Below, piece after piece: positions 1-64,000 of a stretch of 64,000 bases of DNA. The notes beneath the pieces are model-generated. The model was given only the letters and a program-made list of their open reading frames with translations. It had not been told where the DNA came from and made no database searches. Position 1 is the stretch's first letter; the number at the start of each line of letters is the position of its first letter. Source of the stretch: an uncultured Eubacteriales bacterium (GTDB lineage Bacteria; Acidobacteriota; Aminicenantia; Aminicenantales; Aminicenantaceae); contig CAYFXE010000001.1 of assembly GCA_964347035.1 (NCBI GenBank), positions 48,228 through 112,227 on the forward strand. Direction: 5' to 3'. The position numbers were made by a program, and so were the translations under genes.

Positions 1-841
1 AGGCCCAGCCGTGGATGCGGAAAACGTGGAAATGGCTGATTATCTCCTCAAGGCCCTCAAGGTTAATGAAACGGAGATACTGATCAATTCTGTCGGCTGT
101 CAGGAGTGTCGTCCCTCTTATCTTAAGGAGTTGAAAGAGGCGGCAGAGAAAAGGAGATCACTTCTTTGTGAGGATTGTCAGAGGAAGATTACGACCAACC
201 CGTTGAGGATATTCGACTGTAAGGTGGAAACTCGCCGAGAGACAGCCCGGGATTTCCCGATGATTATCGACTACCTCTGCTCGGAGTGCGAGGAACATTT
301 TGAAGAGTTCAAATCTCACCTGGATTCTTATCAGATCAATTTCATCATTGAGCCGCGCCTTGTCCGAGGGATTGACTACTATACGAAGACCACATTCGAG
401 ATCATCTCATCAAAGCTGGGAGCTCAGGATGCCATCCTCGGTGGCGGCCGGTATGACGATCTGATGAAGCTTTTTGGCGGCCCGGATATGTGTGCCATCG
501 GGTTTGCGGTCGGGATGGAAAGGCTTATCTCTCTTGTCCCCCACTCCAAAGTGAGCGAGAATTTTTTGTATTTGGCCTTCATGGGAGACGAAGCACAAAG
601 GCAAGGGATGGCCCTGGCCCGATTCCTTAGGCAGAATGACATCGAATGCTGGATGGAGTACAAAGAGCGAAGCTTGAGGAACCAGATGAGCCGGGCCAAC
701 AAGCTGGGGGCCAGCTGGGTGCTTATCGTCGGTGAGGAAGAAATCAAAAGCAGGAAGTACCAGCTGAAAAACATGTCCACCGGCAAACAAGTGGAGGTCA
801 GTCAAGAGGATATCATCAAAGTCATCCGTGAATTTTCCTAG
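1..841 (+). CDS. hisS: Histidyl-tRNA synthetase, C-terminal portion (5' end lies outside the window)
   Basis: Open reading frame runs from the window edge. The translation carries class II aaRS HisRS motifs (e.g. ...RGIDYYTKTTFEI..., ...GGGRYDDL...) and a C-terminal anticodon-binding domain. Confidence 0.85.
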   Translation, partial: GPAVDAENVEMADYLLKALKVNETEILINSVGCQECRPSYLKELKEAAEKRRSLLCEDCQRKITTNPLRIFDCKVETRRETARDFPMIIDYLCSECEEHFEEFKSHLDSYQINFIIEPRLVRGIDYYTKTTFEIISSKLGAQDAILGGGRYDDLMKLFGGPDMCAIGFAVGMERLISLVPHSKVSENFLYLAFMGDEAQRQGMALARFLRQNDIECWMEYKERSLRNQMSRANKLGASWVLIVGEEEIKSRKYQLKNMSTGKQVEVSQEDIIKVIREFS

Positions 842-873
842 AATTTTTCTTTTCTCATGAGAGGTAAAAGCGA

Positions 874-2640
874 ATGAAAGCTGAGAAACGACCAACCTGG
901 AAACGGACGATGTACTGCGGTGAGCTCCGCTCAGCTCATGTGGGTCAAGAAGTTATCCTCAAAGGATGGGCTCACAGACAAAGAGACCTGGGAAACTTAG
1001 TCTTTATCGACCTCAGGGATAGAGAAGGCCTGGTTCAAATCGTCGTTCCCTCCGGCAAGGCAGAGCTCTTAGAGAAAGCCAAGAAAATCAGGATGGAGAA
1101 CGTCCTCGCTGTCAAGGGAGTTGTCAAAGAGCGGGATTCAAAATCGAAGAATCCGAGTATGCCTACGGGAGAGGTCGAAGTGGTTGTCGACGACCTGAAA
1201 ATCTTGAGCACCGCCAAGGTTCCACCTTTCGTGATCGCCGATCCGCCCCAGGCCTCGGAGGAACTGCGTTTCAAGTACAGATACCTGGATATGAGACGTC
1301 CTACCCTGCAGCGGAATATCAAACTTCGCCACCAAGCGGCTCTCTGTGTGCGCAACTATATGAGCGAGAATGGTTTCTTGGAGATTGAAACACCCTTCCT
1401 CACCAAATCTACACCAGAAGGGGCGCGGGATTACCTCGTTCCCAGCCGGATGTACAAAGGTCGCTTTTACGCTCTTCCTCAATCTCCACAGATTTTCAAG
1501 CAGATTCTGATGATCGCCGGGTTTGACCGATATTTCCAGATCGTACGCTGCTTCCGTGACGAGGACCTGAGGGCTGACCGACAGCCTGAGTTTACCCAGA
1601 TCGACATCGAGATGAGCTTTGCTGAGGAGACGGATGTATTCGACCTCAACGAAGGGCTGATGGCCGCTGTTTTTCAGATTATCGGCGTGAAGGTGGAGAG
1701 GCCGTTTCCACGCTTAACCTACCAGGAAAGCATGGAACTATATGGCACAGATAAACCGGACCTACGCTTCGGGATGGAAATTCAAGACTTAACTGGAATC
1801 GCTCCCAGCCTTGATTCCGAGCTCATCAAGAAAGCCCTCTCAGAGGGTGGTGTCCTCAAGGGACTGGTTCTGGAGGGAGGCGGAGGATATTCGCGCAGTC
1901 ATTTGGATAATTTTAATAAAAAAGCCCAAGAGCTCGGGGGCAAAGGAGTCATCTGGATAAAGAAGCTTGAGGGATTCAAGTCTTCTCTAAAGATCGAGGA
2001 AGCGAGTCTGGGTCAAATCTGGACAGAACTCCAGGCCAAGGATGAGGATTTGGCTTTATTGGTAGCAGACGAGTGGGAAACAGCTGTGAAAGTTTTAGGA
2101 GAGCTAAGAAGAGACTTCTACCTGAACCAGGGAGAGGATGAGAACCTGTACAAATTTGCCTGGGTGACGGACTTTCCCCTTCTTGAATGGAGCGATGAGG
2201 AAGGACGCCTGGTCTCCATGCATCATCCTTTCACGTCTCCCCACGAGGAAGACCTTGAGTTTTTAGAAAAAGAGCCCCAAAAAGTCAGAGCCAAAGCCTA
2301 TGATTTGGTCCTTAACGGAGTTGAAATCGGGGGCGGGTCCATCCGGGTCCACGACCTTGATATTCAGAAGAGAGCGTTCAAAGTCCTCGGCTTATCCCAG
2401 GAAGAAGTTGAAGCCAAGTTCGGGTTTTTCCTAGAAGCCCTGGAGTTCGGTGTGCCTCCTCACGGCGGGATTGCTCTGGGGTTTGACCGAATCGTCATGA
2501 TTCTAGCTGGTGAGGAATCCATCCGGGAGGTCATTCCTTTTCCCAAGACGACAAGTGCCCTATGTCTTCTCACCGGCTCCCCCACAGCGGTTGACGATAA
2601 CCAGCTCGGGGAACTCGGATTAAAAAAGACAAAAGTATAG
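874..2640 (+). CDS. aspS: Aspartyl-tRNA synthetase
   Basis: 588 aa with an OB-fold N-terminus, class II core (FRDEDLRADRQPEFTQID) and GAD insertion, typical of bacterial AspRS. Sits directly after hisS, as is usual. Confidence 0.9.
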   Translation: MKAEKRPTWKRTMYCGELRSAHVGQEVILKGWAHRQRDLGNLVFIDLRDREGLVQIVVPSGKAELLEKAKKIRMENVLAVKGVVKERDSKSKNPSMPTGEVEVVVDDLKILSTAKVPPFVIADPPQASEELRFKYRYLDMRRPTLQRNIKLRHQAALCVRNYMSENGFLEIETPFLTKSTPEGARDYLVPSRMYKGRFYALPQSPQIFKQILMIAGFDRYFQIVRCFRDEDLRADRQPEFTQIDIEMSFAEETDVFDLNEGLMAAVFQIIGVKVERPFPRLTYQESMELYGTDKPDLRFGMEIQDLTGIAPSLDSELIKKALSEGGVLKGLVLEGGGGYSRSHLDNFNKKAQELGGKGVIWIKKLEGFKSSLKIEEASLGQIWTELQAKDEDLALLVADEWETAVKVLGELRRDFYLNQGEDENLYKFAWVTDFPLLEWSDEEGRLVSMHHPFTSPHEEDLEFLEKEPQKVRAKAYDLVLNGVEIGGGSIRVHDLDIQKRAFKVLGLSQEEVEAKFGFFLEALEFGVPPHGGIALGFDRIVMILAGEESIREVIPFPKTTSALCLLTGSPTAVDDNQLGELGLKKTKV

Positions 2641-2796
2641 ATCATCAATCTTTTGTAGATTTTAAAATTATTCAGAAGTAAAATATCTGGTGGAAAAGGG
2701 GATTTTCAGAGGCCAGGGAAATAAGAGTTGTTCTTATCTTCGTCTGTTGAGATGAGACAACCTGAATATAAACAATTTACGAAAGGAGGGACATTA

Positions 2797-4302
2797 ATGA
2801 AGAGAAAGATAGGAATTTGCTTTAAACTTGTTCTTTTCCTGACCGTCATCCTGATTCTCACCTCCTCCCTACTCGCTCAGACTTTCGAGGCGATCAAAAA
2901 CAAAATCAAGGTCCATACTTTGAAGAACGGGATGAAATTCATCGTGCTCGAACGACATGAAGCACCGGTCGTCTCTTTTCATGTCTATGCCGATGTCGGA
3001 AGCGCCAATGAGACTTATGGGATAACCGGGATTTCCCATCTTCTGGAACACATGGCTTTCAAAGGCACCAAGATTGTGGGGACAAAAGACTACGAAGCAG
3101 AGATGAAAGTGCTCGAAGAGCTGGACACCTTGTATGACCAGATAAAGAGGGAAGAGGACCAGGTCAAGCCTGATGCCCAGAAGCTCGAGGAGATGAAGAC
3201 AAGATTTGAGGAATTGCGCCTGAAGGCTAAAGAGTTCGTGGCGACCAATGAATTTATCGATCTGATGAGAAGACAAGGAGATCAACGAATCAACGCCTAC
3301 ACCAGCAATGATGCCACCCAATACATAGACAGCCTGCCTTCGAACAAACTGGAATACTGGATGGCCATGACTTCGGATCGCTTTCTCAATCCTGTTTTTC
3401 GGGAATTCTACAAGGAAAGAGATGTTGTCATGGAAGAGAGAAGACTCGGGTTAGAGACGAGGCCTATGGGAAAACTCATAGAAGATTTCTTTGCTACGGC
3501 TTTTAAAGCCCATCCCTATCACCATACGGTCATCGGTCATATGTCAGACTTGAGAAAAATTACCCGCCAGGATGTCGAGGATTATTTCAAGACATACTAT
3601 GGACCGAGCAATTTAACAGTGGGGATAGTCGGTGATGTTGCCGCCGACGAGGTCTTTAAACTGGCTGACATCTATTTTGAGCGGATTCCGAGCGGTCCGA
3701 AACCAGAGCCTGTCCGGACAGAAGAACCCGAGCAATGGGGAGAAAGGCATGTCACGGTTACGGCCAGATCCCAGCCCATCCTCGTCGTTGGGTATCACCG
3801 TCCGAACGCTCGCCACCAAGATAATGCTGCCCTGGAGGCCTTAGCCAATATCATAGGTCAGGGGCGGTCCTCCAGGTTGTATCAGGTGATGGTCAAGGAG
3901 AAGAAAGTCGCCATCCAAACCGGGAGTTTCAACGGATTTCCAGGGGATAAGTTTCCCAATCTCATTGCCTTTTATGCGGTCTCTTCCTGGGGGCATAAAT
4001 CGGATGAATGCCTGGAAGTTATAGACGCGGAGATAGAAAAGATAAAGAAAGAGCCTGTCACACCCGAGGAACTCACAAAGTTCAAGAGAAGTGCTATCAA
4101 GAACCTGTTGAACCAGATGATATCCAATTCCCGTATGGCTGCGTTACTCACCTATGCCGAGGTCGTTCTTGGAGGTTTGGACGAGGCGTTTGATCAGATC
4201 AAGCAGATCGAAGCCATCACTGCCGAAGATGTCATGAGAGTGGCTAATACCTATTTGGTCAAGAAGAAGAGGACGGTCGGTGAGATTATTCCTGGAAAAT
4301 GA
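2797..4302 (+). CDS. M16 family zinc peptidase (insulinase-like, catalytic subunit), secreted
   Basis: Inverted zinc motif HLLEHMAFKG (HxxEH). Signal peptide follows the Met at 2797, which is preceded by an aggaggg RBS; the ORF-track start at 2728 looks like a spurious extension. Confidence 0.8.
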   Translation: MKRKIGICFKLVLFLTVILILTSSLLAQTFEAIKNKIKVHTLKNGMKFIVLERHEAPVVSFHVYADVGSANETYGITGISHLLEHMAFKGTKIVGTKDYEAEMKVLEELDTLYDQIKREEDQVKPDAQKLEEMKTRFEELRLKAKEFVATNEFIDLMRRQGDQRINAYTSNDATQYIDSLPSNKLEYWMAMTSDRFLNPVFREFYKERDVVMEERRLGLETRPMGKLIEDFFATAFKAHPYHHTVIGHMSDLRKITRQDVEDYFKTYYGPSNLTVGIVGDVAADEVFKLADIYFERIPSGPKPEPVRTEEPEQWGERHVTVTARSQPILVVGYHRPNARHQDNAALEALANIIGQGRSSRLYQVMVKEKKVAIQTGSFNGFPGDKFPNLIAFYAVSSWGHKSDECLEVIDAEIEKIKKEPVTPEELTKFKRSAIKNLLNQMISNSRMAALLTYAEVVLGGLDEAFDQIKQIEAITAEDVMRVANTYLVKKKRTVGEIIPGK

Positions 4303-4323
4303 TCCAGGAGAAAGGAAGGAAAA

Positions 4324-5781
4324 ATGAGAGGACAAAAACATTTAATTAAGATTGCCTTTGTTTTCATCCTTCTTGGTATTTTTTGCTGGAGTGCTGTTTT
4401 TGCCCAGAAGGGCCCCAAGGATAAATTTGTCTTTGGCCCGCTGAGCCCGATCAAGATGCCCAAGATAGAGAAGTTCGAGTTGGCAAACGGACTAAAGATC
4501 TTCTTGGTCGAGGATCATGAATATCCCACCATTGATCTTCGGGCCATGGTCCGCGTTGGCTCTGTTTTTGAACCTGCCTCAAAAATTGGCTTGGCTTCCG
4601 TTTGTGGACAGGTTATCCGGACAGGAGGAACAACATCCATGTCGGGGGATGAGATCGACAAAGAACTGGAGACTATGGCCGCCACGATTTCGACGAGTAT
4701 AGGCAGGATGTCCGGGGTCATTAATGTTTCCGTTCTGAAGGAAGATATCGACAGAGCCTTAGAGATCCTGGCTGACATCCTGATCAACCCTACTTTTGCG
4801 GAGGATAAAATTAGATTGGCTACGATCCAGCAGAGAACGATGATAGCCCGGCGTAACGATGATATAGGGCAGATCACAAACAGGGAATTTCGGAAGCTGA
4901 TTTATGGGCAGGATAGTCCATATGCCCGTCATCCCGAGTATGCTACGATTGATTCTGTCACCAGACAAGACATTGTCGATTTTTACCAAAAATATTTCTA
5001 TCCGAACAATACGATTATGGCTGTCTGGGGAGATTTCGGGACTGAAGAGATGGTGGACAAGCTCAAAAAGAATCTGGAGCCCTGGAAACAGGTTGAGGTG
5101 AGTATCACCCCTCCACCCAAGATTGATTATGATTACCAGTTCAAGGTCAACTATATCGACAAGCCGGATGTCAACCAGTCGAACATCATGATCGGCCATA
5201 TCGGGGGAATGATGAACAACCCTGACTACCCTGCACTGAGTGTCATGAACAGCATTCTTTCTTTTGATCGGATGTTCAAGAAGATAAGGACAGACGAGGG
5301 TCTGGCCTACAGTGTCTGGGGATACTATGGGGCCTACTTCACTTATCCCGGGGTTTTTTCGAGTGGTGCTCAGACGAAATCAGAGTCAACTGTCTATGCT
5401 ATCGACTTGATGCTTAAAGAGATGAGGCGGATGACAGAAGAGGAAGTGAGCGATGAGGAGCTGGCCAAGGCGAAAGACCAGTACTTAAATACTTATGTCT
5501 TTAATTTTGATAGCAAGGCGAAAATCGTCAACCGGTTGATGACCTATGTCTTATTTGATTATCCACTTGATTTTATGGATCAGGTTAAAAAGGGAGTCGA
5601 AAAAGTTACCAAGAAGGATGTCTTCAGAGTGGCCAAGGAATACCTTCGACCCGATAAGGTTCAGATTCTGGTCGTCGGAAAACAGGAAGATTTTGATAAG
5701 CCTCTATCAACTTTAGGTGAGGTTAATACGATCGATATAGAAATTCCACCTGCGAAGCCAAAGAAGCCACAGAAGAAATAA
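4324..5781 (+). CDS. M16 family peptidase homolog lacking HxxEH (non-catalytic partner), secreted
   Basis: 485 aa with an N-terminal signal peptide and the M16 fold pattern but no HxxEH motif. Lies immediately downstream of the catalytic M16 gene, the classic two-gene arrangement. Confidence 0.7.
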   Translation: MRGQKHLIKIAFVFILLGIFCWSAVFAQKGPKDKFVFGPLSPIKMPKIEKFELANGLKIFLVEDHEYPTIDLRAMVRVGSVFEPASKIGLASVCGQVIRTGGTTSMSGDEIDKELETMAATISTSIGRMSGVINVSVLKEDIDRALEILADILINPTFAEDKIRLATIQQRTMIARRNDDIGQITNREFRKLIYGQDSPYARHPEYATIDSVTRQDIVDFYQKYFYPNNTIMAVWGDFGTEEMVDKLKKNLEPWKQVEVSITPPPKIDYDYQFKVNYIDKPDVNQSNIMIGHIGGMMNNPDYPALSVMNSILSFDRMFKKIRTDEGLAYSVWGYYGAYFTYPGVFSSGAQTKSESTVYAIDLMLKEMRRMTEEEVSDEELAKAKDQYLNTYVFNFDSKAKIVNRLMTYVLFDYPLDFMDQVKKGVEKVTKKDVFRVAKEYLRPDKVQILVVGKQEDFDKPLSTLGEVNTIDIEIPPAKPKKPQKK

Positions 5782-5784
5782 GGA

Positions 5785-6114
5785 TCACACCTGACATTGA
5801 CACTTTTTCTTGCGCAGAATTTCTACCTGTTCCTCTAGTGTGTCAATAAATTCACTCTGGCGTTCTGCGCCTAGTGCGAAGCGAGTATCTAGAGGAGTTC
5901 TGTGATTATATCCCCTTTGTATCATCTCTGATACGAGTGCTTGATGCCTCAGGTAAAGGGCCTTCAATCTGCCCTTCCACCTGAGTGTTTCTGGATGCTT
6001 GGAGAAGCCCTTTTTGTTTTGAGTGAGGATGTTCCAGAGAGCGTGGAGCTCGCTGTGTTCTCCGAGGAGATGCTGTCGGCAAAGCTTGGATGGGGAAATA
6101 TCCCAAATTCTCAT
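5785..6114 (-). CDS. Pyrimidine dimer DNA glycosylase (T4 endonuclease V / DenV family)
   Basis: N-terminus MRIWDISPSKLCRQHLLGEHSELH aligns with T4 endoV [25 protein letters not shown]. About 109 aa, within range for this small family. Confidence 0.65.
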   Translation of the reverse strand: MRIWDISPSKLCRQHLLGEHSELHALWNILTQNKKGFSKHPETLRWKGRLKALYLRHQALVSEMIQRGYNHRTPLDTRFALGAERQSEFIDTLEEQVEILRKKKCQCQV

Positions 6115-6323
6115 CCAGATCCTCTGTTCTCATTCAGTTTTATGTCAAGATCAGGACTGTAAAGATACACCCCTGTATCCTCGGCATCGTAGTAAAGGCC
6201 GATGGCTTTCACTTTGACACCGATTCCTGCTGCTTCAACCAGAAGGTTGTTGAGAAGAGGATCGGCGATGCGGCATTCTTGGGGATTTTGGATACTTAAG
6301 ACTCTTGTTCCGGGTTTTTTCAA
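6111..6323 (-). CDS. Hypothetical small protein (70 aa), possibly co-transcribed with the glycosylase
   Basis: ORF overlaps the downstream glycosylase start by 4 bp. No recognisable motif; included only for operon context. Confidence 0.25.
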   Translation of the reverse strand: MKKPGTRVLSIQNPQECRIADPLLNNLLVEAAGIGVKVKAIGLYYDAEDTGVYLYSPDLDIKLNENRGSG

Positions 6324-6335
6324 TTTCTAGAATAT

Positions 6336-8203
6336 CTATTTCTTTTTTAAGGACTTTAATGCTTCTTTTACTTCTTTTTCCTTTTCTCCTCCAAGATACA
6401 AATATCTTTCATAATGAGAGATGGCTTCCTTGATATATTTTTTATCCTGCAGGGATCTAGCTTGGTAGAGTTTTCCCAATTCATAATAGGGTTCGGGATC
6501 ACTGGCTTCTAATTCTATCGCGTTTTCATATTCTTTCAGTGCCAAGTCAGGTAAGCCTTTCTCGATGTATAACCTTCCCAAGAACTTGTGGCACCGAAAG
6601 GAAACAGGCCTACTCCGAACAACCAAAGATATCGAAAGTTGATTATCGGAGTTTCTTCTCTCTCCTTCGCTTTTTTTTCAGATTGAATCGCTCTTTTCCA
6701 TGCTGCCTCGGCATTATCTAAATCATTTAGTTCTTGGTAGGCACAACCCAGATTATAATGACCCATGGCATCTTCCGGGTGAATTTCGATGACTTTTTTA
6801 AAAGCTAAGATTGATTTTTTGAATTCTTTTTTCTTGAAGTATATCGTTCCCAAAGAATTATAGGCATCTAAAAAATAATTTCCTTCTTTTAATGCTGCCT
6901 CAAATGTCCATCGAGAAAGAGGAATTTGAGTCGGTTTTTGTTCTCTCTGCTCTTCCTTTCTCAAGATTTCTTGTTGTCTGTAAACAGGCATACTCCCGAA
7001 ATAACCCCTTCTCCTGAGGGCGATCAAGGCATGCCTTTCAGCCGATTTTAAAAAGTTGAGCCATGAATAGACCATGGCCGCATTAAAATTTATTATCGGC
7101 GACTCGGGATCGAGTTTTAACCCATGGCGGAATCTTGTTAGAGCCTGTTGAAATCTTCCCCTTCCGACAAATTCGAGACCGAGGTTATTGATATTATCCA
7201 GGACTGAGGACTTAGGATTCTTGAGTTGATACTGATATTCCATACCAGGATTATCTAAAAACTCTTTGGATAGTTCTATAATTTTGGGGCACTGCTCAGA
7301 TATTGATTCTTCATGCTCGGATGGATCGAGTTTTTTGAGACAGCAATCTGCATAGAGCTTCACTTCATCATTTTCGGGATCTATTTCTAGGATTCGCTTA
7401 AAGTATTCTGAAGCTTTTTCAAATTTGTTATAGTTGTAATTTATGCTTCCCAAGTTAAAAAGAGCATCTTGGAAGTTGGGATTGACTCTTAAAGCAGCCT
7501 CGAAGGATTCAATGGACCTACGTAAGAAGAAAAAATTCGATCCAGATTTCTCGTAATACCTCACTCCGTTTAAAACGAGGAATTCAGGTCGAGAACCATA
7601 TTCTTTAACAGCTTCGAATAAAACTGTTTCATGATCTGATTTTAATTGAAGTTCTGTCGCTGACTTTCTTTGGGAAAAATCAATATCTATCAACTGTGAA
7701 TAACATTTAACTGGATCATACTCTTTCTCCAGAGATCGTCTAAAATAGATTTTTGCCTTATCATACATCTCGATATTTTTAAAATACATACCTTGAATAA
7801 AGCAACCCAAACCGCCTATATGAGGATTGTCTTCTGTCAGTCTTCCAGATAGATCAAGCCTTTCTGGATATTCATTGGCTTCTTTTAGCTTATTCAACTT
7901 AGAGAGAATAAAAACTAAAAGATCATATGCATCCTCATTAGCCGGAAATAATGTCAGTTCTTCCTTAAGAAACTTCAGGGCATCATCAACCTTGCCCAGT
8001 TGAAAATAAGAGTATCCTAAATTTTTTCGTATATCTCTTTGGTTAGGTTTTTCTGTAAGGACTTTAAAGTAATTCTCAATAGCAAGCCGATATTCCATTA
8101 TGTCCAATAGGAGATCTGCTTCCTTGATAACCTCGTTTTGCTCTGGATGGGAAAATGAATAGAGTAAAAAGAGCGCGTGCATTAATGATATTGATTTTTT
8201 CAT
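6336..8203 (-). CDS. TPR-repeat protein; reading frame interrupted at a T8/A8 homopolymer (6670..6677)
   Basis: Two adjacent minus-strand ORFs (6536..8203 and 6336..6626) both encode TPR repeats. Adding one A in the A8 run joins them into one ~620 aa TPR protein (...SEKKSEGERRNSDNQLSISLVVRSRPVSFRCHKFLGRLYIEKG...). Confidence 0.6.
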
Positions 8204-8304
8204 TACTGCCTTTTCTGCTTCAAATTATATCACGAAGGTAGATATAGATTCGAAAGATGCTTATAATTTTATTTCCCATTCCATCCAGAGGAGTTTATGT
8301 CACC

Positions 8305-9984
8305 ATGAAAAAATTATTAAGATGCAGGACAACATTCATTTTTCTCTTTATTTTCATTGTTTTTTCTGCAGTTTTGGCTGATGCGAAGATAGATAAAGTC
8401 GATAAGCTCTTTGCTCAGTGGGATAAACCAGATTCGCCCGGATGCGCTTTAGCCGTCATCAAGGATGGACGCATCATCTACAAAAAGGGCTACGGCTCAG
8501 CTAACCTGGAACATGACATTCAGATCACCCCCGAGAGCGTTTTTTATATCGGCTCGGTTTCTAAGCAGTTCGTGGCTTTCTGCATTGCTCTGTTAGTCCA
8601 GAAAGGGGAGCTCTCGTTAGATGATGACATCCGTAAATATGTTCCCGAACTCCCCGATTATGGGACACCGATAACCATCCGCCATCTCATCTATCACACC
8701 AGCGGCCTTCGTGATTACCTCGAGTTAGAAGGGATCGCTGGCATTCCGATTGGGGCGTATCATGAACAGGATGTCATTGACCTGATTGCACGACAGAAGG
8801 AGTTGAATTTCAAGCCAGGTGAACAATATATGTATAGCAATTCGGGGTATTTTCTCCTGGCTGTGATCGTGAAAAAAGCCACTGGCAAATCTCTTCGCCA
8901 ATTCGCAGACGAGAATATTTTCAAACCCCTGGGAATGAAAAACTCCCATTTTCACGATGATTACCGAAGACTTATAAAGAACAGAGCTGCTGGCTATTTC
9001 CCGGCCGGGAAAGGGAAATTCCGCAACTTTGTCTCCACCTTTGACTGCGTCGGATCCGGTGGTTTGTTCACTTCGGTGGAGGATCTTTATCGCTGGGACC
9101 AAAACTTCTACAATAAAAAAGTCGGAGGCAAGGAAGTGTTTGATCTGATGTATACTCAGGGAATACTGAACAGCGGCCAGAAGCTCGATTATGCCTTTGC
9201 GCTCGTCGTAGGCGATTATAAGGGATTAACAACGGTTGGGCATGGAGGTGCTTTGGGAGGATATAGATCTGCGCTTCTCCGCTTCCCAGAACAACAATTT
9301 TCCGTGATCTGTCTTTCCAACCTGAGCAGCTTTAACCCGATGGGCATAGCCCGGAAAATCGCGGATATTTATTTAGACGACCGATTTAAGCAGGAATCGA
9401 AGTCCAAAGCCGGTTTGAAAGGTGAACCTCAATATATCAAACTCCCTGAGAAAAAACTCAAGGAGAAGGTGGGAGCTTATATCGACCGTAAAACAGACGA
9501 TATTAGGATCATCTCATTCAGGGATGGCCGGTTAGTCATAGAAGCTCTAGTTAGGGCGTTTCCTTTGAAACCTGTCAGCGAGACAGAATTCCATGTTGTG
9601 GAGGCAGCCATCAAGGCCGCGATCAAATTTGAAAGGCAGAAGGGAGACAAGCCGTTGCTATTGCACGTCTATCCTGAAGGTAATAAACCCGAGACCTACG
9701 AAGCGTTCGCGTGGGTTAAACCTTCGCTTGAACAACTCAAAGAATATGAAGGAGATTATTTCAGCGAGGAACTTCAGGTGACATTCAAAATTGCTATCAA
9801 AAAGGCAAAACTGCGTTTTATCCATCGAAACGCCCCCGTTCCTCCACTCCGCCCCACACTTCAGGACAAATTCACGGTCAGCCGTTTCAAGATCCGGTTC
9901 TCCCGTGACGAGGAAAAGAAAATCACAGGCTTCAGGCTGGATGCGGGACGGGTCAAAAATCTCCGCTTCGATAAGGAATCGTAA
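8305..9984 (+). CDS. Beta-lactamase-fold serine hydrolase (peptidase S12 / PBP-like) with a ~200 aa C-terminal extension; secreted
   Basis: Signal peptide. SxxK active-site motif (GSVSKQF), YxN-like motif (YSNSGY) and HGG (GHGGALGG). The in-frame ATG at 8305 follows agaggag; the 5' extension from 8257 overlaps the promoter -10 TGcTTATAAT. Confidence 0.8.
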   Translation: MKKLLRCRTTFIFLFIFIVFSAVLADAKIDKVDKLFAQWDKPDSPGCALAVIKDGRIIYKKGYGSANLEHDIQITPESVFYIGSVSKQFVAFCIALLVQKGELSLDDDIRKYVPELPDYGTPITIRHLIYHTSGLRDYLELEGIAGIPIGAYHEQDVIDLIARQKELNFKPGEQYMYSNSGYFLLAVIVKKATGKSLRQFADENIFKPLGMKNSHFHDDYRRLIKNRAAGYFPAGKGKFRNFVSTFDCVGSGGLFTSVEDLYRWDQNFYNKKVGGKEVFDLMYTQGILNSGQKLDYAFALVVGDYKGLTTVGHGGALGGYRSALLRFPEQQFSVICLSNLSSFNPMGIARKIADIYLDDRFKQESKSKAGLKGEPQYIKLPEKKLKEKVGAYIDRKTDDIRIISFRDGRLVIEALVRAFPLKPVSETEFHVVEAAIKAAIKFERQKGDKPLLLHVYPEGNKPETYEAFAWVKPSLEQLKEYEGDYFSEELQVTFKIAIKKAKLRFIHRNAPVPPLRPTLQDKFTVSRFKIRFSRDEEKKITGFRLDAGRVKNLRFDKES

Positions 9985-9996
9985 AGAACATTGCTT

Positions 9997-11136
9997 TTAT
10001 TTCCTCGAAATTCTTAAGAAGTCTTCTTTTTCCGACCCTGTTCTTTTCAAGCAGTGAACGAGAATGTTTTCTTCTTCGTCTGTTGTTCCGTAAAAGATAT
10101 AGTGCTTTGAAATTCTTAAGCTTCTGTAATCAGTCGATATTTGGGCTAAGGATTTTCCATCTTCGTCGAGCAGCCAATAATTTATGCTTTGCTCATCTTC
10201 GCTCCAGCGCCCTGAAATCAGAATATTTCCCTCCGCTGTTAGATCTATTCTGCTGAGGTTGGGTCTTTTTTCGTAGATGGATTTTTTGTATTTTTCGATC
10301 ACCCGTCCGAAGCGACTATACCAGGCTTTATCCCTTATACTTTCTTTTCTCCATTTCTTCCATCGGTCTAGGTCCTTCTTGGTGACCTTTTTGGGCTCAG
10401 GAAGAGGAGTTTCGATTTCTTTGAGCAAATTTCCTCTGTAGTCGAGGACCTTCAAGCTCGTGCTCAATCCGTCTGAAAAAAGTACGGTATTACCTTTGAA
10501 GGGACACCAGACAAAGACGGGGGTAAACGGGATTCCCAAGTCGGCTCCCTGGTCATAATAAGATATTCTTGTGTAATAGCTTGTTCTTTTTATCCGAGAA
10601 ATGATATGCCCATCTGAGTTAATGATCATCAGTTCCTCAGGAAAGCTCTGGAGAAAATAATCTTTTTTCTTCTCCGGTCTTCCCACAAAGGAAAATTGGA
10701 AGAGATAATGGCCGTCGGGTAAAGATATGGCTCTGTCGACGCCGAATCTCTCTTTTATATCAATTTTTATGACTTTATCGAATTCGCCTGACAACTCCAT
10801 TATGGTAATCCAACGATGCCCTCCAAAATATTCTGTGAAAAATAGCCTTCCTCCTGGCGTGAATCCAAAGTTGACACCGTCGGCTCGTTGGATTTCCCCT
10901 GGGCCTTGTCCCTTTCCACCGATTTTAAGCAGAAACTCACCCTTGGGGGAATAGACCTTAATATAAGAATCAGCCATGTCATAGACATAAATATTCCCGT
11001 CTGGTCCTTCTTCGATCTGGGAGGGATAGATCAACATCCCTTCTCCTTCTTCTCTTCCGATGATAACAGCCTGATCCTCAAATCCCAGCAGAAAACATCC
11101 CAAAAGCAAACACAGAATCAGTAATGTCTGTCTCAC
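9997..11136 (-). CDS. Secreted beta-propeller (NHL/6-bladed-like repeat) protein
   Basis: N-terminal signal/lipobox-like LLGC. Repeated YxYD/G-rich blade-like segments (NIYVYDMADSYIKVY...). Confidence 0.45.
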   Translation of the reverse strand: MRQTLLILCLLLGCFLLGFEDQAVIIGREEGEGMLIYPSQIEEGPDGNIYVYDMADSYIKVYSPKGEFLLKIGGKGQGPGEIQRADGVNFGFTPGGRLFFTEYFGGHRWITIMELSGEFDKVIKIDIKERFGVDRAISLPDGHYLFQFSFVGRPEKKKDYFLQSFPEELMIINSDGHIISRIKRTSYYTRISYYDQGADLGIPFTPVFVWCPFKGNTVLFSDGLSTSLKVLDYRGNLLKEIETPLPEPKKVTKKDLDRWKKWRKESIRDKAWYSRFGRVIEKYKKSIYEKRPNLSRIDLTAEGNILISGRWSEDEQSINYWLLDEDGKSLAQISTDYRSLRISKHYIFYGTTDEEENILVHCLKRTGSEKEDFLRISRK

Positions 11137-11363
11137 TATCGCTTTCCTGAATGATCAGTATTTATTATTGTCAGATTAATCTTTAATTTTGGCAATATTA
11201 TTTTGAGTTTAAAATCGTTGCCGTTGACTTCAAAAAATGCCTTTGTTATAAAAAGGATTCTTCACGTTGAAAACGGATGTAGAGGGTATAGTGCAAGATC
11301 TCACCCAGGAAACAATGGTGCCTTCATCAGGATAAACAAAGTTTAATTTCTCAGGAGGTCAAA

Positions 11364-13394
11364 ATGAGAAAAATTACACTCTTTTCCTTTTCTCTTTTGC
11401 TGATTCTTTCCTTTGCCGGACTTCAAGGGCAAGAGATATTCGTTGAAGCCAAGACAAAAGACGCTGCGAAAAAGGCCCTGCTCGAAAAATATGGAGAGTC
11501 ACAGCGATTCCGCGTAGAAAAAGGCGTTGACCAAGTCGCCTCACTCTGGAAAGAAGAGGATGGGACGCTAAAGGAATTTGAAGACTTCTGCCAACAGTAT
11601 TTTATCGGCTCTCCTGAGCTTCTGGATCTGAATTTCAGCAGGCTGGAAACAAGTTTTGAAGTCCTGAACGGGAACTTCACCAAGATGATCATCGATTTAA
11701 AGCGTCCTCTTGAGCTTGATTGGGGCAAGATTCTTCCCCTGGATATGGTGTTCGGGCAGTTTAATCCCTCGTCGCACCTGATAGAAGACCTTTTTGCGAA
11801 TACAGTCGCGTTTTTTGTCCTCCTGAACTTTCCTCATTATTCCCTGGCAGAAAAGACCGAGTTGAGCCCAAAATGGAGCCGTAAAGACTGGGCCTACGCC
11901 AGGATGGGAGATGCATTCATCTCGAGAGTTCCCGCGCATGTCTTCCAGAAAATATCCCAGGTCATGACAGCAGCAGATACGTATATTTCGGAATACAATA
12001 TATTCATGGGAAAACTCGTGGACGCTAAGATGAAAACCTACTTTCCAGAGCACCTCAAGCTCATCAGTCACTGGGGCATTAGGGATGAGTTGAAGTCCAG
12101 ATACAGCGATCCTGAGGGTTTTTTCAAGCAGAAGATGATCTACGAAGTCATGATGAGGATCATCAAACAGGAGATTCCAGAGATCGTGATCAACAACCCT
12201 GATTATCTCTGGGATCCCTTCGGGAACAAGGTCTATCAAGACGGAAAAGAAATCGAGGCCATAAGAGAACCGGATACCCGGTATAAGCATTTCATCCAGA
12301 CGTTTAAAGGAATGAAGATGATCGATCTCTACTACCCTTCACTGCCGACCCATATCAAGAGAAGGTTCGAGGAAAACCGGGAAATACCGGAGGCAGAAGT
12401 TGAAGCTCTGTTCACAAGCTTTATTTCGTCACCTCAAGTCCGGAAAGTCGGAGAACTTATCAGCCGGCGGCTGGGGAGGAAGCTGGAACCCTTCGATATT
12501 TGGTATACGGGGTTTAGGTCCGGAAGTTCGATTCCTGAGGAGAAACTGGACAAGATAGTGGCTGAGAGGTATCCAACCGCGGAAGCCCTCCAGAAAGACT
12601 TGAAGAATATCTTGATGAAACTGGGATTTTCCCAGGATCAAGCCGATTTCATCGCTCCCAAGATTGTGGTGGATTCCTCGAGAGGTGTGGGACATGCCTA
12701 CGGAGCAGAGATGAAGTCGGATAAGTCACGCTTGAGGACCAGAGTCCCTAAGACAGGAATGAAGTATAAGGGATTCAACATCGCCATCCATGAATTTGGG
12801 CACTGTGTGGAGCAGACTCTCACCCTCCAGAAGGTTGACCACTATATGCTTCGCGGCGTTCCCAACACAGCCTTTACCGAGGCTTTTGCTTTTGTTTTCC
12901 AGGAAAAAGATCTTGATATTTTGGGGATCAAAACTGAAGATCCCCACAGGAGACACCTGAAGGCCCTCGATGATTTCTGGAATGCCTATGAAATCATGGG
13001 TGTATCTTTGGTGGATATGAAGGCTTGGAACTGGCTTTACGATCACCCCGAGGCCACCCCTGCTGAACTGAAGGAGGCGGTCATCTCCATCGCAAAGAAC
13101 ATATGGAACAAATATTATGCCGACGTTTTCGGAGTCAAGGATCAGCCTATTCTCGCCATTTATTCCCATATGATTGATGCCGCCCTGTATCTTCCTGATT
13201 ACCCTCTCGGACACGTTATCGCCTTCCAGATTCATCAATACCTTGAAGGAAAGAGTCTTGGTGAAGAGATGGAAAGGATGTGTGTGGCCGGGAATATCAT
13301 CCCCCAGGCCTGGATGCAGAATGCCGTCGGCTCAAAGATTTCGTCCAGGATGCTGCTCGATGCCGTGGACGAAGCCTTGGAGCATATGAAGTAG
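11364..13394 (+). CDS. Secreted zinc metallopeptidase, HExxH gluzincin (M3/M32-like)
   Basis: Signal peptide plus the HEFGHCVEQ motif; 676 aa. Confidence 0.5.
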   Translation: MRKITLFSFSLLLILSFAGLQGQEIFVEAKTKDAAKKALLEKYGESQRFRVEKGVDQVASLWKEEDGTLKEFEDFCQQYFIGSPELLDLNFSRLETSFEVLNGNFTKMIIDLKRPLELDWGKILPLDMVFGQFNPSSHLIEDLFANTVAFFVLLNFPHYSLAEKTELSPKWSRKDWAYARMGDAFISRVPAHVFQKISQVMTAADTYISEYNIFMGKLVDAKMKTYFPEHLKLISHWGIRDELKSRYSDPEGFFKQKMIYEVMMRIIKQEIPEIVINNPDYLWDPFGNKVYQDGKEIEAIREPDTRYKHFIQTFKGMKMIDLYYPSLPTHIKRRFEENREIPEAEVEALFTSFISSPQVRKVGELISRRLGRKLEPFDIWYTGFRSGSSIPEEKLDKIVAERYPTAEALQKDLKNILMKLGFSQDQADFIAPKIVVDSSRGVGHAYGAEMKSDKSRLRTRVPKTGMKYKGFNIAIHEFGHCVEQTLTLQKVDHYMLRGVPNTAFTEAFAFVFQEKDLDILGIKTEDPHRRHLKALDDFWNAYEIMGVSLVDMKAWNWLYDHPEATPAELKEAVISIAKNIWNKYYADVFGVKDQPILAIYSHMIDAALYLPDYPLGHVIAFQIHQYLEGKSLGEEMERMCVAGNIIPQAWMQNAVGSKISSRMLLDAVDEALEHMK

Positions 13395-13440
13395 CGTAAG
13401 GATTGCTCACCATTGCCTGGGAAAGAGGAGAGAGAAGACG

Positions 13441-14073
13441 ATGACGAGAAAACTGGGTTTTATTCTCATATTCGTATCTTTAGTCTGCCTAGGGTGCCCT
13501 TCAGGGCCTAAAGAAGAGATTCGCTGGGTCACCATGGAAGACATTGCCAAGAGTCTGGAGGACCAGCCGCCGATGAACGTCGGGTTTGATGTGGATGATA
13601 CTGTTCTGTTTTCTACGGCTGGCTATTACTACGGTCAACAGAAGTATTCGCCAGGAAGCAATGCTTATCTCGAGATGGAAGAATTCTGGAATGAGTTGAA
13701 CAATGGGTTGGACAGGTTCAGTCTGCCCAAGCAATGTGCTAAGATCTTGATCGAATTCCATAAAAACCGGGGAGATACCATCTATTTCATCACGGCCAGG
13801 TTGAAAACTCAGACGGAAACAGTGACAGAGCTGCTCGCCAAGACGTTTAACCTGGACAACATCAATCCGGTGATCTTTACCAATTTAAAAGCGAAAGCCA
13901 TTCTGGCGAAAGAGATTCAAGTCTACTACGGAGATTCAGACGCAGATATGAAGGCAGCCATCGAAGCCGGAGTTCGAGGAGTCAGGATCATGCGGGCTGG
14001 GAATTCGACCAAAAGACCGTTCCCTGAATACGGTGCTCTAGGAGAAGAGGTGCTTGTCGACTCTGAGTTTTGA
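13441..14073 (+). CDS. aphA: Class B acid phosphatase (HAD superfamily), lipoprotein
   Basis: Collinear match to E. coli AphA: FDVDDTVLFS...FITAR...YGDSDAD...GVRGVRIMRAGNST...GEEVLVDSEF. Lipobox LVCLGC. Confidence 0.85.
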   Translation: MTRKLGFILIFVSLVCLGCPSGPKEEIRWVTMEDIAKSLEDQPPMNVGFDVDDTVLFSTAGYYYGQQKYSPGSNAYLEMEEFWNELNNGLDRFSLPKQCAKILIEFHKNRGDTIYFITARLKTQTETVTELLAKTFNLDNINPVIFTNLKAKAILAKEIQVYYGDSDADMKAAIEAGVRGVRIMRAGNSTKRPFPEYGALGEEVLVDSEF

Positions 14074-14214
14074 AGACTGACACCCCCCTCCCGCCTAGAG
14101 TGCAAATTAATCTATTATATCCATAGGATAAATAGATTATAAATCGCTCATGTTGTCCAATAAATTGCCCTCCTAGAGGATCCTTCATAAGGAAGAAACC
14201 TCGCTCTTTTCCGA

Positions 14215-14243
14215 TTGACAAGCTTCAGATGCTCTGTTATAAG
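14215..14243 (+). promoter_or_regulatory. Sigma-70-type promoter TTGACA-17-TATAAG embedded in an 11 bp inverted repeat
   Basis: TTGACA at 14215..14220 and TATAAG at 14238..14243 with an exact 17 nt spacer. The flanking palindrome ttgacaagctt...aagcttgtcaa (14215..14251) looks like an operator. Confidence 0.55.
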
Positions 14244-14318
14244 CTTGTCAATAGTAAATTAAGGACGTAAATTAGCTGAGGAATAGACAGGAGCTGTATA
14301 AGCTCGAGAGATGAGTGG

Positions 14319-16847
14319 ATGGGTGTTGAATATTCTCTGCAAACAATCCGAAATTTAGAGAATCTCTTTCAAAGCCTGAAAATCCTCAGGCCTCGCCGTC
14401 GGAAGCGGTATGATCCCGGCACCGAGCTCAAATATAGAATCAAAGGCATCTTCCCAGCAAGAGAAGGACAGATTAGACTGAAAATTGAGCGCTTTGTGGG
14501 GGGTGGTTACGCGGGTCAGGTATACCGGGTGAAGGCTCTGAAGGTAGACCCCGACGAGGAGCCGATCGTCGGCCTTAACGAAGGCTATTCGTACGCCTTG
14601 AAGATCCTCGTCCCCCCAGGAAGATTTTCAAGGTGGTTTCGCAAAATAATTTATGGCCTTGCTTTTCAGGCGCCTTACTCTCTTCAGGTCAATCCTGATG
14701 CAGTCCGAGCCGGAGCCCTCTGGCAGAAGCTGATCCGGCACGGAGCCAGAACGAAGTTCGGTTCTGAAGATGCTGTTGTGGATGTTCTGGCCACTTTCGT
14801 TGACCACGGCCTCGGGAGTTGTGGTGAGATCAGCGAGTGGGTTGAGGGACGGGTGTGGCGGTTTGAAGTGGATGATAATCTGGATGCTAGGATGGGATGG
14901 AAAGTCGGCGAAAGCGAAGAAGGCCTGGGTTCTCCTGAATACCGGGCCAAACGAACTTTTATGGCTAATCTTGTAGCCCTGATGCATGATATGGGCGCTT
15001 CGGAGTTAGCTCGCCAATACGAGTGGTGGACGTTCAAAAGCCAGCCGAATGCGCTCAAACGAGTCGCGAGCGATCCTGACCCTATACAGGGATTAGTCGG
15101 AGTTGATTTCCGGGCCGGCTTGGCGCTCCTTCCATTTTTGCCTCAGTGTCCTGGCGATTTTAAGCTCATCATTAATGGAATCAAAAGAGGCAGTTTAGTC
15201 CAGTTTGACCGAGGAAACATCGAGAAACTCTTGGGCTTCATCGAGAAGCAGGCGGATAACTTTGCTGGAATGGAGGAGGCTGTTTCGGAACTCAGGGAGG
15301 CTGACAAGGCCTACCGCGATTCCTTGCCTGATATTTCCCATCACCATCTTAAATTATTCACCAGTGCAAGATTGTGGAAAGCCATCATGACTAGCAGCAT
15401 AAAAAGCTGGCAAATTCGGGATATCATCGATCAGAAAGCCTCAGAAAAGCTTCCGCGGAAAAGAATTTTAACCCTGATTTATTGGATCTTGGGCCTGCTC
15501 CCGTTTCTGGGGAATTTTATACGTCGAATAGGAGGGCACGCTGTTTATCGCCAGCATTACAAGCATATGTTGACAAGCTTTAATTATTTCCTGCGAACCA
15601 TGCGAGCCGGCATTACCGAGGCCCTGATCCGCTGGCACAGAGCAGGACGGGTCAATGCCCACCGGGCAGAGAAGCTCGCCAGTCAACTCCTGAGGTTCCT
15701 TGCTCATCTACCGCTCTCCATCCTGCCGGCGAAGATGCATCGTTTTTTTTCAGATCGACGGTTTTTTCTCCAATCGATCGATTATATGTTTGCCAGGCCG
15801 ATCAGGCTCTATTTCAAGGCCGATGTCAGGGAGAAGTGGTTGCGGGACATGGTCTCCCAGGGACAGAAAGATGGCATGCTGACCGAAAGCGAAGCTGCCA
15901 GCGTCCAATCCCAGATAAAGGAACCATTCATCCAAAAATACCTGAAGAGTCTGGCTGTTCATATCTGCACTGCCCCGATAACTCAGATCGTCTCGGTCAT
16001 CGTGGCAGTTATCTATATCAGGATGCATCCGGAACTTTCCTGGCAGGAGGCCTCAGTCCATGCCGGACTGATCTTAGGCTTTTTTCAGATTATCCCAATT
16101 TCCCCGGGTTCGATCGTCAGGGGACTGTATGTTACCTTCCTGGTTATCCGAGAACGAAATTTTAAGGATTATAATATTGCTTTCTTTATAAGCTTCTTCA
16201 AATACATCGGTTATCTGGCCTTTCCCATCCAAATGGCCTACCGCTACCCGGATCTCGCCCGTTTCATGGCTGGCCGCTGGGCAGTGGGTGTCTCGCACAT
16301 CGTCCCTGTTTTCGGGGAGCGGGGAGCACTGCTGGAACACTCGGTCTTCGATATGTTCTACAACTATCCCCTGACCTTAAGACGGCGTATGCGAAGCCGC
16401 CGGGACCGCCGGGCGGGTTTGAAGTCGAGATACTGGCATGTTCCCTTGTGCATAATCGCCGGGACGGCTCTTCTAGGGGCTATCGATATGGGTTTTTTCC
16501 GTATCAGGGGATACTTTCCTCAGTTCGGCGAAATATGGTGGCTGGCATTATGGATTCCTTTTGTTATGGCGGCGGCGACCTCTGCCTTGGCCGGGGGAGC
16601 ATTTCTTTCAAAAAGATTTCTCATGGGCGTGGGTTGTGGGATCTTGATCGGAGTCCTTTATGCAGTCCTGAGTGCTGTCGAAGGCCGTTTTTTTATCCAG
16701 GGAGAGGCCGAGATGTTAACCTCGATACAACTTGTCGGCCGGATAGCTGTTGCCGGGCTGTGGAGAGCCTTTCTGTTTGCCATCATGGCCGTCGTCGGTG
16801 TCTTCATCATAGAGACGAGGCGCGTCAAACCGGTCCTTTCTGAATGA
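14319..16847 (+). CDS. Atypical protein-kinase-like domain (ABC1/UbiB/Kdo-kinase-like) fused to a large polytopic membrane domain
   Basis: N-terminal Gly-rich loop GGGYAGQVYRV, VAIK-like YALKIL, HDMG and VDFRAG (DFG-like). The C-terminal ~450 aa contain many hydrophobic helices. Confidence 0.45.
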   Translation: MGVEYSLQTIRNLENLFQSLKILRPRRRKRYDPGTELKYRIKGIFPAREGQIRLKIERFVGGGYAGQVYRVKALKVDPDEEPIVGLNEGYSYALKILVPPGRFSRWFRKIIYGLAFQAPYSLQVNPDAVRAGALWQKLIRHGARTKFGSEDAVVDVLATFVDHGLGSCGEISEWVEGRVWRFEVDDNLDARMGWKVGESEEGLGSPEYRAKRTFMANLVALMHDMGASELARQYEWWTFKSQPNALKRVASDPDPIQGLVGVDFRAGLALLPFLPQCPGDFKLIINGIKRGSLVQFDRGNIEKLLGFIEKQADNFAGMEEAVSELREADKAYRDSLPDISHHHLKLFTSARLWKAIMTSSIKSWQIRDIIDQKASEKLPRKRILTLIYWILGLLPFLGNFIRRIGGHAVYRQHYKHMLTSFNYFLRTMRAGITEALIRWHRAGRVNAHRAEKLASQLLRFLAHLPLSILPAKMHRFFSDRRFFLQSIDYMFARPIRLYFKADVREKWLRDMVSQGQKDGMLTESEAASVQSQIKEPFIQKYLKSLAVHICTAPITQIVSVIVAVIYIRMHPELSWQEASVHAGLILGFFQIIPISPGSIVRGLYVTFLVIRERNFKDYNIAFFISFFKYIGYLAFPIQMAYRYPDLARFMAGRWAVGVSHIVPVFGERGALLEHSVFDMFYNYPLTLRRRMRSRRDRRAGLKSRYWHVPLCIIAGTALLGAIDMGFFRIRGYFPQFGEIWWLALWIPFVMAAATSALAGGAFLSKRFLMGVGCGILIGVLYAVLSAVEGRFFIQGEAEMLTSIQLVGRIAVAGLWRAFLFAIMAVVGVFIIETRRVKPVLSE

Positions 16848-16920
16848 TCGATTGTCAGGAACTGATTTTTTTAGAAAATTTGAACCCTGCTTGAATATTA
16901 AAGGCATAAGGAAAGAGAGG

Positions 16921-18192
16921 CTATTTTTGTCTTGAATATTTTTTCACGAAACGCTTTGCATTAGCTTCGTAGACCTGCATCTTTTTCTCATCTTTGGTGA
17001 CCTTTCTGACAAATATCCCCTGTTTACGATCGATGAGTCCGCCTCGGGCATTGATGATATCCATTGCTTGGGCAAGCCATGTCTGGATGACCGGAAAGTC
17101 GGGATGATGCCGATCGTTCTTATCGATTGGGTATATAATTTTTTTAGCCGCCCAGTAGTCGAGGGCTACCGGATCCTGACTGGCGGCTATCTGCCGAGCA
17201 TGGAAGGTGCTGCTTGCCGGGAATCCAGAGAGCGAGCGATGGGAAACCCAAATGGCGTCCATGATGTTTAAAACCGGTGTGCAGACCGAGACCATCATCT
17301 TACCGCAGGTTTCTCCAAGGCCATTGTAATGACGGAAGGAGCTGTAGCCATCAGACATGGAGAGAATGCCGTAGAAATGTTTAAGGGATGCCGTTATCTC
17401 CGAGCCGCCAGTATCATGGTGCTTAAGCACAGGGACGTTGATCAACTTGAGATTCTTGGCGTAGCTGGCACCTTTCCAGATGCCCCTCTGCAATTCTATC
17501 CTGTGTCCGCCTTGGGTTGTGAAGCAGGGATAGGAAACGTTTTCGTATCTGCGGTATCCATCTGTCACATGGTTGTCTTCAGCGATAAACCGGCTTCTTA
17601 TGGGGTCGAGAAGATAGCAAGAAACGCGAGGATCCCTGAAGATGTTGTCGACGAGATAGGTAAAGGAGTGGGATTCATCAAGCGCATTGGCGTGAACATC
17701 ATTGTCAGTATAATGTTCTCTTGTATCACAATTCAGGCTGCCTCGGCCTTGGCCGTTCTCAAAAATCACGACCTCGCCTGTGAAGATATCAGGGTGATCC
17801 AGAATTCTCTGGATTAGACCCCGGATGAGGTCGCTGTTGGTACAGCCTCTGTATTTCCACTGGGCATTAACCTTGATCAGAACCACGTCCTCAGGCCCGA
17901 TCATGCCTTTCCGGCTCCCAAGAATGGTTTTTTTATCAGAACGGTAAAATTTTAGTCCCTGTTCACTCATCAGGTGGAGAAGGCAGTCGATTCCAGCATG
18001 ATAATTTGCTTGGTCATCGTGATAAAAAGGCTGCTGAGGTGTCTTTTTCACCCAAAAAAGCTCATTTTTTTTGTTTATCCCTTTGGTGTCGAGGAACACG
18101 GACGGAATGAGAGAAGCGGCGAAGGCTCCGCCGGCGACCGTCTTCATGAATTCTCGCCGGTTGTACCTTCGATTTTCTTTAAAATTATTCAT
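16921..18192 (-). CDS. Tat-secreted DUF362-like protein
   Basis: Twin-arginine signal RREFMKTVAGGAFAASL. The core VVLIKVNAQW...HPDIFTGEVVIFENGQGRG resembles the DUF362 pattern. Confidence 0.45.
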   Translation of the reverse strand: MNNFKENRRYNRREFMKTVAGGAFAASLIPSVFLDTKGINKKNELFWVKKTPQQPFYHDDQANYHAGIDCLLHLMSEQGLKFYRSDKKTILGSRKGMIGPEDVVLIKVNAQWKYRGCTNSDLIRGLIQRILDHPDIFTGEVVIFENGQGRGSLNCDTREHYTDNDVHANALDESHSFTYLVDNIFRDPRVSCYLLDPIRSRFIAEDNHVTDGYRRYENVSYPCFTTQGGHRIELQRGIWKGASYAKNLKLINVPVLKHHDTGGSEITASLKHFYGILSMSDGYSSFRHYNGLGETCGKMMVSVCTPVLNIMDAIWVSHRSLSGFPASSTFHARQIAASQDPVALDYWAAKKIIYPIDKNDRHHPDFPVIQTWLAQAMDIINARGGLIDRKQGIFVRKVTKDEKKMQVYEANAKRFVKKYSRQK

Positions 18193-18249
18193 GGTAAATT
18201 ATGTGACATAGTAATTTAAGAAATTGTTTTTCTCAAGTCAATAGATATT

Positions 18250-18340
18250 GCTGCTGGGGTCAGGCCTTATCCCAAGGTTTTGTACTCGGGTAAAAGTAGA
18301 GACAGAGCGCTTCTGGACGACAAGGCCTGACCCCAGCAGC
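18250..18340. repeat. ~91 bp intergenic element with perfect 19 bp terminal inverted repeats (copy A), MITE/REP-like
   Basis: gctgctggggtcaggcctt ...53 bp... aaggcctgaccccagcagc. A second copy at 50770..50858 carries the internal segment in reverse-complement orientation. Confidence 0.75.
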
Positions 18341-18368
18341 AACCGAGAAGGTCAGATGGATTTTTGAA

Positions 18369-19445
18369 TTATAAATACTTATCTTTGTCTTTTTTTCTGA
18401 GGATCTCCACGATATCCTTGACTTTCTGGTCCTGGTCCTTATGACAAATGAGCAGGGCGTCTTCGGTGTCGACCACGACCAGATCCTTAACCCCGACAAG
18501 GGCAGTCAGCTTGCGGGGATTATGGAGGAGGCAGTTTTCTGCGTCCAGAGCAATATTTGCTCCTCTCAAGGCATTCTCTTTATCGTCCTGAGGCCATATG
18601 TCTCTTAAAGAAGACCAGGCCCCTACATCTGACCAGCAGAAATCCCCCACGCCCATCCATACATCTGGAGCCTTTTCCATAAGGGCATAATCGATAGAAA
18701 TTGAGGGGATATCGTCAAAAATAGCCTGGATATTAGCAGCGTCATCTTTTTCAAGGGCGCTCAGAATCCTCTGCCAATACAGGAACATCTCAGGAGCATA
18801 TTGTTCAAGCTTTCGAGCAAAGACAGAAACCTGCCAGATAAACATCCCCGAGTTCCAATAATAATTCCCTTTGTTCAGGAAGGATTTAGCTTGTTCGAGC
18901 TCTGGTTTTTCTTTAAACTCCAGAACCTTGAAGAACTTCTCTTCCCTGATTCGTGTCGGGCTTTCCTCAGAAAACTGAATATAACCGTATCCTGTGGCCG
19001 GATGAGAAGGGGGAATGCCAAAGACAATCAGGTTTTCGCTGTCCGAGGCGGCAGAAGCTCCAGCTTCAAGCTTTATGAGGAACACATCAGCTTCCCTGAT
19101 GAGATGATCGGCGGGGAGGGCAGCTACCACAGCCTCTGGATTCTGATGGTGAATCGAGGCTGTCGCCAGGATTAACGAGGGAGCCGTGTTTTTTCCCTGA
19201 GGCTCAACCAAAAGGTTGGATTCAGGGATTTCTGGCAGGAGCTTGTGTCTGGCCTGGGTTTGCTCCTCGTTGGCGCTGGTATAGATTCTAGAATAAGGAA
19301 TGGATGGGAGAATTCGATGGACGGTTTCCTCGATCATCGTTTTGTCGCTGATAATCGGGAGAAATTGTTTTGGTTTCTTCTTTCGGCTCAAAGGCCAAAA
19401 TCGAGTTCCAGTTCCCCCTGCCATGATCACTGCCCGAAAGTCCAT
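18369..19445 (-). CDS. manC: Mannose-1-phosphate guanylyltransferase
   Basis: MDFRAVIMAGGTGTRFWPLSRKKKPKQF nucleotidyltransferase N-terminus and overall GDP-mannose pyrophosphorylase architecture. Confidence 0.8.
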   Translation of the reverse strand: MDFRAVIMAGGTGTRFWPLSRKKKPKQFLPIISDKTMIEETVHRILPSIPYSRIYTSANEEQTQARHKLLPEIPESNLLVEPQGKNTAPSLILATASIHHQNPEAVVAALPADHLIREADVFLIKLEAGASAASDSENLIVFGIPPSHPATGYGYIQFSEESPTRIREEKFFKVLEFKEKPELEQAKSFLNKGNYYWNSGMFIWQVSVFARKLEQYAPEMFLYWQRILSALEKDDAANIQAIFDDIPSISIDYALMEKAPDVWMGVGDFCWSDVGAWSSLRDIWPQDDKENALRGANIALDAENCLLHNPRKLTALVGVKDLVVVDTEDALLICHKDQDQKVKDIVEILRKKDKDKYL

Positions 19446-19477
19446 TTTTTCCTCGTCTGAAAAGAATAAATTTCAAA

Positions 19478-20848
19478 TCAAGAGTCTGCTAACCTCTTGA
19501 TGACCGTCTCGACGGTATGTTCAACTTCTTTTTTTATGGCCGCCAAGTCTCCTTGGGTGATCGCCTCGAAACGCAGCACCAGGTTTTCCTGGGTATTCGA
19601 GGCTCGAACCAGAGCCCAACCCGTCGGGAAGTTTGCCCTGACACCGTCTATGTCGATAATAGGATATTTTTGAGAAAGTTCTTTCTTGACCTCTTCGACG
19701 ATCTTGAACTTAATTTGATCAGAGGCATAGACTCTGATTTCGGGGGTATGGTACATCTGAGGAAGATCAGAGAGCATCTGGGAAAGCTTTTTTTCGGATC
19801 GAGAAACAATTTCCAGGAGTCGGGCCGAAGAATAGATCGCATCGTCAAACCCGAAATACCTGTCTGCAAAGAAGATATGGCCGCTCATTTCTCCAGCCAG
19901 GAGAGCTTTTTCTTCCTTGATTTTTTTCTTGATCAGAGAATGCCCTGTCTTCCACATCACCGGCCGACCGCCTAATTTTTGAATTTCATCATACAGAAGC
20001 TTGGAAGCTTTGACTTCGGAAATAACCGGGGCACCTGGATTGGCGGGAAGGATATCTCGAGCAAAGATGATCATCAGCTGATCTCCCCAAATAATATTCC
20101 CCTCGTCATCTATTATCCCTATCCTATCGCCATCTCCGTCATAGGCTATTCCTAAATCTGCCTGTGTTTCCGCCACTTTTTGGATGAGGTCCTGAAGGGC
20201 TTCGGGCAGAGTCGGGTCAGGATGATGGTTGGGAAAGGTTCCATCCATCTCACAATAGAGTTCCACGACTTCGCAACCCAATTTTTTGAATATCGGGGAG
20301 GCCACAAAACCTGCCGTGCCGTTTCCGGCGTCAACGATAATTTTTAATTTTTTATCCAGTTTGATGTCTTTAAGGATGAACTCTTCATATTCTGGGATGA
20401 TGTTGTAGCTTGTTTTAGAGTCGCTCTCCTGTTCGACAAATTGGCCATTCTTGATAATGGAATATATTTCTTGGATAGTGGGTCCGTAAAGAGTTTCTTC
20501 CCCCACCATAATCTTGAAGCCGTTGTATTCGGGCGGATTATGGGATCCAGTGATTATGACTCCGGCCTCCTTCTGCTTGTAGTACATGGCGAAATACAGG
20601 GGAGGCGTGGGGATGATCCCCAAGTCGACAACAGCACAACCAGTCGAGAGAAGACCCTTGGTTAGAATATCGGCGAAAGCTGGCGAGCTGAGGCGGCAGT
20701 CTCTCCCCAGTACCACTTCTTTTCTGTCGCGTTGCCGAATATAAGTGCCTATGCCCTTCGCGAGCCACTCGACTGTTTCTGGGGTGAGGTCTTTATCCAC
20801 GGTTCCCCTGATATCGTATTGTCTGAATATGTCTGGGTTGATGTTCAC
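19478..20848 (-). CDS. Phosphomannomutase / phosphoglucomutase
   Basis: Active-site loop TGSHNPPEYNGFK, Mg-binding DGDGDR, 456 aa. Confidence 0.85.
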   Translation of the reverse strand: MNINPDIFRQYDIRGTVDKDLTPETVEWLAKGIGTYIRQRDRKEVVLGRDCRLSSPAFADILTKGLLSTGCAVVDLGIIPTPPLYFAMYYKQKEAGVIITGSHNPPEYNGFKIMVGEETLYGPTIQEIYSIIKNGQFVEQESDSKTSYNIIPEYEEFILKDIKLDKKLKIIVDAGNGTAGFVASPIFKKLGCEVVELYCEMDGTFPNHHPDPTLPEALQDLIQKVAETQADLGIAYDGDGDRIGIIDDEGNIIWGDQLMIIFARDILPANPGAPVISEVKASKLLYDEIQKLGGRPVMWKTGHSLIKKKIKEEKALLAGEMSGHIFFADRYFGFDDAIYSSARLLEIVSRSEKKLSQMLSDLPQMYHTPEIRVYASDQIKFKIVEEVKKELSQKYPIIDIDGVRANFPTGWALVRASNTQENLVLRFEAITQGDLAAIKKEVEHTVETVIKRLADS

Positions 20849-20892
20849 GTTTTTCCTCCTCGATCAGCGGAGGCCATTACCCTCTTCGCTGT

Positions 20893-21465
20893 CTAGGGAT
20901 TATGATCAGGTTTTCCCTTTTTCGAAATATCTCTCAAATCTGCGAGATTCCTGAAGTTTGCCTCGACAGTGCTCCATTTGTCCTGAGATTCGAGGATAAA
21001 TTCGATGAATTCGCGCACAGCTCCTTTCCCCCCGGGCTGGGAACAGATAAAGTGACTCTGTTTTTTGACCTCTGGGTGAGCATCAGCCACGGCTCCTGCT
21101 AGACCTGCGGAGCGGATTACGGTCAAATCTCCCAGGTCGTCTCCGATATAGGCAATCTGTTCAGGATTCAGTTGGTATTTTTCCAAAATTTCATCCAAGC
21201 TATTTTTCTTATCAAGAATCCCTTGGTGAAGTTCATCGATTCTGAGCTTTTCGGCCCTTTTTTCCAGGGATTTTGAGGATTTTCCCGTGATGATTCCCGT
21301 CTTCAGACCGGCTAAATGAGCCAAGATAATTCCTGTGCCGTCTCTGACATTATAGGTTTTAAGCTCTTCCCCATCCGGGAGAATCAGAAGAGTGCCGTCA
21401 GTGAGAGTGCCGTCCACATCCATCAGGATCATTTTTATTTTTCGGGCTCTGTCTTTGTTGGTCAT
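20893..21465 (-). CDS. kdsC: Kdo-8-phosphate phosphatase (HAD)
   Basis: IKMILMDVDGTLTDG...GDDLGD motifs, 190 aa; lies within the kds cluster. Confidence 0.8.
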   Translation of the reverse strand: MTNKDRARKIKMILMDVDGTLTDGTLLILPDGEELKTYNVRDGTGIILAHLAGLKTGIITGKSSKSLEKRAEKLRIDELHQGILDKKNSLDEILEKYQLNPEQIAYIGDDLGDLTVIRSAGLAGAVADAHPEVKKQSHFICSQPGGKGAVREFIEFILESQDKWSTVEANFRNLADLRDISKKGKPDHNP

Positions 21466-22481
21466 CAGAACATCTCTGTTCGCCAGAGGTCATGAAGGTG
21501 GATGATTCCTTCGATTTTTCCCTTTTTGCTCTTGACAATAAGAGAGGTGATTTTGTTCTCCTCCATGATGTTGAGTGCCTCCGTGGCTAAATCATCTCTA
21601 TCGATGGTCTTGGGATCGGGTGTCATACAATCCTCAGCGGTCTTTTCGAGGAAATTTTTTCTGTATTTTTGAACCATCCTTCTCAGGTCGCCGTCAGTGA
21701 TGATGCCCATAAGGGTTCCGTCTTCCTGAATGACACAGGTCATACCGAATTTTTTCCGGCTCATTTCCTCCAGAACATTCCTCATCAGGGTGTCTTTTTT
21801 AACGCGGGGAATCTGGCGGCCCTTGTGCATCAGATGGGCGACTTTCAGGAGCTTCTTACCTGCCTGCCCTTTGGGATGAAAAAAGACAAAGTCTTTTGCC
21901 CCGAATCCTTTTTTCTTCATCAAGGCAATGGCGATCGCGTCTCCCAGGGCTAAGGCGGCGGTGGAGCTCGATGTTGGAATCATGAATGATGGTTCTGCTT
22001 CCCTTTCCACTTTGGCCTCGAGGACAATATCGCTGTATTCGGCCAGCCTGGAATGCTTGTCCCCGGTAATACTTATGAGTTTGACACCGATTCTTTTGAC
22101 GAATTCCAAAAGGTCAACAAGTTCTCGGGTTTCTCCGCTGTAAGAAATGGCTATAAGGATATCATCCTTGAGAATCATACCGAGATCCCCGTGCCCGGCT
22201 TCAGCGGGATGGATGAAGATGGACGGAGTTCCGCAGCTGGCTAAAGTGGCGGCGATCTTGCGGCCAACAAGACCTGACTTGCCCATGCCGGTGACAATCA
22301 CTCGCGAGTTTGAACTATAGATGAGCTCGACAGCTCTAGAAAAATTTTCGTCCAGGGTGGAGGCCAGAGATTCAACGGCCTTGGCTTCTATGTTCAAAAC
22401 CTCTTTACCGGTTTGAAGGATTTCATCTTTTTTCATTGTCTCGCTCTTTCTTAGAAGGGATCTTGGTTTGTATCCCTCCAC
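21465..22481 (-). CDS. kdsD: Arabinose-5-phosphate isomerase (SIS + CBS pair)
   Basis: SIS motif VIVTGMGKSG and tandem C-terminal CBS domains. Confidence 0.85.
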   Translation of the reverse strand: MEGYKPRSLLRKSETMKKDEILQTGKEVLNIEAKAVESLASTLDENFSRAVELIYSSNSRVIVTGMGKSGLVGRKIAATLASCGTPSIFIHPAEAGHGDLGMILKDDILIAISYSGETRELVDLLEFVKRIGVKLISITGDKHSRLAEYSDIVLEAKVEREAEPSFMIPTSSSTAALALGDAIAIALMKKKGFGAKDFVFFHPKGQAGKKLLKVAHLMHKGRQIPRVKKDTLMRNVLEEMSRKKFGMTCVIQEDGTLMGIITDGDLRRMVQKYRKNFLEKTAEDCMTPDPKTIDRDDLATEALNIMEENKITSLIVKSKKGKIEGIIHLHDLWRTEMF

Positions 22482-23299
22482 TTTTTAAGGGCTAGGATGG
22501 AAGCTAGGAGGGGATTGAGGTTATCTAGACTTAGGGCGTTGAGCTTGTCCGATAAGGCCTCTCCGGGATTGTGATGGACTTCCAAGAAGAGCCCATCCGC
22601 TCCTACGCTGACTCCCGCATAAGCGATCGAGGGGATAAATTCAGCCTCTCCCCCTGAATAGATTCCTTCTCCTCCGGGTTTTTGGACACTATGGGAGGCG
22701 TCTATGACCACTGGAAAACCCCATTTTTTCATGATCGGGATGGAACGGACATCGAAAACCAAATTGTTGTATCCAAAGGAAGTTCCTCGCTCGGTAATGA
22801 TGATTTTTTCGTTTCCTTGGTTTAAAGCTTTATCAATGACATTCTGCATATCATAGGGAGAGAGAAACTGTCCCTTTTTGATATTCACCGTTTTTCTTGT
22901 TTTTGCGGCTTCGACGATGAGGTCGGTCTGACGGCTGAGGAAAGCCGGGATCTGGATCACATCCAGCACCTGAGCGGCTGTCTCGATCTGTGAAGTCTCA
23001 TGAACGTCAGAAAGCACAGGGATGTTCAACTCCTCTTTTATTTGCCTGAGAATATCCAACCCCTTTTCGAGGCCTGGTCCGCGGAAAGAATGGAGGGAGG
23101 AACGGTTGGCCTTGTCGTAGGACGCTTTGAAAATAAGCGAAATCGGGAGGTCTTCGCATATTTTTTTTATCTCTTTGGCCATCAGAAAGGCATGATTTTG
23201 GCCTTCTATGACACAGGGGCCTGCAATCAAGAAGAAAGGATTCTCCCCTCCGATCTTGATTTTTTTATTAATGTTTATTTCTCTTACGGCGATGGGCAT
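22451..23299 (-). CDS. kdsA: 2-dehydro-3-deoxyphosphooctonate aldolase (Kdo-8-P synthase)
   Basis: FFLIAGPCVIEG...ASYDKANRSS... motifs. The ORF-track N-terminal extension overlaps pyrG, so the start is placed at MPIAVREIN (23299). Confidence 0.8.
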   Translation of the reverse strand: MPIAVREININKKIKIGGENPFFLIAGPCVIEGQNHAFLMAKEIKKICEDLPISLIFKASYDKANRSSLHSFRGPGLEKGLDILRQIKEELNIPVLSDVHETSQIETAAQVLDVIQIPAFLSRQTDLIVEAAKTRKTVNIKKGQFLSPYDMQNVIDKALNQGNEKIIITERGTSFGYNNLVFDVRSIPIMKKWGFPVVIDASHSVQKPGGEGIYSGGEAEFIPSIAYAGVSVGADGLFLEVHHNPGEALSDKLNALSLDNLNPLLASILALKKWRDTNQDPF

Positions 23300-24878
23300 A
23301 GCTTGCTCCGATAAAGGCTTTGAAGAGCGGATGAGGCTTGAGCGGCTTTGATTTGAACTCCGGATGATACTGACATCCCAGAAACCATGGATGGTTCTTG
23401 ATCTCCATGATTTCAACCAAACCGTAATCAGGATTCTTCCCCGAGATGACCAGACCAGCTCTGGACAGAGCCTCCTCGTATTCTGGGTTGAACTCATAGC
23501 GGTGGCGGTGTCGTTCGTAGATATTCACTTTTCTGTAGGCTTTCTCGGCAAAAGATCCTTTATGGAGGCGACACTGGTATTCACCCAGTCTCATGGTGCC
23601 TCCCAACTTTTTAATGCCTTTAAGCTCTCTCCATTTGAAGAAAATCCTATGGGGAGTTTTGGAATTAAACTCTGTGCTGTTAGCCCCCTTGAGACCGGCT
23701 ATTTTTCTGGCAAATTCGATGGTTGCGCATTGCATACCAAGACAGATTCCGAAGTAAGGAATTTTGTGCTCTCGGGCAAATGTGACGGCCTTGATTTTTC
23801 CCTCTATTCCCCGGATACCAAAACCTCCGGGAACAAGAATGCCATCGGCTTTTCCCAGGACTGCTTCCGTCTTTTTCTTCTCCATATCCTCGGCTTCGAC
23901 CCAGGAAAGATTGAGTCTTAATTTGTGATGAGTGGCTGCATGGATGAGGGCTTGAGTCAAGCTTATGTAAGAGTCATGGAGACCGGCATACTTTCCCACC
24001 AAAGCGATGGTCACTTCATCTGCAGGATTCTTCATCCTCTCGACCATCTTCTTCCACTGACTGAGGCGGCGTCTTCGCGGAGCAAAGTTCAATTGTTTAA
24101 GGATGATGTTATCCAGCTTTTCTTGGGCAAATATAAGGGGAATCTCGTAAATATTATCCACATCTTTGGCTGCGATCACCGCATCTAGGGAGACATTAGT
24201 AAAGAGAGAGATTTTCGCTTTGATATCATCGCTAAGAAACCTATCGGTTCGGCAGAGGATGATATCAGGCTGAATCCCGATTGCCCGTAGCTCTCGGACG
24301 CTGTGTTGGGTGGGTTTTGTCTTGAGTTCTCCAGAGGTTTTTATGTAGGGAACTAAAGTCAGATGAATAAACAGAGAGTTCTCTGTTCCTAGGGTAAGCC
24401 GCATCTGTCGTATGGCCTCGAGAAAGGGCTGACTTTCTATATCCCCGACCGTGCCCCCGATCTCGACGATGACGATGTCATTCTCGTCGGCCACAGAGTA
24501 GAAGGCATTTTTGATTTCGTCTGTAACATGAGGAATAACCTGAACGGTTTTTCCGAGGAAATCTCCCATCCTTTCCTTTTTAATGATGTTTTCGTAGATT
24601 TTACCAGCAGTCCAGTTGTTAGCCTTTGTCGTCTGAGTCGAGGTGAATCGTTCATAATGGCCCAAATCTAGGTCTGTTTCGGCTCCGTCATCTGTCACAT
24701 AGACTTCTCCGTGTTGGAAGGGATTCATGGTTCCCGGATCCACATTTAGGTAGGGATCAAACTTTTGGAGGGTGATGCGGTAGCCGTGGCTTTCCAAAAG
24801 ACGCCCGATAGAAGCGGCCGCAATGCCTTTGCCTAAGGCAGAGAGCACTCCTCCGGTGATAAAAATGAATTTACTCAT
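23268..24878 (-). CDS. pyrG: CTP synthase
   Basis: MSKFIFITGGVLSALGKGI... N-terminus and C-terminal glutamine amidotransferase (GICLGMQ), 536 aa. Confidence 0.9.
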   Translation of the reverse strand: MSKFIFITGGVLSALGKGIAAASIGRLLESHGYRITLQKFDPYLNVDPGTMNPFQHGEVYVTDDGAETDLDLGHYERFTSTQTTKANNWTAGKIYENIIKKERMGDFLGKTVQVIPHVTDEIKNAFYSVADENDIVIVEIGGTVGDIESQPFLEAIRQMRLTLGTENSLFIHLTLVPYIKTSGELKTKPTQHSVRELRAIGIQPDIILCRTDRFLSDDIKAKISLFTNVSLDAVIAAKDVDNIYEIPLIFAQEKLDNIILKQLNFAPRRRRLSQWKKMVERMKNPADEVTIALVGKYAGLHDSYISLTQALIHAATHHKLRLNLSWVEAEDMEKKKTEAVLGKADGILVPGGFGIRGIEGKIKAVTFAREHKIPYFGICLGMQCATIEFARKIAGLKGANSTEFNSKTPHRIFFKWRELKGIKKLGGTMRLGEYQCRLHKGSFAEKAYRKVNIYERHRHRYEFNPEYEEALSRAGLVISGKNPDYGLVEIMEIKNHPWFLGCQYHPEFKSKPLKPHPLFKAFIGASYAHRRKRNKH

Positions 24879-25596
24879 CCTGGTGTTTTCTCAAGAAATT
24901 TTCAACCCTGATTATATCCTCAGGGGAGTCCACGCTCAAGGAGGGAAATGAAGATTCTATGACTTTTATCTGGTATCCGTTTTCAAGAGCTCTGAGCTGT
25001 TCGAGTTTTTCTGACTCCTCCAGCCGAGAAGAAGGCATCTTTCGTAATTTCATCAAGAAATCCTTCTGATAACCGTAAACACCGACGTGCTGTAGGAAAT
25101 AGTCATTCGCCTGGAAAGGTAAAGGAGAGCGAGAAAAATACAGGGCATCACCCTCCTTGTTGACCACCACTTTGACCGTGTTTTGATCGTTGAAGCGGCC
25201 GAAGTCAGTGGCCCGGACTGCCAGGGTAGCCATCGGTATGGATTCGTCTTGAAGGGTGGTGACCAATTCATCGATCATATCCGCCTGGATAAGGGGTTCA
25301 TCTCCTTGGACGTTGAGGACAATAGGTGTATTTAACTTCTCTGCTACTTCCGCTACCCTTTCCGTTCCCGAGTTGTGGTCAGGCGAAGTCATCCAGGCCT
25401 CAGCCCCGAATCCTCTGCAGGTCTCCAAGATCCGTTCATCATCGGTCGCAATGATTAGACGTGCTAGGGATTTGGATTGGCTGGCGTGTTCATAGACTCT
25501 CTGAATCAAATGTTTACCCTGGATGAGGGCCAGCATTTTCCCTGGAAATCGAAGAGACTGATAGCGAGCAGGGATAATCCCTGTGGCTCTTCTCAA
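24871..25596 (-). CDS. kdsB: 3-deoxy-manno-octulosonate cytidylyltransferase (CMP-Kdo synthetase)
   Basis: IIPARYQSLRFPGK... N-terminus, 241 aa. Confidence 0.85.
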   Translation of the reverse strand: MRRATGIIPARYQSLRFPGKMLALIQGKHLIQRVYEHASQSKSLARLIIATDDERILETCRGFGAEAWMTSPDHNSGTERVAEVAEKLNTPIVLNVQGDEPLIQADMIDELVTTLQDESIPMATLAVRATDFGRFNDQNTVKVVVNKEGDALYFSRSPLPFQANDYFLQHVGVYGYQKDFLMKLRKMPSSRLEESEKLEQLRALENGYQIKVIESSFPSLSVDSPEDIIRVENFLRKHQDE

Positions 25597-25991
25597 GGTT
25601 GTGGTCCTTCTAGTATCTTTTTTTCTGGCACAATCTGGGGAGCCTTATCTGTCGTCTGGCAGTTGGCCTCGAGATAAGCTCCTTCCTCCACCGTCAGTTT
25701 CGGGGTGACGATTGTTCCGGTGACTCGACCGTTGGCGTGAATTTCGACCTTCTCCCGGGCTTGAACATTGCCCTTAATTTCTCCGTTTATGATGAGGTGT
25801 CCGACTTTGATGTCCGCTTCCACTCTTCCGTGCTCGCCGATGATAAGGGTGGATTCAGAATCGATTTTTCCCTTGAATCGGCCGTCTATACGGAAAGATC
25901 CTTTGAAGATTAAATCCCCTTTAAATTCTGTTCCTTTGTCGTAAAAACCAGTAATCTTTGTGTCGTCTATGTCTTTTCTTTTTTCTTTCAT
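25593..25991 (-). CDS. Bactofilin (DUF583/CcmA-type cytoskeletal protein)
   Basis: Repetitive beta-helical pattern (GSFRIDGRFKGKIDSESTLIIGEHGRVEADIKVGHLIINGEIKGNV...), 132 aa. Sits 3 bp after parB and overlaps kdsB by 4 bp. Confidence 0.75.
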   Translation of the reverse strand: MKEKRKDIDDTKITGFYDKGTEFKGDLIFKGSFRIDGRFKGKIDSESTLIIGEHGRVEADIKVGHLIINGEIKGNVQAREKVEIHANGRVTGTIVTPKLTVEEGAYLEANCQTTDKAPQIVPEKKILEGPQP

Positions 25992-25993
25992 AA

Positions 25994-26836
25994 TTATTCT
26001 CCTTTGATGTGTTCATAGATTCTGTTTAGATCATCGATAGAAAAATAATAGACTTTTATCACACCCTTGTTCTGAGTTCCTGAGATGGAGACCTTTGTTC
26101 CTAAAATCTTCAGGAATTCCTCTTGGAGTGCCACCAAATCGGCATCTGTTGGTTGAGTCTCTCGAGAAGGGGATTGAGAATTTCTTTTCTGAGTTATCTT
26201 TTCGACATCACGGACCGACAGGCTGTCTCGGACAATCTGCTGGGCGAGAGAGGCTTGAAGGTTAGGATCGTCTACAGAGAGCAAAGCTCGGGCATGACCC
26301 ATCGAAAGTTTTCCTTCTCCGAGGTAATCCTGGATTTCCTTGGGGAGGCTAAGAAGACGTAGGTAGTTTGTCACCGAAGTTCTGTCTTTTCCCACCTTTT
26401 CTGCCACTTCCTCTTGGGTATAATCCAGTTCTTGAATCAATTTTTGGTAGGCTAAGGCAATCTCCAAGGGATTGAGGTCTTCCCGATGTAGGTTTTCGAT
26501 GAGAGAAGCTTCTAATTGTTTCTCCTTTGGCATGGTTCGGATGAGAACAGGAATTTTTTTGAGACCTATCTGTTGGGCAGCTCGCCATCTCCGTTCTCCG
26601 ATAATGATCCGGTAAAAATCTCCTTCAGGGACAGCGATGACCGGCTGGAGCACACCAGACTCCTTGATAGAACGCGCCAGTTCCTGTATGGATTCACGAC
26701 TGAAAGCCAATCTCGGTTGAATCGGATTGGGCTTGAGCTTGTCGATATCTAAATCAGCGTAGCTGTCTTCCTTTAAAATTCCGTATTCTTCTGGGATGAA
26801 GGCTTTTAATCCCTTTCCCAATGCTTTCTTTTTCAT
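25994..26836 (-). CDS. parB: Chromosome partitioning protein ParB
   Basis: ParB box (GERRWRAA) and HTH region, 280 aa, downstream of parA. Confidence 0.9.
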   Translation of the reverse strand: MKKKALGKGLKAFIPEEYGILKEDSYADLDIDKLKPNPIQPRLAFSRESIQELARSIKESGVLQPVIAVPEGDFYRIIIGERRWRAAQQIGLKKIPVLIRTMPKEKQLEASLIENLHREDLNPLEIALAYQKLIQELDYTQEEVAEKVGKDRTSVTNYLRLLSLPKEIQDYLGEGKLSMGHARALLSVDDPNLQASLAQQIVRDSLSVRDVEKITQKRNSQSPSRETQPTDADLVALQEEFLKILGTKVSISGTQNKGVIKVYYFSIDDLNRIYEHIKGE

Positions 26837-27588
26837 TTCTTTAATATCTCCAGAGCTAAATCTAGATATGCCTGAGCCCCCTTGGATTTAATATCGTAGA
26901 GAAGTATTGGCTTGCCAAAACTAGGTGCCTCAGCCAATCTTACGTTGCGAGGAATCACAGCCTTATATGTATTCTCCTCGAGGGAGCATCTGACCTCTTG
27001 AGCAACCTGTTTGGAGAGGTTTGTCCTCTCATCATACATGGTGAGCAATATCCCTTCAAGAGCCAAGGAGGAATTAAGGTAAGTGCGTACTTCATCAAAG
27101 ACACGAAAAAGCTCTGGGATTCCTTCCATCGAGAGAAATTCGCACTGAACTGGCACCAAAACCGAATCAGCGGCCGTCAAGGCATTGAGAGTGAGGAATC
27201 CCAAGGAGGGAGGACAATCGATGATGATGAAGTGGAAAAACTTTCTAATTCTCTCCAGAGCCGACTTGAGCCTTTTTTCTTGATTCTCCATTTCGTAAAG
27301 CTCGGCTTCGACTCCGGACAATTCTGGGGAAGAAGGGCAGATATACAGGTTATCGAGGAGAGTGGGTCGGATATAATCCATAATATACCGTCCGTCCATC
27401 AGGGCAGGGTAGATGCCCTTCTTATCCTCCTTGATCCTGCCTAGACCAGCGGAGGCCATGCCTTGGGGATCGAGATCGACAACCAAAACCCTCCGATTGT
27501 TGATGGCCAGAGAAGCGGAGAGGTTCACGGCCGTGGTCGTTTTTCCCACGCCCCCTTTCTGATTTGCGATGGCGATAATTCTATTCAT
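26833..27588 (-). CDS. parA: Chromosome partitioning ATPase ParA/Soj
   Basis: Deviant Walker [18 protein letters not shown]. Confidence 0.9.
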
Positions 27589-29444
27589 TTGTCCTTAAAT
27601 GTTCCACGTGGAACATTCTTACGGTTTTGGATCTTCAGATACATACTCAGGTTGACGATAGCCGCTGGAGTGATCCCCGGGATCTTCTTGGCTTCTCCGA
27701 TGGTTCGAGGACCACATTTTTTTAATTTTTCTCTTACTTCCCGAGTCAGGCCTGGAATTTCCTGAAAATCTGTCCCTGCCGGAATCCTTTCCCTATCCAT
27801 TTTTCTAATCCGGGCAATCTCTATATCCTGCCTTTTCAAGTACCCTTCGTATTTGATCTCTGATTCGATGTGACGGATTTCCTCATCGGTCAAGGTATCG
27901 TCAAATTTTCTATATTCTAACACATTTTTGAATCTGACTTCAGGTTTTTTTAGGAACTCTCTCAGGAAGATTTTTTCCTTACCAGGGAGTTTGATCTTTT
28001 CTCGCTTGAGTGAGGTCATGAGACTCTGTATTTTTTCTTGCTTCTTGAGGAATGCTTCGTAGGCATCCTGTTGGATGAGCCCCAGCTCATGTCCATATTT
28101 AGTCAATCTTTTATCCGCATTATCGATGCGAAGGAGAATCCTGTATTCTGCCCTGGAGGTGAATAGCCGATAGGGTTCTTCGATCCCTCTGGAGATGAGG
28201 TCATCGATCAGGACGCCGATGTAGGCCTCGTTCCTTCCCAGGATAAAAGGTTTTTTCTTCTTTATTTTCAAAGAAGCATTGATGCCAGCCATCAGCCCCT
28301 GGGCGGCAGCTTCTTCGTAGCCTGATGTGCCGTTGATCTGGCCAGCTAGGTAAAGGTTTTTGATGGGTTTTGTTTCTAAGGTAGGAAGGAGTTGTGTGGG
28401 CAAAACAGCATCGTATTCAATGCCGTAGGCGGGTCTCAATATTTTTGCTCGGTCCAATCCTGGGATACTCTTCAAGATGCTTTTTTGAACCTCGAAAGGA
28501 AGGCTTGAAGAGAGACCGTTGACGTAGATTTCCTCTGTTCCTACGCCTTCAGGTTCGAGGAAGAATTGATGTCGGTGATGATGGGGAAATTTAACCACTT
28601 TATCTTCTATAGAGGGACAATAGCGAATCCCTATCCCGATGATTTTCCCGCTGTAAAGGGGTGATTTATCGAGATTTTTCCTTATGATTTCGTGTGTTTT
28701 GGGTCCTGTATACCCGATGTAGCAGACGATTTTATTCTCGAGTTCTTTTTTAGTCCGGAAGGAGAAGGCAACTGGCTTTTTGTCTCCTGGCTGAGGATTG
28801 AAACGATGCCAATCTATGGTCTGGCTGTGGAGCCTCATCGGGGTCCCAGTTTTCAATCGGAATGATTTAAGGCCAAGGGTTTTAAGGTTACGACTGAGTT
28901 CAATGGCGGGGGGTTCGTTGGCTCTCCCCGCAGGATAGCTTTGAAGACCGATATGGATTAGACCATTCAGGAACGTTCCCGGAGTGAGAATGACCGCTTT
29001 GCCCAAGATTCTGTTTCCCTCTAGGGTCTTCACTCCCACAGCTTTGAAGCCTTTGGTCAGGATTTCAGTGACGATCCCTTGGAAGAGTGTCAAACGGGGA
29101 ACCTTCTCAAGCCAGTTTTTCATGGTCAACCTGTAGTGAGCCTTATCTGACTGGGCCCGCGGGGCTTGCACAGCACCGCCTCGGCTCCTGTTTAAAAGCC
29201 GGAATTGTATCCCCGTTTCATCGGCGAGAAGTCCCATAAGACCGCCTAGAGCATCAATCTCACGGACAAGATGTCCTTTGGCCAGCCCGCCAATAGCCGG
29301 ATTACAGGACATTTGAGCGATGGTTTCCAGATGAATGGTGATGAGGCAGGTTTCTAGGCCCATCCGGCTGGCAGCATGGGCAGCTTCGCAGCCGGCATGG
29401 CCGGCGCCGACGACGACGACGTCGTATTCATCCGAGGTGCTCAT
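27585..29444 (-). CDS. mnmG: tRNA uridine-5-carboxymethylaminomethyl modification enzyme MnmG (GidA)
   Basis: FAD motif [16 protein letters not shown], 619 aa. Confidence 0.9.
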
Positions 29445-29452
29445 GGCTCATC

Positions 29453-30820
29453 CTATTTTCCGATGCAGAAACGGCTGAAGATATTCTCGATGATTTCATC
29501 AACCTGGATTTCTCCAGTGAGCTGTCCGATAAGAGGAATGACCTTACGGAGTTCCTCCACATACAGGTCTTCAGGGAAGCCCTCCTCGAGGAGTCGTCGG
29601 CCCTCTTCCAGGTAGCCAAGGATTTCTTCGAGATGAAGCTTCTGACGGAGATGAAGGATGACCTCTTCCTGCTGATCCAGGTTCGGAACGAAATGTTTAT
29701 GGATCATGCCTCTCAGCTTATCCAGGTTTATTCCCTTCAGAGCAGAAATCTCCAGGGAAGGAATGGTCTTTCCCTTACATCTGATGGCCCCTTTGTCCAT
29801 TCTCTGCTTTAAATCCATTTTGTTGAAAAGGAGGAGAAGCTTTTTGTCCTTGTATTCATCCAAGAACTTGAGATCTTCCCTAGACTCTTTGCGGGATAAA
29901 TCAAGCAGAAGGAGCACTCCATCTGACTCTTCAATGAGCTTTTTTCCTCTTTTGATTCCTTCTTTTTCCACAGGATGGGAGGGAGCCGTGATGCCGGCCA
30001 TGTCGATGAGCGTGAACAGGGAATCCTTGATTTTTAAGCTTTCCTGAAGATAATCTCTCGTTGTTCCTGGATAAGGAGTGACAATCGCCCTTTCTTTTTC
30101 GAGAAGGACATTGAACAGGGTAGATTTTCCGACGTTTGGCCTGCCCGTGATGGCTATTGTCAGACCTTCGCTCAAGGTTTTCCCCAAGTTATAGCTTTTG
30201 ATAAGCATTTCTATGCTCTCGACGGTCTTGCGGAGAGTGTTGTGGATCTGTTCTTTGCTCAGCTGCAGATCCTCGTCGGGGAACTCGATGCTGGCCTCGA
30301 TTTGGGATAAGAGTTGGATGATTTTTTTTCTGAAAGCAGATACTTTTTTGGAGAGACTCCCATCAAGCTGCTTGAAAGAAATCTGGGCCTGTTTGAGCGA
30401 AGTTGCCTGGATGAGATCATTGACGGCCTGGGCTTGGAGGATATCGATTCTTCCCCTGAGGTAGGCGCGAAGAGTGAATTCGCCGGGATGGGCATGCCTT
30501 GCTCCAGCCTTGATGCCTAAACGAACGATTTCCTCGAGGATCAAAGGGCTTCCGTGGCAGCTTATTTCGACTACATCCTCTCTGGTGTAAGTATGGGGCT
30601 GAGGGAAGTAGGTCAGGTAGGCTTCTTCGAAAAATTCCTTCTGATCGAAGTTGTACAGATTACCCAACAGGGCGCGATAAGGTTGAATTTGAGTTTTTTG
30701 TTTCTTTGGTTTGAATATTTTTTTAGCTATGGGAAGAGATTTTTTTCCACTCAGCCGTACGATTCCTAAGCCCCCGTATCCGAGTGGTGTCGAGATGGCA
30801 ATGATCGTATCTTCAGCCAT
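29453..30820 (-). CDS. mnmE: tRNA modification GTPase MnmE (TrmE)
   Basis: N-terminal AISTPLGYGGLGIVRLSG, G-domain GRPNVGKST, C-terminal CIGK. Confidence 0.9.
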   Translation of the reverse strand: MAEDTIIAISTPLGYGGLGIVRLSGKKSLPIAKKIFKPKKQKTQIQPYRALLGNLYNFDQKEFFEEAYLTYFPQPHTYTREDVVEISCHGSPLILEEIVRLGIKAGARHAHPGEFTLRAYLRGRIDILQAQAVNDLIQATSLKQAQISFKQLDGSLSKKVSAFRKKIIQLLSQIEASIEFPDEDLQLSKEQIHNTLRKTVESIEMLIKSYNLGKTLSEGLTIAITGRPNVGKSTLFNVLLEKERAIVTPYPGTTRDYLQESLKIKDSLFTLIDMAGITAPSHPVEKEGIKRGKKLIEESDGVLLLLDLSRKESREDLKFLDEYKDKKLLLLFNKMDLKQRMDKGAIRCKGKTIPSLEISALKGINLDKLRGMIHKHFVPNLDQQEEVILHLRQKLHLEEILGYLEEGRRLLEEGFPEDLYVEELRKVIPLIGQLTGEIQVDEIIENIFSRFCIGK

Positions 30821-31150
30821 AGCCTCTATATAATAAATCTTGGACCCGAAAACGTAAAGATCCTGATTTTAGGAGTCAGACTATGTAGTGATGAGTAAGG
30901 ATAGAGTAAAATTTAATGGGTGGATTGACAAGATAACGAGAACTGCTGCTGACTCTTGCAGGTGCATGCTTAAAGAGAGAAATACGACGGTTTATGCGTT
31001 GGGTATTTACAGGAATGAGGAAAAAGCATGAAGGAGGGATTGATCATCATCAAGCTGGGATTAATTATATATAATATATAAAATATATAGAATTACGAGG
31101 ATTAAAATGCCATTTCTTTTTTTAGATTGTAGAGATTGGATGGAGACGAA

Positions 31151-31789
31151 TTACTCCTCAGATTGGTCTTTTTCGGAAAAGATTTTTACTCTCTTTAAGA
31201 ATCCTTCACCCATACTTTCGGTCATAATTCCGGGAAATTGATTGACTGCGATATGAACGATCCGTCTTTCATAGGGATTCATCAGATCGAGAATCTCATT
31301 CTTCCCTGTCTCGTGGACTTGACGGGCCTTTTGCTGAGCGAACTGTCTTAGCTCTCTCTCCTTTCTTTTTCGGTAGAAGTCGCAGTCAGTTTGGACTTTT
31401 TGAGGGGAGATCTTGTTGAGCACGTGTTGAAGAGCCAAAAGAAGGGAGCCGTCTTTTCTCAGCAGGAGATACTTATCCTTCCCTTCGAAAATCAGATAGA
31501 TCATATCGTTTTTTCTTTTGACCTGATACTTGATTTCCAGGGGGAAAAGCGTCAGGAGCTTGTCCAGGAACTCAGAAATTGCGCTTTCTTCTTCTTGTTC
31601 TTTGGGCCAGGCTCGGATAACAATCTCTTTACTCTTCATCCCGAAGAGTTTTGTTTTTTCGGTAACGACCTCATAGTTGAATTGGGAGCGAGGAAGTTTT
31701 AGAGCGTGCTCAGCAGCAGCGATGACTTCTTCTAGATTCCTTCCTTTGAATTCCTGTCCTTCGTTATTTTTTTCGTTTTTTTCTTCCAT
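31151..31789 (-). CDS. jag: Jag/KhpB RNA-binding protein (KH + R3H)
   Basis: C-terminal R3H (NPYERRIVHIAV); sits downstream of yidC. Confidence 0.8.
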   Translation of the reverse strand: MEEKNEKNNEGQEFKGRNLEEVIAAAEHALKLPRSQFNYEVVTEKTKLFGMKSKEIVIRAWPKEQEEESAISEFLDKLLTLFPLEIKYQVKRKNDMIYLIFEGKDKYLLLRKDGSLLLALQHVLNKISPQKVQTDCDFYRKRKERELRQFAQQKARQVHETGKNEILDLMNPYERRIVHIAVNQFPGIMTESMGEGFLKRVKIFSEKDQSEE

Positions 31790-33425
31790 GCGTTTCTCGC
31801 TTTTTCTTTTGCTTGAGGCGATTCATGATGTACTGTTGTGCGATTTGGAGAACGTTATTGGTCAGCCAGTAGAGGACAAGGCCGCTCTGGAAATTCATAA
31901 AAAAGATGGTCATGATGACCGGCATGATGAGCATCATTTTTTGCTGAGTGGGATCAGCCGTGGTGGGGGTCATTTTTTGGCTGATAAATTGGGTGATACC
32001 CATAAGGATCGGTGTCACATAGAAAGGATCCTTAACCGAGAGATCCTTTATCCAAAAAATAAAGGGACTATGTCTAAATTCAATCGATACAATTAGAAGC
32101 CGGAAAAATCCCCAAAAAATAGGGATTTGGACGAGGATAGGCAAACAGCCTCCGGCCGGATTGATACCGTGCTCCTTGTAGAGCTTCATCATTTCCTCGT
32201 TCATCTTGCGTCTCTGAGCGATGTCCTGTTTGGCCTTCTTGTATTTCGCTCTCAAGGCTTTGATCTTTGGCTGTAATTCCTGCATTTTGGCCATGGACTT
32301 TGTACTGCTGTATGTGAGGGGAAAGAAAAGGATTTTTATAATCAGGGTCAGGATGATGATGCTGAAGCCCCAATTGGGGATGACACTATAGATCGCTTTT
32401 ATGGCTTTCAGAAGAATCTGGGCGATCCAGCCGAAAAAGCCAAATCGAATCAGATTCTTAGTCCCCGAGCCAAATTCACTCAGGGCATCATATTCCTTTG
32501 GCCCTATATAGGCTTTCTGGGCATAGGAGAGAGTGAGGAAAAAGTAGGGTAGTTGGTCTTTTTCCTTTCTGAGGAAAGCGGCACTCGATTTCTGGGAATC
32601 CGCCAAGAAAAGAGCCGTAAAGTAGTTGTCCTCGTAAGCCGCCCAGTGGACAAAATTGAAGAGGCTTCGTTCTGGTTTATATTTCCTCTCCTCGTTTCGA
32701 TGGATTTTATCCGCGGTGAAAACGGCAACCCCTCTAGATCCTCCGAACCGCCTTTTCTCATCCTGCGGAGTTGGGTTTCCAAGGCTTGGCCCCCATAGGA
32801 GACGAGGATCGATTTTTTGACCTTTCTTCCAAACGCTGATGCTGACATCAAACGTGTATTTTCCTCCCTGGAAAAAGAAAGTCTTTTCGACACGGTTTCC
32901 CTCCTCATCGGCATACTGGAAACGGAGCTCACCTTCTTGGTTCTCCTTCAATTCGACCTTCGGATTGGAAAATGTGTACAGGACGCTGTTGATGGAGGCA
33001 TCGAAAGTCGGATCATCGGTGTGTAAAGCGAAGGGATAGGTACTGATTTCTTCGGATCGTAAGGAGATCATCTCAAAATCTTCCTTGTTTTCATCTTTGT
33101 ACTTTTTGAGCCTCCAGCTTTTAAGGACAGCCCCTTTATTGCTCCAGATTGCCTGATACAGAGGCGAGTCGATGAGAATCTGCTCTTCAACTGTTCCTGA
33201 AGTGGGTTCAGTGATGAGTTCTTCTTTACGAGGCTCTTCCGGCTGCGAGACAAGCGGGGAGGGAATCTGGCTTTTGGTGGAGGGCTCTGGAACTGGTTTT
33301 TTTTCGATGTCCTGAATTTGTTCAGAGATTTTCTCCTGGGGAGGAGGCTTCTTCACGAAAAGAATTTGATAGAGTACCAGGACTAGAAAGGAAAGCACGA
33401 TGGCCAATAATAGTCTTTTTTCCAT
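31764..33425 (-). CDS. yidC: Membrane protein insertase YidC
   Basis: Large periplasmic domain plus conserved C-terminal five-TM core, ending in a basic tail. Start chosen at MEKRLLLAIVLSF (33425). Confidence 0.85.
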   Translation of the reverse strand: MEKRLLLAIVLSFLVLVLYQILFVKKPPPQEKISEQIQDIEKKPVPEPSTKSQIPSPLVSQPEEPRKEELITEPTSGTVEEQILIDSPLYQAIWSNKGAVLKSWRLKKYKDENKEDFEMISLRSEEISTYPFALHTDDPTFDASINSVLYTFSNPKVELKENQEGELRFQYADEEGNRVEKTFFFQGGKYTFDVSISVWKKGQKIDPRLLWGPSLGNPTPQDEKRRFGGSRGVAVFTADKIHRNEERKYKPERSLFNFVHWAAYEDNYFTALFLADSQKSSAAFLRKEKDQLPYFFLTLSYAQKAYIGPKEYDALSEFGSGTKNLIRFGFFGWIAQILLKAIKAIYSVIPNWGFSIIILTLIIKILFFPLTYSSTKSMAKMQELQPKIKALRAKYKKAKQDIAQRRKMNEEMMKLYKEHGINPAGGCLPILVQIPIFWGFFRLLIVSIEFRHSPFIFWIKDLSVKDPFYVTPILMGITQFISQKMTPTTADPTQQKMMLIMPVIMTIFFMNFQSGLVLYWLTNNVLQIAQQYIMNRLKQKKKRETHGRKKRKK

Positions 33426-33436
33426 ACGAAAATCCT

Positions 33437-33646
33437 TCAAGGAACTGGGTCGATTCCTCCTGGATGGAGGGGATGACATTTAAGAAGCCTTTTGCTTCCG
33501 AGGAATGTTCCTTTTAAGAACCCATATTTTTCGATGGCTTCATACGTGTAGACGGAGCAAGAAGGATGGAAACGACAGCAATCGCCAACAAAAGGCGAGA
33601 TGACTTTTTGGTAAAGTCTAAGCAGGATTAAGGCGATGTATCTCAT
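33437..33646 (-). CDS. yidD: Membrane protein insertion efficiency factor YidD
   Basis: 69 aa with the characteristic CRFHPSCS...HPGG motif. Confidence 0.85.
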
Positions 33647-33999
33647 GGAGTCTGATTACTCTGTCTGATCGAATCAACGGCTGCGAGGTATTCTTTATGT
33701 AGATCTGACAGCGAAAGGCCGAGAATCTTTTTGTTGGGAATAATAATCATATCCACATGAACGTTGAGCAATTTTTTATTCTGTCGGAAAAGAGCCCTCA
33801 TGTTTCTTTTAATCTTGTTCCTCTCGACAGCGTTTCCAACTTTCCGGCTCACGACGATAGCCAAGCGAGAGAAGCTAAGGTTGTTGGAGATATAAATCAG
33901 ATTGAATGCCTTGCCTCTGTGGCGCTTGCCGTCTTTATAGATTAGTAAAAAATCCTTTTTCTTTCTTATCCTCTCACGAGGACTGAGAGTTTCATCCAT
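33643..33999 (-). CDS. rnpA: RNase P protein component
   Basis: Basic ~118 aa protein ([24 protein letters not shown]). Its ATG overlaps the rpmH stop (ATGA). Confidence 0.85.
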
Positions 34000-34133
34000 C
34001 AAGCGGAGAGTCTTTTTCTTCCTTTTTGTCTGCGGTGACTGATGATGTGCTGCCCACCTTTAGTTCTCATCCGGACCAGAAAGCCATGGGTCTTCTTCCT
34101 TTTCCTTTTGTTGGGTTGAAATGTTCTTTTCAT
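33999..34133 (-). CDS. rpmH: 50S ribosomal protein L34
   Basis: Hand-translated: [44 protein letters not shown] (44 aa). Missing from the ORF track because it is under 60 aa. Confidence 0.9.
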
Positions 34134-34224
34134 GGCGCCTTCGAGTTTCTCAAGAATGAAAGAGTATGTTAATAAACCTGTGGGCTTCTGTCAAGCGGAT
34201 AGGAAGAATGACCCAATCTTCTGT

Positions 34225-34253
34225 TTGACTCTTTTTAAGGATTTGATTATAAT
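34225..34253 (+). promoter_or_regulatory. Sigma-70 promoter TTGACT-17-TATAAT, placed so that the carD-like mRNA would be leaderless
   Basis: The -35 lies at 34225..34230 and a perfect -10 at 34248..34253. The ATG of the downstream gene is at 34262 with no Shine-Dalgarno sequence. Confidence 0.55.
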
Positions 34254-34261
34254 TATTTTCA

Positions 34262-34780
34262 ATGGATCTATTCAAGATTGGCGATAAAGTCATTTATCCC
34301 AATCAGGGGCTGGGTGTTGTCGAGGATATTCAAAACGAGAACTACTACGGGGAAAACTTTATAATCTACCACGTCAGAATCATAGCCAATAATACTCTGG
34401 TCCTCGTCCCCTCTTCCACGGCCATTGAGATCGGCATCCGGAAGCCTATCGAAGAGAATGACGTTGAGGAGATATTCGATTTCATGAAAAACGGCCGGGT
34501 GGATGTGACGATGAACTGGAAAGGGCGCTACAAGGAACATCTCGATCTTATGAAAACGGGATCGATCCTTGATATGGCGCTTGTTTTAAAGAGCCTCTAC
34601 TATCTTAATCTCATAAAGCCTCTTTCTTTCCGTGAGAAAAAAATGATGGAGAAGGCAAAGGATCTTATCGTGACTGAGATATCAGAGGTCGCCTCGATGC
34701 CTTCCACGAAGATTGAAGATAAGCTTTTCGAGACCCTATCTTTCTGCTTCAAAGATATTCAGTCGCGGATGGATTCCTAA
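34262..34780 (+). CDS. CarD/CdnL family RNA-polymerase-binding transcription factor
   Basis: N-terminus MDLFKIGDKVIYPNQGLGVVEDI matches the CarD_CdnL_TRCF RNAP-interaction domain; 172 aa. Confidence 0.75.
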   Translation: MDLFKIGDKVIYPNQGLGVVEDIQNENYYGENFIIYHVRIIANNTLVLVPSSTAIEIGIRKPIEENDVEEIFDFMKNGRVDVTMNWKGRYKEHLDLMKTGSILDMALVLKSLYYLNLIKPLSFREKKMMEKAKDLIVTEISEVASMPSTKIEDKLFETLSFCFKDIQSRMDS

Positions 34781-34791
34781 CTTTCAATATA

Positions 34792-36072
34792 ATGCTGCTT
34801 CCAGCCCTTATCCTGTTTTTTCTTTTCCTTCTGCTCAGCGCCTTTTTTTCCTCCTCAGAAACAGCCTTTGTGGCCTCTAATCCTTACAAGCTGCACTACT
34901 TAGAGGAGAAGGGCTCCAGGAAGGCCAAGCTCGTTCAAAAAATGTTGAAGAGAGTGGACAATCTGCTGGCGACGATACTCATCGGCAACACACTGGTTAA
35001 CACCGCAGCCGCCTCAGTCGCGACGTTCATCTTCGTTTCCTTCATCGAAGACAAGAACAAGGCGGTCTTGTTGGCCACGGTCGTCTCGACATTCTTGATT
35101 CTTCTTATTTCTGAGGTCACTCCCAAATCCTACACAGCTTACAATCCTCTCAAGGTGTCATTCCTGTTTGTTCGGCCTATCCGGATGTTTATTATCTTCT
35201 TCTACCCGTTGGTCCAGTTGTTCACGTTACTCAACCGCTTGATTTTCCCTTCCTCAAGAAAGCAGTTATTAGGGCTTTCGCGGACTCTTGACGAGGAAGA
35301 AATCAAGGTCTTGCTGGCCACTAGGATCAAAGGACTCTCATCGTTCCGAAGGAAGATGATTTCTGGAGCTTTGGAGATTGGATCGCGGCCGATAAGAGAA
35401 ATCATGATTCCCCGCCCCCAAGTTAGAGCGATAGAGAAGGATTCGTCTTTGAAGGCGATATTGGAGATTGTACTCTCGGCAGGTTTCTCCAGGTTCCCTG
35501 TTTACAAAGGAAGGATGGATAATGTGGAAGGCTTCATCCACGCCAAGGATATTATTCCTTATCTTATTGATAATAAAGAATTTAATATAGAAACCCTTCT
35601 TAGAGAACCCTTCTTTGTCCCCGAGACAGCCTCCTTGGAAAAGGTTTTGCTCCAGATGCAGGAGAAGGCCGTCCATTTTGCTTTCGTCGTCGACGAATTC
35701 GGGAACATGGAAGGCATCGTGACTCTTGAGGACATAATTGAGGAGATCATCGGAGAAATCCAAGATGAATATGATGCCGAAGTTGAAGAGTGGATTAACC
35801 AATTGGAAGGGAGCATTTATGTGGTTAAAGGCATAGCCTCGATTAAGCAGGTGAATGCAAGATTGGGCCTCGACTTACCTGAAAAAACCGAGTACACGAC
35901 TTTGGCGGGATTTTTTTTGTATGAATTCGGGAAGATCCCTCAAGATGGCGATGTTTTAGAATATAGAGGCCATAAACTTAGAGTCGAAAGGATGACTAAA
36001 AGACATATCAGTCTGCTCCGTATTGATATAAAAGAGAAGGATGAGGAAATAAAAGATGAAGGTCATCGCTAA
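34792..36072 (+). CDS. CNNM/CorC-family membrane protein (DUF21 + CBS pair + CorC_HlyC)
   Basis: N-terminal 4-TM DUF21 domain, tandem CBS domains and a C-terminal CorC/HlyC domain. Confidence 0.8.
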   Translation: MLLPALILFFLFLLLSAFFSSSETAFVASNPYKLHYLEEKGSRKAKLVQKMLKRVDNLLATILIGNTLVNTAAASVATFIFVSFIEDKNKAVLLATVVSTFLILLISEVTPKSYTAYNPLKVSFLFVRPIRMFIIFFYPLVQLFTLLNRLIFPSSRKQLLGLSRTLDEEEIKVLLATRIKGLSSFRRKMISGALEIGSRPIREIMIPRPQVRAIEKDSSLKAILEIVLSAGFSRFPVYKGRMDNVEGFIHAKDIIPYLIDNKEFNIETLLREPFFVPETASLEKVLLQMQEKAVHFAFVVDEFGNMEGIVTLEDIIEEIIGEIQDEYDAEVEEWINQLEGSIYVVKGIASIKQVNARLGLDLPEKTEYTTLAGFFLYEFGKIPQDGDVLEYRGHKLRVERMTKRHISLLRIDIKEKDEEIKDEGHR

Positions 36073-36505
36073 AAATAAAAAAGCATACTTTAACTACGAA
36101 ATACTGGAAAGCATAGAAGCGGGCATTTCTCTAGTGGGAAGTGAGGTCAAATCGATCAGAGAGGGCAGGATCAGTCTGAAAGAGAGTTACGCCGAAATCA
36201 AGGAGGGAGAAGTCTTTCTCCTCAATTGTCATATCAGTCCCTACGAGGCCTCCAATCGCTTTAATCACGAACCTTTAAGGCAGCGGAAGCTTCTTCTCCA
36301 CCGCCGAGAGATCAAACGCCTGACGGGCAAGGTCAAGGAAAAAGGATTAACCTTCATCCCAACGAAAGTGATGATCAACGACAGGGGAAAGATCAAGGTG
36401 GAAATTTCTCTGGCCAAAGGGAAGAGAGCTTACCAAAAAAGGGAGGTCATTCGAGAGAGAGACCGCGAGAGAGAAATGAGGGCTGAGCTAAAGAAATGGA
36501 GATAG
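36056..36505 (+). CDS. smpB: SsrA-binding protein SmpB
   Basis: KVIAKNKKAYFNYEILE...GSEVKS... motif pattern, 149 aa. Confidence 0.9.
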   Translation: MKVIAKNKKAYFNYEILESIEAGISLVGSEVKSIREGRISLKESYAEIKEGEVFLLNCHISPYEASNRFNHEPLRQRKLLLHRREIKRLTGKVKEKGLTFIPTKVMINDRGKIKVEISLAKGKRAYQKREVIRERDREREMRAELKKWR

Positions 36506-37465
36506 CCTGTAAGCCAATTCTATGGCTTTGGTAAGGCTCTGAGGATTGGCCTTGTTTTGACCGGCGATATCAAATGCGGTCCCATGGTCAGGGGAAGTTC
36601 GAATAAAAGGTAAACCCAAGGTTAAATTCACTCCTTGCTCGAAAGAAACCAGCTTGAATGGGATGAGTCCCTGATCGTGATAAAGGGCGATAACGATTTT
36701 ATCTGGGTGATTTAGAGCCTGCCGAAAGACAATATCAGGAGGAAAGGGGCCGCTGATATTCACTCCCTCTTTCCGAGCCTGTTCGATAGCTGGATAAATC
36801 TCGTCCTTTTCTTCAGCACCCATAAGTCCTCCTTCCCCGGCATGTGGGTTCAAACCAGAGACCAGGAATTGAAATCCATCGGGTTGAAATTTTTTCGTAT
36901 CTTGCTCAAGACGGATGAAAAAACCAAGAAGATCGTCCTTTTTTATTCCTTGAATGGATTCCTTCAGCGAAAGGTGATGAGTATAGAGAGCAACCTTGAG
37001 TTTGTCTGACCAGAATGACATGATGGCTTGAGGATATATTTGGCTTAGATAATCTGTATGGCCTGACCACGGTATCCCAGCCATCTCCCAGGATTTTTTT
37101 GATATGGGTGCTGTCACCAGGGCCTGGATTATCCCTTTTTTGGCCTGTTCGTGAGCGTGTTCGAGGAAGAGAAATGAGGCCTGTCCGTTTGGTTTGGAAG
37201 GAGCTCCGCTTCTTATTATTCTGAGCGATGAGGTCACTTCCCAGAGGGATATCCGCGGGAGATGGTCAATCTTGTCTTCGACGAGAGGAGGGATTTCGAG
37301 GTTTAAGCCCAGCCTTTTTACTTCTTTCTCCAACACAATAGAGGAGCCGAAGATGATATAGTGAGCTTTGGGTAAAAGATTTTCAGAGGTGAATGCCTTG
37401 AGGATGATTTCAGGTCCGATTCCCCCGGGATCCCCAAGAGTAATCCCGATCTTGGGAAGGCTCAT
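36488..37465 (-). CDS. pdxA: 4-hydroxythreonine-4-phosphate dehydrogenase
   Basis: IGITLGDPGGIGPEI and HTDYL motifs, 325 aa. Confidence 0.85.
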   Translation of the reverse strand: MSLPKIGITLGDPGGIGPEIILKAFTSENLLPKAHYIIFGSSIVLEKEVKRLGLNLEIPPLVEDKIDHLPRISLWEVTSSLRIIRSGAPSKPNGQASFLFLEHAHEQAKKGIIQALVTAPISKKSWEMAGIPWSGHTDYLSQIYPQAIMSFWSDKLKVALYTHHLSLKESIQGIKKDDLLGFFIRLEQDTKKFQPDGFQFLVSGLNPHAGEGGLMGAEEKDEIYPAIEQARKEGVNISGPFPPDIVFRQALNHPDKIVIALYHDQGLIPFKLVSFEQGVNLTLGLPFIRTSPDHGTAFDIAGQNKANPQSLTKAIELAYRLSPFL

Positions 37466-37800
37466 TTTTTCTTCTTTTTGATGGGGGATGGAGTGTCCTG
37501 GGATTCTTTTTTTTCGTCGAGTTTATACAGATACTTTATGTTATTTTTGAAGATCAGAAGATTCGGCTCATGGTCTCGGTTGAGTTTTACGCAATTTCTA
37601 TCATACCACTCGATATATCCTTCGATTTCTTCGCCATCGGAAAGGACGACAGCCATATGCGTTTTTTTATTCATCTGTTTGAGATAATAATAATTCTCAG
37701 CGTGGGTTTCCGAAGGAGGATGGGACTTCTTTTTGGCTGTTTCACGGCTCATCTTTTCCTTAATTTCAGAAAGATTGGGTCTTATAAGTTTCCTGTTCAT
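37462..37800 (-). CDS. Hfq-like Sm-fold protein with a lysine-rich tail
   Basis: Sm1-like segment HMAVVLSDGEEIEGYIEWYDRNCVKL and Sm2-like IFKNNIKYL (compare Hfq YKHAI), with a C-terminal KKKKK tail. Overlaps the pdxA start by 4 bp. The actual start may be an internal Met. Confidence 0.45.
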   Translation of the reverse strand: MNRKLIRPNLSEIKEKMSRETAKKKSHPPSETHAENYYYLKQMNKKTHMAVVLSDGEEIEGYIEWYDRNCVKLNRDHEPNLLIFKNNIKYLYKLDEKKESQDTPSPIKKKKK

Positions 37801-37898
37801 AATACTCTCCCAGGTTATAGGCTGTTAGAAAATTGGAGCTTATATTTGATAAATATACTACCACGTTTCATTTTAAAATTCAAGAGTTAAGCGCCTCC

Positions 37899-40082
37899 CT
37901 AAATACGCCACCAGTAGGAAAACTTGATGAAGAAAAACCGGCCTTGAATCCGCCAGATTCCGGAATCGTCTCTTTCTTGGTTGTCGTCTACTCCGACGTA
38001 AAAGACTGTGCCAGGCCTGAGTTCATAGCTGAAGAGGAGGCTGTTGAAGATTTCTTTATGATAGCTATTATAATCCGTAATTAATCTCAAGGAGAGTGTG
38101 CGGGAAATCTGGTAGGTAATGCGTTGGCTGATGATATTCACCGTGTAGACTTTTTCACCGCCCTTGCTCCTGTAGAAATTATCATTCCTGAAATTATAAT
38201 GCAGGCGGAAGTTAGTGAGGGGCCTTAACGTTAAGCGGGATCCTTTGGATGTTTTATAGCCTAAATAAGGATCTTCCTCGTCGTCACCGTAATAAATGCC
38301 GTCACCCAAAGAAAAAGACACGTTTCCACTCAGCCAGGAAAAAGGCTCCGAGCTGAAACTGGACCGGAAAGAGTTTTTATAAAATTCTATACCTTCGTAA
38401 CGTTCCAGACCTGTGGAGAAATTCACCCATACGTAAGACCCCCTCCATCCACTCATGAACACCCGAAGCTCCCATTCCTCATCTGTCAGGATGTCATCAA
38501 AGTCATAGATTCTCCGGTACTCGATCGAGGGCCGGATATCGACGATGAAGTTTGTCTGAGGCAGGATTGCATAGCTCAGGCGGGAGTTGAAAGACCGGAT
38601 GTCCTTCCGGCGGAAAAAGCCCAGGGAGGCTTCAAAATCGGGAGGAATGTGCCTGTAATTAGCCGAGAAGCTCAGATGCCTGCCTCTTCGGTCAAGGTTA
38701 AACATCATCGCCGGAACCAGGTCGGTTTTTTCCGGGCCGACTTTACTCTGAGAACCGACAACCTGAAAGGAGAATCGATAGTTATTCAAGAATTTGAAGT
38801 GCCCGTCTAAACCTCCAACCCTGTTGAAGTTTTGTGTAATATTATTCCAGGAATCTCCCATCTCTTTATCTGCCAGGATAAATCCGACGTAGGATTCGGA
38901 GAAGAGGTCTTGTCTCAGGCGAAAAACATTCACAAGGCTTCTTCGTTTGATTTCCTCGTCATCGTCTTCATCTTCAGGAGAGATTTTAATGTCTGGTGCG
39001 TTTAAATCATAGGTGGTCAGAAAGCCTAGAGTGGTCTTTCCTATTTTCCCGGTGAGCTTCCCCCCCCATTGAGGGTCGATGATTTTTCGCGTATAAACCA
39101 ATTCAAAGGGTGTATCGAAATGGTCTGTTCCTTCTAGGAAAAAAGGCCTCTTTTCTGGATAGTAAAGGGCATACCTCTGGTTGACATCGATCTGAGGCAT
39201 ATCGGCCTCGACCTGGCTGAAATCCGGGTTGTAGGTGATGTCCGCTGTCAAATCCGATGTGATACCATACTTAAAGTTTATCCCTCCTTCGGGATCGAAT
39301 TTCTCATTTCTCTCTTGAAGACCCGTAAACACGGGCATAACTTCGAAGTTTTTTCCTTTTTCTAAGTTCCCATCGATGGTCAAAGTGCCCGATTGAACCA
39401 GGAACCCGTTCACATCGCGCGACCTTGGATACCAGTAGATTTCTTCATTTTTTCTTCGAATATTCCTCTTGATCTGCAGTCCCCAGAGCTGTGTTTGGGT
39501 ATTGGGAAATCTTAAGCTTTTAAACGGGATGGCCATTTCGACGGTATACCCCTCTTCATCAATGTAAGCGTCGGTGAGAAAAAAGGTATCCCAGTTCTTA
39601 TCGATCCTGTCAGGGCCTCCTCCGCGGCCCCTTCCTCTTCTCTGCGTTTCTAAATAAATGCCATCCGATTGCACACCACATGGATTGGCCAGGAAAGCAA
39701 AAGCACGCTTTTTGTCGTTGAAGGTATCCAGGTAAATAGTGACCTCGTCGTCCCCTTGAACATTATCTCTCTGGGTGAGACAGGCTCTGATGGCCTTCGG
39801 GTTGGAATCATAGCAGCGGAGAGCGATGTACAGGTTTTTATGGTCGTAGCCGAGGTAGGCGATTGTTTTTTCAGAGGGGTCTGTTCCCTCCTGGGGCTCG
39901 TACTGGGTGAAAGCCTCGAGGACCGCCCCCTTTTCCCAGAGAGGATTTTCCAGTTTCCCATCTATTTTAGGCGGAGAAGGAAACTTGGGGATCTTCACAT
40001 TATAATTATTGCCTTTTTTTTGGCCGACGAGGCAGAGAGGTGGTATCAAGAAGAAGACAAGAATGATCAAGATTTTTTTCAA
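37899..40082 (-). CDS. Outer-membrane protein, CBM9-like N-terminal domain + DUF5916-like beta-barrel
   Basis: Signal peptide; KIDGKLENPLWEKG... CBM9/DOMON-like start; 727 aa ending in aromatic FSYWWRI, typical of OM beta-barrels. Confidence 0.5.
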   Translation of the reverse strand: MKKILIILVFFLIPPLCLVGQKKGNNYNVKIPKFPSPPKIDGKLENPLWEKGAVLEAFTQYEPQEGTDPSEKTIAYLGYDHKNLYIALRCYDSNPKAIRACLTQRDNVQGDDEVTIYLDTFNDKKRAFAFLANPCGVQSDGIYLETQRRGRGRGGGPDRIDKNWDTFFLTDAYIDEEGYTVEMAIPFKSLRFPNTQTQLWGLQIKRNIRRKNEEIYWYPRSRDVNGFLVQSGTLTIDGNLEKGKNFEVMPVFTGLQERNEKFDPEGGINFKYGITSDLTADITYNPDFSQVEADMPQIDVNQRYALYYPEKRPFFLEGTDHFDTPFELVYTRKIIDPQWGGKLTGKIGKTTLGFLTTYDLNAPDIKISPEDEDDDEEIKRRSLVNVFRLRQDLFSESYVGFILADKEMGDSWNNITQNFNRVGGLDGHFKFLNNYRFSFQVVGSQSKVGPEKTDLVPAMMFNLDRRGRHLSFSANYRHIPPDFEASLGFFRRKDIRSFNSRLSYAILPQTNFIVDIRPSIEYRRIYDFDDILTDEEWELRVFMSGWRGSYVWVNFSTGLERYEGIEFYKNSFRSSFSSEPFSWLSGNVSFSLGDGIYYGDDEEDPYLGYKTSKGSRLTLRPLTNFRLHYNFRNDNFYRSKGGEKVYTVNIISQRITYQISRTLSLRLITDYNSYHKEIFNSLLFSYELRPGTVFYVGVDDNQERDDSGIWRIQGRFFFIKFSYWWRI

Positions 40083-40169
40083 TGGTCTAACCGTTTTAAA
40101 TGTCTATTATAAGCGATTCTCCTAATCCTTCAAAGATTAATAATCACTAGAATTTTCGGATGTGCCACT

Positions 40170-41732
40170 TTAATTATTCAACATACTCGAAAAAGAAATG
40201 TTTTTTTCCTCCAGACTTATCCCCAGAGCCCTGTTTAAGCGAGCCAATGACAGGTTGTAGTCGATGATGGCCTTCAATTCCAAACTCTGAGCGTTGGCTA
40301 GGTCCCTCTGGTATTGGAGGACGAAATAGTTCGTGGTGAGTCCGACTTTCAGCTTCTCTTCCTCGGCTTCCAGTTTCTTTGCGGCCAACTCCCGCGCCAC
40401 TTTCCGGGCCTGAATCCGCTTAAAATTCGTTTCTACCCCCCGAAGAGCGTTCTTAATCTCAAGGAAAGCCTGTTGCTCCTGATTCTTGATCTGTAAAGTT
40501 GCTTGTTCCAGGTTGACTTTTGCCTGAGCATAAGCGGCGCGAGAGAGAAGTGTGCTGAAGGGGATAGAGAAAGTCAGGCCGACCGTCCAGTTGTTGAACT
40601 TGAAACTGAGGGCGTCCTTCAAGGCATTGGAAGCACCACCGGGAATCGTGTCCACAATCACTCCTGTCAGCGGGTTTCCGCCTTGGTATATGATTTGATC
40701 TCCTGAAATGCCTGGACTCCAGTAGGATGCTTGCAGGCTCAACTCAGGAAGAAGCTGATTCTTAGCATAACTGAGGTTGAGTTCTTTGTTCTTCAGGTCT
40801 ATCCTGGAGACCTGAAGGTCGGGTCGATTCTGTAGGGCAACGGCCAGAGCTTGATCAAGAGTCATGTCTTTTTTCACATAGCTAGGCTTGTCTGTGGGTA
40901 TGATCCTCAGAATCTCGGCATCCTCCTCATCGGCAGCGAGATTGATGATCGTTTTCAGAGCATCCTCGTTATTCTTGACCAGGGCCTCTGCCTCTAGGAT
41001 TTCGGCTTCGCGCGTGGCTACCTGCTCTTGGGCTGTCAGGATTTCAATCGGGGCCAGAGTGCCGACTTCCACCGCCCGCCTATTTTTTTCCAGCAGGTCT
41101 TGAGCCAATTTCAAGGACTGCTTAATGACTGTCAGGTTCTCGGTAGAATTGACGAGATTCCAGTAGGCCTCTTCCACGTTGTAGATCGTATCCTGAAGCG
41201 CTCTTTTATACTGGGTTTCGGAGATGTCGCTGTTATTGTGAGCGATCAGGATTTCTCTGCGGTTGATGTTAAGGCCAAAATTCTTGAGGATGGGCTGAGT
41301 AAAATTAAACCTCAGCGTTCCTCCGTAGCGAGGGTTGATGGTTTGGAAACTCCTGTTCGATTCGGTGGCGTAGCCCGTAAGGTTAATAGACAGGTTTCCC
41401 CCTGTGGGCAGGAGCTGGTTTATCTGAGCTGAATAGTCCGTCCTATCAGTCGTAACTTCTTTTGCTGCATCGAGGAACGAGTAGGAAGGCGAAATGTTAC
41501 TGTCTATACCATAGCTTAAAGAAAGCGAGGGCATGAATTTCTCTTTAGCTAGGGAGATTGAAATATCGGCCAGCTCAGGGGATAAGACTTCCACAGCCAG
41601 GCCGAGGTTGTTTTCCATCGCCTTCAGAATGCATTCCTCTAGGGAGAGGGAGATGGTTTTTTCCTGTTGGCCTTGAGAGACAGCGGCGAAAAAGAATACG
41701 GAGATAAAAATCCCGATGATGCGTTTATTCAT
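40170..41732 (-). CDS. TolC-family outer membrane efflux protein
   Basis: Signal peptide plus two repeated halves with coiled-coil segments, 520 aa. Confidence 0.8.
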   Translation of the reverse strand: MNKRIIGIFISVFFFAAVSQGQQEKTISLSLEECILKAMENNLGLAVEVLSPELADISISLAKEKFMPSLSLSYGIDSNISPSYSFLDAAKEVTTDRTDYSAQINQLLPTGGNLSINLTGYATESNRSFQTINPRYGGTLRFNFTQPILKNFGLNINRREILIAHNNSDISETQYKRALQDTIYNVEEAYWNLVNSTENLTVIKQSLKLAQDLLEKNRRAVEVGTLAPIEILTAQEQVATREAEILEAEALVKNNEDALKTIINLAADEEDAEILRIIPTDKPSYVKKDMTLDQALAVALQNRPDLQVSRIDLKNKELNLSYAKNQLLPELSLQASYWSPGISGDQIIYQGGNPLTGVIVDTIPGGASNALKDALSFKFNNWTVGLTFSIPFSTLLSRAAYAQAKVNLEQATLQIKNQEQQAFLEIKNALRGVETNFKRIQARKVARELAAKKLEAEEEKLKVGLTTNYFVLQYQRDLANAQSLELKAIIDYNLSLARLNRALGISLEEKNISFSSMLNN

Positions 41733-41841
41733 ATTTTCCTCCTAGATAATTTTCTTTTTTTACTCAACCATCACAAGTCATCATTAGAACAGTAAGAAAT
41801 AAAGCTTTTATTCGTACCTTAAGGCCTCAATTGGGTCGAGT

Positions 41842-42102
41842 TTAGAGGCCTTGCTTGATTGTGGAATTAAAGTTTGCATAGAGCTGTTCGATGCGGCCTG
41901 AGACCTGGCTTCCGACGTCGACGATGGTGACCGGATTAAGCGATCCTATAGTAACCACCATGGCTTGGATGTCCCCCTTCTCTATTGCCTCGTTTTTATA
42001 ATTTCTGGCCTTATCCTTGTTGCTATTGAAGAGCGTGAAACCTAGAACAATCCCCACGATGACGATAAAAACAACGATTTCGATGATGATTTTCTTATTC
42101 AT
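41842..42102 (-). pseudogene. N-terminal 86-aa fragment of a MacA/HlyD-type periplasmic adaptor (membrane fusion protein); rest of gene and cognate transporter absent
   Basis: ...GSLNPVTIVDVGSQVSGRIEQLYANFNSTIKQGL aligns to the MacA N-terminus (KVDVGAQVSGQLKTL...) and then stops. TolC follows 110 bp later with no ABC/RND gene between them. Confidence 0.55.
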
Positions 42103-42526
42103 TCGATTTCTTTCTAGGTTTTCTGTGGTTTCTTCGTTTGTTCATCTGTTCTTTCCTCTTTTGGAGGTATCTTTCAATCATGGCCTCGAATTTTGTCCTC
42201 TGCTCCTCAGTCAGGACGTTATTAATCTCGGTTTTCAAGTCCGATCTTATTTTCGAGATGCGCTCATGGATATGGCTTTTCAGCTTCTTTAGACTCTCTT
42301 CGTTATCGGCGAAGATTTGTCTGATCTGTTCCTGTTGTTCTGCGGATAGATCTAGCTCTTTAGCCATGATATCCAGCGTGGGAAATTCAACCGGCCGCCG
42401 ATCTCTTCTGGATCTCTTGGATTTTGTGGGAAAGATGTATTCATCTAGAAGAACCCCGGCCACACCGCCGACGATGAAGACGACGATGAAAGAGAGGATA
42501 ATCCAGAGTTTATAATTGTTTTTCAT
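42095..42526 (-). CDS. Spy/CpxP-family periplasmic chaperone-like protein with an N-terminal membrane anchor
   Basis: LTxxQ-type helical repeats (LSAEQQEQIRQI, LTEEQRTKFEAM); lies downstream of the anti-sigma factor. Confidence 0.6.
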   Translation of the reverse strand: MKNNYKLWIILSFIVVFIVGGVAGVLLDEYIFPTKSKRSRRDRRPVEFPTLDIMAKELDLSAEQQEQIRQIFADNEESLKKLKSHIHERISKIRSDLKTEINNVLTEEQRTKFEAMIERYLQKRKEQMNKRRNHRKPRKKSNE

Positions 42527-43020
42527 GGGATTTGTCTCCTTGTGCTGTCCTGCTCCTCCAAAGTGGAGAAGATGATCATCATGTTCTGGTCCTCCAATCT
42601 TTCATCAAGTAAAAGCTGGGTCTCCTCGAGAGGATTCAGGTTACGGAGGAGAAGCGCTTCGGACTGACTCAATTCCTGATCTTTAACTGGAAAGATACAG
42701 ATAATGGCAACGGCAATGATAAGGACGATAATCAGGGATGCGGGTACAGCCCGGAGACCCCATTGTTTGACAGAAGCCCAGAACGGCAAGCCTTGCCTTT
42801 CTTTGATTTTGGCCTGGAGGCGTTCCCAGAAATAGGGCTTCGGCTCTTGAGGTTTCTCTTGTCTCAAAAGACTGATGATGGTTCGGTATTCCTCTCTTGT
42901 CTCCTGGCATTCAGGACAGCTATTTATGTGTATCTCGATTTTCTTTTTTTCTTCCTCTGTCAACAGATTGTCGAAGGAGCGGAGTATCCATTTCTCGAAT
43001 TTTTTACAGCTCATACTCAC
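42523..43020 (-). CDS. Anti-sigma factor (zf-HC2) with a single TM
   Basis: HINSCPECQ zinc-finger motif and a single TM helix; translationally coupled to the upstream ECF sigma gene. Confidence 0.7.
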   Translation of the reverse strand: MSMSCKKFEKWILRSFDNLLTEEEKKKIEIHINSCPECQETREEYRTIISLLRQEKPQEPKPYFWERLQAKIKERQGLPFWASVKQWGLRAVPASLIIVLIIAVAIICIFPVKDQELSQSEALLLRNLNPLEETQLLLDERLEDQNMMIIFSTLEEQDSTRRQIP

Positions 43021-43571
43021 CTCCTTATATATGGCTCTATATTTTTTCGCAGCAATCGCCTCGCTCTGTGCAGGCGAGAATCGACAGTACCCGGAGAGAT
43101 CTTCAAGATTTTTGAGATTTCTCCGTAAGAAAGTTCTTGGATGTCTCTCAAGGAAATGATGATCTGGTATTTCTCTGGCAGGGTGCGAATGGCCTGGTGA
43201 ACTAGTGCTCTTCTCGCTATTTGTATTTTTTCTTTTTCTCTTTTTTTGACCTCGTCTTCTTGAGCAAAGGGATTCTCCTTGATGTCATCAATAGAAAGTT
43301 TGGGCATTCTCTCTTTTTTTCTCAGGTGATCCTTGATGAGGTTTATGGTAATGCGATAGAGCCAAGTGCCGAATTTTGATTTATATTTAAAACTCGACAG
43401 CCCAAAATAGGCCCTTATAAAGGCTTCTTGGGCAATATCATCGGCGGTTCCAGTATCTCTGGTTATGCTTAAGGCCATGTTAAATACCCTGTTCTTATAT
43501 TTCTCGACCAGCTGTCGGAAGGCGTCCTGATCTTCGTTTTTGCTCCTTTGAACGAGCTCTTTTTCTTCCAT
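43017..43571 (-). CDS. ECF (sigma-24 type) RNA polymerase sigma factor
   Basis: Region 2 (DIAQEAFIRAY, FGTWLYRIT) and region 4 HTH (LSYGEISKILKISPGTVDSRL). Confidence 0.85.
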   Translation of the reverse strand: MEEKELVQRSKNEDQDAFRQLVEKYKNRVFNMALSITRDTGTADDIAQEAFIRAYFGLSSFKYKSKFGTWLYRITINLIKDHLRKKERMPKLSIDDIKENPFAQEDEVKKREKEKIQIARRALVHQAIRTLPEKYQIIISLRDIQELSYGEISKILKISPGTVDSRLHRARRLLRKNIEPYIRR

Positions 43572-43605
43572 ATCCTTTCACGTTGTCTTGACCTCCGTCT
43601 ATTGT

Positions 43606-43633
43606 TTAGACGGAGGAAAAGAAGAAATCTTCC
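43606..43633 (-). promoter_or_regulatory. Putative ECF-type promoter GGAAGAT-N15-GTCTAA upstream of the sigma factor gene
   Basis: On the minus strand, GGAAGAT (43633..43627) and GTCTAA (43611..43606) resemble sigma-E-type GGAACTT/TCTGA elements. The -10 sits inside a 10 bp perfect palindrome cctccgtcta/tagacggagg (43589..43613). Confidence 0.4.
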
Positions 43634-43726
43634 TTTACAGGGGATGCTTCTATTATGTTTATAAAAGAAAAGTTTAACGTATAAAAGTTTTCTTTGAAAG
43701 GGGAAAAAAGGATCTGATTATAAAAA

Positions 43727-44101
43727 TCAGGTGGTTTTTTTCGTTCCTTCCCATGAACTGGCACCAAAGGAACCGAATTGGACCTCGCCCGACATCGTGT
43801 CGCCTTCCACTTCTCCGCTCCAGGTCATAGTCATTTCTCCTCTAGGCGTTTCGCGGGTTATCGTCCATTCGATCTTGTTGCCGGTGATCGTGCCCTCTCC
43901 AGCGGTCTCTCCGCGCTGGCTAGTCATGGTCACCGTCAGTGTGCTACCTTCCTGTTCAAAGTGGACATCCCAAGTCATTTCCCCCCTTTGGGTGCTGACA
44001 GTAATTTCCCAGTCGCCCCTGACATCTGTGTCCAGGGCCATAGAAGAAAGGGAGAAGAAGGCCAAAAAGAGAACTGCTGGGAGTACCAATAATCTGTTCA
44101 T
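43727..44101 (-). CDS. Small secreted protein with internal duplication (RGEMT repeats)
   Basis: Signal peptide and two repeats (...STQRGEMTWDV... / ...ETPRGEMTMTWSG...). No known domain recognised. Confidence 0.5.
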   Translation of the reverse strand: MNRLLVLPAVLFLAFFSLSSMALDTDVRGDWEITVSTQRGEMTWDVHFEQEGSTLTVTMTSQRGETAGEGTITGNKIEWTITRETPRGEMTMTWSGEVEGDTMSGEVQFGSFGASSWEGTKKTT

Positions 44102-44136
44102 GTTAATCTCCTTCTGTATTATAATTGATTTTATTA

Positions 44137-44165
44137 TTAGACGGTTAATTTCAGCCTTATCTTCC
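44137..44165 (-). promoter_or_regulatory. Second copy of GGAAGAT-N16-GTCTAA motif upstream of the small secreted protein gene
   Basis: On the minus strand, GGAAGAT (44165..44159) and GTCTAA (44142..44137), followed by TATAAT-like and aaggag RBS elements. Confidence 0.4.
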
Positions 44166-44427
44166 CCAAAAAAAATTTTTTTGCTGGATGCAGCTGTACA
44201 GATGTGTTTTTAATCTGATTTATCCTTGCATTTCACTATTCGTCATAAACATGGCTAAGCTATCTTAGCGCCATTAAAGATGAGAAGGCTACCGTCTCAT
44301 TATAATGGTTCTTTGAGTGGAAAAGAGTCCTCTATCACAGAAATAGATATGCTTATTCCTCGTCACTTATCCTTGACAATCCCTCTGGACTTTACTTTAA
44401 TATATCCTCTCAAAAGGAACATTATTG

Positions 44428-44736
44428 ATGTTTGTTTGGGTTTTCCATCGGATTAGCGGCCTTTTGCTCATCCTCCTCCTAGGCATCAAAATCACAACAG
44501 CTCTCTTCCTGATGACAAAGGAACAGAAACCCGACTGGGCTTTGGTCCTCCACACTAACTCCATTATCGATGTCTTGCTCATTATTTCCGTCGTGGCTCA
44601 TGCGCTGTACGGCCTGCGGACCGTAATCATCGATCTCGGTGTCCGGAAAGAAAAATTGCTCTTTTGGGTATTCTCTCTCCTCATCGTTGTCTTCAGTGCC
44701 GTACTTCTGATCTTTTATTTTACCAGGAATTACTGA
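44428..44736 (+). CDS. sdhC: Succinate dehydrogenase/fumarate reductase membrane anchor (single small heme-b subunit)
   Basis: Three TM helices with conserved His residues (FHRISG, VAHALYG); sits immediately upstream of sdhA. Confidence 0.65.
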   Translation: MFVWVFHRISGLLLILLLGIKITTALFLMTKEQKPDWALVLHTNSIIDVLLIISVVAHALYGLRTVIIDLGVRKEKLLFWVFSLLIVVFSAVLLIFYFTRNY

Positions 44737-46434
44737 ATGATCGACCAGGACATCCTCGTTGTTGGGGGTGGATTGGCAGGCTTGGCCGCTGCACTCACCA
44801 GTGATGCGAACCTTCGAACAGCTGTCGTCTCCAAGGTCCATCCTCTCCGCTCTCACTCTGTCGCGGCTCAAGGTGGAATCAACGCGGCCCTGGCAAACAA
44901 TCCAGATGGCAAAGACGACAGCTGGGAGAGGCATGCTTTTGACACCATCAAAGGGAGTGATTATCTGGCTGACCAGAGTGCTGCCGAGTTGATGTGCCAG
45001 GAAGCCATCCCTACGATCTATGATTTGGAGCATCTCGGGGTACCTTTCAGCCGCTTTCCGGGGGGAGTTATCGCTCAGAGACCTTTCGGCGGCGCTGGTT
45101 TTCCCCGCACCTGTTATGCAGCCGATCGAACGGGACTAGTGATTCTCCATACTCTTTTCGAACAGGCCGTGAAAAAAAGAATCGAATTTTATAACGAGTG
45201 GCTGGTGACCAAACTTGTCATCAGAGATGGAAAATGTCTGGGAGTCGTCATCTTCGACCTCACCACAGGACAGGTCATGCCGATAAGAGCCCGAGCTGTC
45301 ATCTTCGCCACCGGCGGTTACGGGAGAGTCTATTCGAGGACAACCAATTCCTTCATCAACCACGGCAGCGGTATCGCGATTGCCTACCGGGCCGGAGTTG
45401 CGTTGAAGGATATGGAATTTGTCCAGTTTCATCCCACATCTCTTTTCCCCAAAAACATCCTGATCACAGAGGGAGCGCGGGGAGAAGGAGGTTATCTTCT
45501 CAATAACAAGGGGAAGAGGTTTATGGAGGACTATGCTCCCTCAGCCATGGAACTCGCCCCGCGCGACATCGTGGCCCGTGCTCTTCAGACCGAGATCGAT
45601 AAAGGGCATGGGTTTGAAGAGCAGTATGTCCATCTGGACTTGAGACATCTGGGCGAGGCGAAGCTCAATAAGAGGCTTCCAGCTATCCGAGAAATCTGTA
45701 TCCATTTTGCCGGGATCGACCCCGTTGATAAACCCATTCCTATCCAGCCTGCTCAACATTATTCCATGGGAGGCATCGATGTCGATAAGACATGTGCTTC
45801 AGCGGTCAGGGGATTTTATGCTGCAGGGGAGTGTGCTTGTGTCAGTGTCCATGGAGCCAATCGCCTCGGTGGGAATTCTCTGCTAGAAACTGTTGTCTTC
45901 GGACGGATTGCAGGAGAGGAGGCATCCCGTTATGTGCACGGAAGCGAAGGGGGCGAAGAGGCTGAAAAGATTCTCCTTGAGGAGGCCTTGGAAATCAAGA
46001 GCAGGGTCGATAAGTGGAGGAAGATAGAAGACGGGTGGAAGATCCATCTCCTGCTCAACAAGCTGAAAATAATCATGAGCGATAAAGTGGGAATTTTTCG
46101 GAGCAAAGAAGACTTAAGACATGCCTTAAAGGAAATTCAGGGACTGAGACAGGACTACAGCCAGGTTTATGTTTCGGGAGATTGCCTGAGGTATAGCCAA
46201 GAACTCGTGAATATCTTCGAGTTCGAATCCATGCTTGACCTGGCGGAGGTGATCACTCTGGGAGCCCTGAACAGGGAGGAAACACGAGGATCCCATTATC
46301 GCCTTGATTTCCCCAAAAGGGATGATTCCAATTGGCTTAAACACTCCTTGGTCTCCTGGAAAGACGGCCAACCTCGAATCGATTACCGAGATGTCAAAAT
46401 CGAAAAATACAAACCTGAGGAGAGAAAATACTGA
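44737..46434 (+). CDS. sdhA: Succinate dehydrogenase/fumarate reductase flavoprotein subunit
   Basis: FAD motif DILVVGGGLAGLAAA; covalent FAD His in RSHSVAAQGG; 565 aa. Confidence 0.9.
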   Translation: MIDQDILVVGGGLAGLAAALTSDANLRTAVVSKVHPLRSHSVAAQGGINAALANNPDGKDDSWERHAFDTIKGSDYLADQSAAELMCQEAIPTIYDLEHLGVPFSRFPGGVIAQRPFGGAGFPRTCYAADRTGLVILHTLFEQAVKKRIEFYNEWLVTKLVIRDGKCLGVVIFDLTTGQVMPIRARAVIFATGGYGRVYSRTTNSFINHGSGIAIAYRAGVALKDMEFVQFHPTSLFPKNILITEGARGEGGYLLNNKGKRFMEDYAPSAMELAPRDIVARALQTEIDKGHGFEEQYVHLDLRHLGEAKLNKRLPAIREICIHFAGIDPVDKPIPIQPAQHYSMGGIDVDKTCASAVRGFYAAGECACVSVHGANRLGGNSLLETVVFGRIAGEEASRYVHGSEGGEEAEKILLEEALEIKSRVDKWRKIEDGWKIHLLLNKLKIIMSDKVGIFRSKEDLRHALKEIQGLRQDYSQVYVSGDCLRYSQELVNIFEFESMLDLAEVITLGALNREETRGSHYRLDFPKRDDSNWLKHSLVSWKDGQPRIDYRDVKIEKYKPEERKY

Positions 46435-46435
46435 G

Positions 46436-47161
46436 ATGGTCTACACCTTTAGAATTCTCAGGTGCGATCCCCTGAAGGATGAACAGCCTTATTTTCAGGA
46501 TTTTTCTTACGAGACAACGGAGGAGAAATCCATCCTGGAAGCCTTGATGGACATCCGGAATGAGCAGGATTGTACCCTTTCCTTTAGATACAGTTGCCGA
46601 GAAGCCATCTGTGGTTCTTGTGGCCTGGTGATTAACGGTGAGTTTGACCTTGCCTGCCGAGCCGGACTCGGCTCTCTCAGGTCTCCTCTGGTTCACGTAG
46701 AACCCCTTCCCAACTTAGAGATCGAGAAGGATCTGGTAGTCAACATGGATCCCTTTTGGGAAGCTTTGTATAAGGTTGAACCCTACCTCCATGCTAGCCA
46801 GGAGTCTCCTGAGAAAGAGCATCTTATAGAAGACAAAGAAATGGACAAAATCCTCCAATACATCAACTGCATTTTATGTGGCTGCTGTTACAGTGCCTGT
46901 CCTGTGGCTTCCCGAGACGAAAGATACTTAGGACCGGCGGCCCTTGCCAAGCTCTACCGTTTGGTGAGAGATCCTCGGGATCAGAGGGCTTTCTCCAGTT
47001 GGTCGGAGGTCAATACAGAGGGCGGTGTCTGGGGATGTGATACCGTATTCAGGTGTAACGAGGTCTGCCCTAAAGACGTCAGGCCGGCCGACGGGATTGA
47101 AGCGTTGAGACGAAAACTTATCATCGAAAAAATCAAGCGGCTCTTTAGATTCAGTAAATGA
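46436..47161 (+). CDS. sdhB: Succinate dehydrogenase iron-sulfur subunit
   Basis: 2Fe-2S CREAICGSCG and 4Fe-4S/3Fe-4S CILCGCCYSACP...CNEVCP motifs. Start placed at MVYTF, 1 nt after the sdhA stop. Confidence 0.85.
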   Translation: MVYTFRILRCDPLKDEQPYFQDFSYETTEEKSILEALMDIRNEQDCTLSFRYSCREAICGSCGLVINGEFDLACRAGLGSLRSPLVHVEPLPNLEIEKDLVVNMDPFWEALYKVEPYLHASQESPEKEHLIEDKEMDKILQYINCILCGCCYSACPVASRDERYLGPAALAKLYRLVRDPRDQRAFSSWSEVNTEGGVWGCDTVFRCNEVCPKDVRPADGIEALRRKLIIEKIKRLFRFSK

Positions 47162-47607
47162 AACTTAAATACTCTCTTTTTACTCGACGCCAATTTTTGA
47201 ACGGCCTGCTGGGCGGTTGGCTAGCGGCTTTGCTGGGATCTTTTCTGTACCCGATCATAAAGTTTGTTTTCCCTCCGTACAGAGAGCCAGATCAAGTCAT
47301 CCTGCCCTTATCTGATTATAAGGACATACCCTCTAACTCGGTGAAAAAATTTCCTTGGGGAAGTAAACCTGGCCTGGTAAAGAAGAACGAGGACGGCTCC
47401 TTCTTGGCCTTTGTGGCGATCTGTACCCACTTGGACTGCAATGTCGCCTACCTGCCGGAACAGAAAAGATTTTTCTGTGCCTGTCATGACGGGTGGTATG
47501 ATGAGCAGGGAATAAACATCGGAGGACCCCCTCCCCGGCCTCTACGACGTCTCGGGATCGCGGTCGAGGGAGAGGATCTGATTATAAAGAAAGAGGGATC
47601 GGAGTGA
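47158..47607 (+). CDS. Rieske [2Fe-2S] protein with Tat signal
   Basis: RRQFLNGLLG Tat motif; box I CTHLDC and box II CACHDG. Confidence 0.8.
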   Translation: MKLKYSLFTRRQFLNGLLGGWLAALLGSFLYPIIKFVFPPYREPDQVILPLSDYKDIPSNSVKKFPWGSKPGLVKKNEDGSFLAFVAICTHLDCNVAYLPEQKRFFCACHDGWYDEQGINIGGPPPRPLRRLGIAVEGEDLIIKKEGSE

Positions 47608-48683
47608 GCAATAGAAGCAAAAAGCCGGGACCAGCTCGTTGGTTTGAAGAACGCCTCGGCCTAACCAGCCTAACCCGTTTTTTAACAGAGAAGACAGTCC
47701 CTCAGCATAAACACTCCATCTGGTATTACACGGGGAGTGCGATTCTGTTGTTTTTCTCGATTCAGGTCGTTACCGGCTTTATTCTCCTTTTCTACTTCAA
47801 GCCCACCCTAGAAAAAGCCAACGAAAGTGTGGGTCGGATCATGACCGAAGTCCCTCTGGGGTGGATCCTGCGTTCGGTTCATTTCTGGTCGTCGACATTC
47901 ATGATCGCTATCGTTTTCATCCATCTGATGAGCATCTGGTTTACCAAAAGCTACCGCAAACCTCGGGAGTTGACCTGGATGAGTGGGGTGTTCCTCCTGA
48001 TCGTGTCCCTGGCCTTCGGGTTTACGGGCTATCTCCGGCCCTGGGATGATCTATCTGTTTCAGCCACCAAAGTCGGCACTGATATTCCCCGCTCTATTCC
48101 CGTCGTGGGCGCCTGGGCGACCAAGTTTCTCCGGGGTGGAGAAGACGTGACCGGAGACACGCTGACGCGCTTTTTTGGCTTTCATGTCTGTATCCTTCCT
48201 CTGTTTACCCTGTTTTTGATCGGAATTCACGTCTACTTCATCCAAAAACAGGGGATCAGTCTTCCTCTCAGAGCGGAAATCAGGAACGAAAAAGTGAAGG
48301 AACTTCCTTTCTGGCCCAATTTTGTCTACAGGGAGATGATTGTTTGGCTCATCCTTCTGGGTATTCTTATCACTCTGTCCATCTTTTTTCCTCCATCGTT
48401 AGACAAAGCAGCGGATTTGATGGCCCCGGCTCCGGAGGGAATCAAGCCCGAGTGGTATTTTCTGTTCCTGTTCCAGACTCTGAAGATTTTCCCAGCGCAT
48501 ATCCTCTTCGTCAGTGGAGATACGTTGGCTGCGCTGTTAATTTTGCTTTTCGGGGGCTTTTTTTTCTTTTTGCCTCTTATCGATAATAGACCTCAAGAGA
48601 AGAAAGGGAAAGCCATCACTCTCATCGCCATCGTCTTCCTGATATATGCGGTCGCTATGAGTGTCTGGAGCCTTATGGAATGA
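47604..48683 (+). CDS. Cytochrome b (bc/b6f-type, fused N- and C-terminal domains)
   Basis: Conserved heme-ligand His residues in TM helices (SVHFWSSTFM, FHVCILP) and PEWY motif (KPEWYFLF). Confidence 0.8.
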   Translation: MSNRSKKPGPARWFEERLGLTSLTRFLTEKTVPQHKHSIWYYTGSAILLFFSIQVVTGFILLFYFKPTLEKANESVGRIMTEVPLGWILRSVHFWSSTFMIAIVFIHLMSIWFTKSYRKPRELTWMSGVFLLIVSLAFGFTGYLRPWDDLSVSATKVGTDIPRSIPVVGAWATKFLRGGEDVTGDTLTRFFGFHVCILPLFTLFLIGIHVYFIQKQGISLPLRAEIRNEKVKELPFWPNFVYREMIVWLILLGILITLSIFFPPSLDKAADLMAPAPEGIKPEWYFLFLFQTLKIFPAHILFVSGDTLAALLILLFGGFFFFLPLIDNRPQEKKGKAITLIAIVFLIYAVAMSVWSLME

Positions 48684-48976
48684 TGAAAAAGAAGTGTCTC
48701 GGTTTGGTGCTGCTGGTCAGTGCTTTGACCGTGTGCGGGGCGGGTTTTGGTTTGACTCAACAAGTTCCTCCTGAGGAGCCCATCCAGGGGGTTCAAGTTG
48801 AAGAAGAGGGCAAGATCATCCCATCCCCTGCGAACATCAAGGAAAGCACTGCCATCTTTGTTTTCGTAGGATGGGTATGGCTTTCGATCATCGTTCTTAT
48901 CTTTATCCTCAGGGCCAAGATCAAGGAGGTGGATAGACTCTACCACTTGAAATTTTTCAGCGAGAAAAAGGAATAA
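48680..48976 (+). CDS. Small membrane protein, possible accessory subunit of the Rieske/cyt b complex
   Basis: Overlaps the cytochrome b stop (ATGA). Signal/TM followed by a second TM; no CxxCH motif. Confidence 0.4.
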   Translation: MMKKKCLGLVLLVSALTVCGAGFGLTQQVPPEEPIQGVQVEEEGKIIPSPANIKESTAIFVFVGWVWLSIIVLIFILRAKIKEVDRLYHLKFFSEKKE

Positions 48977-49032
48977 AGAGCGGTTCTCAATATCCTAAAG
49001 AAACATTCAATGACTTAACAAGAGAGGCGAAC

Positions 49033-50667
49033 ATGATGAAAATTTATGTTCTGTCAAAAAAGCTAGAAAAATTTATCCCTTTATTTCTCCTTTTATTCCT
49101 TGCCGGTTTCTTCTTCATGTTTTCACCCAGTAGCCAAGATAAGCCCCTCTTTCTGGAAGAAGAATCGGGCTGTACAAGCATCCAGGTTGGACGACTGGCG
49201 AGCGCGGACGGTTCAGTGATTACATGTCATTCCTGCGATGGGAATTATCGGACATGGCTCAACATGGTTCCTCCCGCCCAACATTTTGCAGGATCGAAGA
49301 ATAAAATCTACTACGGGAAGATGAAGAGTGAGACTTCGTGGGATCTCAGAGGTTTAGTGGAAAGGGGGGAAATTCCCCAGGTCGAGGAAACCTATGCCTT
49401 CCTCAACGTCGCCTATCCCTGCCTGAACGAACATCAGCTGGCCATCGGTGAAACCACTATCCGCGGCCGAAGGGAACTTCGCAACGACCGGGGACTGTTC
49501 ATGATCGAGGAGCTGGAGCGGATTATGCTGGAGAGATGCACCACAGCTCGACAAGCCATACGACTGGCCGGTGAGCTTGTTAAGAATTACGGATACGGGG
49601 ATAACGGAGAATGTCTGACCATCGCTGATCCGAAGGAAGTCTGGCATTTTGAAATCTTCGGTGCAGGGCTTCGAGAAATAGGGGCTGTTTGGGCCGCTGT
49701 CCGAATTCCCGATGACCATGTCGGCGTTTCGGCAAATATCCCTCGAATTGGAGAATTGAATCTAGACGATCCCGATCATTATATGGCTTCGGAAAACGTG
49801 TTTTCGCTGGCTGAAGAAAGAGGATGGTGGGATCCTAAAAGCGGGGAGCCGTTTAAATTCTGGAAGGCTTATGATGGACGAAAGCCTTTTGGAATAAGGG
49901 AATATTTCGTATTCAAAACACTTGCTCCTTCCTTAAAATTGGACGAAGATGCCGAAGAACTGCCGTTTTCCATAAAACCGGATAAGAAGGTATCGGTGAG
50001 GGATGTGATGAAGTTGTACCGGGAGACATACGCGGGTACAAAGTACGACATGACCCAGAATTTGATGGTCAAGGAACGCCGAGGAACCGAGATAGTCAAA
50101 AGCCCGATAGCCCACCCTTGGATGTCCTACGATTTGAGGACCCTTCTCAACACGCTGAAGCCGGGGGTGGTGGAATATCAGCGGAAGATCGCCATCGCCG
50201 GGTGCGCTTATTCTCACATCACCCAATGCCGGGATTGGTTGCCCGATCCTGTGGGTGGGATCTGCTGGTTCGCTTTTGATAATCCGGGTCAGAGTGCCAG
50301 AATCCCGATTTTCGCTGGAGTCAAAGAGCTCCCTCAGGATTTCGAGGTCTGTGCTCAACACAGGTTTCGCACGGATTCTGCCTGCTGGGCTTTCCGGAGG
50401 GCCAATCGCCTTTCTACTGTCCGCTGGGGAGAGGCAGGAACATACATCCAAGAGGCCATTAAAGAGTTTGAAGAAAAGGCCTTTGCTGACCTTCCTCTTA
50501 TCGAGAAGAAAGCTCTGGAGCTGTATAAAAACGCAAATCCTGGAGAGAGCCCGGATCAGCTCGTTGAATACTTGACCAAGTACACAAACGATTTTGCCCG
50601 GGCCGCTATGCATAAATACTGGGAGCTCGGGGATAAGTTCTGGACGATGTTCGCCCGAGGGTTTTAA
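49033..50667 (+). CDS. C69-family (dipeptidase A-like) Ntn-hydrolase peptidase, secreted
   Basis: After the signal peptide, GCTSIQVGRLASADGSVI matches the C69 N-terminal nucleophile motif CT(T/S)ILVGKKASADGS. Confidence 0.65.
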   Translation: MMKIYVLSKKLEKFIPLFLLLFLAGFFFMFSPSSQDKPLFLEEESGCTSIQVGRLASADGSVITCHSCDGNYRTWLNMVPPAQHFAGSKNKIYYGKMKSETSWDLRGLVERGEIPQVEETYAFLNVAYPCLNEHQLAIGETTIRGRRELRNDRGLFMIEELERIMLERCTTARQAIRLAGELVKNYGYGDNGECLTIADPKEVWHFEIFGAGLREIGAVWAAVRIPDDHVGVSANIPRIGELNLDDPDHYMASENVFSLAEERGWWDPKSGEPFKFWKAYDGRKPFGIREYFVFKTLAPSLKLDEDAEELPFSIKPDKKVSVRDVMKLYRETYAGTKYDMTQNLMVKERRGTEIVKSPIAHPWMSYDLRTLLNTLKPGVVEYQRKIAIAGCAYSHITQCRDWLPDPVGGICWFAFDNPGQSARIPIFAGVKELPQDFEVCAQHRFRTDSACWAFRRANRLSTVRWGEAGTYIQEAIKEFEEKAFADLPLIEKKALELYKNANPGESPDQLVEYLTKYTNDFARAAMHKYWELGDKFWTMFARGF

Positions 50668-50769
50668 AGCCCGAATATTTTAGAAAAGGATTATCAAGAG
50701 TAAAATATACGAAAATAGCTTTGCTTCCTTCAGATTTTTAACGCCATTCCCTCATCGTCTATCTCGGCT

Positions 50770-50858
50770 GCTGCTGGGGTCAGGCCTTGTCGTCCGGAAG
50801 CGCTGTGTCTCTGCCTTTACCCGAGTACAAAACTTTGGGATAAGGCCTGACCCCAGCT
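50770..50858. repeat. Copy B of the ~90 bp TIR element (inverted internal orientation relative to copy A)
   Basis: gctgctggggtcaggcctt ... aaggcctgaccccagc. The internal 53 bp is roughly the reverse complement of copy A's internal segment. Confidence 0.75.
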
Positions 50859-50983
50859 CAGACATACTCGCAGGTCGACTTCGTCGACTACCCTCGAAGG
50901 CCGAAATCTGAAGGCTGGGTTAGGTTGGGTCGGGGTTTTCAATGTCGCTTCATCTATTTCCGTATATTTTACTACATAAAATT

Positions 50984-51511
50984 TTAAGGCTGATTTTTTC
51001 GTTTTAATCTGTTCAAAGCATAGCAGCTGAATCCCTTATCCGGCCAGGCCACGTGGAAGCTCTGCTCCAGATCATCGGGCTTGATGATTTTAAATATCAG
51101 CTTGGCTTTCGTTCCTGGTGGAGCATTCTCGATATGCTCAGTGACGAAGGCGAGAGTTTTTCCGTTATCAGAAATGGTATCGAGGATATACGTGTTAACA
51201 AACCCTTCCACATAGAATCCCCTAAGGACGAATTTATTCCTGATCTGATCGTAACTGAACAGCCCCAGATCCTCATGAACCTCCCCCTCAGGCCTCTTCT
51301 CGCTGGGCTCGAAGACAGCCTTGGTGTTCATCTGGAGGAATTTCTTGTTTAGGACGAACCGGTATTCTTGATTCACGACTGATCCTTGACCATGGCCCTC
51401 CCATCGCCCTTCTAAGAATTCAAGAGGCTCCCAGACATCCTTTTTTTTCTCTGTTTGGGCAATGATCATGGCAGGCAATAAAAAAAGGATGACAACGAGT
51501 TTATGGCTCAT
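50984..51511 (-). CDS. Secreted hypothetical protein (lipocalin/DUF-like)
   Basis: Signal peptide; 175 aa; no catalytic motif recognised. Confidence 0.4.
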   Translation of the reverse strand: MSHKLVVILFLLPAMIIAQTEKKKDVWEPLEFLEGRWEGHGQGSVVNQEYRFVLNKKFLQMNTKAVFEPSEKRPEGEVHEDLGLFSYDQIRNKFVLRGFYVEGFVNTYILDTISDNGKTLAFVTEHIENAPPGTKAKLIFKIIKPDDLEQSFHVAWPDKGFSCYALNRLKRKNQP

Positions 51512-51741
51512 GATGTGTCTCCTTTCTCATGACCGGTTATTGTATATCAAATCATAAGCTCATTCCAGAGAGGAAAAGGAAACCCGTTCGTCAGGAAAAA
51601 ACCAAGATTTATCCCTAAAGTTAATTCTAGCTGTGTAGCCACTGTTTAAGATTTAGAGTATTATAATGCAAAAAATATCATGGATAGCTTTTTATCGTTA
51701 AAATGCTGGTCAATGGTTAAAAATACAAAACGGCCTCAATC

Positions 51742-52802
51742 TTGATTATGATGAACAGCGCTGATCGATCTCCACCTAAGGGCTTGTTGGCTCGGTTAAG
51801 GTTCGTCGGCCCAGGAATCATCCTGGCTGCGGCCGCTATCGGCTCTGGAGAATTGATCCTCACACCCAGGGCAGGGGCTCTATACGGACTGTCAATTGCC
51901 TGGGTCATCGTCATCTCCATCCTGTATAAGATGACGTTCACCTTCGGCCTGGCTCGTTATACTATCGCCACAGGAGAGGATATCTTCCAGGGTTTTTCCC
52001 GTCTCCCCGGGCCCCGCCTTTGGTTTGTTTGGGTGCTGAGTCTGGTCAGACTATTGTCAGTCTGCTCGGCTGGACGGCTGGGGGAGCCTCGACATTGATC
52101 TACAGCTTTTGGATACTGGAGAAAGGCATGGGACTCGGTGCCAAAGACAGAGGATCCCTCGTCGAGAGAAGAAGCTCACCAAGAATCATCAATAAAGTGA
52201 ATACCTGGCTATCTCTCATCTGGCTGGATGTTGGCTTGTCCTATTTCTTGATGATCGTTGTCTCGCTGGCATTCTTGACCATAGGGGTGTTGGTACTGAG
52301 GACAGCTGGTCCGGAAGGGGGTCCTTTGGTCCCGGCCAGGGAAGAAACCACTTCTATCCTGTCCCGGCTTTTGACCGAAGCAGCCGGCCCTCAGGCCCGA
52401 TATATTTTCCTTTTAGCAGCCTTGGCCATTCTTTTCTCGACAATCATCGGGATGGTTGACGGCAAATCCAGGGCACTTCGGACTGGAATCAGGATGATTC
52501 TAGCAAGGTCCAGACGAGTCTCTGATGTGAATATCTACAGGCTGTTTGTGACATTGATGTGTTGTGTCATCTTTGCATTTCTCTTTACAGGGAAGCCCGT
52601 AGTACTCATCGTTTTGATCTCGGCTCTTGAGGCTCCGATGCTCTCCTTATCTGCCATCATGCTGGCTTACCTCCTCTTTAGAAAACTGCCGAAGGCCCTC
52701 CGTCCGGGTCTCGGGTGGCTTCTGGTCATGGCCATCGGGACCGCCATTTATCTGGCCTTATCAAGCATAGTGTTCGTCCGGATTCTGATTCAGATGTTTT
52801 AG
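51742..52802 (+). pseudogene. NRAMP-family divalent metal transporter homolog with an apparent +1 frameshift near 52034..52046
   Basis: ORF 51742..52098 (FVGPGIILAAAAIGSGELILTPRAGALYGLSIAWV...) and ORF 52020..52802 (LGAESGQTIVSLLG..., many TM helices) together make one NRAMP-like protein. They are in different frames. Confidence 0.55.
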
Positions 52803-52859
52803 ATGAATGGATCATGTTTTGTGAAAATTTGTCCGTGTTATTCGTCCTATTAAACGCCT

Positions 52860-53597
52860 ATGGAACATCGCATTTCAAAGAAATGGAATCCACGCCTACA
52901 CGATTCATCCGGCCACAGGCTGAGGCTCAGGGAGAAATTTTTATTAGGGGGGCTCAAAGGGTTTTTGGATTATGAAATCATCGAACTGCTGTTGACACTG
53001 GGGACTCCACGAAGAGACTGCAAGAGGCAAGCGAAAGAAGCGTTGAGAAGATTCAAGACATTGAGAAGTGTTCTGGAGGCGGAGCCAGAGAACCTTCAGG
53101 ACATCAAAGGCATAGGTCCTCAAAATATATTCGGGATTAAGCTCGTTCAAGAGGTCTCCCGGCGTTTCCTAAAAGATCGTATGATGAGCCGGCCTGTCTG
53201 TCAAACCTCTAAGGACGTCTTTGAATATCTCTATCACGCCCTGAGAGACGCAAAGAGAGAAAAATTTAAGGTCATGTTTCTGGATGCCAAGAACAGGATC
53301 ATCGAGGAGAACACTTTTTTCGAGGGGACAGTCGATTCGAGCGCTGTCTTTCCCCGAGAAATCATGAAAGCAGCCCTAAAGCACGATGCCTCTTCCCTGA
53401 TCTTCGTCCACAATCATCCGACTGGAGACCCTCAGCCTTCCTCGAGTGACAAGGAGATTACGAGGGAGTTGGTGTGGGCCGCCTCTCTTTTGCAGATCCG
53501 AGTCTTGGATCACATCATCATCGGGAATAACTGCTATTTCAGTTTCGCCGATCATGGCTTGATTGAGGATTATGCTTTGGTGTTCCAGAAGAATTAA
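52860..53597 (+). CDS. radC: RadC-like JAB/MPN domain protein
   Basis: HhH-like N-terminus (GHRLRLREKF...YEIIELLLTLG) and JAMM motif HNHPTGDPQPSSSD. Confidence 0.8.
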   Translation: MEHRISKKWNPRLHDSSGHRLRLREKFLLGGLKGFLDYEIIELLLTLGTPRRDCKRQAKEALRRFKTLRSVLEAEPENLQDIKGIGPQNIFGIKLVQEVSRRFLKDRMMSRPVCQTSKDVFEYLYHALRDAKREKFKVMFLDAKNRIIEENTFFEGTVDSSAVFPREIMKAALKHDASSLIFVHNHPTGDPQPSSSDKEITRELVWAASLLQIRVLDHIIIGNNCYFSFADHGLIEDYALVFQKN

Positions 53598-53600
53598 GAT

Positions 53601-53727
53601 TCAGTTATCAGTTCACAGATATCAGTTCCCAGTTATCAGTACACAGTTGAAGAAGAGATTCTTATCTTGATAAGAATCCCTTTTTTGCTGACAACTGACA
53701 ACTGGATACTGGCAACTGATAACTGAA
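53601..53727. repeat. Palindromic array: 3 direct 12-15 bp units (cagWtatcagtt) + central hairpin + 3 inverted units
   Basis: Left arm units at 53603, 53617 and 53632. The right arm (53692..53725) holds their reverse complements (aactgataactg etc.), flanking the palindrome gattcttatcttgataagaatc. Confidence 0.6.
53657..53686 (+). terminator. Intrinsic terminator downstream of radC
   Basis: Perfect 10 bp stem gattcttatc/gataagaatc with a 2 nt loop, followed by ccTTTTTT. Confidence 0.6.
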
Positions 53728-53779
53728 TTATTGTCAAATCTAATTTCCGAGGGTAAACTCTTAGCGAGAGGAGGCCACT

Positions 53780-55450
53780 ATGATAGACGATATGGATATC
53801 GATATGAAGGTCAAAATGAAGCCCATCGAGGATATCGCGGGTCGGCTGGGAATTGATTCCACAGATCTGGAGAAATACGGAAAGTATAAAGCGAAGGTTT
53901 CTCCCGACAAGTATCGTGGACAGAAGATAAGAGGGAAACTGATCATGGTCACAGCCATGACACCCACTCCAGCCGGAGAGGGCAAGACAACAACATCTAT
54001 CGGCCTGACCGATGCCTTTAACCGGATCGGAAAAAATGCAGTGACCGCATTGAGGGAGCCATCCCTGGGACCCGTGTTCGGTATGAAAGGCGGAGCCACA
54101 GGAGGCGGGTATGCTCAGGTCATGCCCCGGGAGGAAATAAACCTCCATTTCACAGGGGATATCCATGCCGTCACAGCGGCCCATAATCTTTTGGCCGCGA
54201 TGGTCGATAACAGCCTTCATTTCGAGGGTGTCTGTGGCCTGCTAGATTGCCGGAGGGTGACCTGGAAAAGAGTCATGGATATGGATGACCGTGTGTTGCG
54301 GGAAGTTGTCGTCGGTATCGGAGGGCCTCTCCGCGGCATAGCCCGGGAAACAGGGTTTGACATAACGGCTGCCTCCGAGATCATGGCCATCCTGTGTTTG
54401 GCACAAAATTTAGAGGATTTGAAGGAGAGATTGGGCAATATTCTTGTCGGTTATTCTCCAGAAAGAAAGCCAGTTTTTGCTCGGGACCTAAAAGCTGAAG
54501 GATCGATGGCTGCCCTTCTTAAGGAAGCCTTCAAACCCAACCTTGTTCAGACTTTGGAGGGCAACCCGGTGTTTATACACGGTGGGCCTTTTGCTAATAT
54601 CGCCCACGGGACGAGCTCAGTGATCGCCACTCAGTTGGCCCTGTCTCTGGCAGACGTGGTGGTCACGGAAAGTGGTTTTGGCTCTGACCTCGGTGCTGAG
54701 AAGTTTTTCGATATCGTCGTCAGGACCGGACATATACCTCCGCCTGATGCCTGTGTTCTAGTAGCGACCATCCGGGCTTTGAAGCTTCATGGTGGCGTCA
54801 AACTAAAGGAGATCGGCCCGGAGAACGTCGAGGCTGTCGAGCAGGGCTTTGTGAATCTCCAGAAGCACATCGAAAACCTCAGGGGCTTCGGGATCCCTTT
54901 CGTCATCGCCTTGAACAGATTCTCGGATGATACCGAGAAGGAAATCGACAGAGTCATGGATTTATGCCGGAAGGAGAAGGCTCGAGTGGCCCTCAGCGAA
55001 GTCTACGGCAAGGGGGGACAAGGGGGAAGGATGTTGGCTGAAGAATTGCTCAAGGCTATCGACGAGGATGAAAACAATTTTCAACTTCTCTACCCAGACG
55101 AGATGTCCCTCCTGGACAAGATCGAAACCGTCGCCCTCCAGGTTTACGGCGCCTCTTCGGTGGCGATGGAAGGAAAAATAAGGAGAAGAATCCTTCGGAT
55201 CGAGAAAGAGGGCTTCGGTCATCTTCCTGTCTGTATCGCCAAAACCCAGTATTCTCTTTCTGGAGATGATGAGGCCTTGGGAAGGCCCGAGGATTTCGCC
55301 CTCATCGTTACCGATGCCTCGTTGAGCTCTGGAGCCGGGTTTGTCGTGGTCTACTGCGGAGATATCATGACCATGCCAGGACTGCCCAAGATTCCGGCTG
55401 CTGTTGGCATCGACGTCTCGGCTGAAGGAGAAATCACCGGTTTGAAGTAA
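53780..55450 (+). CDS. fhs: Formate--tetrahydrofolate ligase
   Basis: P-loop TPTPAGEGKTTT..., 556 aa, FTHFS architecture. Confidence 0.9.
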   Translation: MIDDMDIDMKVKMKPIEDIAGRLGIDSTDLEKYGKYKAKVSPDKYRGQKIRGKLIMVTAMTPTPAGEGKTTTSIGLTDAFNRIGKNAVTALREPSLGPVFGMKGGATGGGYAQVMPREEINLHFTGDIHAVTAAHNLLAAMVDNSLHFEGVCGLLDCRRVTWKRVMDMDDRVLREVVVGIGGPLRGIARETGFDITAASEIMAILCLAQNLEDLKERLGNILVGYSPERKPVFARDLKAEGSMAALLKEAFKPNLVQTLEGNPVFIHGGPFANIAHGTSSVIATQLALSLADVVVTESGFGSDLGAEKFFDIVVRTGHIPPPDACVLVATIRALKLHGGVKLKEIGPENVEAVEQGFVNLQKHIENLRGFGIPFVIALNRFSDDTEKEIDRVMDLCRKEKARVALSEVYGKGGQGGRMLAEELLKAIDEDENNFQLLYPDEMSLLDKIETVALQVYGASSVAMEGKIRRRILRIEKEGFGHLPVCIAKTQYSLSGDDEALGRPEDFALIVTDASLSSGAGFVVVYCGDIMTMPGLPKIPAAVGIDVSAEGEITGLK

Positions 55451-55609
55451 AAAATAGTAACTGGCTACTGTATTTAGCATCAAAAATGCAGCTCTTTTTC
55501 CTCAAAATCCGGAGAGACGAGATGTCCCGAATATAGGTTTACACTCTCTGTTAATTGTGATAAAAAGGATGTGTTTTTTTTAAAAAAATTTTTTCGTGAG
55601 GTCTGATAA

Positions 55610-56800
55610 ATGTGCGAGTTAAGAGACGTTTTCGTCGTCGGTGCGGCGCGCACGCCTATCGGCAGTTTCCTGGGTTCTCTTCGCCAGTTCACCGCTCCGG
55701 AATTAGGCGGAATCGCTATCAAGGAAGCTCTTAAACGGGCAGGCGTTTCGGGAGAAGATGTTGATGAAGTGATCATGGGGAATGTTGTCTCAGCCGGTAT
55801 AGGCCAAGCGCCGGCTAAGCAAGCCGCAGTTAAAGGGGGAATTCCCTACACAGTAAGTTCCTTTGCCGTGAACAAGGTGTGCGGATCAGCGCTCAAGGCT
55901 GTCGCCCTGGCCGCTCAAGCCATCTGGCTGGAAGAGAAGGAGATCATCGTGGCCGGCGGGATGGAGAGCATGAGCCAAGCGCCTCATCTGCTGTGGGGCG
56001 CTAGAGAAGGTGTCAAGTTCGGAGACATGAAGATGAAAGACTCGATGATCCTGGACGGCTTGTGGTGTGCCTTCGATGACCATCACATGGGGATGACAGG
56101 TGAGGTCGTCGCCGAGAAATTCGGCGCCAGCCGGCAGGAACAGGATGAATATGCTTTTAGTAGTCAACAGAAAGCTATCCATGCCATCGATAAGGGCTAT
56201 TTCAAGGATGAGATTGTCCCGATCGAAATCCCGCAGAGAAAAGGAGACCCGATTGTATTCGACGTCGACGAAGGGCCTCGCAAGGATACGACTTTAGAGA
56301 AATTATCAAAACTGAGGCCCGTTTTCAAGAAAGATGGGACGGTGACAGCCGGGAATGCGTCTACTTTAAATGACGGAGGTTCAGCCGTTGTGGTTGCATC
56401 GAAGGATGCCGTTGAGGGGAAGGGCCTTAAACCTTTGGCTAAGATATTGGGTTCAGCCACCAACGCCGTGGAGCCAGAGCTGGTGATGTATGCTCCTAAA
56501 GGAGCTATAGAAAAACTGTTGGCCAACGTGGGCTGGAAAACTGAAGATGTCGATTTGTTCGAAATAAATGAAGCTTTTTCTTCCCAGTTGGTCGTTCTCA
56601 TCAAAGAGTTGGGCCTAGATAGAGAAAGAGTCAATGTCCATGGAGGAGCCGTGGCCTTGGGACATCCCATCGGAGCCACCGGAGCCCGGATCTTGACCAC
56701 ACTTATTTATGCCTTAAAACACAGAGACATGAAAAGGGGAGTGTCCGCTCTCTGCTTGGGTGGAGGCGATGCCGTGGCCATGGCTGTGGAGATGGTCTGA
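55610..56800 (+). CDS. Acetyl-CoA C-acetyltransferase (thiolase II)
   Basis: Active-site Cys in VNKVCGSAL; C-terminal GHPIGATGAR and CLGGGDAVAM thiolase signatures. Confidence 0.9.
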   Translation: MCELRDVFVVGAARTPIGSFLGSLRQFTAPELGGIAIKEALKRAGVSGEDVDEVIMGNVVSAGIGQAPAKQAAVKGGIPYTVSSFAVNKVCGSALKAVALAAQAIWLEEKEIIVAGGMESMSQAPHLLWGAREGVKFGDMKMKDSMILDGLWCAFDDHHMGMTGEVVAEKFGASRQEQDEYAFSSQQKAIHAIDKGYFKDEIVPIEIPQRKGDPIVFDVDEGPRKDTTLEKLSKLRPVFKKDGTVTAGNASTLNDGGSAVVVASKDAVEGKGLKPLAKILGSATNAVEPELVMYAPKGAIEKLLANVGWKTEDVDLFEINEAFSSQLVVLIKELGLDRERVNVHGGAVALGHPIGATGARILTTLIYALKHRDMKRGVSALCLGGGDAVAMAVEMV

Positions 56801-56810
56801 GGGAGGAGGA

Positions 56811-57668
56811 ATGATGGATATTAAAAAAATCGGTGTGGTCGGAGCCGGAACAATGGGGACAGGTATTGCCCAAGTGGCGGCTGTCGCGGGATTTGACGTG
56901 GTGCTTAACGATGTGGGAGATGAATTCCTCGAGAAATCGCTAAAAATCATAGACAAGAGTCTGTCCAAGCTCATCGAGAAAGGAAAAATCGAAGCTGATA
57001 AGGAAGAGATCCTCGGCCGGATAAAAACCACGACTGTGCTCGAAGAACTCAGAGATGTTGATTTTGTGGTGGAAGCCGTGTTCGAGGATTTTAACTTGAA
57101 AAAGAATATCCTCCAGGAACTGGATAAAATTCTCGATCCCGGAGTCATCCTCACCACCAATACCTCCTCGATCTCGATCACTCGGCTGGCCGCTGCGACG
57201 AAGCGTGCCTCCAATTTTATGGGTATGCATTTCATGAATCCTGTTCCGTTGATGAAGCTGGTGGAATTGATCAAGGTGGTTGCCACATCTGAAGAAACGT
57301 TCGAGAAGGTCAGAGCCTTAACCGAAGCGATGGAAAAAGTCCCTGTGGAGGCCAATGATTTTCCGGGGTTTATTGCCAACCGCATCCTGCTGCCGATGAT
57401 CAATGAAGCGGTCTACGTTTTGATGGAGGGTGTCGGATCGGCGGAGGATATCGACACAGTCATGAAGTTGGGGATGAACCATCCGATGGGTCCCCTGGCC
57501 TTGGCGGATCTCATCGGGTTGGATGTCTGTCTCCACATCATGGAGGTCCTGTACGAAGGATTCGGAGATTCCAAATACAGACCCTGTCCTCTTCTCAAAA
57601 AGATGGTAGATGCTGGTTATCTCGGCCGAAAATCAGGCCAGGGTTTCTATGATTACAGTTCTCAGTAA
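56811..57668 (+). CDS. 3-hydroxyacyl-CoA (3-hydroxybutyryl-CoA) dehydrogenase
   Basis: Rossmann motif IGVVGAGTMGTGIAQ, 3HCDH N- and C-terminal domains. Start placed at MMDIKKIG after a gggaggagg RBS. Confidence 0.85.
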   Translation: MMDIKKIGVVGAGTMGTGIAQVAAVAGFDVVLNDVGDEFLEKSLKIIDKSLSKLIEKGKIEADKEEILGRIKTTTVLEELRDVDFVVEAVFEDFNLKKNILQELDKILDPGVILTTNTSSISITRLAAATKRASNFMGMHFMNPVPLMKLVELIKVVATSEETFEKVRALTEAMEKVPVEANDFPGFIANRILLPMINEAVYVLMEGVGSAEDIDTVMKLGMNHPMGPLALADLIGLDVCLHIMEVLYEGFGDSKYRPCPLLKKMVDAGYLGRKSGQGFYDYSSQ

Positions 57669-57789
57669 TGGGCTGTATTTCGGGTGAAAAGACATTTTAA
57701 ACCCTGGCAGAGACAAGAGTTTAATCTTAGATTATAGAAACGAGGAAAGATCAACTTTCCGTTAAACCCACCGGAATAAGGAGGGGAAG

Positions 57790-58821
57790 ATGAACAAAGA
57801 AGAGCCAAAACAGGCATCCAGAGAGAGGGCCATCGAGGCTGCTCTTTCTCAGATAGAGAAACAGTTTGGCAAGGGCACGATCATGAAGCTTGGGCAGCGA
57901 GAAGCCGCCATCAAGGTCCCGGCTATCCCTACAGGATCTATCGCTTTTGATTTGAGCCTGGGCATCGGAGGATTTCCCAGGGGCAGAGTGGTTGAGATCT
58001 TTGGCCCGGAAGCCACCGGTAAGACAACTCTCGCGCTTCATGTGATCGCTGAGGCGCAGAAGGTCGGAGGTCAGGCGGCCTTTATCGATGCCGAGCATGC
58101 CATGGACCCGACATACGCCGCTCGGGTCGGTGTTGATGTGGATAATCTTCTGATCTCCCAGCCAGATTACGGTGAACAGGCTCTCGAGATTGCTGAAGTC
58201 CTGGTCCGGAGCGGAGCTGTGGATGTCATCGTGGTCGACTCTGTGGCCGCTCTTGTACCCAAGGCAGAGCTCGAGGGCGAAATGGGGGATGCCCACATGG
58301 GGCTTCAAGCACGGCTGATGTCTCAAGCTTTGAGAAAATTGACTGCTATCGTCAGCCGTTCCAAGACCTGTTTTATCTTCGTCAACCAGATAAGAGAGAA
58401 GATTGGCTTTTTCCTGGGAAGTCCGGAAACGACGACAGGAGGAAGAGCCTTGAAGTTTTATTCCTCTCTGCGCATCGAGATCCGTAGATTGGCCGCCTTA
58501 AAGGAAGGGGATCAAGTCATCGGAAACAGAGTGAAGGTCAAAATCGTCAAGAACAAAATGGCTCCCCCCTTCAAACTGGCTCAGTTCGATATCATCTATG
58601 GTGAGGGAATCTCCAAGGAGGGAGATTTAATCGATTGCGGATTGGATGAGGGAGTCATTGAGAAGACTGGAACCTGGTATTCATACAAAGGAGAGAGGCT
58701 GGGCCAAGGAAGAGAGAATGTGAAGCGGCTGCTCAAGGAGAAGGAGGAGTTGGCTGAGGAGCTCGATCAGATCATTCGCACCAAAGTCGGACTCATCTCT
58801 GAATCCGAACCCCGGAAATAA
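57790..58821 (+). CDS. recA: Recombinase RecA
   Basis: Walker [14 protein letters not shown]1/L2 loops, 343 aa. Confidence 0.95.
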
Positions 58822-59014
58822 ACAACCTGCTCTCTGTATCGAACTTTTCATGGGTGATTTGCTGAATAACTCCCTTTTCCCACCTACCATCCAGTATTTA
58901 TTCGTGAGTTTTGAGAAATGATGAGGGGTTCTGTCTGGTTTTTTACATATTTCCAGCCCCTTTCAGGCCATCAATAATAGACTATGACAAACAAAAGCAT
59001 CAAAAAATAAGGAG

Positions 59015-60706
59015 ATGATGATGAAGAAAAGAATATTTATAGTCAGTTTTGGGCTTTTGATCTTCGTCTGTGTCACGCTCGCTTACGGAGATGTATTGAC
59101 GGATAAAGTCGATAAGCTTTTTTCTAGGTGGGACAAGCCTGATTCTCCAGGTTGCGCTCTTGGAATAATAAAGAATGGTCAACTCATATACAGCCGCGGT
59201 TATGGGATGGCCAATTTGGAACATGGTATTCCGATAACCTCAAAATCCGTTTTCCGGATTGGTTCCACCTCCAAACAATTCACGGCCACGTGTATGGCTC
59301 TCCTGGAAGAGGAGGGGAAACTCTCACTGGAGGATGATATTCGGAAATACATTCCTGAAATGCCGGACTACGGACGTCCGATCACGATTCGACACCTACT
59401 CCTTCACACGAGTGGCATAAGGGATTATCTCACCCTTATGTCTTTGGCCGGCGAGCGGGGGGATGATTTTTATGTCGATGGCGAGGTTTTGGATCTTATA
59501 ACCAGACAGAAAGAATTGAATTTCAAGACGGGCGATGAATACCTTTACAGCAATTCCGGCTATTTTCTCTTGTCTGTGATTGTCAAGAAAGTCACGGGAA
59601 AGTCTATGCAGGTTTATGCCGATGAGAAGATATTTAAACCTCTGAAAATGAGTCATACCCATTTTCACGACGACCATACGCTGGTTGTCAAGAACCGAGC
59701 AGCAGGATACTCGCCTCTAAAAAAGAAAGGATTTAGGATTGATATGACCACCCTGGATATGATCGGCGATGGGGGGATTTTTACCTGTGTCGATGATCTT
59801 TTGCTCTGGAATCGGAATTTTTACGATAATAAACTGGGGAAAGGAACTCAGGAGCTCATCGACATACTCCTCACGCAAGGTGTTCTGAACAACGGCGAAA
59901 AGCTCGATTATGCCCTCGGGCTTGTTGTTAGCGATCACAAAGGCTTAAAAATGGTTAGCCATGGGGGAGCCTTTGTCGGATTCAGGGCGGAGATGATTAG
60001 GTTTCCTGAGCAACGATTCTCAGTGATCGTTCTAGCCAACCTGGGCACGATCAATCCCAGTCGACTGACTAGACAGGTGGCTGATATTTATCTTGCTGAT
60101 CGTTTCAAGGTGAAGGCCGAAAAAGCCCCAATAGAAAAACCCGAGTTCGTGAAGCTCACCAAGTCTGCCCTTAAACAGAAAGAAGGGGCTTACTACAACA
60201 AAAAAAGGGATGCTGTCTGGAGAGTTTCTCTTAAAGAGGGCAAACTCATGGTAAATGCCTCCTACTTTCGATTCCCGATTTTACCGATCAGCCCGACTCG
60301 GTTTCTAGCTGTCGAGGCTCCGGCGGAGATGGAGTTGGAATTTATAAAGACATCGCCAGATGAGCCTATGGATTTGAAAGTTTACATTGAAGGGGAGGAA
60401 CCTAGGTTTTTTGAGGCATTCCAACTGGCATCGCCGACTTCCTCAGAGCTTAAGCAGTATTTAGGTGACTATTACAGCGAAGAACTTCGAGTCACATACC
60501 ATGTGGTTTTGGAGGAGGGACAACTTTTTCTCCACCACCAGAATCCTCATAAAGGTGATCCCAAAACACCTCTATTCCCGACGTTTAAGGACAGGTTTCT
60601 CCAGTATAATAATCATTTTCAGTTCTTCCGGAATGAAAAGGATGAAATCGAAGCCTTCACGATGAATGCTGGACGGGTGAGAAATATCCGGTTCGATAAG
60701 AAATAA
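59015..60706 (+). CDS. Beta-lactamase-fold serine hydrolase (S12/PBP-like) paralog with the same C-terminal extension as 8305..9984
   Basis: GSTSKQF (SxxK), YSNSGY, HGGAFVG. Long collinear similarity to the gene at 8305..9984, including the tail (...GRVRNIRFDKK versus ...GRVKNLRFDKES). Confidence 0.8.
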   Translation: MMMKKRIFIVSFGLLIFVCVTLAYGDVLTDKVDKLFSRWDKPDSPGCALGIIKNGQLIYSRGYGMANLEHGIPITSKSVFRIGSTSKQFTATCMALLEEEGKLSLEDDIRKYIPEMPDYGRPITIRHLLLHTSGIRDYLTLMSLAGERGDDFYVDGEVLDLITRQKELNFKTGDEYLYSNSGYFLLSVIVKKVTGKSMQVYADEKIFKPLKMSHTHFHDDHTLVVKNRAAGYSPLKKKGFRIDMTTLDMIGDGGIFTCVDDLLLWNRNFYDNKLGKGTQELIDILLTQGVLNNGEKLDYALGLVVSDHKGLKMVSHGGAFVGFRAEMIRFPEQRFSVIVLANLGTINPSRLTRQVADIYLADRFKVKAEKAPIEKPEFVKLTKSALKQKEGAYYNKKRDAVWRVSLKEGKLMVNASYFRFPILPISPTRFLAVEAPAEMELEFIKTSPDEPMDLKVYIEGEEPRFFEAFQLASPTSSELKQYLGDYYSEELRVTYHVVLEEGQLFLHHQNPHKGDPKTPLFPTFKDRFLQYNNHFQFFRNEKDEIEAFTMNAGRVRNIRFDKK

Positions 60707-60715
60707 TAGGCGCTC

Positions 60716-61960
60716 TCATTTTGGAATTTTAATATCCGGGAATGATGCTCTGAGAGATTCATAGACCCAGGCGGCGATTTTCTCTTCGAAACCTAGAATA
60801 TCTTTCCGGGCAGGCCTGCTTTTTGTCCATGACTTTAACATGTCATCGGTTTCGAGGAAGACCTTATCCTCAATCTTGTACAGCTTGCTCAGCACGCCCT
60901 CTTCTCCGTAATGGAGGAGTCGGGAGACGTTGAGATACTGAGACATGTGCCCTCGCTGATCGGGATAGAGATAAGAAGCAAGGGCTCTGGAGAAGTCGTT
61001 GAGAGCAGCGGTTTCCTCTCCACCCAGAAGCCCTGGAACATCTTCTGCATCTGCCCATAGGGGGACGGCGACTGAACAGACGGGCTGCCCGAGAATAACC
61101 CACATGGTCGACAGATAGGCCTTTTCCGGATTGGGAGCTCCTTGGAAGAGGACGACGGAGACGCTGGAGTTGCGATTTATCGTATCGTTGGTGTTGATGT
61201 AAAAGGGCGAGGAAGGGTCGCATGTATTCGGGTTAAAAAGGGGATAGGAATGTAGTTTTTCATTGACCAAATCTCTTGCGGCTTCCCGAAGGATGAATTT
61301 GTAATCGAGCCTTCCTTCAGCCGATGCTGTTTCGAAGAGTTCTGAGGCTCTTTCGAACCGGATGTAACCTCCCCCAGCATGCCTACGGGGAGCGGTGAAC
61401 GCATAATTAGTCCGAATGATGTACCCTTGGGGAGCATGACGGGGATCGTTGGCGTCAAACTTGACAAAGGATGAGCTTGTTGTCTCGAAGAGGCAGGCAT
61501 TTCCCTTGGCATCGATGACACCGAAATTGGCCCCGACCCTTCGTTTATCGTTAGTATCACGGAGAAGTCTCTCAAAATCCGGAACATCGGCGCATTTTCC
61601 GAGTGCCTCTTTCATGAACCGGCCGTTGTCGCTCATCCCCTCCAAGAATTCAGCCAGGTCGCCTGAGGCTGAATTCATGATGGCGAAGCCCTCTGAGTTT
61701 ATTCCCGCCCAGGCGTGCTCAATTTTTGTGTCCTCTGCGTTAATAAGGGTGATAAACCCGAATTTCTCGCCTTGAAGGTAGGCCATTTTGTTGGCCACCG
61801 CGCTCGTGTCACGGTTTTTCCAGAGCAAACATCGTCCTTCCGGCGTGGCTTTTCCGGATATCACAGCCACTGTACAGGGATAGAGGGATACAGTCAGCCC
61901 TAAGATAAGGAGGGCAAATGGAATTGCCCGGAATTCAGATACCAGGTGTTTTTTATTCAT
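60716..61960 (-). CDS. C69/C45-like Ntn-hydrolase (second copy), secreted
   Basis: After the signal peptide, PCTVAVISGKATPEGRCLLWKNRD parallels the C69 CTxxxVGKKASxDGSxxxARNxD nucleophile region; 414 aa. Confidence 0.5.
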   Translation of the reverse strand: MNKKHLVSEFRAIPFALLILGLTVSLYPCTVAVISGKATPEGRCLLWKNRDTSAVANKMAYLQGEKFGFITLINAEDTKIEHAWAGINSEGFAIMNSASGDLAEFLEGMSDNGRFMKEALGKCADVPDFERLLRDTNDKRRVGANFGVIDAKGNACLFETTSSSFVKFDANDPRHAPQGYIIRTNYAFTAPRRHAGGGYIRFERASELFETASAEGRLDYKFILREAARDLVNEKLHSYPLFNPNTCDPSSPFYINTNDTINRNSSVSVVLFQGAPNPEKAYLSTMWVILGQPVCSVAVPLWADAEDVPGLLGGEETAALNDFSRALASYLYPDQRGHMSQYLNVSRLLHYGEEGVLSKLYKIEDKVFLETDDMLKSWTKSRPARKDILGFEEKIAAWVYESLRASFPDIKIPK

Positions 61961-61978
61961 TACCTTCCTCCTTGTTAT

Positions 61979-62947
61979 TCACTTCATCCCTTTTTTAACG
62001 TATCGAGCGATATCTTCATGGGTAGAGAACCAGACGTTCTCGTGTTTTTTCATGTATTGGATGAGTTTTTCGAGCATGATGATCCGGCTGCGGTGTCCGA
62101 TGATCTTGGGATGCATGGTCAGGACAAATAGAGTCCCTTCCTCGTACGCTTTATCGAATTCAGCCGCCCAGATAGCATACACATCCATCGGTTTGATATG
62201 AGGGCGGACGCTCGAATAACGCGAAAATCCGAAATAGGGATAATCATCCAAGAGCCATTCCACGGGTAGCTCCACGACACCTGTCGGGTTTCCGTCTTGG
62301 AGGATCTCGTAGGGCCTGTCATCCGCCATCAGACTGCTGTCATACAGCAGGCCCAGTTCTCTTATAAGCTTCAGGGTTGCGCGGCTGAAATCCCAGGAAG
62401 GGGTTCGAATGCCAGAAGGAGCTTTCCCTGTCATTTTTTTAAGGGTTTCGTAGGATTGCCGCATCAACCGGCGCTCTTCTTCTTCGTCGAGGAGGGAGTT
62501 TCGCTCATGAATCCAGCCGTGCATCCCGACCTCATGCCGGCCTTTGGCCACGATGGCCTTAATTTCATCGGGGTGTAGCAGGGCGGAGACGGCAGGGACA
62601 AAAAAGCTGGCGGGAATATTGTACTTGTCCAGTAGGGATAATATTCTGGGGATAGCCACCCGAGCTGCATACTCCCCCTGAGAAAAGAGCCCAGGAGAAA
62701 TATTCTTATCTCTCAAGGCGTTCGTCTCGGCATCAAAGTCGAAGGAGAGGGCCACCGCAACTTTCGCCTCTTCGGGCCAATTCTTTGGCGTCAGGTCTTT
62801 TCCGGCCCGAACCTCACCGACTAACATACGGACTTTCTCCAACGGCCAATCCCAAGGATTTTCTTCCTGTTCAAGGGCTTTTCCGATAGCAAGGATTGAT
62901 CCAGACATAATAACACTCAAGAGACAAATCATGATGATCTTTTTCAT
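61979..62947 (-). CDS. Polysaccharide deacetylase family (CE4, PuuE-like) protein, secreted
   Basis: Signal peptide from MKKIIMICLL (start 62947, aaggagg RBS). CE4-like His/Asp pattern (HGWIHE..., ...MHP...). Confidence 0.6.
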   Translation of the reverse strand: MKKIIMICLLSVIMSGSILAIGKALEQEENPWDWPLEKVRMLVGEVRAGKDLTPKNWPEEAKVAVALSFDFDAETNALRDKNISPGLFSQGEYAARVAIPRILSLLDKYNIPASFFVPAVSALLHPDEIKAIVAKGRHEVGMHGWIHERNSLLDEEEERRLMRQSYETLKKMTGKAPSGIRTPSWDFSRATLKLIRELGLLYDSSLMADDRPYEILQDGNPTGVVELPVEWLLDDYPYFGFSRYSSVRPHIKPMDVYAIWAAEFDKAYEEGTLFVLTMHPKIIGHRSRIIMLEKLIQYMKKHENVWFSTHEDIARYVKKGMK

Positions 62948-63191
62948 CCCAATCCTCCTTTCAAAGGCGACATCTTTGGTTATGGACGAACCTGTAAAAC
63001 AGTCGTCACTTATTTCTGAGACCAAAGAGACAGGGTGGACGCCCATTAGTCATCGCGTTGCTTTGGGAATGAGCTCTTTTCTTTTGATGGTTTTTCGCAT
63101 CGGATTCGTGTTGACTCATGGCTAGGTGTTATCCGAATTCCTTTATCGGGCGAATGCCTTCTTTTAACGGGTAATATTATTGTCGAGACTA

Positions 63192-63920
63192 TTATCGGGG
63201 ATGGCCGACAACACTCAAATACAGGATGCTTTCTTCTTCTCCGTCGACATTCAGGAGAGCGTTGACTTCGTCGTCATACAGGGCGGCAATCTGACAGGAT
63301 CCGAGCCCGAGAGAAACTGCGGTTAACGCAAGATTTTGAGCAATATGACCTGCATCCAGATAGACATACCTGTAAGCTCTTTGTTTGTACTTCCATTTTG
63401 ACCTCTCGAACAGAGCTGTCCAGGCAAAGACCACGTTGGCCTCAGCCGCCATACTCTGGTCGAGGGCAGCTCTGGCAAACGCTTCCCGGAAATCCCCCTG
63501 CTTGAGCTGCTCGAGCTCATGACTCTGGATGGCATAATGGTATACTCCTGGTTCAATGCTTTCGACATTGTTAACGACAAGGTAGGTTTCTACGGGATAG
63601 AGTGCCCCTGCCGAAGGAGCTGCCCGGAGTTCGTAGCCCATGTATTCCTTGGTGATCCCTTGAGTTGCCCAGAGGAGTTGGGAAAGGTGGGCCTTGGCGA
63701 GGGATTCATCCTTAAAATCTCTGACACTCCTCCGCATATTGATAGCTTTCCAAAGAGCCATCCCTCCTTCCATGTCTGGGGCATCCAACTTGATTCGAGG
63801 CGCTGATGGGTAATTCTTGTATGTTTCTGGTTTGGTTTGCCAGAGAAGAGGCCCACTAGGTAGTTTTCCCCGATAATATTTCGTCTCCTTCTGGAAAAGG
63901 TCTCCTGTGTCTTTTTTCAT
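63192..63920 (-). CDS. SagB-type dehydrogenase domain protein (nitroreductase superfamily), standalone
   Basis: 242 aa with nitroreductase-like RRSVRDF, ...PSAGALYP... and a C-terminal GxG region, typical of SagB/ThcOx-type domains. Confidence 0.6.
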   Translation of the reverse strand: MKKDTGDLFQKETKYYRGKLPSGPLLWQTKPETYKNYPSAPRIKLDAPDMEGGMALWKAINMRRSVRDFKDESLAKAHLSQLLWATQGITKEYMGYELRAAPSAGALYPVETYLVVNNVESIEPGVYHYAIQSHELEQLKQGDFREAFARAALDQSMAAEANVVFAWTALFERSKWKYKQRAYRYVYLDAGHIAQNLALTAVSLGLGSCQIAALYDDEVNALLNVDGEEESILYLSVVGHPR

Positions 63921-63932
63921 TTTTTTGTTCCT

Positions 63933-64000
63933 TCACTCATGCTTTTTTTTCTCAAGCTCGGCAAGCCTTTTCGTGGCCTCTTCATACTTTGGGTTTATGG
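63933..64000 (-). CDS. 3' end of an unidentified gene extending beyond the window
   Basis: Minus-strand frame ...INPKYEEATKRLAELEKKKHE* ends 13 bp upstream of the SagB-like gene start. Confidence 0.3.
   Translation of the reverse strand, partial: INPKYEEATKRLAELEKKKHE

Follow-up and report, generated by a model that had tools for sequence, protein, structure and literature searches.

A candidate ECF sigma factor promoter motif shared by a sigma factor operon and a secreted-protein gene in Aminicenantes

Organization of the locus

The window, that is, the whole 64-kb stretch of DNA analysed here, carried on its minus strand the gene for an ECF sigma factor, with a gene for a small secreted protein (sec124) upstream and genes for an anti-sigma factor, a periplasmic protein and efflux components downstream (Table 1). 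The promoter-like elements in front of sec124 and the sigma gene are referred to as P_sec and P_sig, respectively, and related loci by L numbers.

Table 1. Features of the sigma factor locus, in the order of transcription (positions are those of the window).
Feature	Position	Strand	Remarks
P_sec motif copy	44165..44137	-	spacer 16
P_sec -35, GGAAGAT	44159..44165	-	exact motif match; GGAAGA[T/G/A] kept in orthologues
P_sec -10, CGTCTAA	44137..44143	-	CGTC[T/C/A]AA kept in orthologues
sec124, small secreted protein	43727..44101	-	ORF; signal peptide
CATAAT box	43652..43657	-	candidate housekeeping -10 upstream of P_sig
P_sig motif copy	43633..43606	-	spacer 15
P_sig -35, GGAAGAT	43627..43633	-	GGAAG (nearly) invariant in 15 aligned loci
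P_sig -10, CGTCTAA	43606..43612	-	invariant in 15 aligned loci
Inverted repeat, CCTCCGTCTA-AACAA-TAGACGGAGG	43592..43616	-	perfect 10 bp, 5-nt loop
GGAGG, Shine-Dalgarno-like	43592..43596	-	about +4..+8 of the predicted P_sig transcript
Upstream ORF (uORF)	43495..43581	-	out of frame; GTG start; 28 codons; overlaps sigma start
ECF sigma factor, 184 aa	43017..43571	-	Pfam Sigma70_r2 and r4_2
Anti-sigma factor	42523..43020	-	Pfam; N-terminal zf-HC2 and one TM
CpxP/Spy-like (Metal_resist/LTXXQ) membrane-anchored periplasmic protein	42095..42526	-	overlaps anti-sigma stop codon
MacA (HlyD-family adaptor) N-terminal stub	41842..42102	-	remnant of macAB deletion
TolC-like outer-membrane efflux protein	40170..41732	-	Pfam OEP, 1.6e-52

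The anti-sigma gene directly followed the sigma gene, and this arrangement was syntenic in all related loci, which marks the product as the cognate anti-sigma factor; it also gave a weak match to RsrA. Judged by its sequence context, the true start is likely the ATG at 43014, which lies 6 nt past an AAGGAGG and 3 nt after the sigma stop codon; a start at the GTG at 43020 would overlap that stop codon. The third gene was likewise syntenic in all related loci. Its product had been labelled Spy/CpxP-like in a first-pass annotation, a label that holds only loosely, as the family scores fell just under the cutoffs (Metal_resist, 28.2 against 29.2 bits; LTXXQ, 22.3 against 24.3 bits). The score with the Spy model NF007769 was 24.7, with a cutoff of 174. 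The protein is thus a borderline relative of the CpxP/Spy (LTXXQ) family rather than a member.

The MacA stub was followed, in a different frame, by a permease-tail remnant (...KLDPIEALRYE*), and full macA-macB-macB genes were present in the relatives L162, L164, L166, L168, L170, L176 and L178. The tolC gene lay on the same strand after a gap of 110 nt, with synteny in L001 and L161, and probably forms the distal end of the sigma operon. Of the small local regulon first proposed (sigma, anti-sigma, Spy-like and secreted proteins), all genes were present; the operon, however, goes on to the macA stub and probably to tolC.

The secreted protein consisted of a hydrophobic N-terminal helix followed by eight beta strands, and was predicted to form an eight-stranded up-and-down beta-barrel (AF2 model, pLDDT 86.8). 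Comparison of the fold with the PDB gave only weak calycin/FABP/avidin-like matches (E >= 1e-3). The family comprised about 89 clusters, was without a Pfam domain and was named in Aminicenantes only.

A motif shared by the two promoters

An exact pattern scan of the 64-kb window for GGAAGAT-N14-17-GTCTAA returned exactly two matches, both on the minus strand, compared with a mean of 0.03 matches in dinucleotide shuffles, none of which (0/100) reached two. The repetition of GGAAGAT-N15/16-GTCTAA upstream of the sigma and secreted-protein genes, as initially noticed, is therefore real. Since GTCTAA was preceded by C at both copies, the -10 element is written here as CGTCTAA. From its end to the sigma ATG (43571) there were 34 nt, in agreement with the earlier estimate of about 30 nt, and the corresponding distance from P_sec to the ATG of sec124 (44101) was 36 nt. 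Relaxing the pattern to <=2 mismatches across the 64-kb window added just two matches (8645..8617 and 7964..7938). Both were located within coding ORFs, and shuffled sequences yielded 3.2 such matches; they were dropped as intragenic and at chance level.

A scan of 41700-44500 for sigma70 promoters and terminators was negative for such promoters on the minus strand, and the CATAAT box was not called by the simple sigma70 scan either. Of 16 loci, 15 had a TAnAAT or CATAAT box no more than 65 nt ahead of the P_sig -35, whereas shuffles predicted 5.4; the box is a candidate housekeeping -10.

Conservation across Aminicenantes loci

In about ten diverged lineages of Aminicenantes, with sigma factors approximately 43–63% identical, both sites occupied the same positions, and their orientation and spacing were also kept at the sigma and secreted-protein orthologues. 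About 30 sites were collected in all. The motif preceded the sigma orthologues of L001-L004, L082-84, L161, L162, L164, L166-171, L174, L176 and L178. GGAAGA[T/G/A] preceded the sec124 orthologues of L002, L082-84, L162, L164, L166, L170, L172-174, L176 and L178. The sec124 homologue of L173 had no adjoining sigma gene and still bore the motif, which was also present at the homologue in L172. The surrounding intergenic DNA had diverged, and neither the P_sec spacer nor the 5'UTR sequences were conserved. Across loci, the motif lay 29–90 nt from the start codon; for P_sig, 13 loci were measured, and all but two had the same 34 nt between -10 and ATG (L004, 35 nt; L164, 37 nt). Among ECF homologues of less than 45% identity, the motif was mostly absent. 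Runs of N over both promoters in L163 were discarded as an assembly artefact, as that scaffold contained six gaps in 8 kb.

Sigma factor domains and promoter specificity

The sigma factor contained Sigma70_r2 (residues 21–88) and Sigma70_r4_2 (residues 123–174), without region 1.1 or region 3. Its score of 122.7 bits with the sigma70-ECF model TIGR02937 (cutoff 42.9) placed it among the ECF (group 4) sigma factors. The best NCBIfam matches were SigW and RpoE, both under the equivalog cutoffs (SigW: NF007223, 149.4 against 209, and TIGR02948, 132.7 against 243.1; RpoE: TIGR02939, 137.9 bits against 236.15). SigW was also among the top PDB matches.

In ECF sigma factors of the SigW / Tt-RpoE1 type, a DXXR signature in region 2.4 reads a CGTC -10 (PMC3397946). 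The residues D81-H-L-R84 aligned with the DRIR of SigW and supplied this signature. The fifth base of the -35 element was G and not C, a variant of the GGAAC/AAC consensus. In the alignment of sigma4, an Asp (D164, within GTVDSR) occupied the RpoE/AlgU position of the Arg that contacts -31C, and S165 and R169 aligned with the AlgU residues equivalent by homology to the G-contacting S172 and R176 of E. coli sigmaE. Replacement of this Arg by D164 fits GGAAG rather than GGAAC. In its spacing (GGAAG-N16/17-CGTC) and its CGTC -10, the motif matched characterised ECF promoters (PMC3397946). Autoregulation is common among ECF sigma factors, and near-consensus promoters are needed (PMC7776599). P_sig had the layout of an autoregulated ECF promoter, with GGAAG-N16-CGTCTAA ahead of the sigma factor's own gene and conserved among orthologues. 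The sigma-E-type resemblance and the autoregulation suggested by the first-pass annotation are thus supported by the promoter spacing, the DXXR signature and the position-conserved sites in diverged loci.

An inverted repeat and an upstream start codon at P_sig

Inverted repeats of the kind found at P_sig (stem >=10, loop 3–8) occurred twice in 64 kb, with 0.4 expected. The left arm, CCTCCGTCTA, was formed by the end of the promoter spacer and the -10 element, and is constrained regardless for being the -10. The right arm (ACGGAGG) began at the predicted transcription start, near 43599, a position derived from the rule that CGTC occupies -13..-10 (PMC3397946). For P_sec, the start would fall at about 44130. 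The -10 had originally been described as buried in a perfect 10-bp palindrome; the palindrome is real, but this is not mere burial, as the repeat is itself a conserved element and was linked to the conserved GGAGG and an upstream start codon. The repeat was perfect in the window and in L003 and near-perfect in L161, and in most loci the symmetry comprised just 7 bp with a gap of 11 nt. CCTCC was not conserved in the P_sec spacers.

Of 15 loci, all except L164 were predicted to form a hairpin, with z scores between -2.5 and -6.2 and stem stabilities of -10 to -20 kcal/mol. The percentage of paired cells was 78.7–81.5%, against 35–53% in slid controls. In L004 and L176 the hairpin was retained with an altered register or right arm, the half-site sequence not being kept. 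Covariation was not significant for either the core or the extended hairpin, with two-sided changes in 1–2 pairs only and shuffles that often matched the scores; several one-sided changes in the core stem were U.G-compatible. Because of this lack of significant covariation, an RNA structure is proposed here as a hypothesis. The stem was followed by UCAAGACAACG, with no U-tract at any locus, and the terminator scan was silent on the palindrome; it is therefore not an intrinsic terminator. No Rfam family matched at gathering thresholds in the whole window, and a search of 43400-44450 at E <= 5 gave chance-level matches only (E >= 0.23). A plus-strand antisense ECF promoter using the right arm of the palindrome as -10 was rejected, as no GGAA-type -35 was found at a suitable distance.

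The GGAGG was kept in 12 of 15 aligned loci (L170, GGAGT; L004, CGGGA; L176, one column off). Its predicted probability of being unpaired was approximately 0 in long transcripts and ranged from 0 to 0.99 in short transcripts, where it was predicted to be free in some loci only. The GTG of the uORF was located 10 nt ahead of the sigma ATG. An A/G/TTG start codon at -10 or -13, in one shared frame and 7–10 nt past GGAGG, was found in 13 of 16 loci and was missing in L003, L004 and L164. By chance, such a codon is expected at a rate of about 0.11 per locus, giving P ~2e-6 for its presence in 8 of 11 lineages. The length and end point of the uORF varied (10–34 codons), with its end inside the sigma gene. 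An in-frame N-terminal extension of the sigma factor from the upstream start was rejected, as the codon at -10/-13 was out of frame in all loci. The argument that the sigma gene has no Shine-Dalgarno (SD) sequence of its own, and hence is served by GGAGG, was weakened by the presence of a clear SD in just 24 of the 46 ORFs of the window; as about half of the window genes have no recognisable SD, a weak SD at the sigma gene is nothing unusual in itself.

Proposed circuit and alternative explanations

The self-activating reading is well supported because the domain make-up, the match of DXXR with CGTC and the match of Asp with GGAAG agree with it. From the sequence, we put the probability at about 80% that the ECF sigma factor (43571..43017) reads both promoters and drives its own operon and the secreted-protein gene. 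P_sig would drive expression of the sigma factor, the zf-HC2 anti-sigma factor, the CpxP/Spy-like protein, the macA stub and probably tolC, and positive autoregulation would be checked by the co-transcribed anti-sigma factor. P_sec would drive the neighbouring gene for the 124-aa secreted protein, making it the first regulon target. An envelope signal may free the sigma factor from its membrane anti-sigma factor and so induce both units jointly. The sigma factor as reader, the start near 43599 and the envelope signal are what we infer. Hairpin and upstream ORF aside, a self-activating sigma promoter is ordinary ECF design.

Instead of this sigma factor, the motif might be read by another ECF sigma factor encoded elsewhere, or it might be a bipartite transcription-factor site. 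The link between sigma factor and motif is drawn indirectly, and most ECF promoters carry C in place of the G of this -35, but we consider such a reader very unlikely: across about ten lineages, the motif accompanies the sigma gene and keeps a fixed distance to the ATG, its orientation, 16–17-nt spacing and 29–90-nt distance from start codons are all promoter-like, DXXR and the R-to-D change in sigma4 suit it, and it is missing from most ECF homologues of lower identity (<45%). Tests of further window ORFs in the size range of a sigma factor (170–215 aa) yielded no second ECF gene. That the two matches are a functionless chance repeat is next to impossible. There are only two copies, with halves that are short 7-mers, yet the shuffled expectation was 0.03, two matches never arose in 100 shuffles, and orthologous positions were conserved amid diverged flanks.

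For the hairpin, we tentatively suggest that its likeliest purpose would be to let the promoter of origin set translation at the sigma start, thereby tuning the sigma/anti-sigma ratio. In transcripts begun upstream, by read-through from P_sec or at the TAnAAT box, the hairpin would form and GGAGG would be hidden; in transcripts begun at P_sig, the left arm would be absent. P_sig would then be a promoter-embedded translational switch, a rather doubtful form of the idea, with the anti-SD arm (CCUCC and the -10) upstream and the SD of the uORF downstream of the start. Since the sigma-dependent start falls between these two, basal and read-through mRNAs would mask the ribosome-binding site of the uORF and self-induced mRNAs would expose it. 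An equally doubtful alternative is that the inverted repeat is a DNA operator, bound by a dimeric repressor that spans the -10 and the start, with GGAGG and the start codon incidental and the promoters still of the ECF type. The perfect repeat in the window and L003 (near-perfect in L161), the typical 10-5-10 geometry covering the -10 to about +8, the conservation of both arms beyond promoter need as judged from P_sec, and the non-significant RNA-type covariation are consistent with an operator. It is at odds with the conserved gene cluster, which encodes no DNA-binding regulator, with a symmetry of mostly 7 bp around an 11-nt gap, and with L176 and L004, in which complementarity was kept and half-site sequence or register was not. 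One-sided changes were of the G.U type, relevant to RNA rather than to a protein half-site, and the conserved start codon 7–10 nt past GGAGG would be left unexplained. Alternatively, the hairpin could act solely in read-through RNA from sec124, as a terminator-like, processing or 3'-stabilising element unlinked to sigma translation. Read-through is plausible because, in most loci, the stretch from sec124 to P_sig showed no canonical terminator; the stem is stable, and the read-through RNA of the window was strongly structured (z = -5.3). The absence of a U-tract after the stem in every locus, the retention of the hairpin in L003, L004 and L174/L178-type loci with another neighbour or no sec124, and the unexplained upstream start codon and fixed 34-nt distance make this improbable.

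Comparison with known systems

The E. coli rpoE promoter is sigmaE-dependent (GGAACTT-N16-TCTAA-type) and drives rseD-rpoE-rseA-rseB-rseC (PMC3326320, PMC8595263), an operon headed by the leader peptide gene rseD (PMC8595263). The predicted system of the window resembles it in the co-transcription of an ECF sigma factor with a membrane anti-sigma factor from an autoregulated GGAA...(G)TCTAA-type promoter, in an envelope-stress regulon with periplasmic and outer-membrane functions, and in a putative leader ORF ahead of the sigma gene. The sigma factor is, however, a non-orthologue (TIGR02939, 137.9 bits against 236), the anti-sigma factor is of the zf-HC2 type and not RseA, RseB and RseC are absent, LTXXQ-like and efflux genes lie downstream, and the -35 is GGAAG, with Asp replacing the C-reading Arg. 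The rseD leader is coupled, dissimilar to the out-of-frame uORF overlapping the sigma start in the window, and we know of no promoter-embedded hairpin described for rpoE.

SigW, SigX and SigM of B. subtilis and RpoE1 of Thermoanaerobacter tengcongensis recognize an AAC -35 and a CGTC/CGTA -10 (PMC3397946). They share with the present system the CGTC -10, the DXXR in region 2.4, the 16–17-nt spacer and the autoregulated promoters (PMC3397946), which are predicted for the window. The sequence of the -35, the make-up of the anti-sigma factor and the regulon are different, and the SigW equivalog score was 149 against 209 bits. Streptomyces sigmaR-RsrA is similar in its zf-HC2/ZAS-type anti-sigma factor, in line with the weak RsrA match, and in that the promoter of origin alters the translation product of the sigma gene, as proposed here. 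The two promoters of sigR give two isoforms; from the sigma-dependent promoter, the mRNA is longer and the isoform carries an N-terminal extension. In contrast, the sigma-dependent transcript proposed here would be the shorter one, the difference would lie in SD accessibility, and the anti-sigma factor is membrane-bound.

In P. aeruginosa, the uORF uof, with a structure-occluded ribosome-binding site, controls pqsR; the sRNA PhrS opens the structure, and coupling is positive (PMC8395346). Common to both systems would be a short uORF just before a regulator gene and an SD that can be masked by an upstream complementary segment, whereas the switch proposed here would be the choice of transcription start. 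With MacAB-TolC and CpxP/Spy/ZraP systems, the operons of the relatives have in common a Metal_resist/LTXXQ protein, macA, macB (ATPase), macB (permease) and tolC. The window differs in that macAB is reduced to a stub and the LTXXQ protein, which is anchored to the membrane at its N terminus, scores just below the Pfam cutoffs.

Implications

The promoter motif tGGAAGAt-N14/15-CGTCTAAA is well supported for an ECF sigma factor of Aminicenantes (candidate division OP8), a phylum for which we know of no cultured model. It comes with a first predicted regulon, composed of a lineage-specific secreted protein, predicted to be a beta-barrel, and the sigma/anti-sigma/CpxP-like/MacAB-TolC operon, and can be used directly to search genomes and metatranscriptomes of Aminicenantes. 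For the ECF specificity code, the pairing of R-to-D in sigma4 with C-to-G in the -35 provides a naturally occurring data point. In the literature searched, no promoter-embedded brake or booster on ECF feedback was described for ECF systems. The proposed system is small enough for a two-plasmid reporter in E. coli. If the hairpin and the upstream start codon are functional, this would be an ECF circuit that restrains its feedback through translation; a true switch would constitute a built-in brake (or booster) on ECF positive feedback, with sigma/anti-sigma output depending on which promoter fired.

Organization of the sigma factor locus

The ECF sigma factor gene is preceded by sec124, the gene for a small secreted protein of 124 amino acids, and followed by genes for an anti-sigma factor, a CpxP/Spy-like protein and a MacA-related stub. 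The genes from sigma to stub were considered one operon, as each stop codon overlaps, or almost overlaps, the start of the next. Tests of the other sigma-sized ORFs in the window revealed no second ECF sigma gene. A weak terminator-like signal follows the sec124 stop (43704..43730, minus strand; AT-rich 6-bp stem CTGATT/AATCAG, then ATCC and T6) in the window and the related locus L161 only. The sdh cluster, divergent from the sec124 promoter region, was called from the window ORFs and the annotation of syntenic relatives. Most relatives kept it next to the sigma locus; L164, L170, L174 and L178 (like all L numbers, loci from Aminicenantes MAGs or metagenomes) had other neighbours.

A deletion of approximately 3 kb was observed at 41810..42102 (minus strand), where macA, macB (ATPase) and macB (permease) were gone. 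The remnant consisted of the 86-aa MacA N-terminal stub and, in another frame, ...KLDPIEALRYE before a stop codon, which we take to be a typical FtsX/MacB permease C-terminus. The same junction was present in L161 (6066-6368), where the frame is kept and a fusion ORF of 100 aa results. As other relatives encoded the full MacAB pump and L001 lacked any stub, the deletion is real and common to a sub-lineage. It left tolC orphaned behind the sigma operon.

Features of the sigma factor locus (window positions)
Feature	Position	Strand	Remarks
sec124 (124-aa protein)	44101..43727	minus	signal-type N-terminus
ECF sigma	43571..43017	minus	Sigma70_r2 and r4_2
Anti-sigma	to 42523	minus	zf-HC2
Metal_resist/LTXXQ (CpxP/Spy-like) protein	42526..42095	minus	scores slightly below Pfam cutoffs
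86-aa stub	42102..41842	minus	related to N-terminus of MacA-type adaptors
TolC-like protein	41732..40170	minus	Pfam OEP
DUF5916/CBM9 protein	40082..37899	minus	Pfam
Upstream ORF	43495..43581	minus	start codon GTG at 43581
P_sig (predicted promoter, sigma gene)	43633..43606	minus	-35 GGAAGAT, -10 CGTCTAA
P_sec (predicted promoter, sec124)	44165..44137	minus	
Inverted repeat at P_sig	43616..43592	minus	5-nt loop
TAnAAT/CATAAT box	43657..43652	minus	
sdhC-sdhA-sdhB-Rieske-cytochrome b cluster	44425..48683	plus	

A shared, probable promoter motif and its conservation

The first-pass annotation had proposed a motif common to the upstream regions of the sigma and secreted-protein genes. The minus strand reads aaaGGAAGATttcttcttttcctcCGTCTAAacaatagacggagg ahead of the sigma ATG (43571) and ggGGAAGATaaggctgaaattaacCGTCTAAtaataaaatc ahead of the sec124 ATG (44101). 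GGAAGAT-N14-17-GTCTAA had exactly two matches in 64 kb versus 0.03 in shuffles, and none of 100 shuffles reached two, confirming the shared motif. Allowing two mismatches added just two matches, which were dismissed because both were inside ORFs and the total of four was at chance expectation (3.2 in shuffles). With CGTC at -13 to -10, transcription would start at approximately 43599 (P_sig) and 44130 (P_sec). The predicted P_sec transcript has a strong Shine-Dalgarno (SD) sequence, GAAGGAGA-N5-ATG, kept in orthologues. A promoter scan called no sigma70-type promoter on the minus strand between 41700 and 44500.

The closest sigma homologues (52–63% identical) all came from MAGs of Aminicenantes (OP8) or from metagenomes of sediment and groundwater, and approximately 25 loci from roughly ten lineages were compared. 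The gene order sec124, sigma, anti-sigma, CpxP-like was retained wherever the contig spanned the region, except in L003 and L004 (no sec124) and L173 (no sigma gene). Farther downstream, where the contig extended, macA and macB followed. L001 and L161 lack macAB, and there tolC came directly. All sigma orthologues with readable upstream sequence had cGGAAGATTTtc...CCTCCGTCTAAA ahead of the gene, with CGTCTAA invariant and GGAAG almost so. Of the 13 loci in which the distance from the -10 end to the sigma ATG was measured, 11 had exactly 34 nt; by reading, the later additions L174, L176 and L178 had 32–34 nt. Upstream of the sec124 orthologues was GGAAGA[T/G/A]-N14/15-CGTC[T/C/A]AA, with unrelated spacers and differing 5'UTR lengths. 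The sec124 homologue of L173 (45% identical; 4001-4372) had GGAAGTT-N13-CGTCTAAA just upstream (3943-3969), with no sigma gene nearby. No further sites with at most one mismatch were found within the collected loci. Among ECF homologues below 45% identity, most lacked the motif and a few had a generic GGAAC-N-CGTCTAA. This pattern is as expected of real sigma-specific promoters, and the same logic has been used for large-scale ECF promoter finding (PMC7776599). The comparative evidence thus upholds the earlier reading of a self-activating ECF promoter with a co-regulated neighbour (probability approximately 0.8).

Several peculiarities of individual loci were observed. The L173 homologue follows aro, chorismate mutase and prephenate dehydrogenase genes and precedes the gene for an 899-aa protein without a Pfam domain; downstream of its promoter, GACGGA is complementary to the -10. 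In L170 (3924-3975) and likewise in L171, the sec124 promoter resembles the sigma promoter of other lineages (T/C-rich spacer, CGTCTAAATGATATACGGAA, partial right arm of the inverted repeat), pointing to duplication of one promoter or conversion between them. One clade carried an insertion of approximately 44 nt with a small palindrome, GATGCGnnCGCATC, in the sec124 5'UTR (L001:~1740-1760, L002:~395-410, L083:~3320-3335); it was absent from the window and L082/L084. In L163, N-runs covered exactly both promoter regions (3863-3956 and 4599-4702) and were rejected as an assembly artefact, since this scaffold is broken by six gaps within 8 kb.

Proposed promoter recognition and the secreted protein

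The spacing GGAAG-N16-CGTC (N17 at P_sec in the window) is canonical for ECF promoters. In T. tengcongensis RpoE1, CGTC at -13 to -10 is essential and read by the DXXR motif of region 2.4, and CGTC-type -10 regions also occur for SigW, SigX, SigM and others (PMC3397946). The window sigma aligned D81-H-L-R84 at this position. In E. coli sigmaE, R176, S172 and R171 read -35G, -34G and -31C of GGAACTT (PMC3397946). The aligned sigma4 segment was GTVDSRLHR in the window sigma versus GTVRSRIFR in AlgU; the core GTVDSR contrasts with GTVRSR in RpoE/AlgU and GTVKTR in SigW. Both G readers are retained and the C reader is replaced by Asp (D164). Translations of every orthologue that uses GGAAG had GTVDSR, and D164 in place of Arg would account for G instead of C in the -35, the sole departure from consensus. 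By NCBIfam scores, the window sigma did not reach RpoE or SigW equivalog status.

The sec124 family comprised approximately 89 clusters and lacked a Pfam domain; its named members, from Aminicenantales, were called just 'hypothetical protein'. An AlphaFold model (pLDDT 86.8, 47 homologues) predicted an N-terminal helix, taken as the signal peptide, and eight antiparallel strands. In a Foldseek search of the PDB, no match was better than weak (E >= 1e-3); those retrieved were up-and-down barrels, namely a quinohemoprotein amine dehydrogenase domain, FABP/CRBP, avidins and the NHBA C-domain. Model and matches together point to a small calycin-like periplasmic barrel that plausibly binds a ligand.

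A conserved potential hairpin and upstream start codon at P_sig

Perfect 10-bp inverted repeats with a short loop occurred twice in the window versus 0.4 expected, and one is the palindrome that had been noted at the sigma-gene -10. The other (40791..40817, 7-nt loop, within the tolC-like gene) is consistent with chance. The left arm at P_sig comprises the spacer end and the -10; the right arm, T[A/G]nACGGAGG, was conserved about as well as the promoter boxes. CCTCC ahead of CGTCTAA was in no P_sec spacer, so it is dispensable for the promoter. Segments of 37 nt folded into a hairpin in 14 of 15 loci (-10 to -20 kcal/mol, z -2.5 to -6.2), the exception being L164, and the T-rich spacer often lengthened the stem by pairing to purine-rich downstream bases. 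L176 kept just GCCUCC/GGAGGC with a longer loop, and in L004 CCGUCU paired with a different right arm, AGAUGG. Every one-sided core-stem substitution, left-arm C to U (L161, L162, L174, L002) or right-arm A to G (L170, L178), produced a U.G pair. Covariation was not significant: two-sided changes affected 1-2 pairs only, and shuffles often equalled the observed value. The left arm is under further constraint as the -10 element. On both counts, an RNA structure stays hypothetical. An intrinsic terminator was ruled out by the lack of a U-tract after the stem, and a known RNA family by the lack of an Rfam match.

GGAGG lies at about +4 to +8 of the predicted P_sig transcript. In 13 of 16 loci, ATG, GTG or TTG occurred 7–10 nt past it and exactly 10 or 13 nt ahead of the sigma ATG, always in the same non-sigma frame; start codons at other offsets were almost absent. 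The chance frequency was approximately 0.11 per sequence (at least 8 positives, eleven lineages counted conservatively, P ~2e-6). The upstream ORF reaches 10–34 codons into the sigma gene, and its end is not conserved. The sigma ATG lacks a good SD in most loci, as do about half of the window ORFs. Precedents are a leader ORF ahead of an ECF sigma gene, rseD-rpoE (PMC8595263), and a uORF with a structurally concealed ribosome-binding site controlling pqsR (PMC8395346).

Interpretation

The predicted P_sig start falls between both arms, so only RNAs initiated upstream could form the hairpin. Such RNAs are plausible because no canonical terminator was found between sec124 and P_sig in most loci and a TAnAAT/CATAAT box (often TAAAATAG) occurred 13–50 nt upstream of the P_sig -35; within 65 nt it was present in 15 of 16 loci versus 5.4 expected from shuffles. 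The box may be a housekeeping-promoter -10 that keeps the sigma operon expressed at a basal level; a convincing -35 to accompany it was not seen. GGAGG was predicted to be fully paired in upstream-initiated RNAs, and its accessibility in P_sig-started RNAs ranged from 0 to 0.99 across loci. In short P_sig RNAs it was sometimes predicted to pair with GCCUUC codons of the conserved (D/E)AF motif, and in the window the T/C tract of the read-through RNA was predicted to pair with the purine-rich sigma-gene start region. With the hairpin and upstream start codon, translation near the sigma start might differ according to the promoter that produced the RNA, a tentative proposal that we regard as rather improbable. 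About as probable, or slightly less so, is that the inverted repeat, which overlaps the -10, serves as a repressor operator, and a role of the stem in RNA processing or stability is the least likely of the three; the rest of the probability falls to none of them.

Judged from sequence, the locus is at its core probably an ECF sigma/anti-sigma operon that regulates its own expression from a bipartite promoter close to consensus, together with a small neighbour under the same control. This kind of system is very well known and its mechanism is ordinary. P_sig would give positive autoregulation of the sigma factor, the anti-sigma factor, the CpxP-like protein and the efflux genes, and P_sec would co-induce the secreted protein. 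The hairpin and upstream start codon would be one testable addition to this mechanism; searches of open-access text turned up no earlier account of an anti-SD embedded in an ECF promoter. Their conservation at P_sig is new, as are, modestly, the Aminicenantes lineage, the exact motif, the pairing of GGAAG with Asp and the sec124 family as a target.

Follow-up and report, generated by a model that had tools for sequence, protein, structure and literature searches.

The 7-bp repeats most similar to those described here are the short tandemly repeated repetitive (STRR) heptamers of cyanobacteria. Mazel and colleagues reportedly described, in 1990, two such repeats with a CAGT core, STRR1 (CCCCAGT) and STRR3 (CAACAGT), and Vioque is said to have found in 1997 that STRRs lengthen helix P12 of RNase P RNA. 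In cyanobacteria, 7-bp STRRs can form hairpins in spacers, a short way past where the preceding gene ends, with examples in the hupS–hupL spacer and upstream of hoxW, and roles in transcript stability or in termination have been proposed for them (PMC2670836).

A second heptamer system was described by MacGregor (2015), who reported TAACTGA direct repeats in marine Beggiatoaceae and in some Cyanobacteria and Bacteroidetes (PMC4679880). The units of these repeats are exact, with two or more in direct tandem, and most sets lie in forward orientation directly upstream of start codons, where they replace the Shine–Dalgarno sequence. The BOGUAY genome has about 170 sets, or approximately one per 30 kb, with just one inverted repeat reported. 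Some sets are ‘split’, with one or two related 7-mers between the exact units, and sets differ between close strains by 7-nt indels; a post-transcriptional role has been proposed (PMC4679880). Repeats of a different type, the REPINs, are inverted doublets of REP sequences that form hairpins in single-stranded DNA or mRNA (PMC3116915).

In this article, we describe the analysis of a hairpin with heptamer-array arms that lies between the radC and fhs genes on the chromosome of an uncultured marine-sediment member of the Candidatus Aminicenantes (OP8), within a 64-kb stretch of DNA that was analysed as a whole (hereafter, the window). Although cyanobacterial spacers have previously yielded hairpins of this kind, the Aminicenantes are a new phylum for them.

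The radC–fhs locus

The genes and signals on either side of the element, together with a short sequence behind fhs that is considered further below, are as follows:

52860–53597, + strand: radC, encoding a RadC-like JAB domain protein of 245 amino acids (Pfam PF04002, E = 1.8e-45)
53731–53759, + strand: fhs promoter, sigma-70-like, TTGTCA and TAAACT separated by a 17-nt spacer (promoter scan, conservation)
53770–53774, + strand: fhs ribosome-binding site, GGAGG, conserved in relatives (sequence)
53780–55450, + strand: fhs, encoding formate–tetrahydrofolate ligase, with its ATG at 53780 (Pfam PF01268, E = 5e-246)
55456–55470, + strand: AGTAACTGGCTACTG, likely the collapsed remnant of a hairpin with 8-nt units (sequence, comparison with loci L082 and L104)

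The locus, with its neighbours radC, fhs, thiolase and recA, is syntenic with other Aminicenantes chromosomes. Orthologues of radC are present in 80 Aminicenantes genomes: a RadC search of species-representative genomes returned 80 loci, all from metagenome-assembled Aminicenantes or Acidobacteriota, with a best identity of 86%. Synteny of radC and fhs is seen in about 38 of these, the spacer being usually 15–130 nt in length and accompanied by the same promoter and GGAGG. An identical 3.2-kb contig is found in a marine-sediment metagenome from the Gulfs of Kathiawar, and there is a strain-level relative by Fhs, P0122, that is 98% identical. The window also holds another small palindromic repeat, in two copies.

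In relatives, the fhs promoter has the form TTGTCAAAT..GGTAAACTCTTA, and in more distant Aminicenantes TTGTAAAAT..GGTAAACT. Because orthologous spacers carry this same promoter, it can be considered conserved and external to the repeat element, the right array of which ends one base before the fhs −35 box and 54 nt before the fhs ATG. Pfam scans of seven proteins encoded around the locus (49033–57668) revealed no DNA-binding families.

Anatomy of the element

The element is an imperfect palindrome of about 130 bp, its arms being arrays of a degenerate heptamer with a CAGT core (TCAGTTA on the left, the complementary TAACTGA on the right). It begins 4 nt beyond the TAA that ends radC (53595–53597) and comprises two arrays of heptamers in opposite orientation on either side of an AT-rich centre:

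53601–53649, + strand: left arm, seven tandem heptamers (sequence, TRF period 7 and period 14, repeat search)
53650–53687, + strand: central AT-rich hairpin, likely the weak intrinsic terminator of radC (fold, homologous hairpin in L104/L105)
53688–53729, + strand: right arm, six heptamers in the opposite orientation (sequence, TRF)
53599–53613: outer 15 nt of the left arm, ATTCAGTTATCAGTT (blastn self-match with 53714–53728, 15/15)
53714–53728: outer 15 nt of the right arm, AACTGATAACTGAAT, a perfect inverted copy of 53599–53613

The units of the left arm are, in order, TCAGTTA, TCAGTTC, ACAGATA, TCAGTTC, CCAGTTA, TCAGTAC and ACAGTTG, with CAG invariant in all of them. Those of the right arm are CTGACAA, CTGACAA, CTGGATA, CTGGCAA, CTGATAA and CTGAATT; read in the other register, this arm runs CAACTGA ... 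TAACTGA. The TRF consensus is TCAGTTA for the left arm (69% matches) and CTGACAA for the right (78%). Exact units are limited to one TCAGTTA (53601–53607) and one TAACTGA (53719–53725), with no exact doublet. The arms, at 41 nt each, are 78% complementary, which is close to the figure expected anyway from two arrays with a common 5/7 core.

The left arm also displays a 14-nt period that scores better than 7 (3.4 copies, 84% matches by TRF), with the repeat search placing the 14-nt repeats at 53602, 53616 and 53630. It is this double period that accounts for the three units of around 12–14 nt given in a preliminary description of the locus made from the letters of the sequence. The repeats reported there are real but the true unit, as defined by TRF, is 7 nt, with seven units on the left and six on the right, and the unit starts proposed (53603, 53617 and 53632) fall in the array but are displaced by 1–2 nt. 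The arrangement that it described, of repeats inverted around a hairpin and T-run at the end of radC, is confirmed by the sequence and by the repeat search, and the motif left unnamed there corresponds to the TAACTGA heptamer (PMC4679880) read on the opposite strand.

Allowing for up to one mismatch, CAGTTNNCAGTT occurs 13 times in the 64-kb window, with 10 of the 13 occurrences at the radC–fhs locus. Shuffled sequence yields 3.2 occurrences on average and 11 at most, none of 100 shuffles reaching 13, and the repeat array is thus more than a chance feature. TRF identified no other period-7 arrays of the same kind in the window, and no copy of CAGTTNNCAGTT occurs in the 0.82 Mb of loci retrieved from relatives.

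At the centre of the element, GATTCTTATC (53657–53666) pairs with GATAAGAATC (53669–53678) to form a perfect 10-bp stem with a TT loop, and this stem can be extended by pairing of AAGAAGAG with CCCUUUUUU. The sequence CC and then a T6 tract (53681–53686) follow, the whole sitting around 60 nt past the radC stop codon; the U-tract is able to pair with AAGAAG. Taken alone, the central hairpin has a predicted free energy of −14.3 kcal/mol (z = −4.2). Its stem is AT-rich with few G–C pairs, and a scan for consensus terminators did not call it in the radC–fhs spacer.

Folding potential

The entire region from 53595 to 53735 is predicted to fold into a single hairpin, both as RNA (−56.7 kcal/mol, z = −8.5) and as DNA (−29.9 kcal/mol, z = −7.2), with none of 200 shuffles folding as well. 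The one long imperfect hairpin that had been raised as a possibility in the preliminary description is therefore what the RNA fold returns. The antisense RNA of the element folds equally well or slightly better than the sense RNA, and there is no G–U signature. Since the two RNAs fold alike, the symmetry is a property of a DNA palindrome, not of the transcribed strand, and selection for pairing on the transcribed strand was rejected for this reason. For the homologues of the element in L104 and L082, the predicted folds are modest (z = −2.0 to −3.4), suggesting that pairing is not strongly maintained. Were transcription to terminate at the central T6, the right arm would remain untranscribed and formation of the long RNA hairpin would require read-through. 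Membership of a known RNA family was also rejected, there being no Rfam match at gathering score in the window and chance-level matches only (E ≥ 0.17) in 53400–53900.

Spacer states in related Aminicenantes

Closer relatives, found through RadC and Fhs homologues, make up with the window a genus-level clade (ten sequences). Across around 45 orthologous radC–fhs spacers, arrays are confined to this one genus-level clade, and scoring of the same spacers for tandem arrays gave positive results for the window and L088 only.

The spacers behind radC of this clade fall into four states. L104 and L105 have a homologous heptamer hairpin of about 5 + 4 units, fewer than the 7 + 6 of the window. Its AT-rich centre resembles that of the window element, and both elements contain the 17-mer CAGTTCCCAGTTATCAG as well as CCCTTTTT. 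They are separated by gaps of 7, 7 and 17 nt, so that both arms in the window are around two units longer than in L104/L105. Between the window and L104, the elements are 82% identical and the flanking genes 84%. In L088, the hairpin is built instead from 8-nt units (4 + 4) and has a predicted free energy of −56.4 kcal/mol (z = −10.5). Its left arm reads CAGTGACT CAGTAACT CAGTCACT CAGTAACT CAG, its centre AAAGAAAAGAAAAAAAATCTTATCTT and its right arm ACTGAGTG ACTGAGTC ACTGAGTT ACTGTGTT ACTGA, each unit consisting of the palindrome AGTNACT and one further base, for which the left arm has C and the right arm G.

L085, L086, L087 and L002 have an ordinary terminator, AAAAAGGGACAGGC..GCCTGTCCCTTTTT, followed by a single seed sequence (GTCAGTTACTGAC in L085). 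L082 (Ga0115863_1000023), which is the sister of the window with a radC gene 91% identical at the DNA level, has a remnant, AGTCACTCAGTCACTGACAC, alone and without a terminator, 34 nt standing in place of 134 nt in the window. L083 has a degenerate remnant and an unrelated insert. In L082 and four others, the radC spacer contains only a 15–20-nt remnant or an ordinary terminator. The distribution of these states is incongruent with the radC and fhs trees: the window differs from its sister, L082, and L104 and L085, whose radC genes are 96% identical over the last 195 nt, have a heptamer hairpin and an ordinary terminator, respectively.

A second spacer is also involved. In L082 and L104/L105, an octamer element follows the fhs stop codon and precedes the fhs terminator, at the site where the window has only AGTAACTGGCTACTG, and the element behind fhs in L082 and L104 aligns over its full length with that behind radC in L088. 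An AAGARGAG...TCTTAYYTT centre is common to five elements. No arrays were seen outside these two fhs-flanking spacers in approximately 1 Mb of local sequence and 10 clade genomes, and a metagenome scan with a clade-specific fhs promoter pattern returned only known loci (L096 = L001, L100 = L083, L101 = L002) and unrelated matches.

These comparisons bear on several suggestions made in the preliminary description. That description advised a check of conservation in relatives and held that, were the motif to occur nowhere else and relatives to carry nothing beyond a simple terminator hairpin, local duplication without function would be suggested. The outcome agrees with this only by half: most relatives do have a simple terminator only, yet L104/L105 and L088 carry homologous repeat-armed hairpins and others occupy a second spacer, so the element cannot be put down to a single duplication at this site. 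The multimeric DNA-binding platform that was also proposed is unlikely as a conserved feature, as the sister lacks the arrays (34 versus 134 nt), the unit is 7 nt in some elements and 8 nt in others and the window has no further arrays.

Heptamer arrays elsewhere and a polarity rule

When the element is used as a blastn query, single arms only are matched, and these to (TAACTGA)n arrays in Microcystis, Nostoc, Fischerella and Brasilonema plasmids, in Bernardetia (formerly Flexibacter) and in the Microcystis phage Mic1. In one Microcystis plasmid, an array of (TAACTGA)n extends over 410 nt in a single orientation. In the IMG/VR collection, four tandem copies of CAGTTNN are found in at least 120 contigs, where the chance expectation, from a rough estimate of the size of the collection, is around 0.1; the commonest units among the matches listed are CAGTTAT, CAGTTGT and CAGTTGC. 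Fourfold arrays of control cores are also frequent (TGACTNN in at least 120 contigs, GTCTANN in 51), indicating that heptamer arrays as such are generic and leaving the idea of CAGTT as a uniquely favoured heptamer unsupported.

The order of the arms in inverted pairs is more distinctive. With a relaxed pattern and a separation of up to 150 nt, IMG/VR contains 21 distinct pairs of the form (..CAG..)n–spacer–(..CTG..)n versus none in the opposite order, and with a strict pattern the CAG arm comes first in six pairs versus none among the matches listed. A CTGAT set gave 13 versus 0 in the same sense, again among the matches listed, although CTGAT, being a rotation of the same repeat, is not an independent control; the order for the control cores was 2:1 and 0:1 among the matches listed. 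Several of the IMG/VR pairs wrap a G+C-rich terminator-like hairpin (L236, L191), and in viral contig L210 (15 + 10 units) the right array lies directly upstream of a ribosome-binding site and ATG. All five Aminicenantes elements have the same polarity, with a CAG arm followed by a CTG arm. The direction of transcription cannot be the cause of this polarity, because the palindrome reads alike on both strands. If it holds, the rule argues against purely random slippage and offers a testable clue to the origin of the repeats.

A proposed slippage-built hairpin at the end of radC

The element resembles the cyanobacterial STRR hairpins in having 7-bp units (7 + 6, in tandem), an intergenic position, a predicted hairpin (−56.7 kcal/mol, z = −8.5) near the 3′ end of the upstream gene, here 4 nt after the radC stop codon, and what is said to be the same CAGT core. 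It differs from them in its Aminicenantes host, in occurring in two spacers where STRRs occupy hundreds of loci, in the degeneracy of its units and in having an 8-nt variant; the many dispersed arrays of a cyanobacterial host have no counterpart in the window, where no other arrays are present.

We consider it somewhat probable (at about 0.55) that the element is a dispensable repeat-armed hairpin of the STRR/TAACTGA kind, built by slippage around a weak radC terminator. This reading starts from the anatomy of the element, its fold potential, the whole-unit indels between homologues, its absence from the sister and its position relative to the promoter, all of which are observed directly. From these, we infer the following course of events. 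The seed would have been a short palindrome, TCAGT-N-ACTGA, adjoining the terminator, from which arms could lengthen and shorten by whole units through replication slippage, with some process presumably keeping one arm about as long as the other. Long versions would be prone either to collapse through a deletion spanning the palindrome or to replacement by an ordinary terminator.

Slippage from a seed with frequent collapse is suggested by the whole-unit indels, the 7- and 8-nt variants, the seeds and remnants and the loss in the sister with the promoter intact. Three features count against slippage alone: the equality in arm length, the strict CAG-then-CTG polarity and the discordance between spacer alleles and flanking-gene trees.

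The effect of the element on transcripts would at most be a longer stem-loop at the 3′ end of radC. By analogy with the STRR hairpins, possible gains might include stronger termination, insulation of the fhs promoter from read-through or protection of the mRNA 3′ end. Judged from the sequence, any function is likely to be dispensable, with reinforced termination or insulation of the fhs promoter being the most plausible effect.

Alternative explanations

A possible, though less probable, reading is that the element is a neutral mutational by-product, slippage-prone junk that is tolerated in the spacer and has no effect on either gene. Its loss from most relatives, with flanking genes and promoter unchanged, would be expected on this basis, degenerate and weakly folding versions do exist and several cores are common as heptamer arrays in IMG/VR (the counts for CAGTTNN, TGACTNN and GTCTANN are given above). 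Harder to accommodate are the balanced arm lengths of four of the five elements, the strict polarity and the retention of the element in one place by lineages with 84% identity to each other.

It is unlikely, although the idea keeps some weight, that the element is a non-autonomous mobile hairpin (MITE- or REPIN-like), for which a transposase encoded elsewhere would insert arms and centre together at gene 3′ ends, using the arm repeats as iterated binding sites. REP, ERIC and Correia elements affect mRNA stability or termination. Like these, REP/BIME sequences and REPINs, the element is an imperfect palindrome at a gene 3′ end whose presence varies between close relatives, but the known families have tens to hundreds of dispersed, conserved copies and, in the case of REPINs, a RAYT transposase as partner, and their arms are not tandem arrays. 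A perfect 15-nt outer inverted repeat is present, as would suit terminal repeats, and the boundaries with a promoter nearly identical in L082 are abrupt. The weight that remains to this reading comes from the occurrence of the same 8-nt-unit element, with homologous centres, in two spacers (behind radC in L088, behind fhs in L082 and L104) and from the incongruence of alleles and gene trees, as seen in reciprocal presence and absence in sister genomes and in the wholly different spacers of L104 and L085 next to radC 3′ ends that are 96% identical; the second small palindromic repeat, found twice in the window, also fits.

What makes mobility improbable is that only two spacers are occupied, both of them flanking fhs, among the 10 clade genomes and around 1 Mb of local data, with no further copies in the remaining ~64 kb of the window, in ~40 kb of additional DNA from the clade or in loci of other Aminicenantes totalling ~0.9 Mb. 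No target-site duplication or flanking direct repeat is seen at the locus, seeds at the same site in element-free relatives favour origin in place and the divergence between the window and L104 elements is close to that of the flanking genes (82% versus 84%), as under vertical descent. Ends of the Tc1/IS630 type (CAGT...ACTG flanked by TA) were considered and dropped, there being no TA duplication, as was an integron attC site, radC and fhs being core syntenic genes.

More doubtful is the broader idea that heptamer and octamer arrays with a CAGT core are made or kept, across distant phyla and phages, by a directional process linked to hairpins. Candidates for such a process may include a repeat-extending or repeat-binding activity, or mobile ‘terminator cassettes’. 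If true, it would explain the CAG-then-CTG order, the equal arms and the swapping of alleles regardless of the flanking-gene tree.

It is quite improbable that the element is an operator array for a heptad-binding regulator, for example an omega-like ribbon-helix-helix protein, that controls fhs, perhaps together with the array behind fhs. The omega repressor of plasmid pSM19035 is a ribbon-helix-helix protein that recognises contiguous 7-bp heptads (WATCACW), binding direct and converging heptads well and diverging ones poorly. The element recalls such operators in having contiguous 7-bp units, direct and converging, next to a promoter; in the window and in L104 the converging heptads end one base from the −35 box. 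In addition, arrays lie on either side of fhs in L104, the inverted pairs are strictly oriented and every L088 unit is a palindrome, AGTNACT, with a free central base, in the manner of a dyad-symmetric site. However, the arrays are missing from the sister and from most relatives with the fhs promoter unchanged, the unit is 7 or 8 nt in length across relatives and there are no further sites in 64 kb. The units here are NCAGTTN and do not match the omega consensus, and the plasmid context and known ribbon-helix-helix partner of the omega system have no equivalent at this locus, where none of the seven proteins scanned (49033–57668) belongs to a DNA-binding Pfam family.

Least probable, and very unlikely, is that the element is a member of the TAACTGA-repeat system of marine Beggiatoaceae. 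In its favour, reverse complementation of the TRF consensus TCAGTTA gives TAACTGA exactly, the right arm, as (C/T)AACTGA, is ‘forward’ toward fhs, the blastn matches fall in the same taxa as MacGregor's (Microcystis, Nostoc and Bernardetia, formerly Flexibacter) and the arrays of viral contig L210 lie, as noted, directly upstream of a ribosome-binding site and ATG; an intergenic location, related 7-mers and 7-nt indels are further points of likeness. Strict membership fails, however, because each arm has one exact unit and no exact tandem doublet, because the array is upstream of the fhs promoter with its forward arm 54 nt from the ATG and because fhs has a canonical ribosome-binding site (GGAGG). 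The element is also unlike the TAACTGA sets in its degenerate units and in being an inverted pair around a terminator, and it is the sole such locus in 64 kb, compared with approximately one set in every 30 kb of the Beggiatoaceae genome; in another ~40 kb of DNA from the clade, none occurs except that in the fhs 3′ spacer. Seeds in relatives again point to a local origin.

Finally, a replication origin with iterons was rejected: plasmid iterons are 17–22 bp in length, accompany a rep gene and an AT-rich origin and are shared by the members of a replicon family, and while the element resembles them in having direct repeats able to bind several copies of a protein, its units are 7 bp, its setting is the radC–fhs spacer of a chromosome with conserved synteny and there is no rep-like gene and no GC-skew switch, so that the ‘iteron-like’ label of the preliminary description does not stand.

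Implications

In practical terms, the radC–fhs element should be annotated neither as an origin or iteron set nor as a conserved operator. A rare series of evolutionary states of this fast-changing element can be seen side by side at the one locus (seed, 4 + 4 units, 7 + 6 units, 8-nt variant, remnant and ordinary terminator), and the alleles of the spacer (heptamer hairpin, octamer hairpin and ordinary terminator) differ between close Aminicenantes. The analysis also extends arrays and hairpins of the STRR/TAACTGA type to the Aminicenantes, an anaerobic, sediment lineage that is far removed from their previous hosts.

The radC–fhs locus and its surroundings

Across the Aminicenantes/Acidobacteriota radC loci (L002–L081), the fhs promoter in the radC–fhs spacer, comprising TTGTAAAATC, ~13 nt, GGTAAACT and then GGAGG, is kept in many Aminicenantes. 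The region 5′ of this promoter varies freely, and some spacers contain inserts of 300–1350 nt (L007, L011, L023, L039). The marine-sediment metagenome contig L001 (JABAOH010112696.1) is identical to the window throughout the repeat element. Its fhs, at 1704–2860, is annotated as two genes (133 and 239 aa), and the alignment with the window Fhs is interrupted between residues 126 and 149, pointing to an indel or frameshift in L001 relative to the window.

Relatives also share a second hairpin, AAAAAGGGACAGGC-loop-GCCTGTCCCTTTTT, similar in form to a bidirectional terminator, which recurs in the radC 3′ spacer of some and the fhs 3′ spacer of others; the window lacks it. It is likewise present in L084, and in L100 and L101, which are the L083 and L002 loci again; its positions include:

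L002 2860–2895
L083 4682–4729
L085 843–910
L087 1208–1243

Other features of the window are as follows:

18240–18345, ~100-nt element, copy 1, in opposite orientation to copy 2
50770–50860, ~100-nt element, copy 2
51748–52799, Nramp transporter gene upstream of radC, disrupted in appearance

Residues 1–90 and 190–444 of the Nramp orthologues of L083 and of L082, the window's sister, match in two different frames, with ~100 residues lacking; the window gene is either a pseudogene or the product of an assembly error. The two copies of the ~100-nt element are roughly 90% identical, each having a 47-nt spacer between 19–24-nt inverted-repeat ends (GCTGGGGTCAGGCCTTRTC ... GAYAAGGCCTGACCCCAGC); the element looks like a small dispersed repeat of the MITE or REPIN type.

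Divergence between near-identical strains

Two near-identical strains in the Logan assemblies (L104 196–315 and L105 93–212) differ solely by point changes in the right array, ACTGACAACTGAAAA versus ACTGGCAAATGAAAA, indicating that the arrays also gain substitutions fast.

Repeat arrays in viral contigs

Inverted pairs of CAG-core heptamer arrays in IMG/VR viral contigs (L148–L267) have a fixed polarity: among the matches listed, the order is always (..CAG..)n, spacer, (..CTG..)n, the counts being 21:0 under a relaxed search pattern and 6:0 under a strict pattern. For CTGAT, a rotation of the CAG-core repeat and hence no independent control, the count was 13:0 in the same sense, and control heptamers (cores TGACT and GTCTA) seldom form inverted pairs (2:1 and 0:1), again among the matches listed. 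Examples are:

L191 9432–9482, inverted CAG/CTG pair
L210 12356–12596, inverted CAG/CTG pair
L236 2784–2872, inverted CAG/CTG pair
L210 2950–3045 and 12529–12620, long (CTGACAA/CTGGCAA)n arrays

The long L210 arrays run directly up to GAAAGGAGG-ATG, matching the arrangement of the Beggiatoaceae TAACTGA repeats (MacGregor 2015) in their forward orientation just 5′ of a start codon. Octamer arrays, (AGTNACTN)n, of 3–12 units each occur in 42 IMG/VR viral contigs (L106–L147), two of which (L115, L117) carry them in both orientations. Aminicenantes are therefore not alone in having the 8-nt unit seen in L088 and L082.
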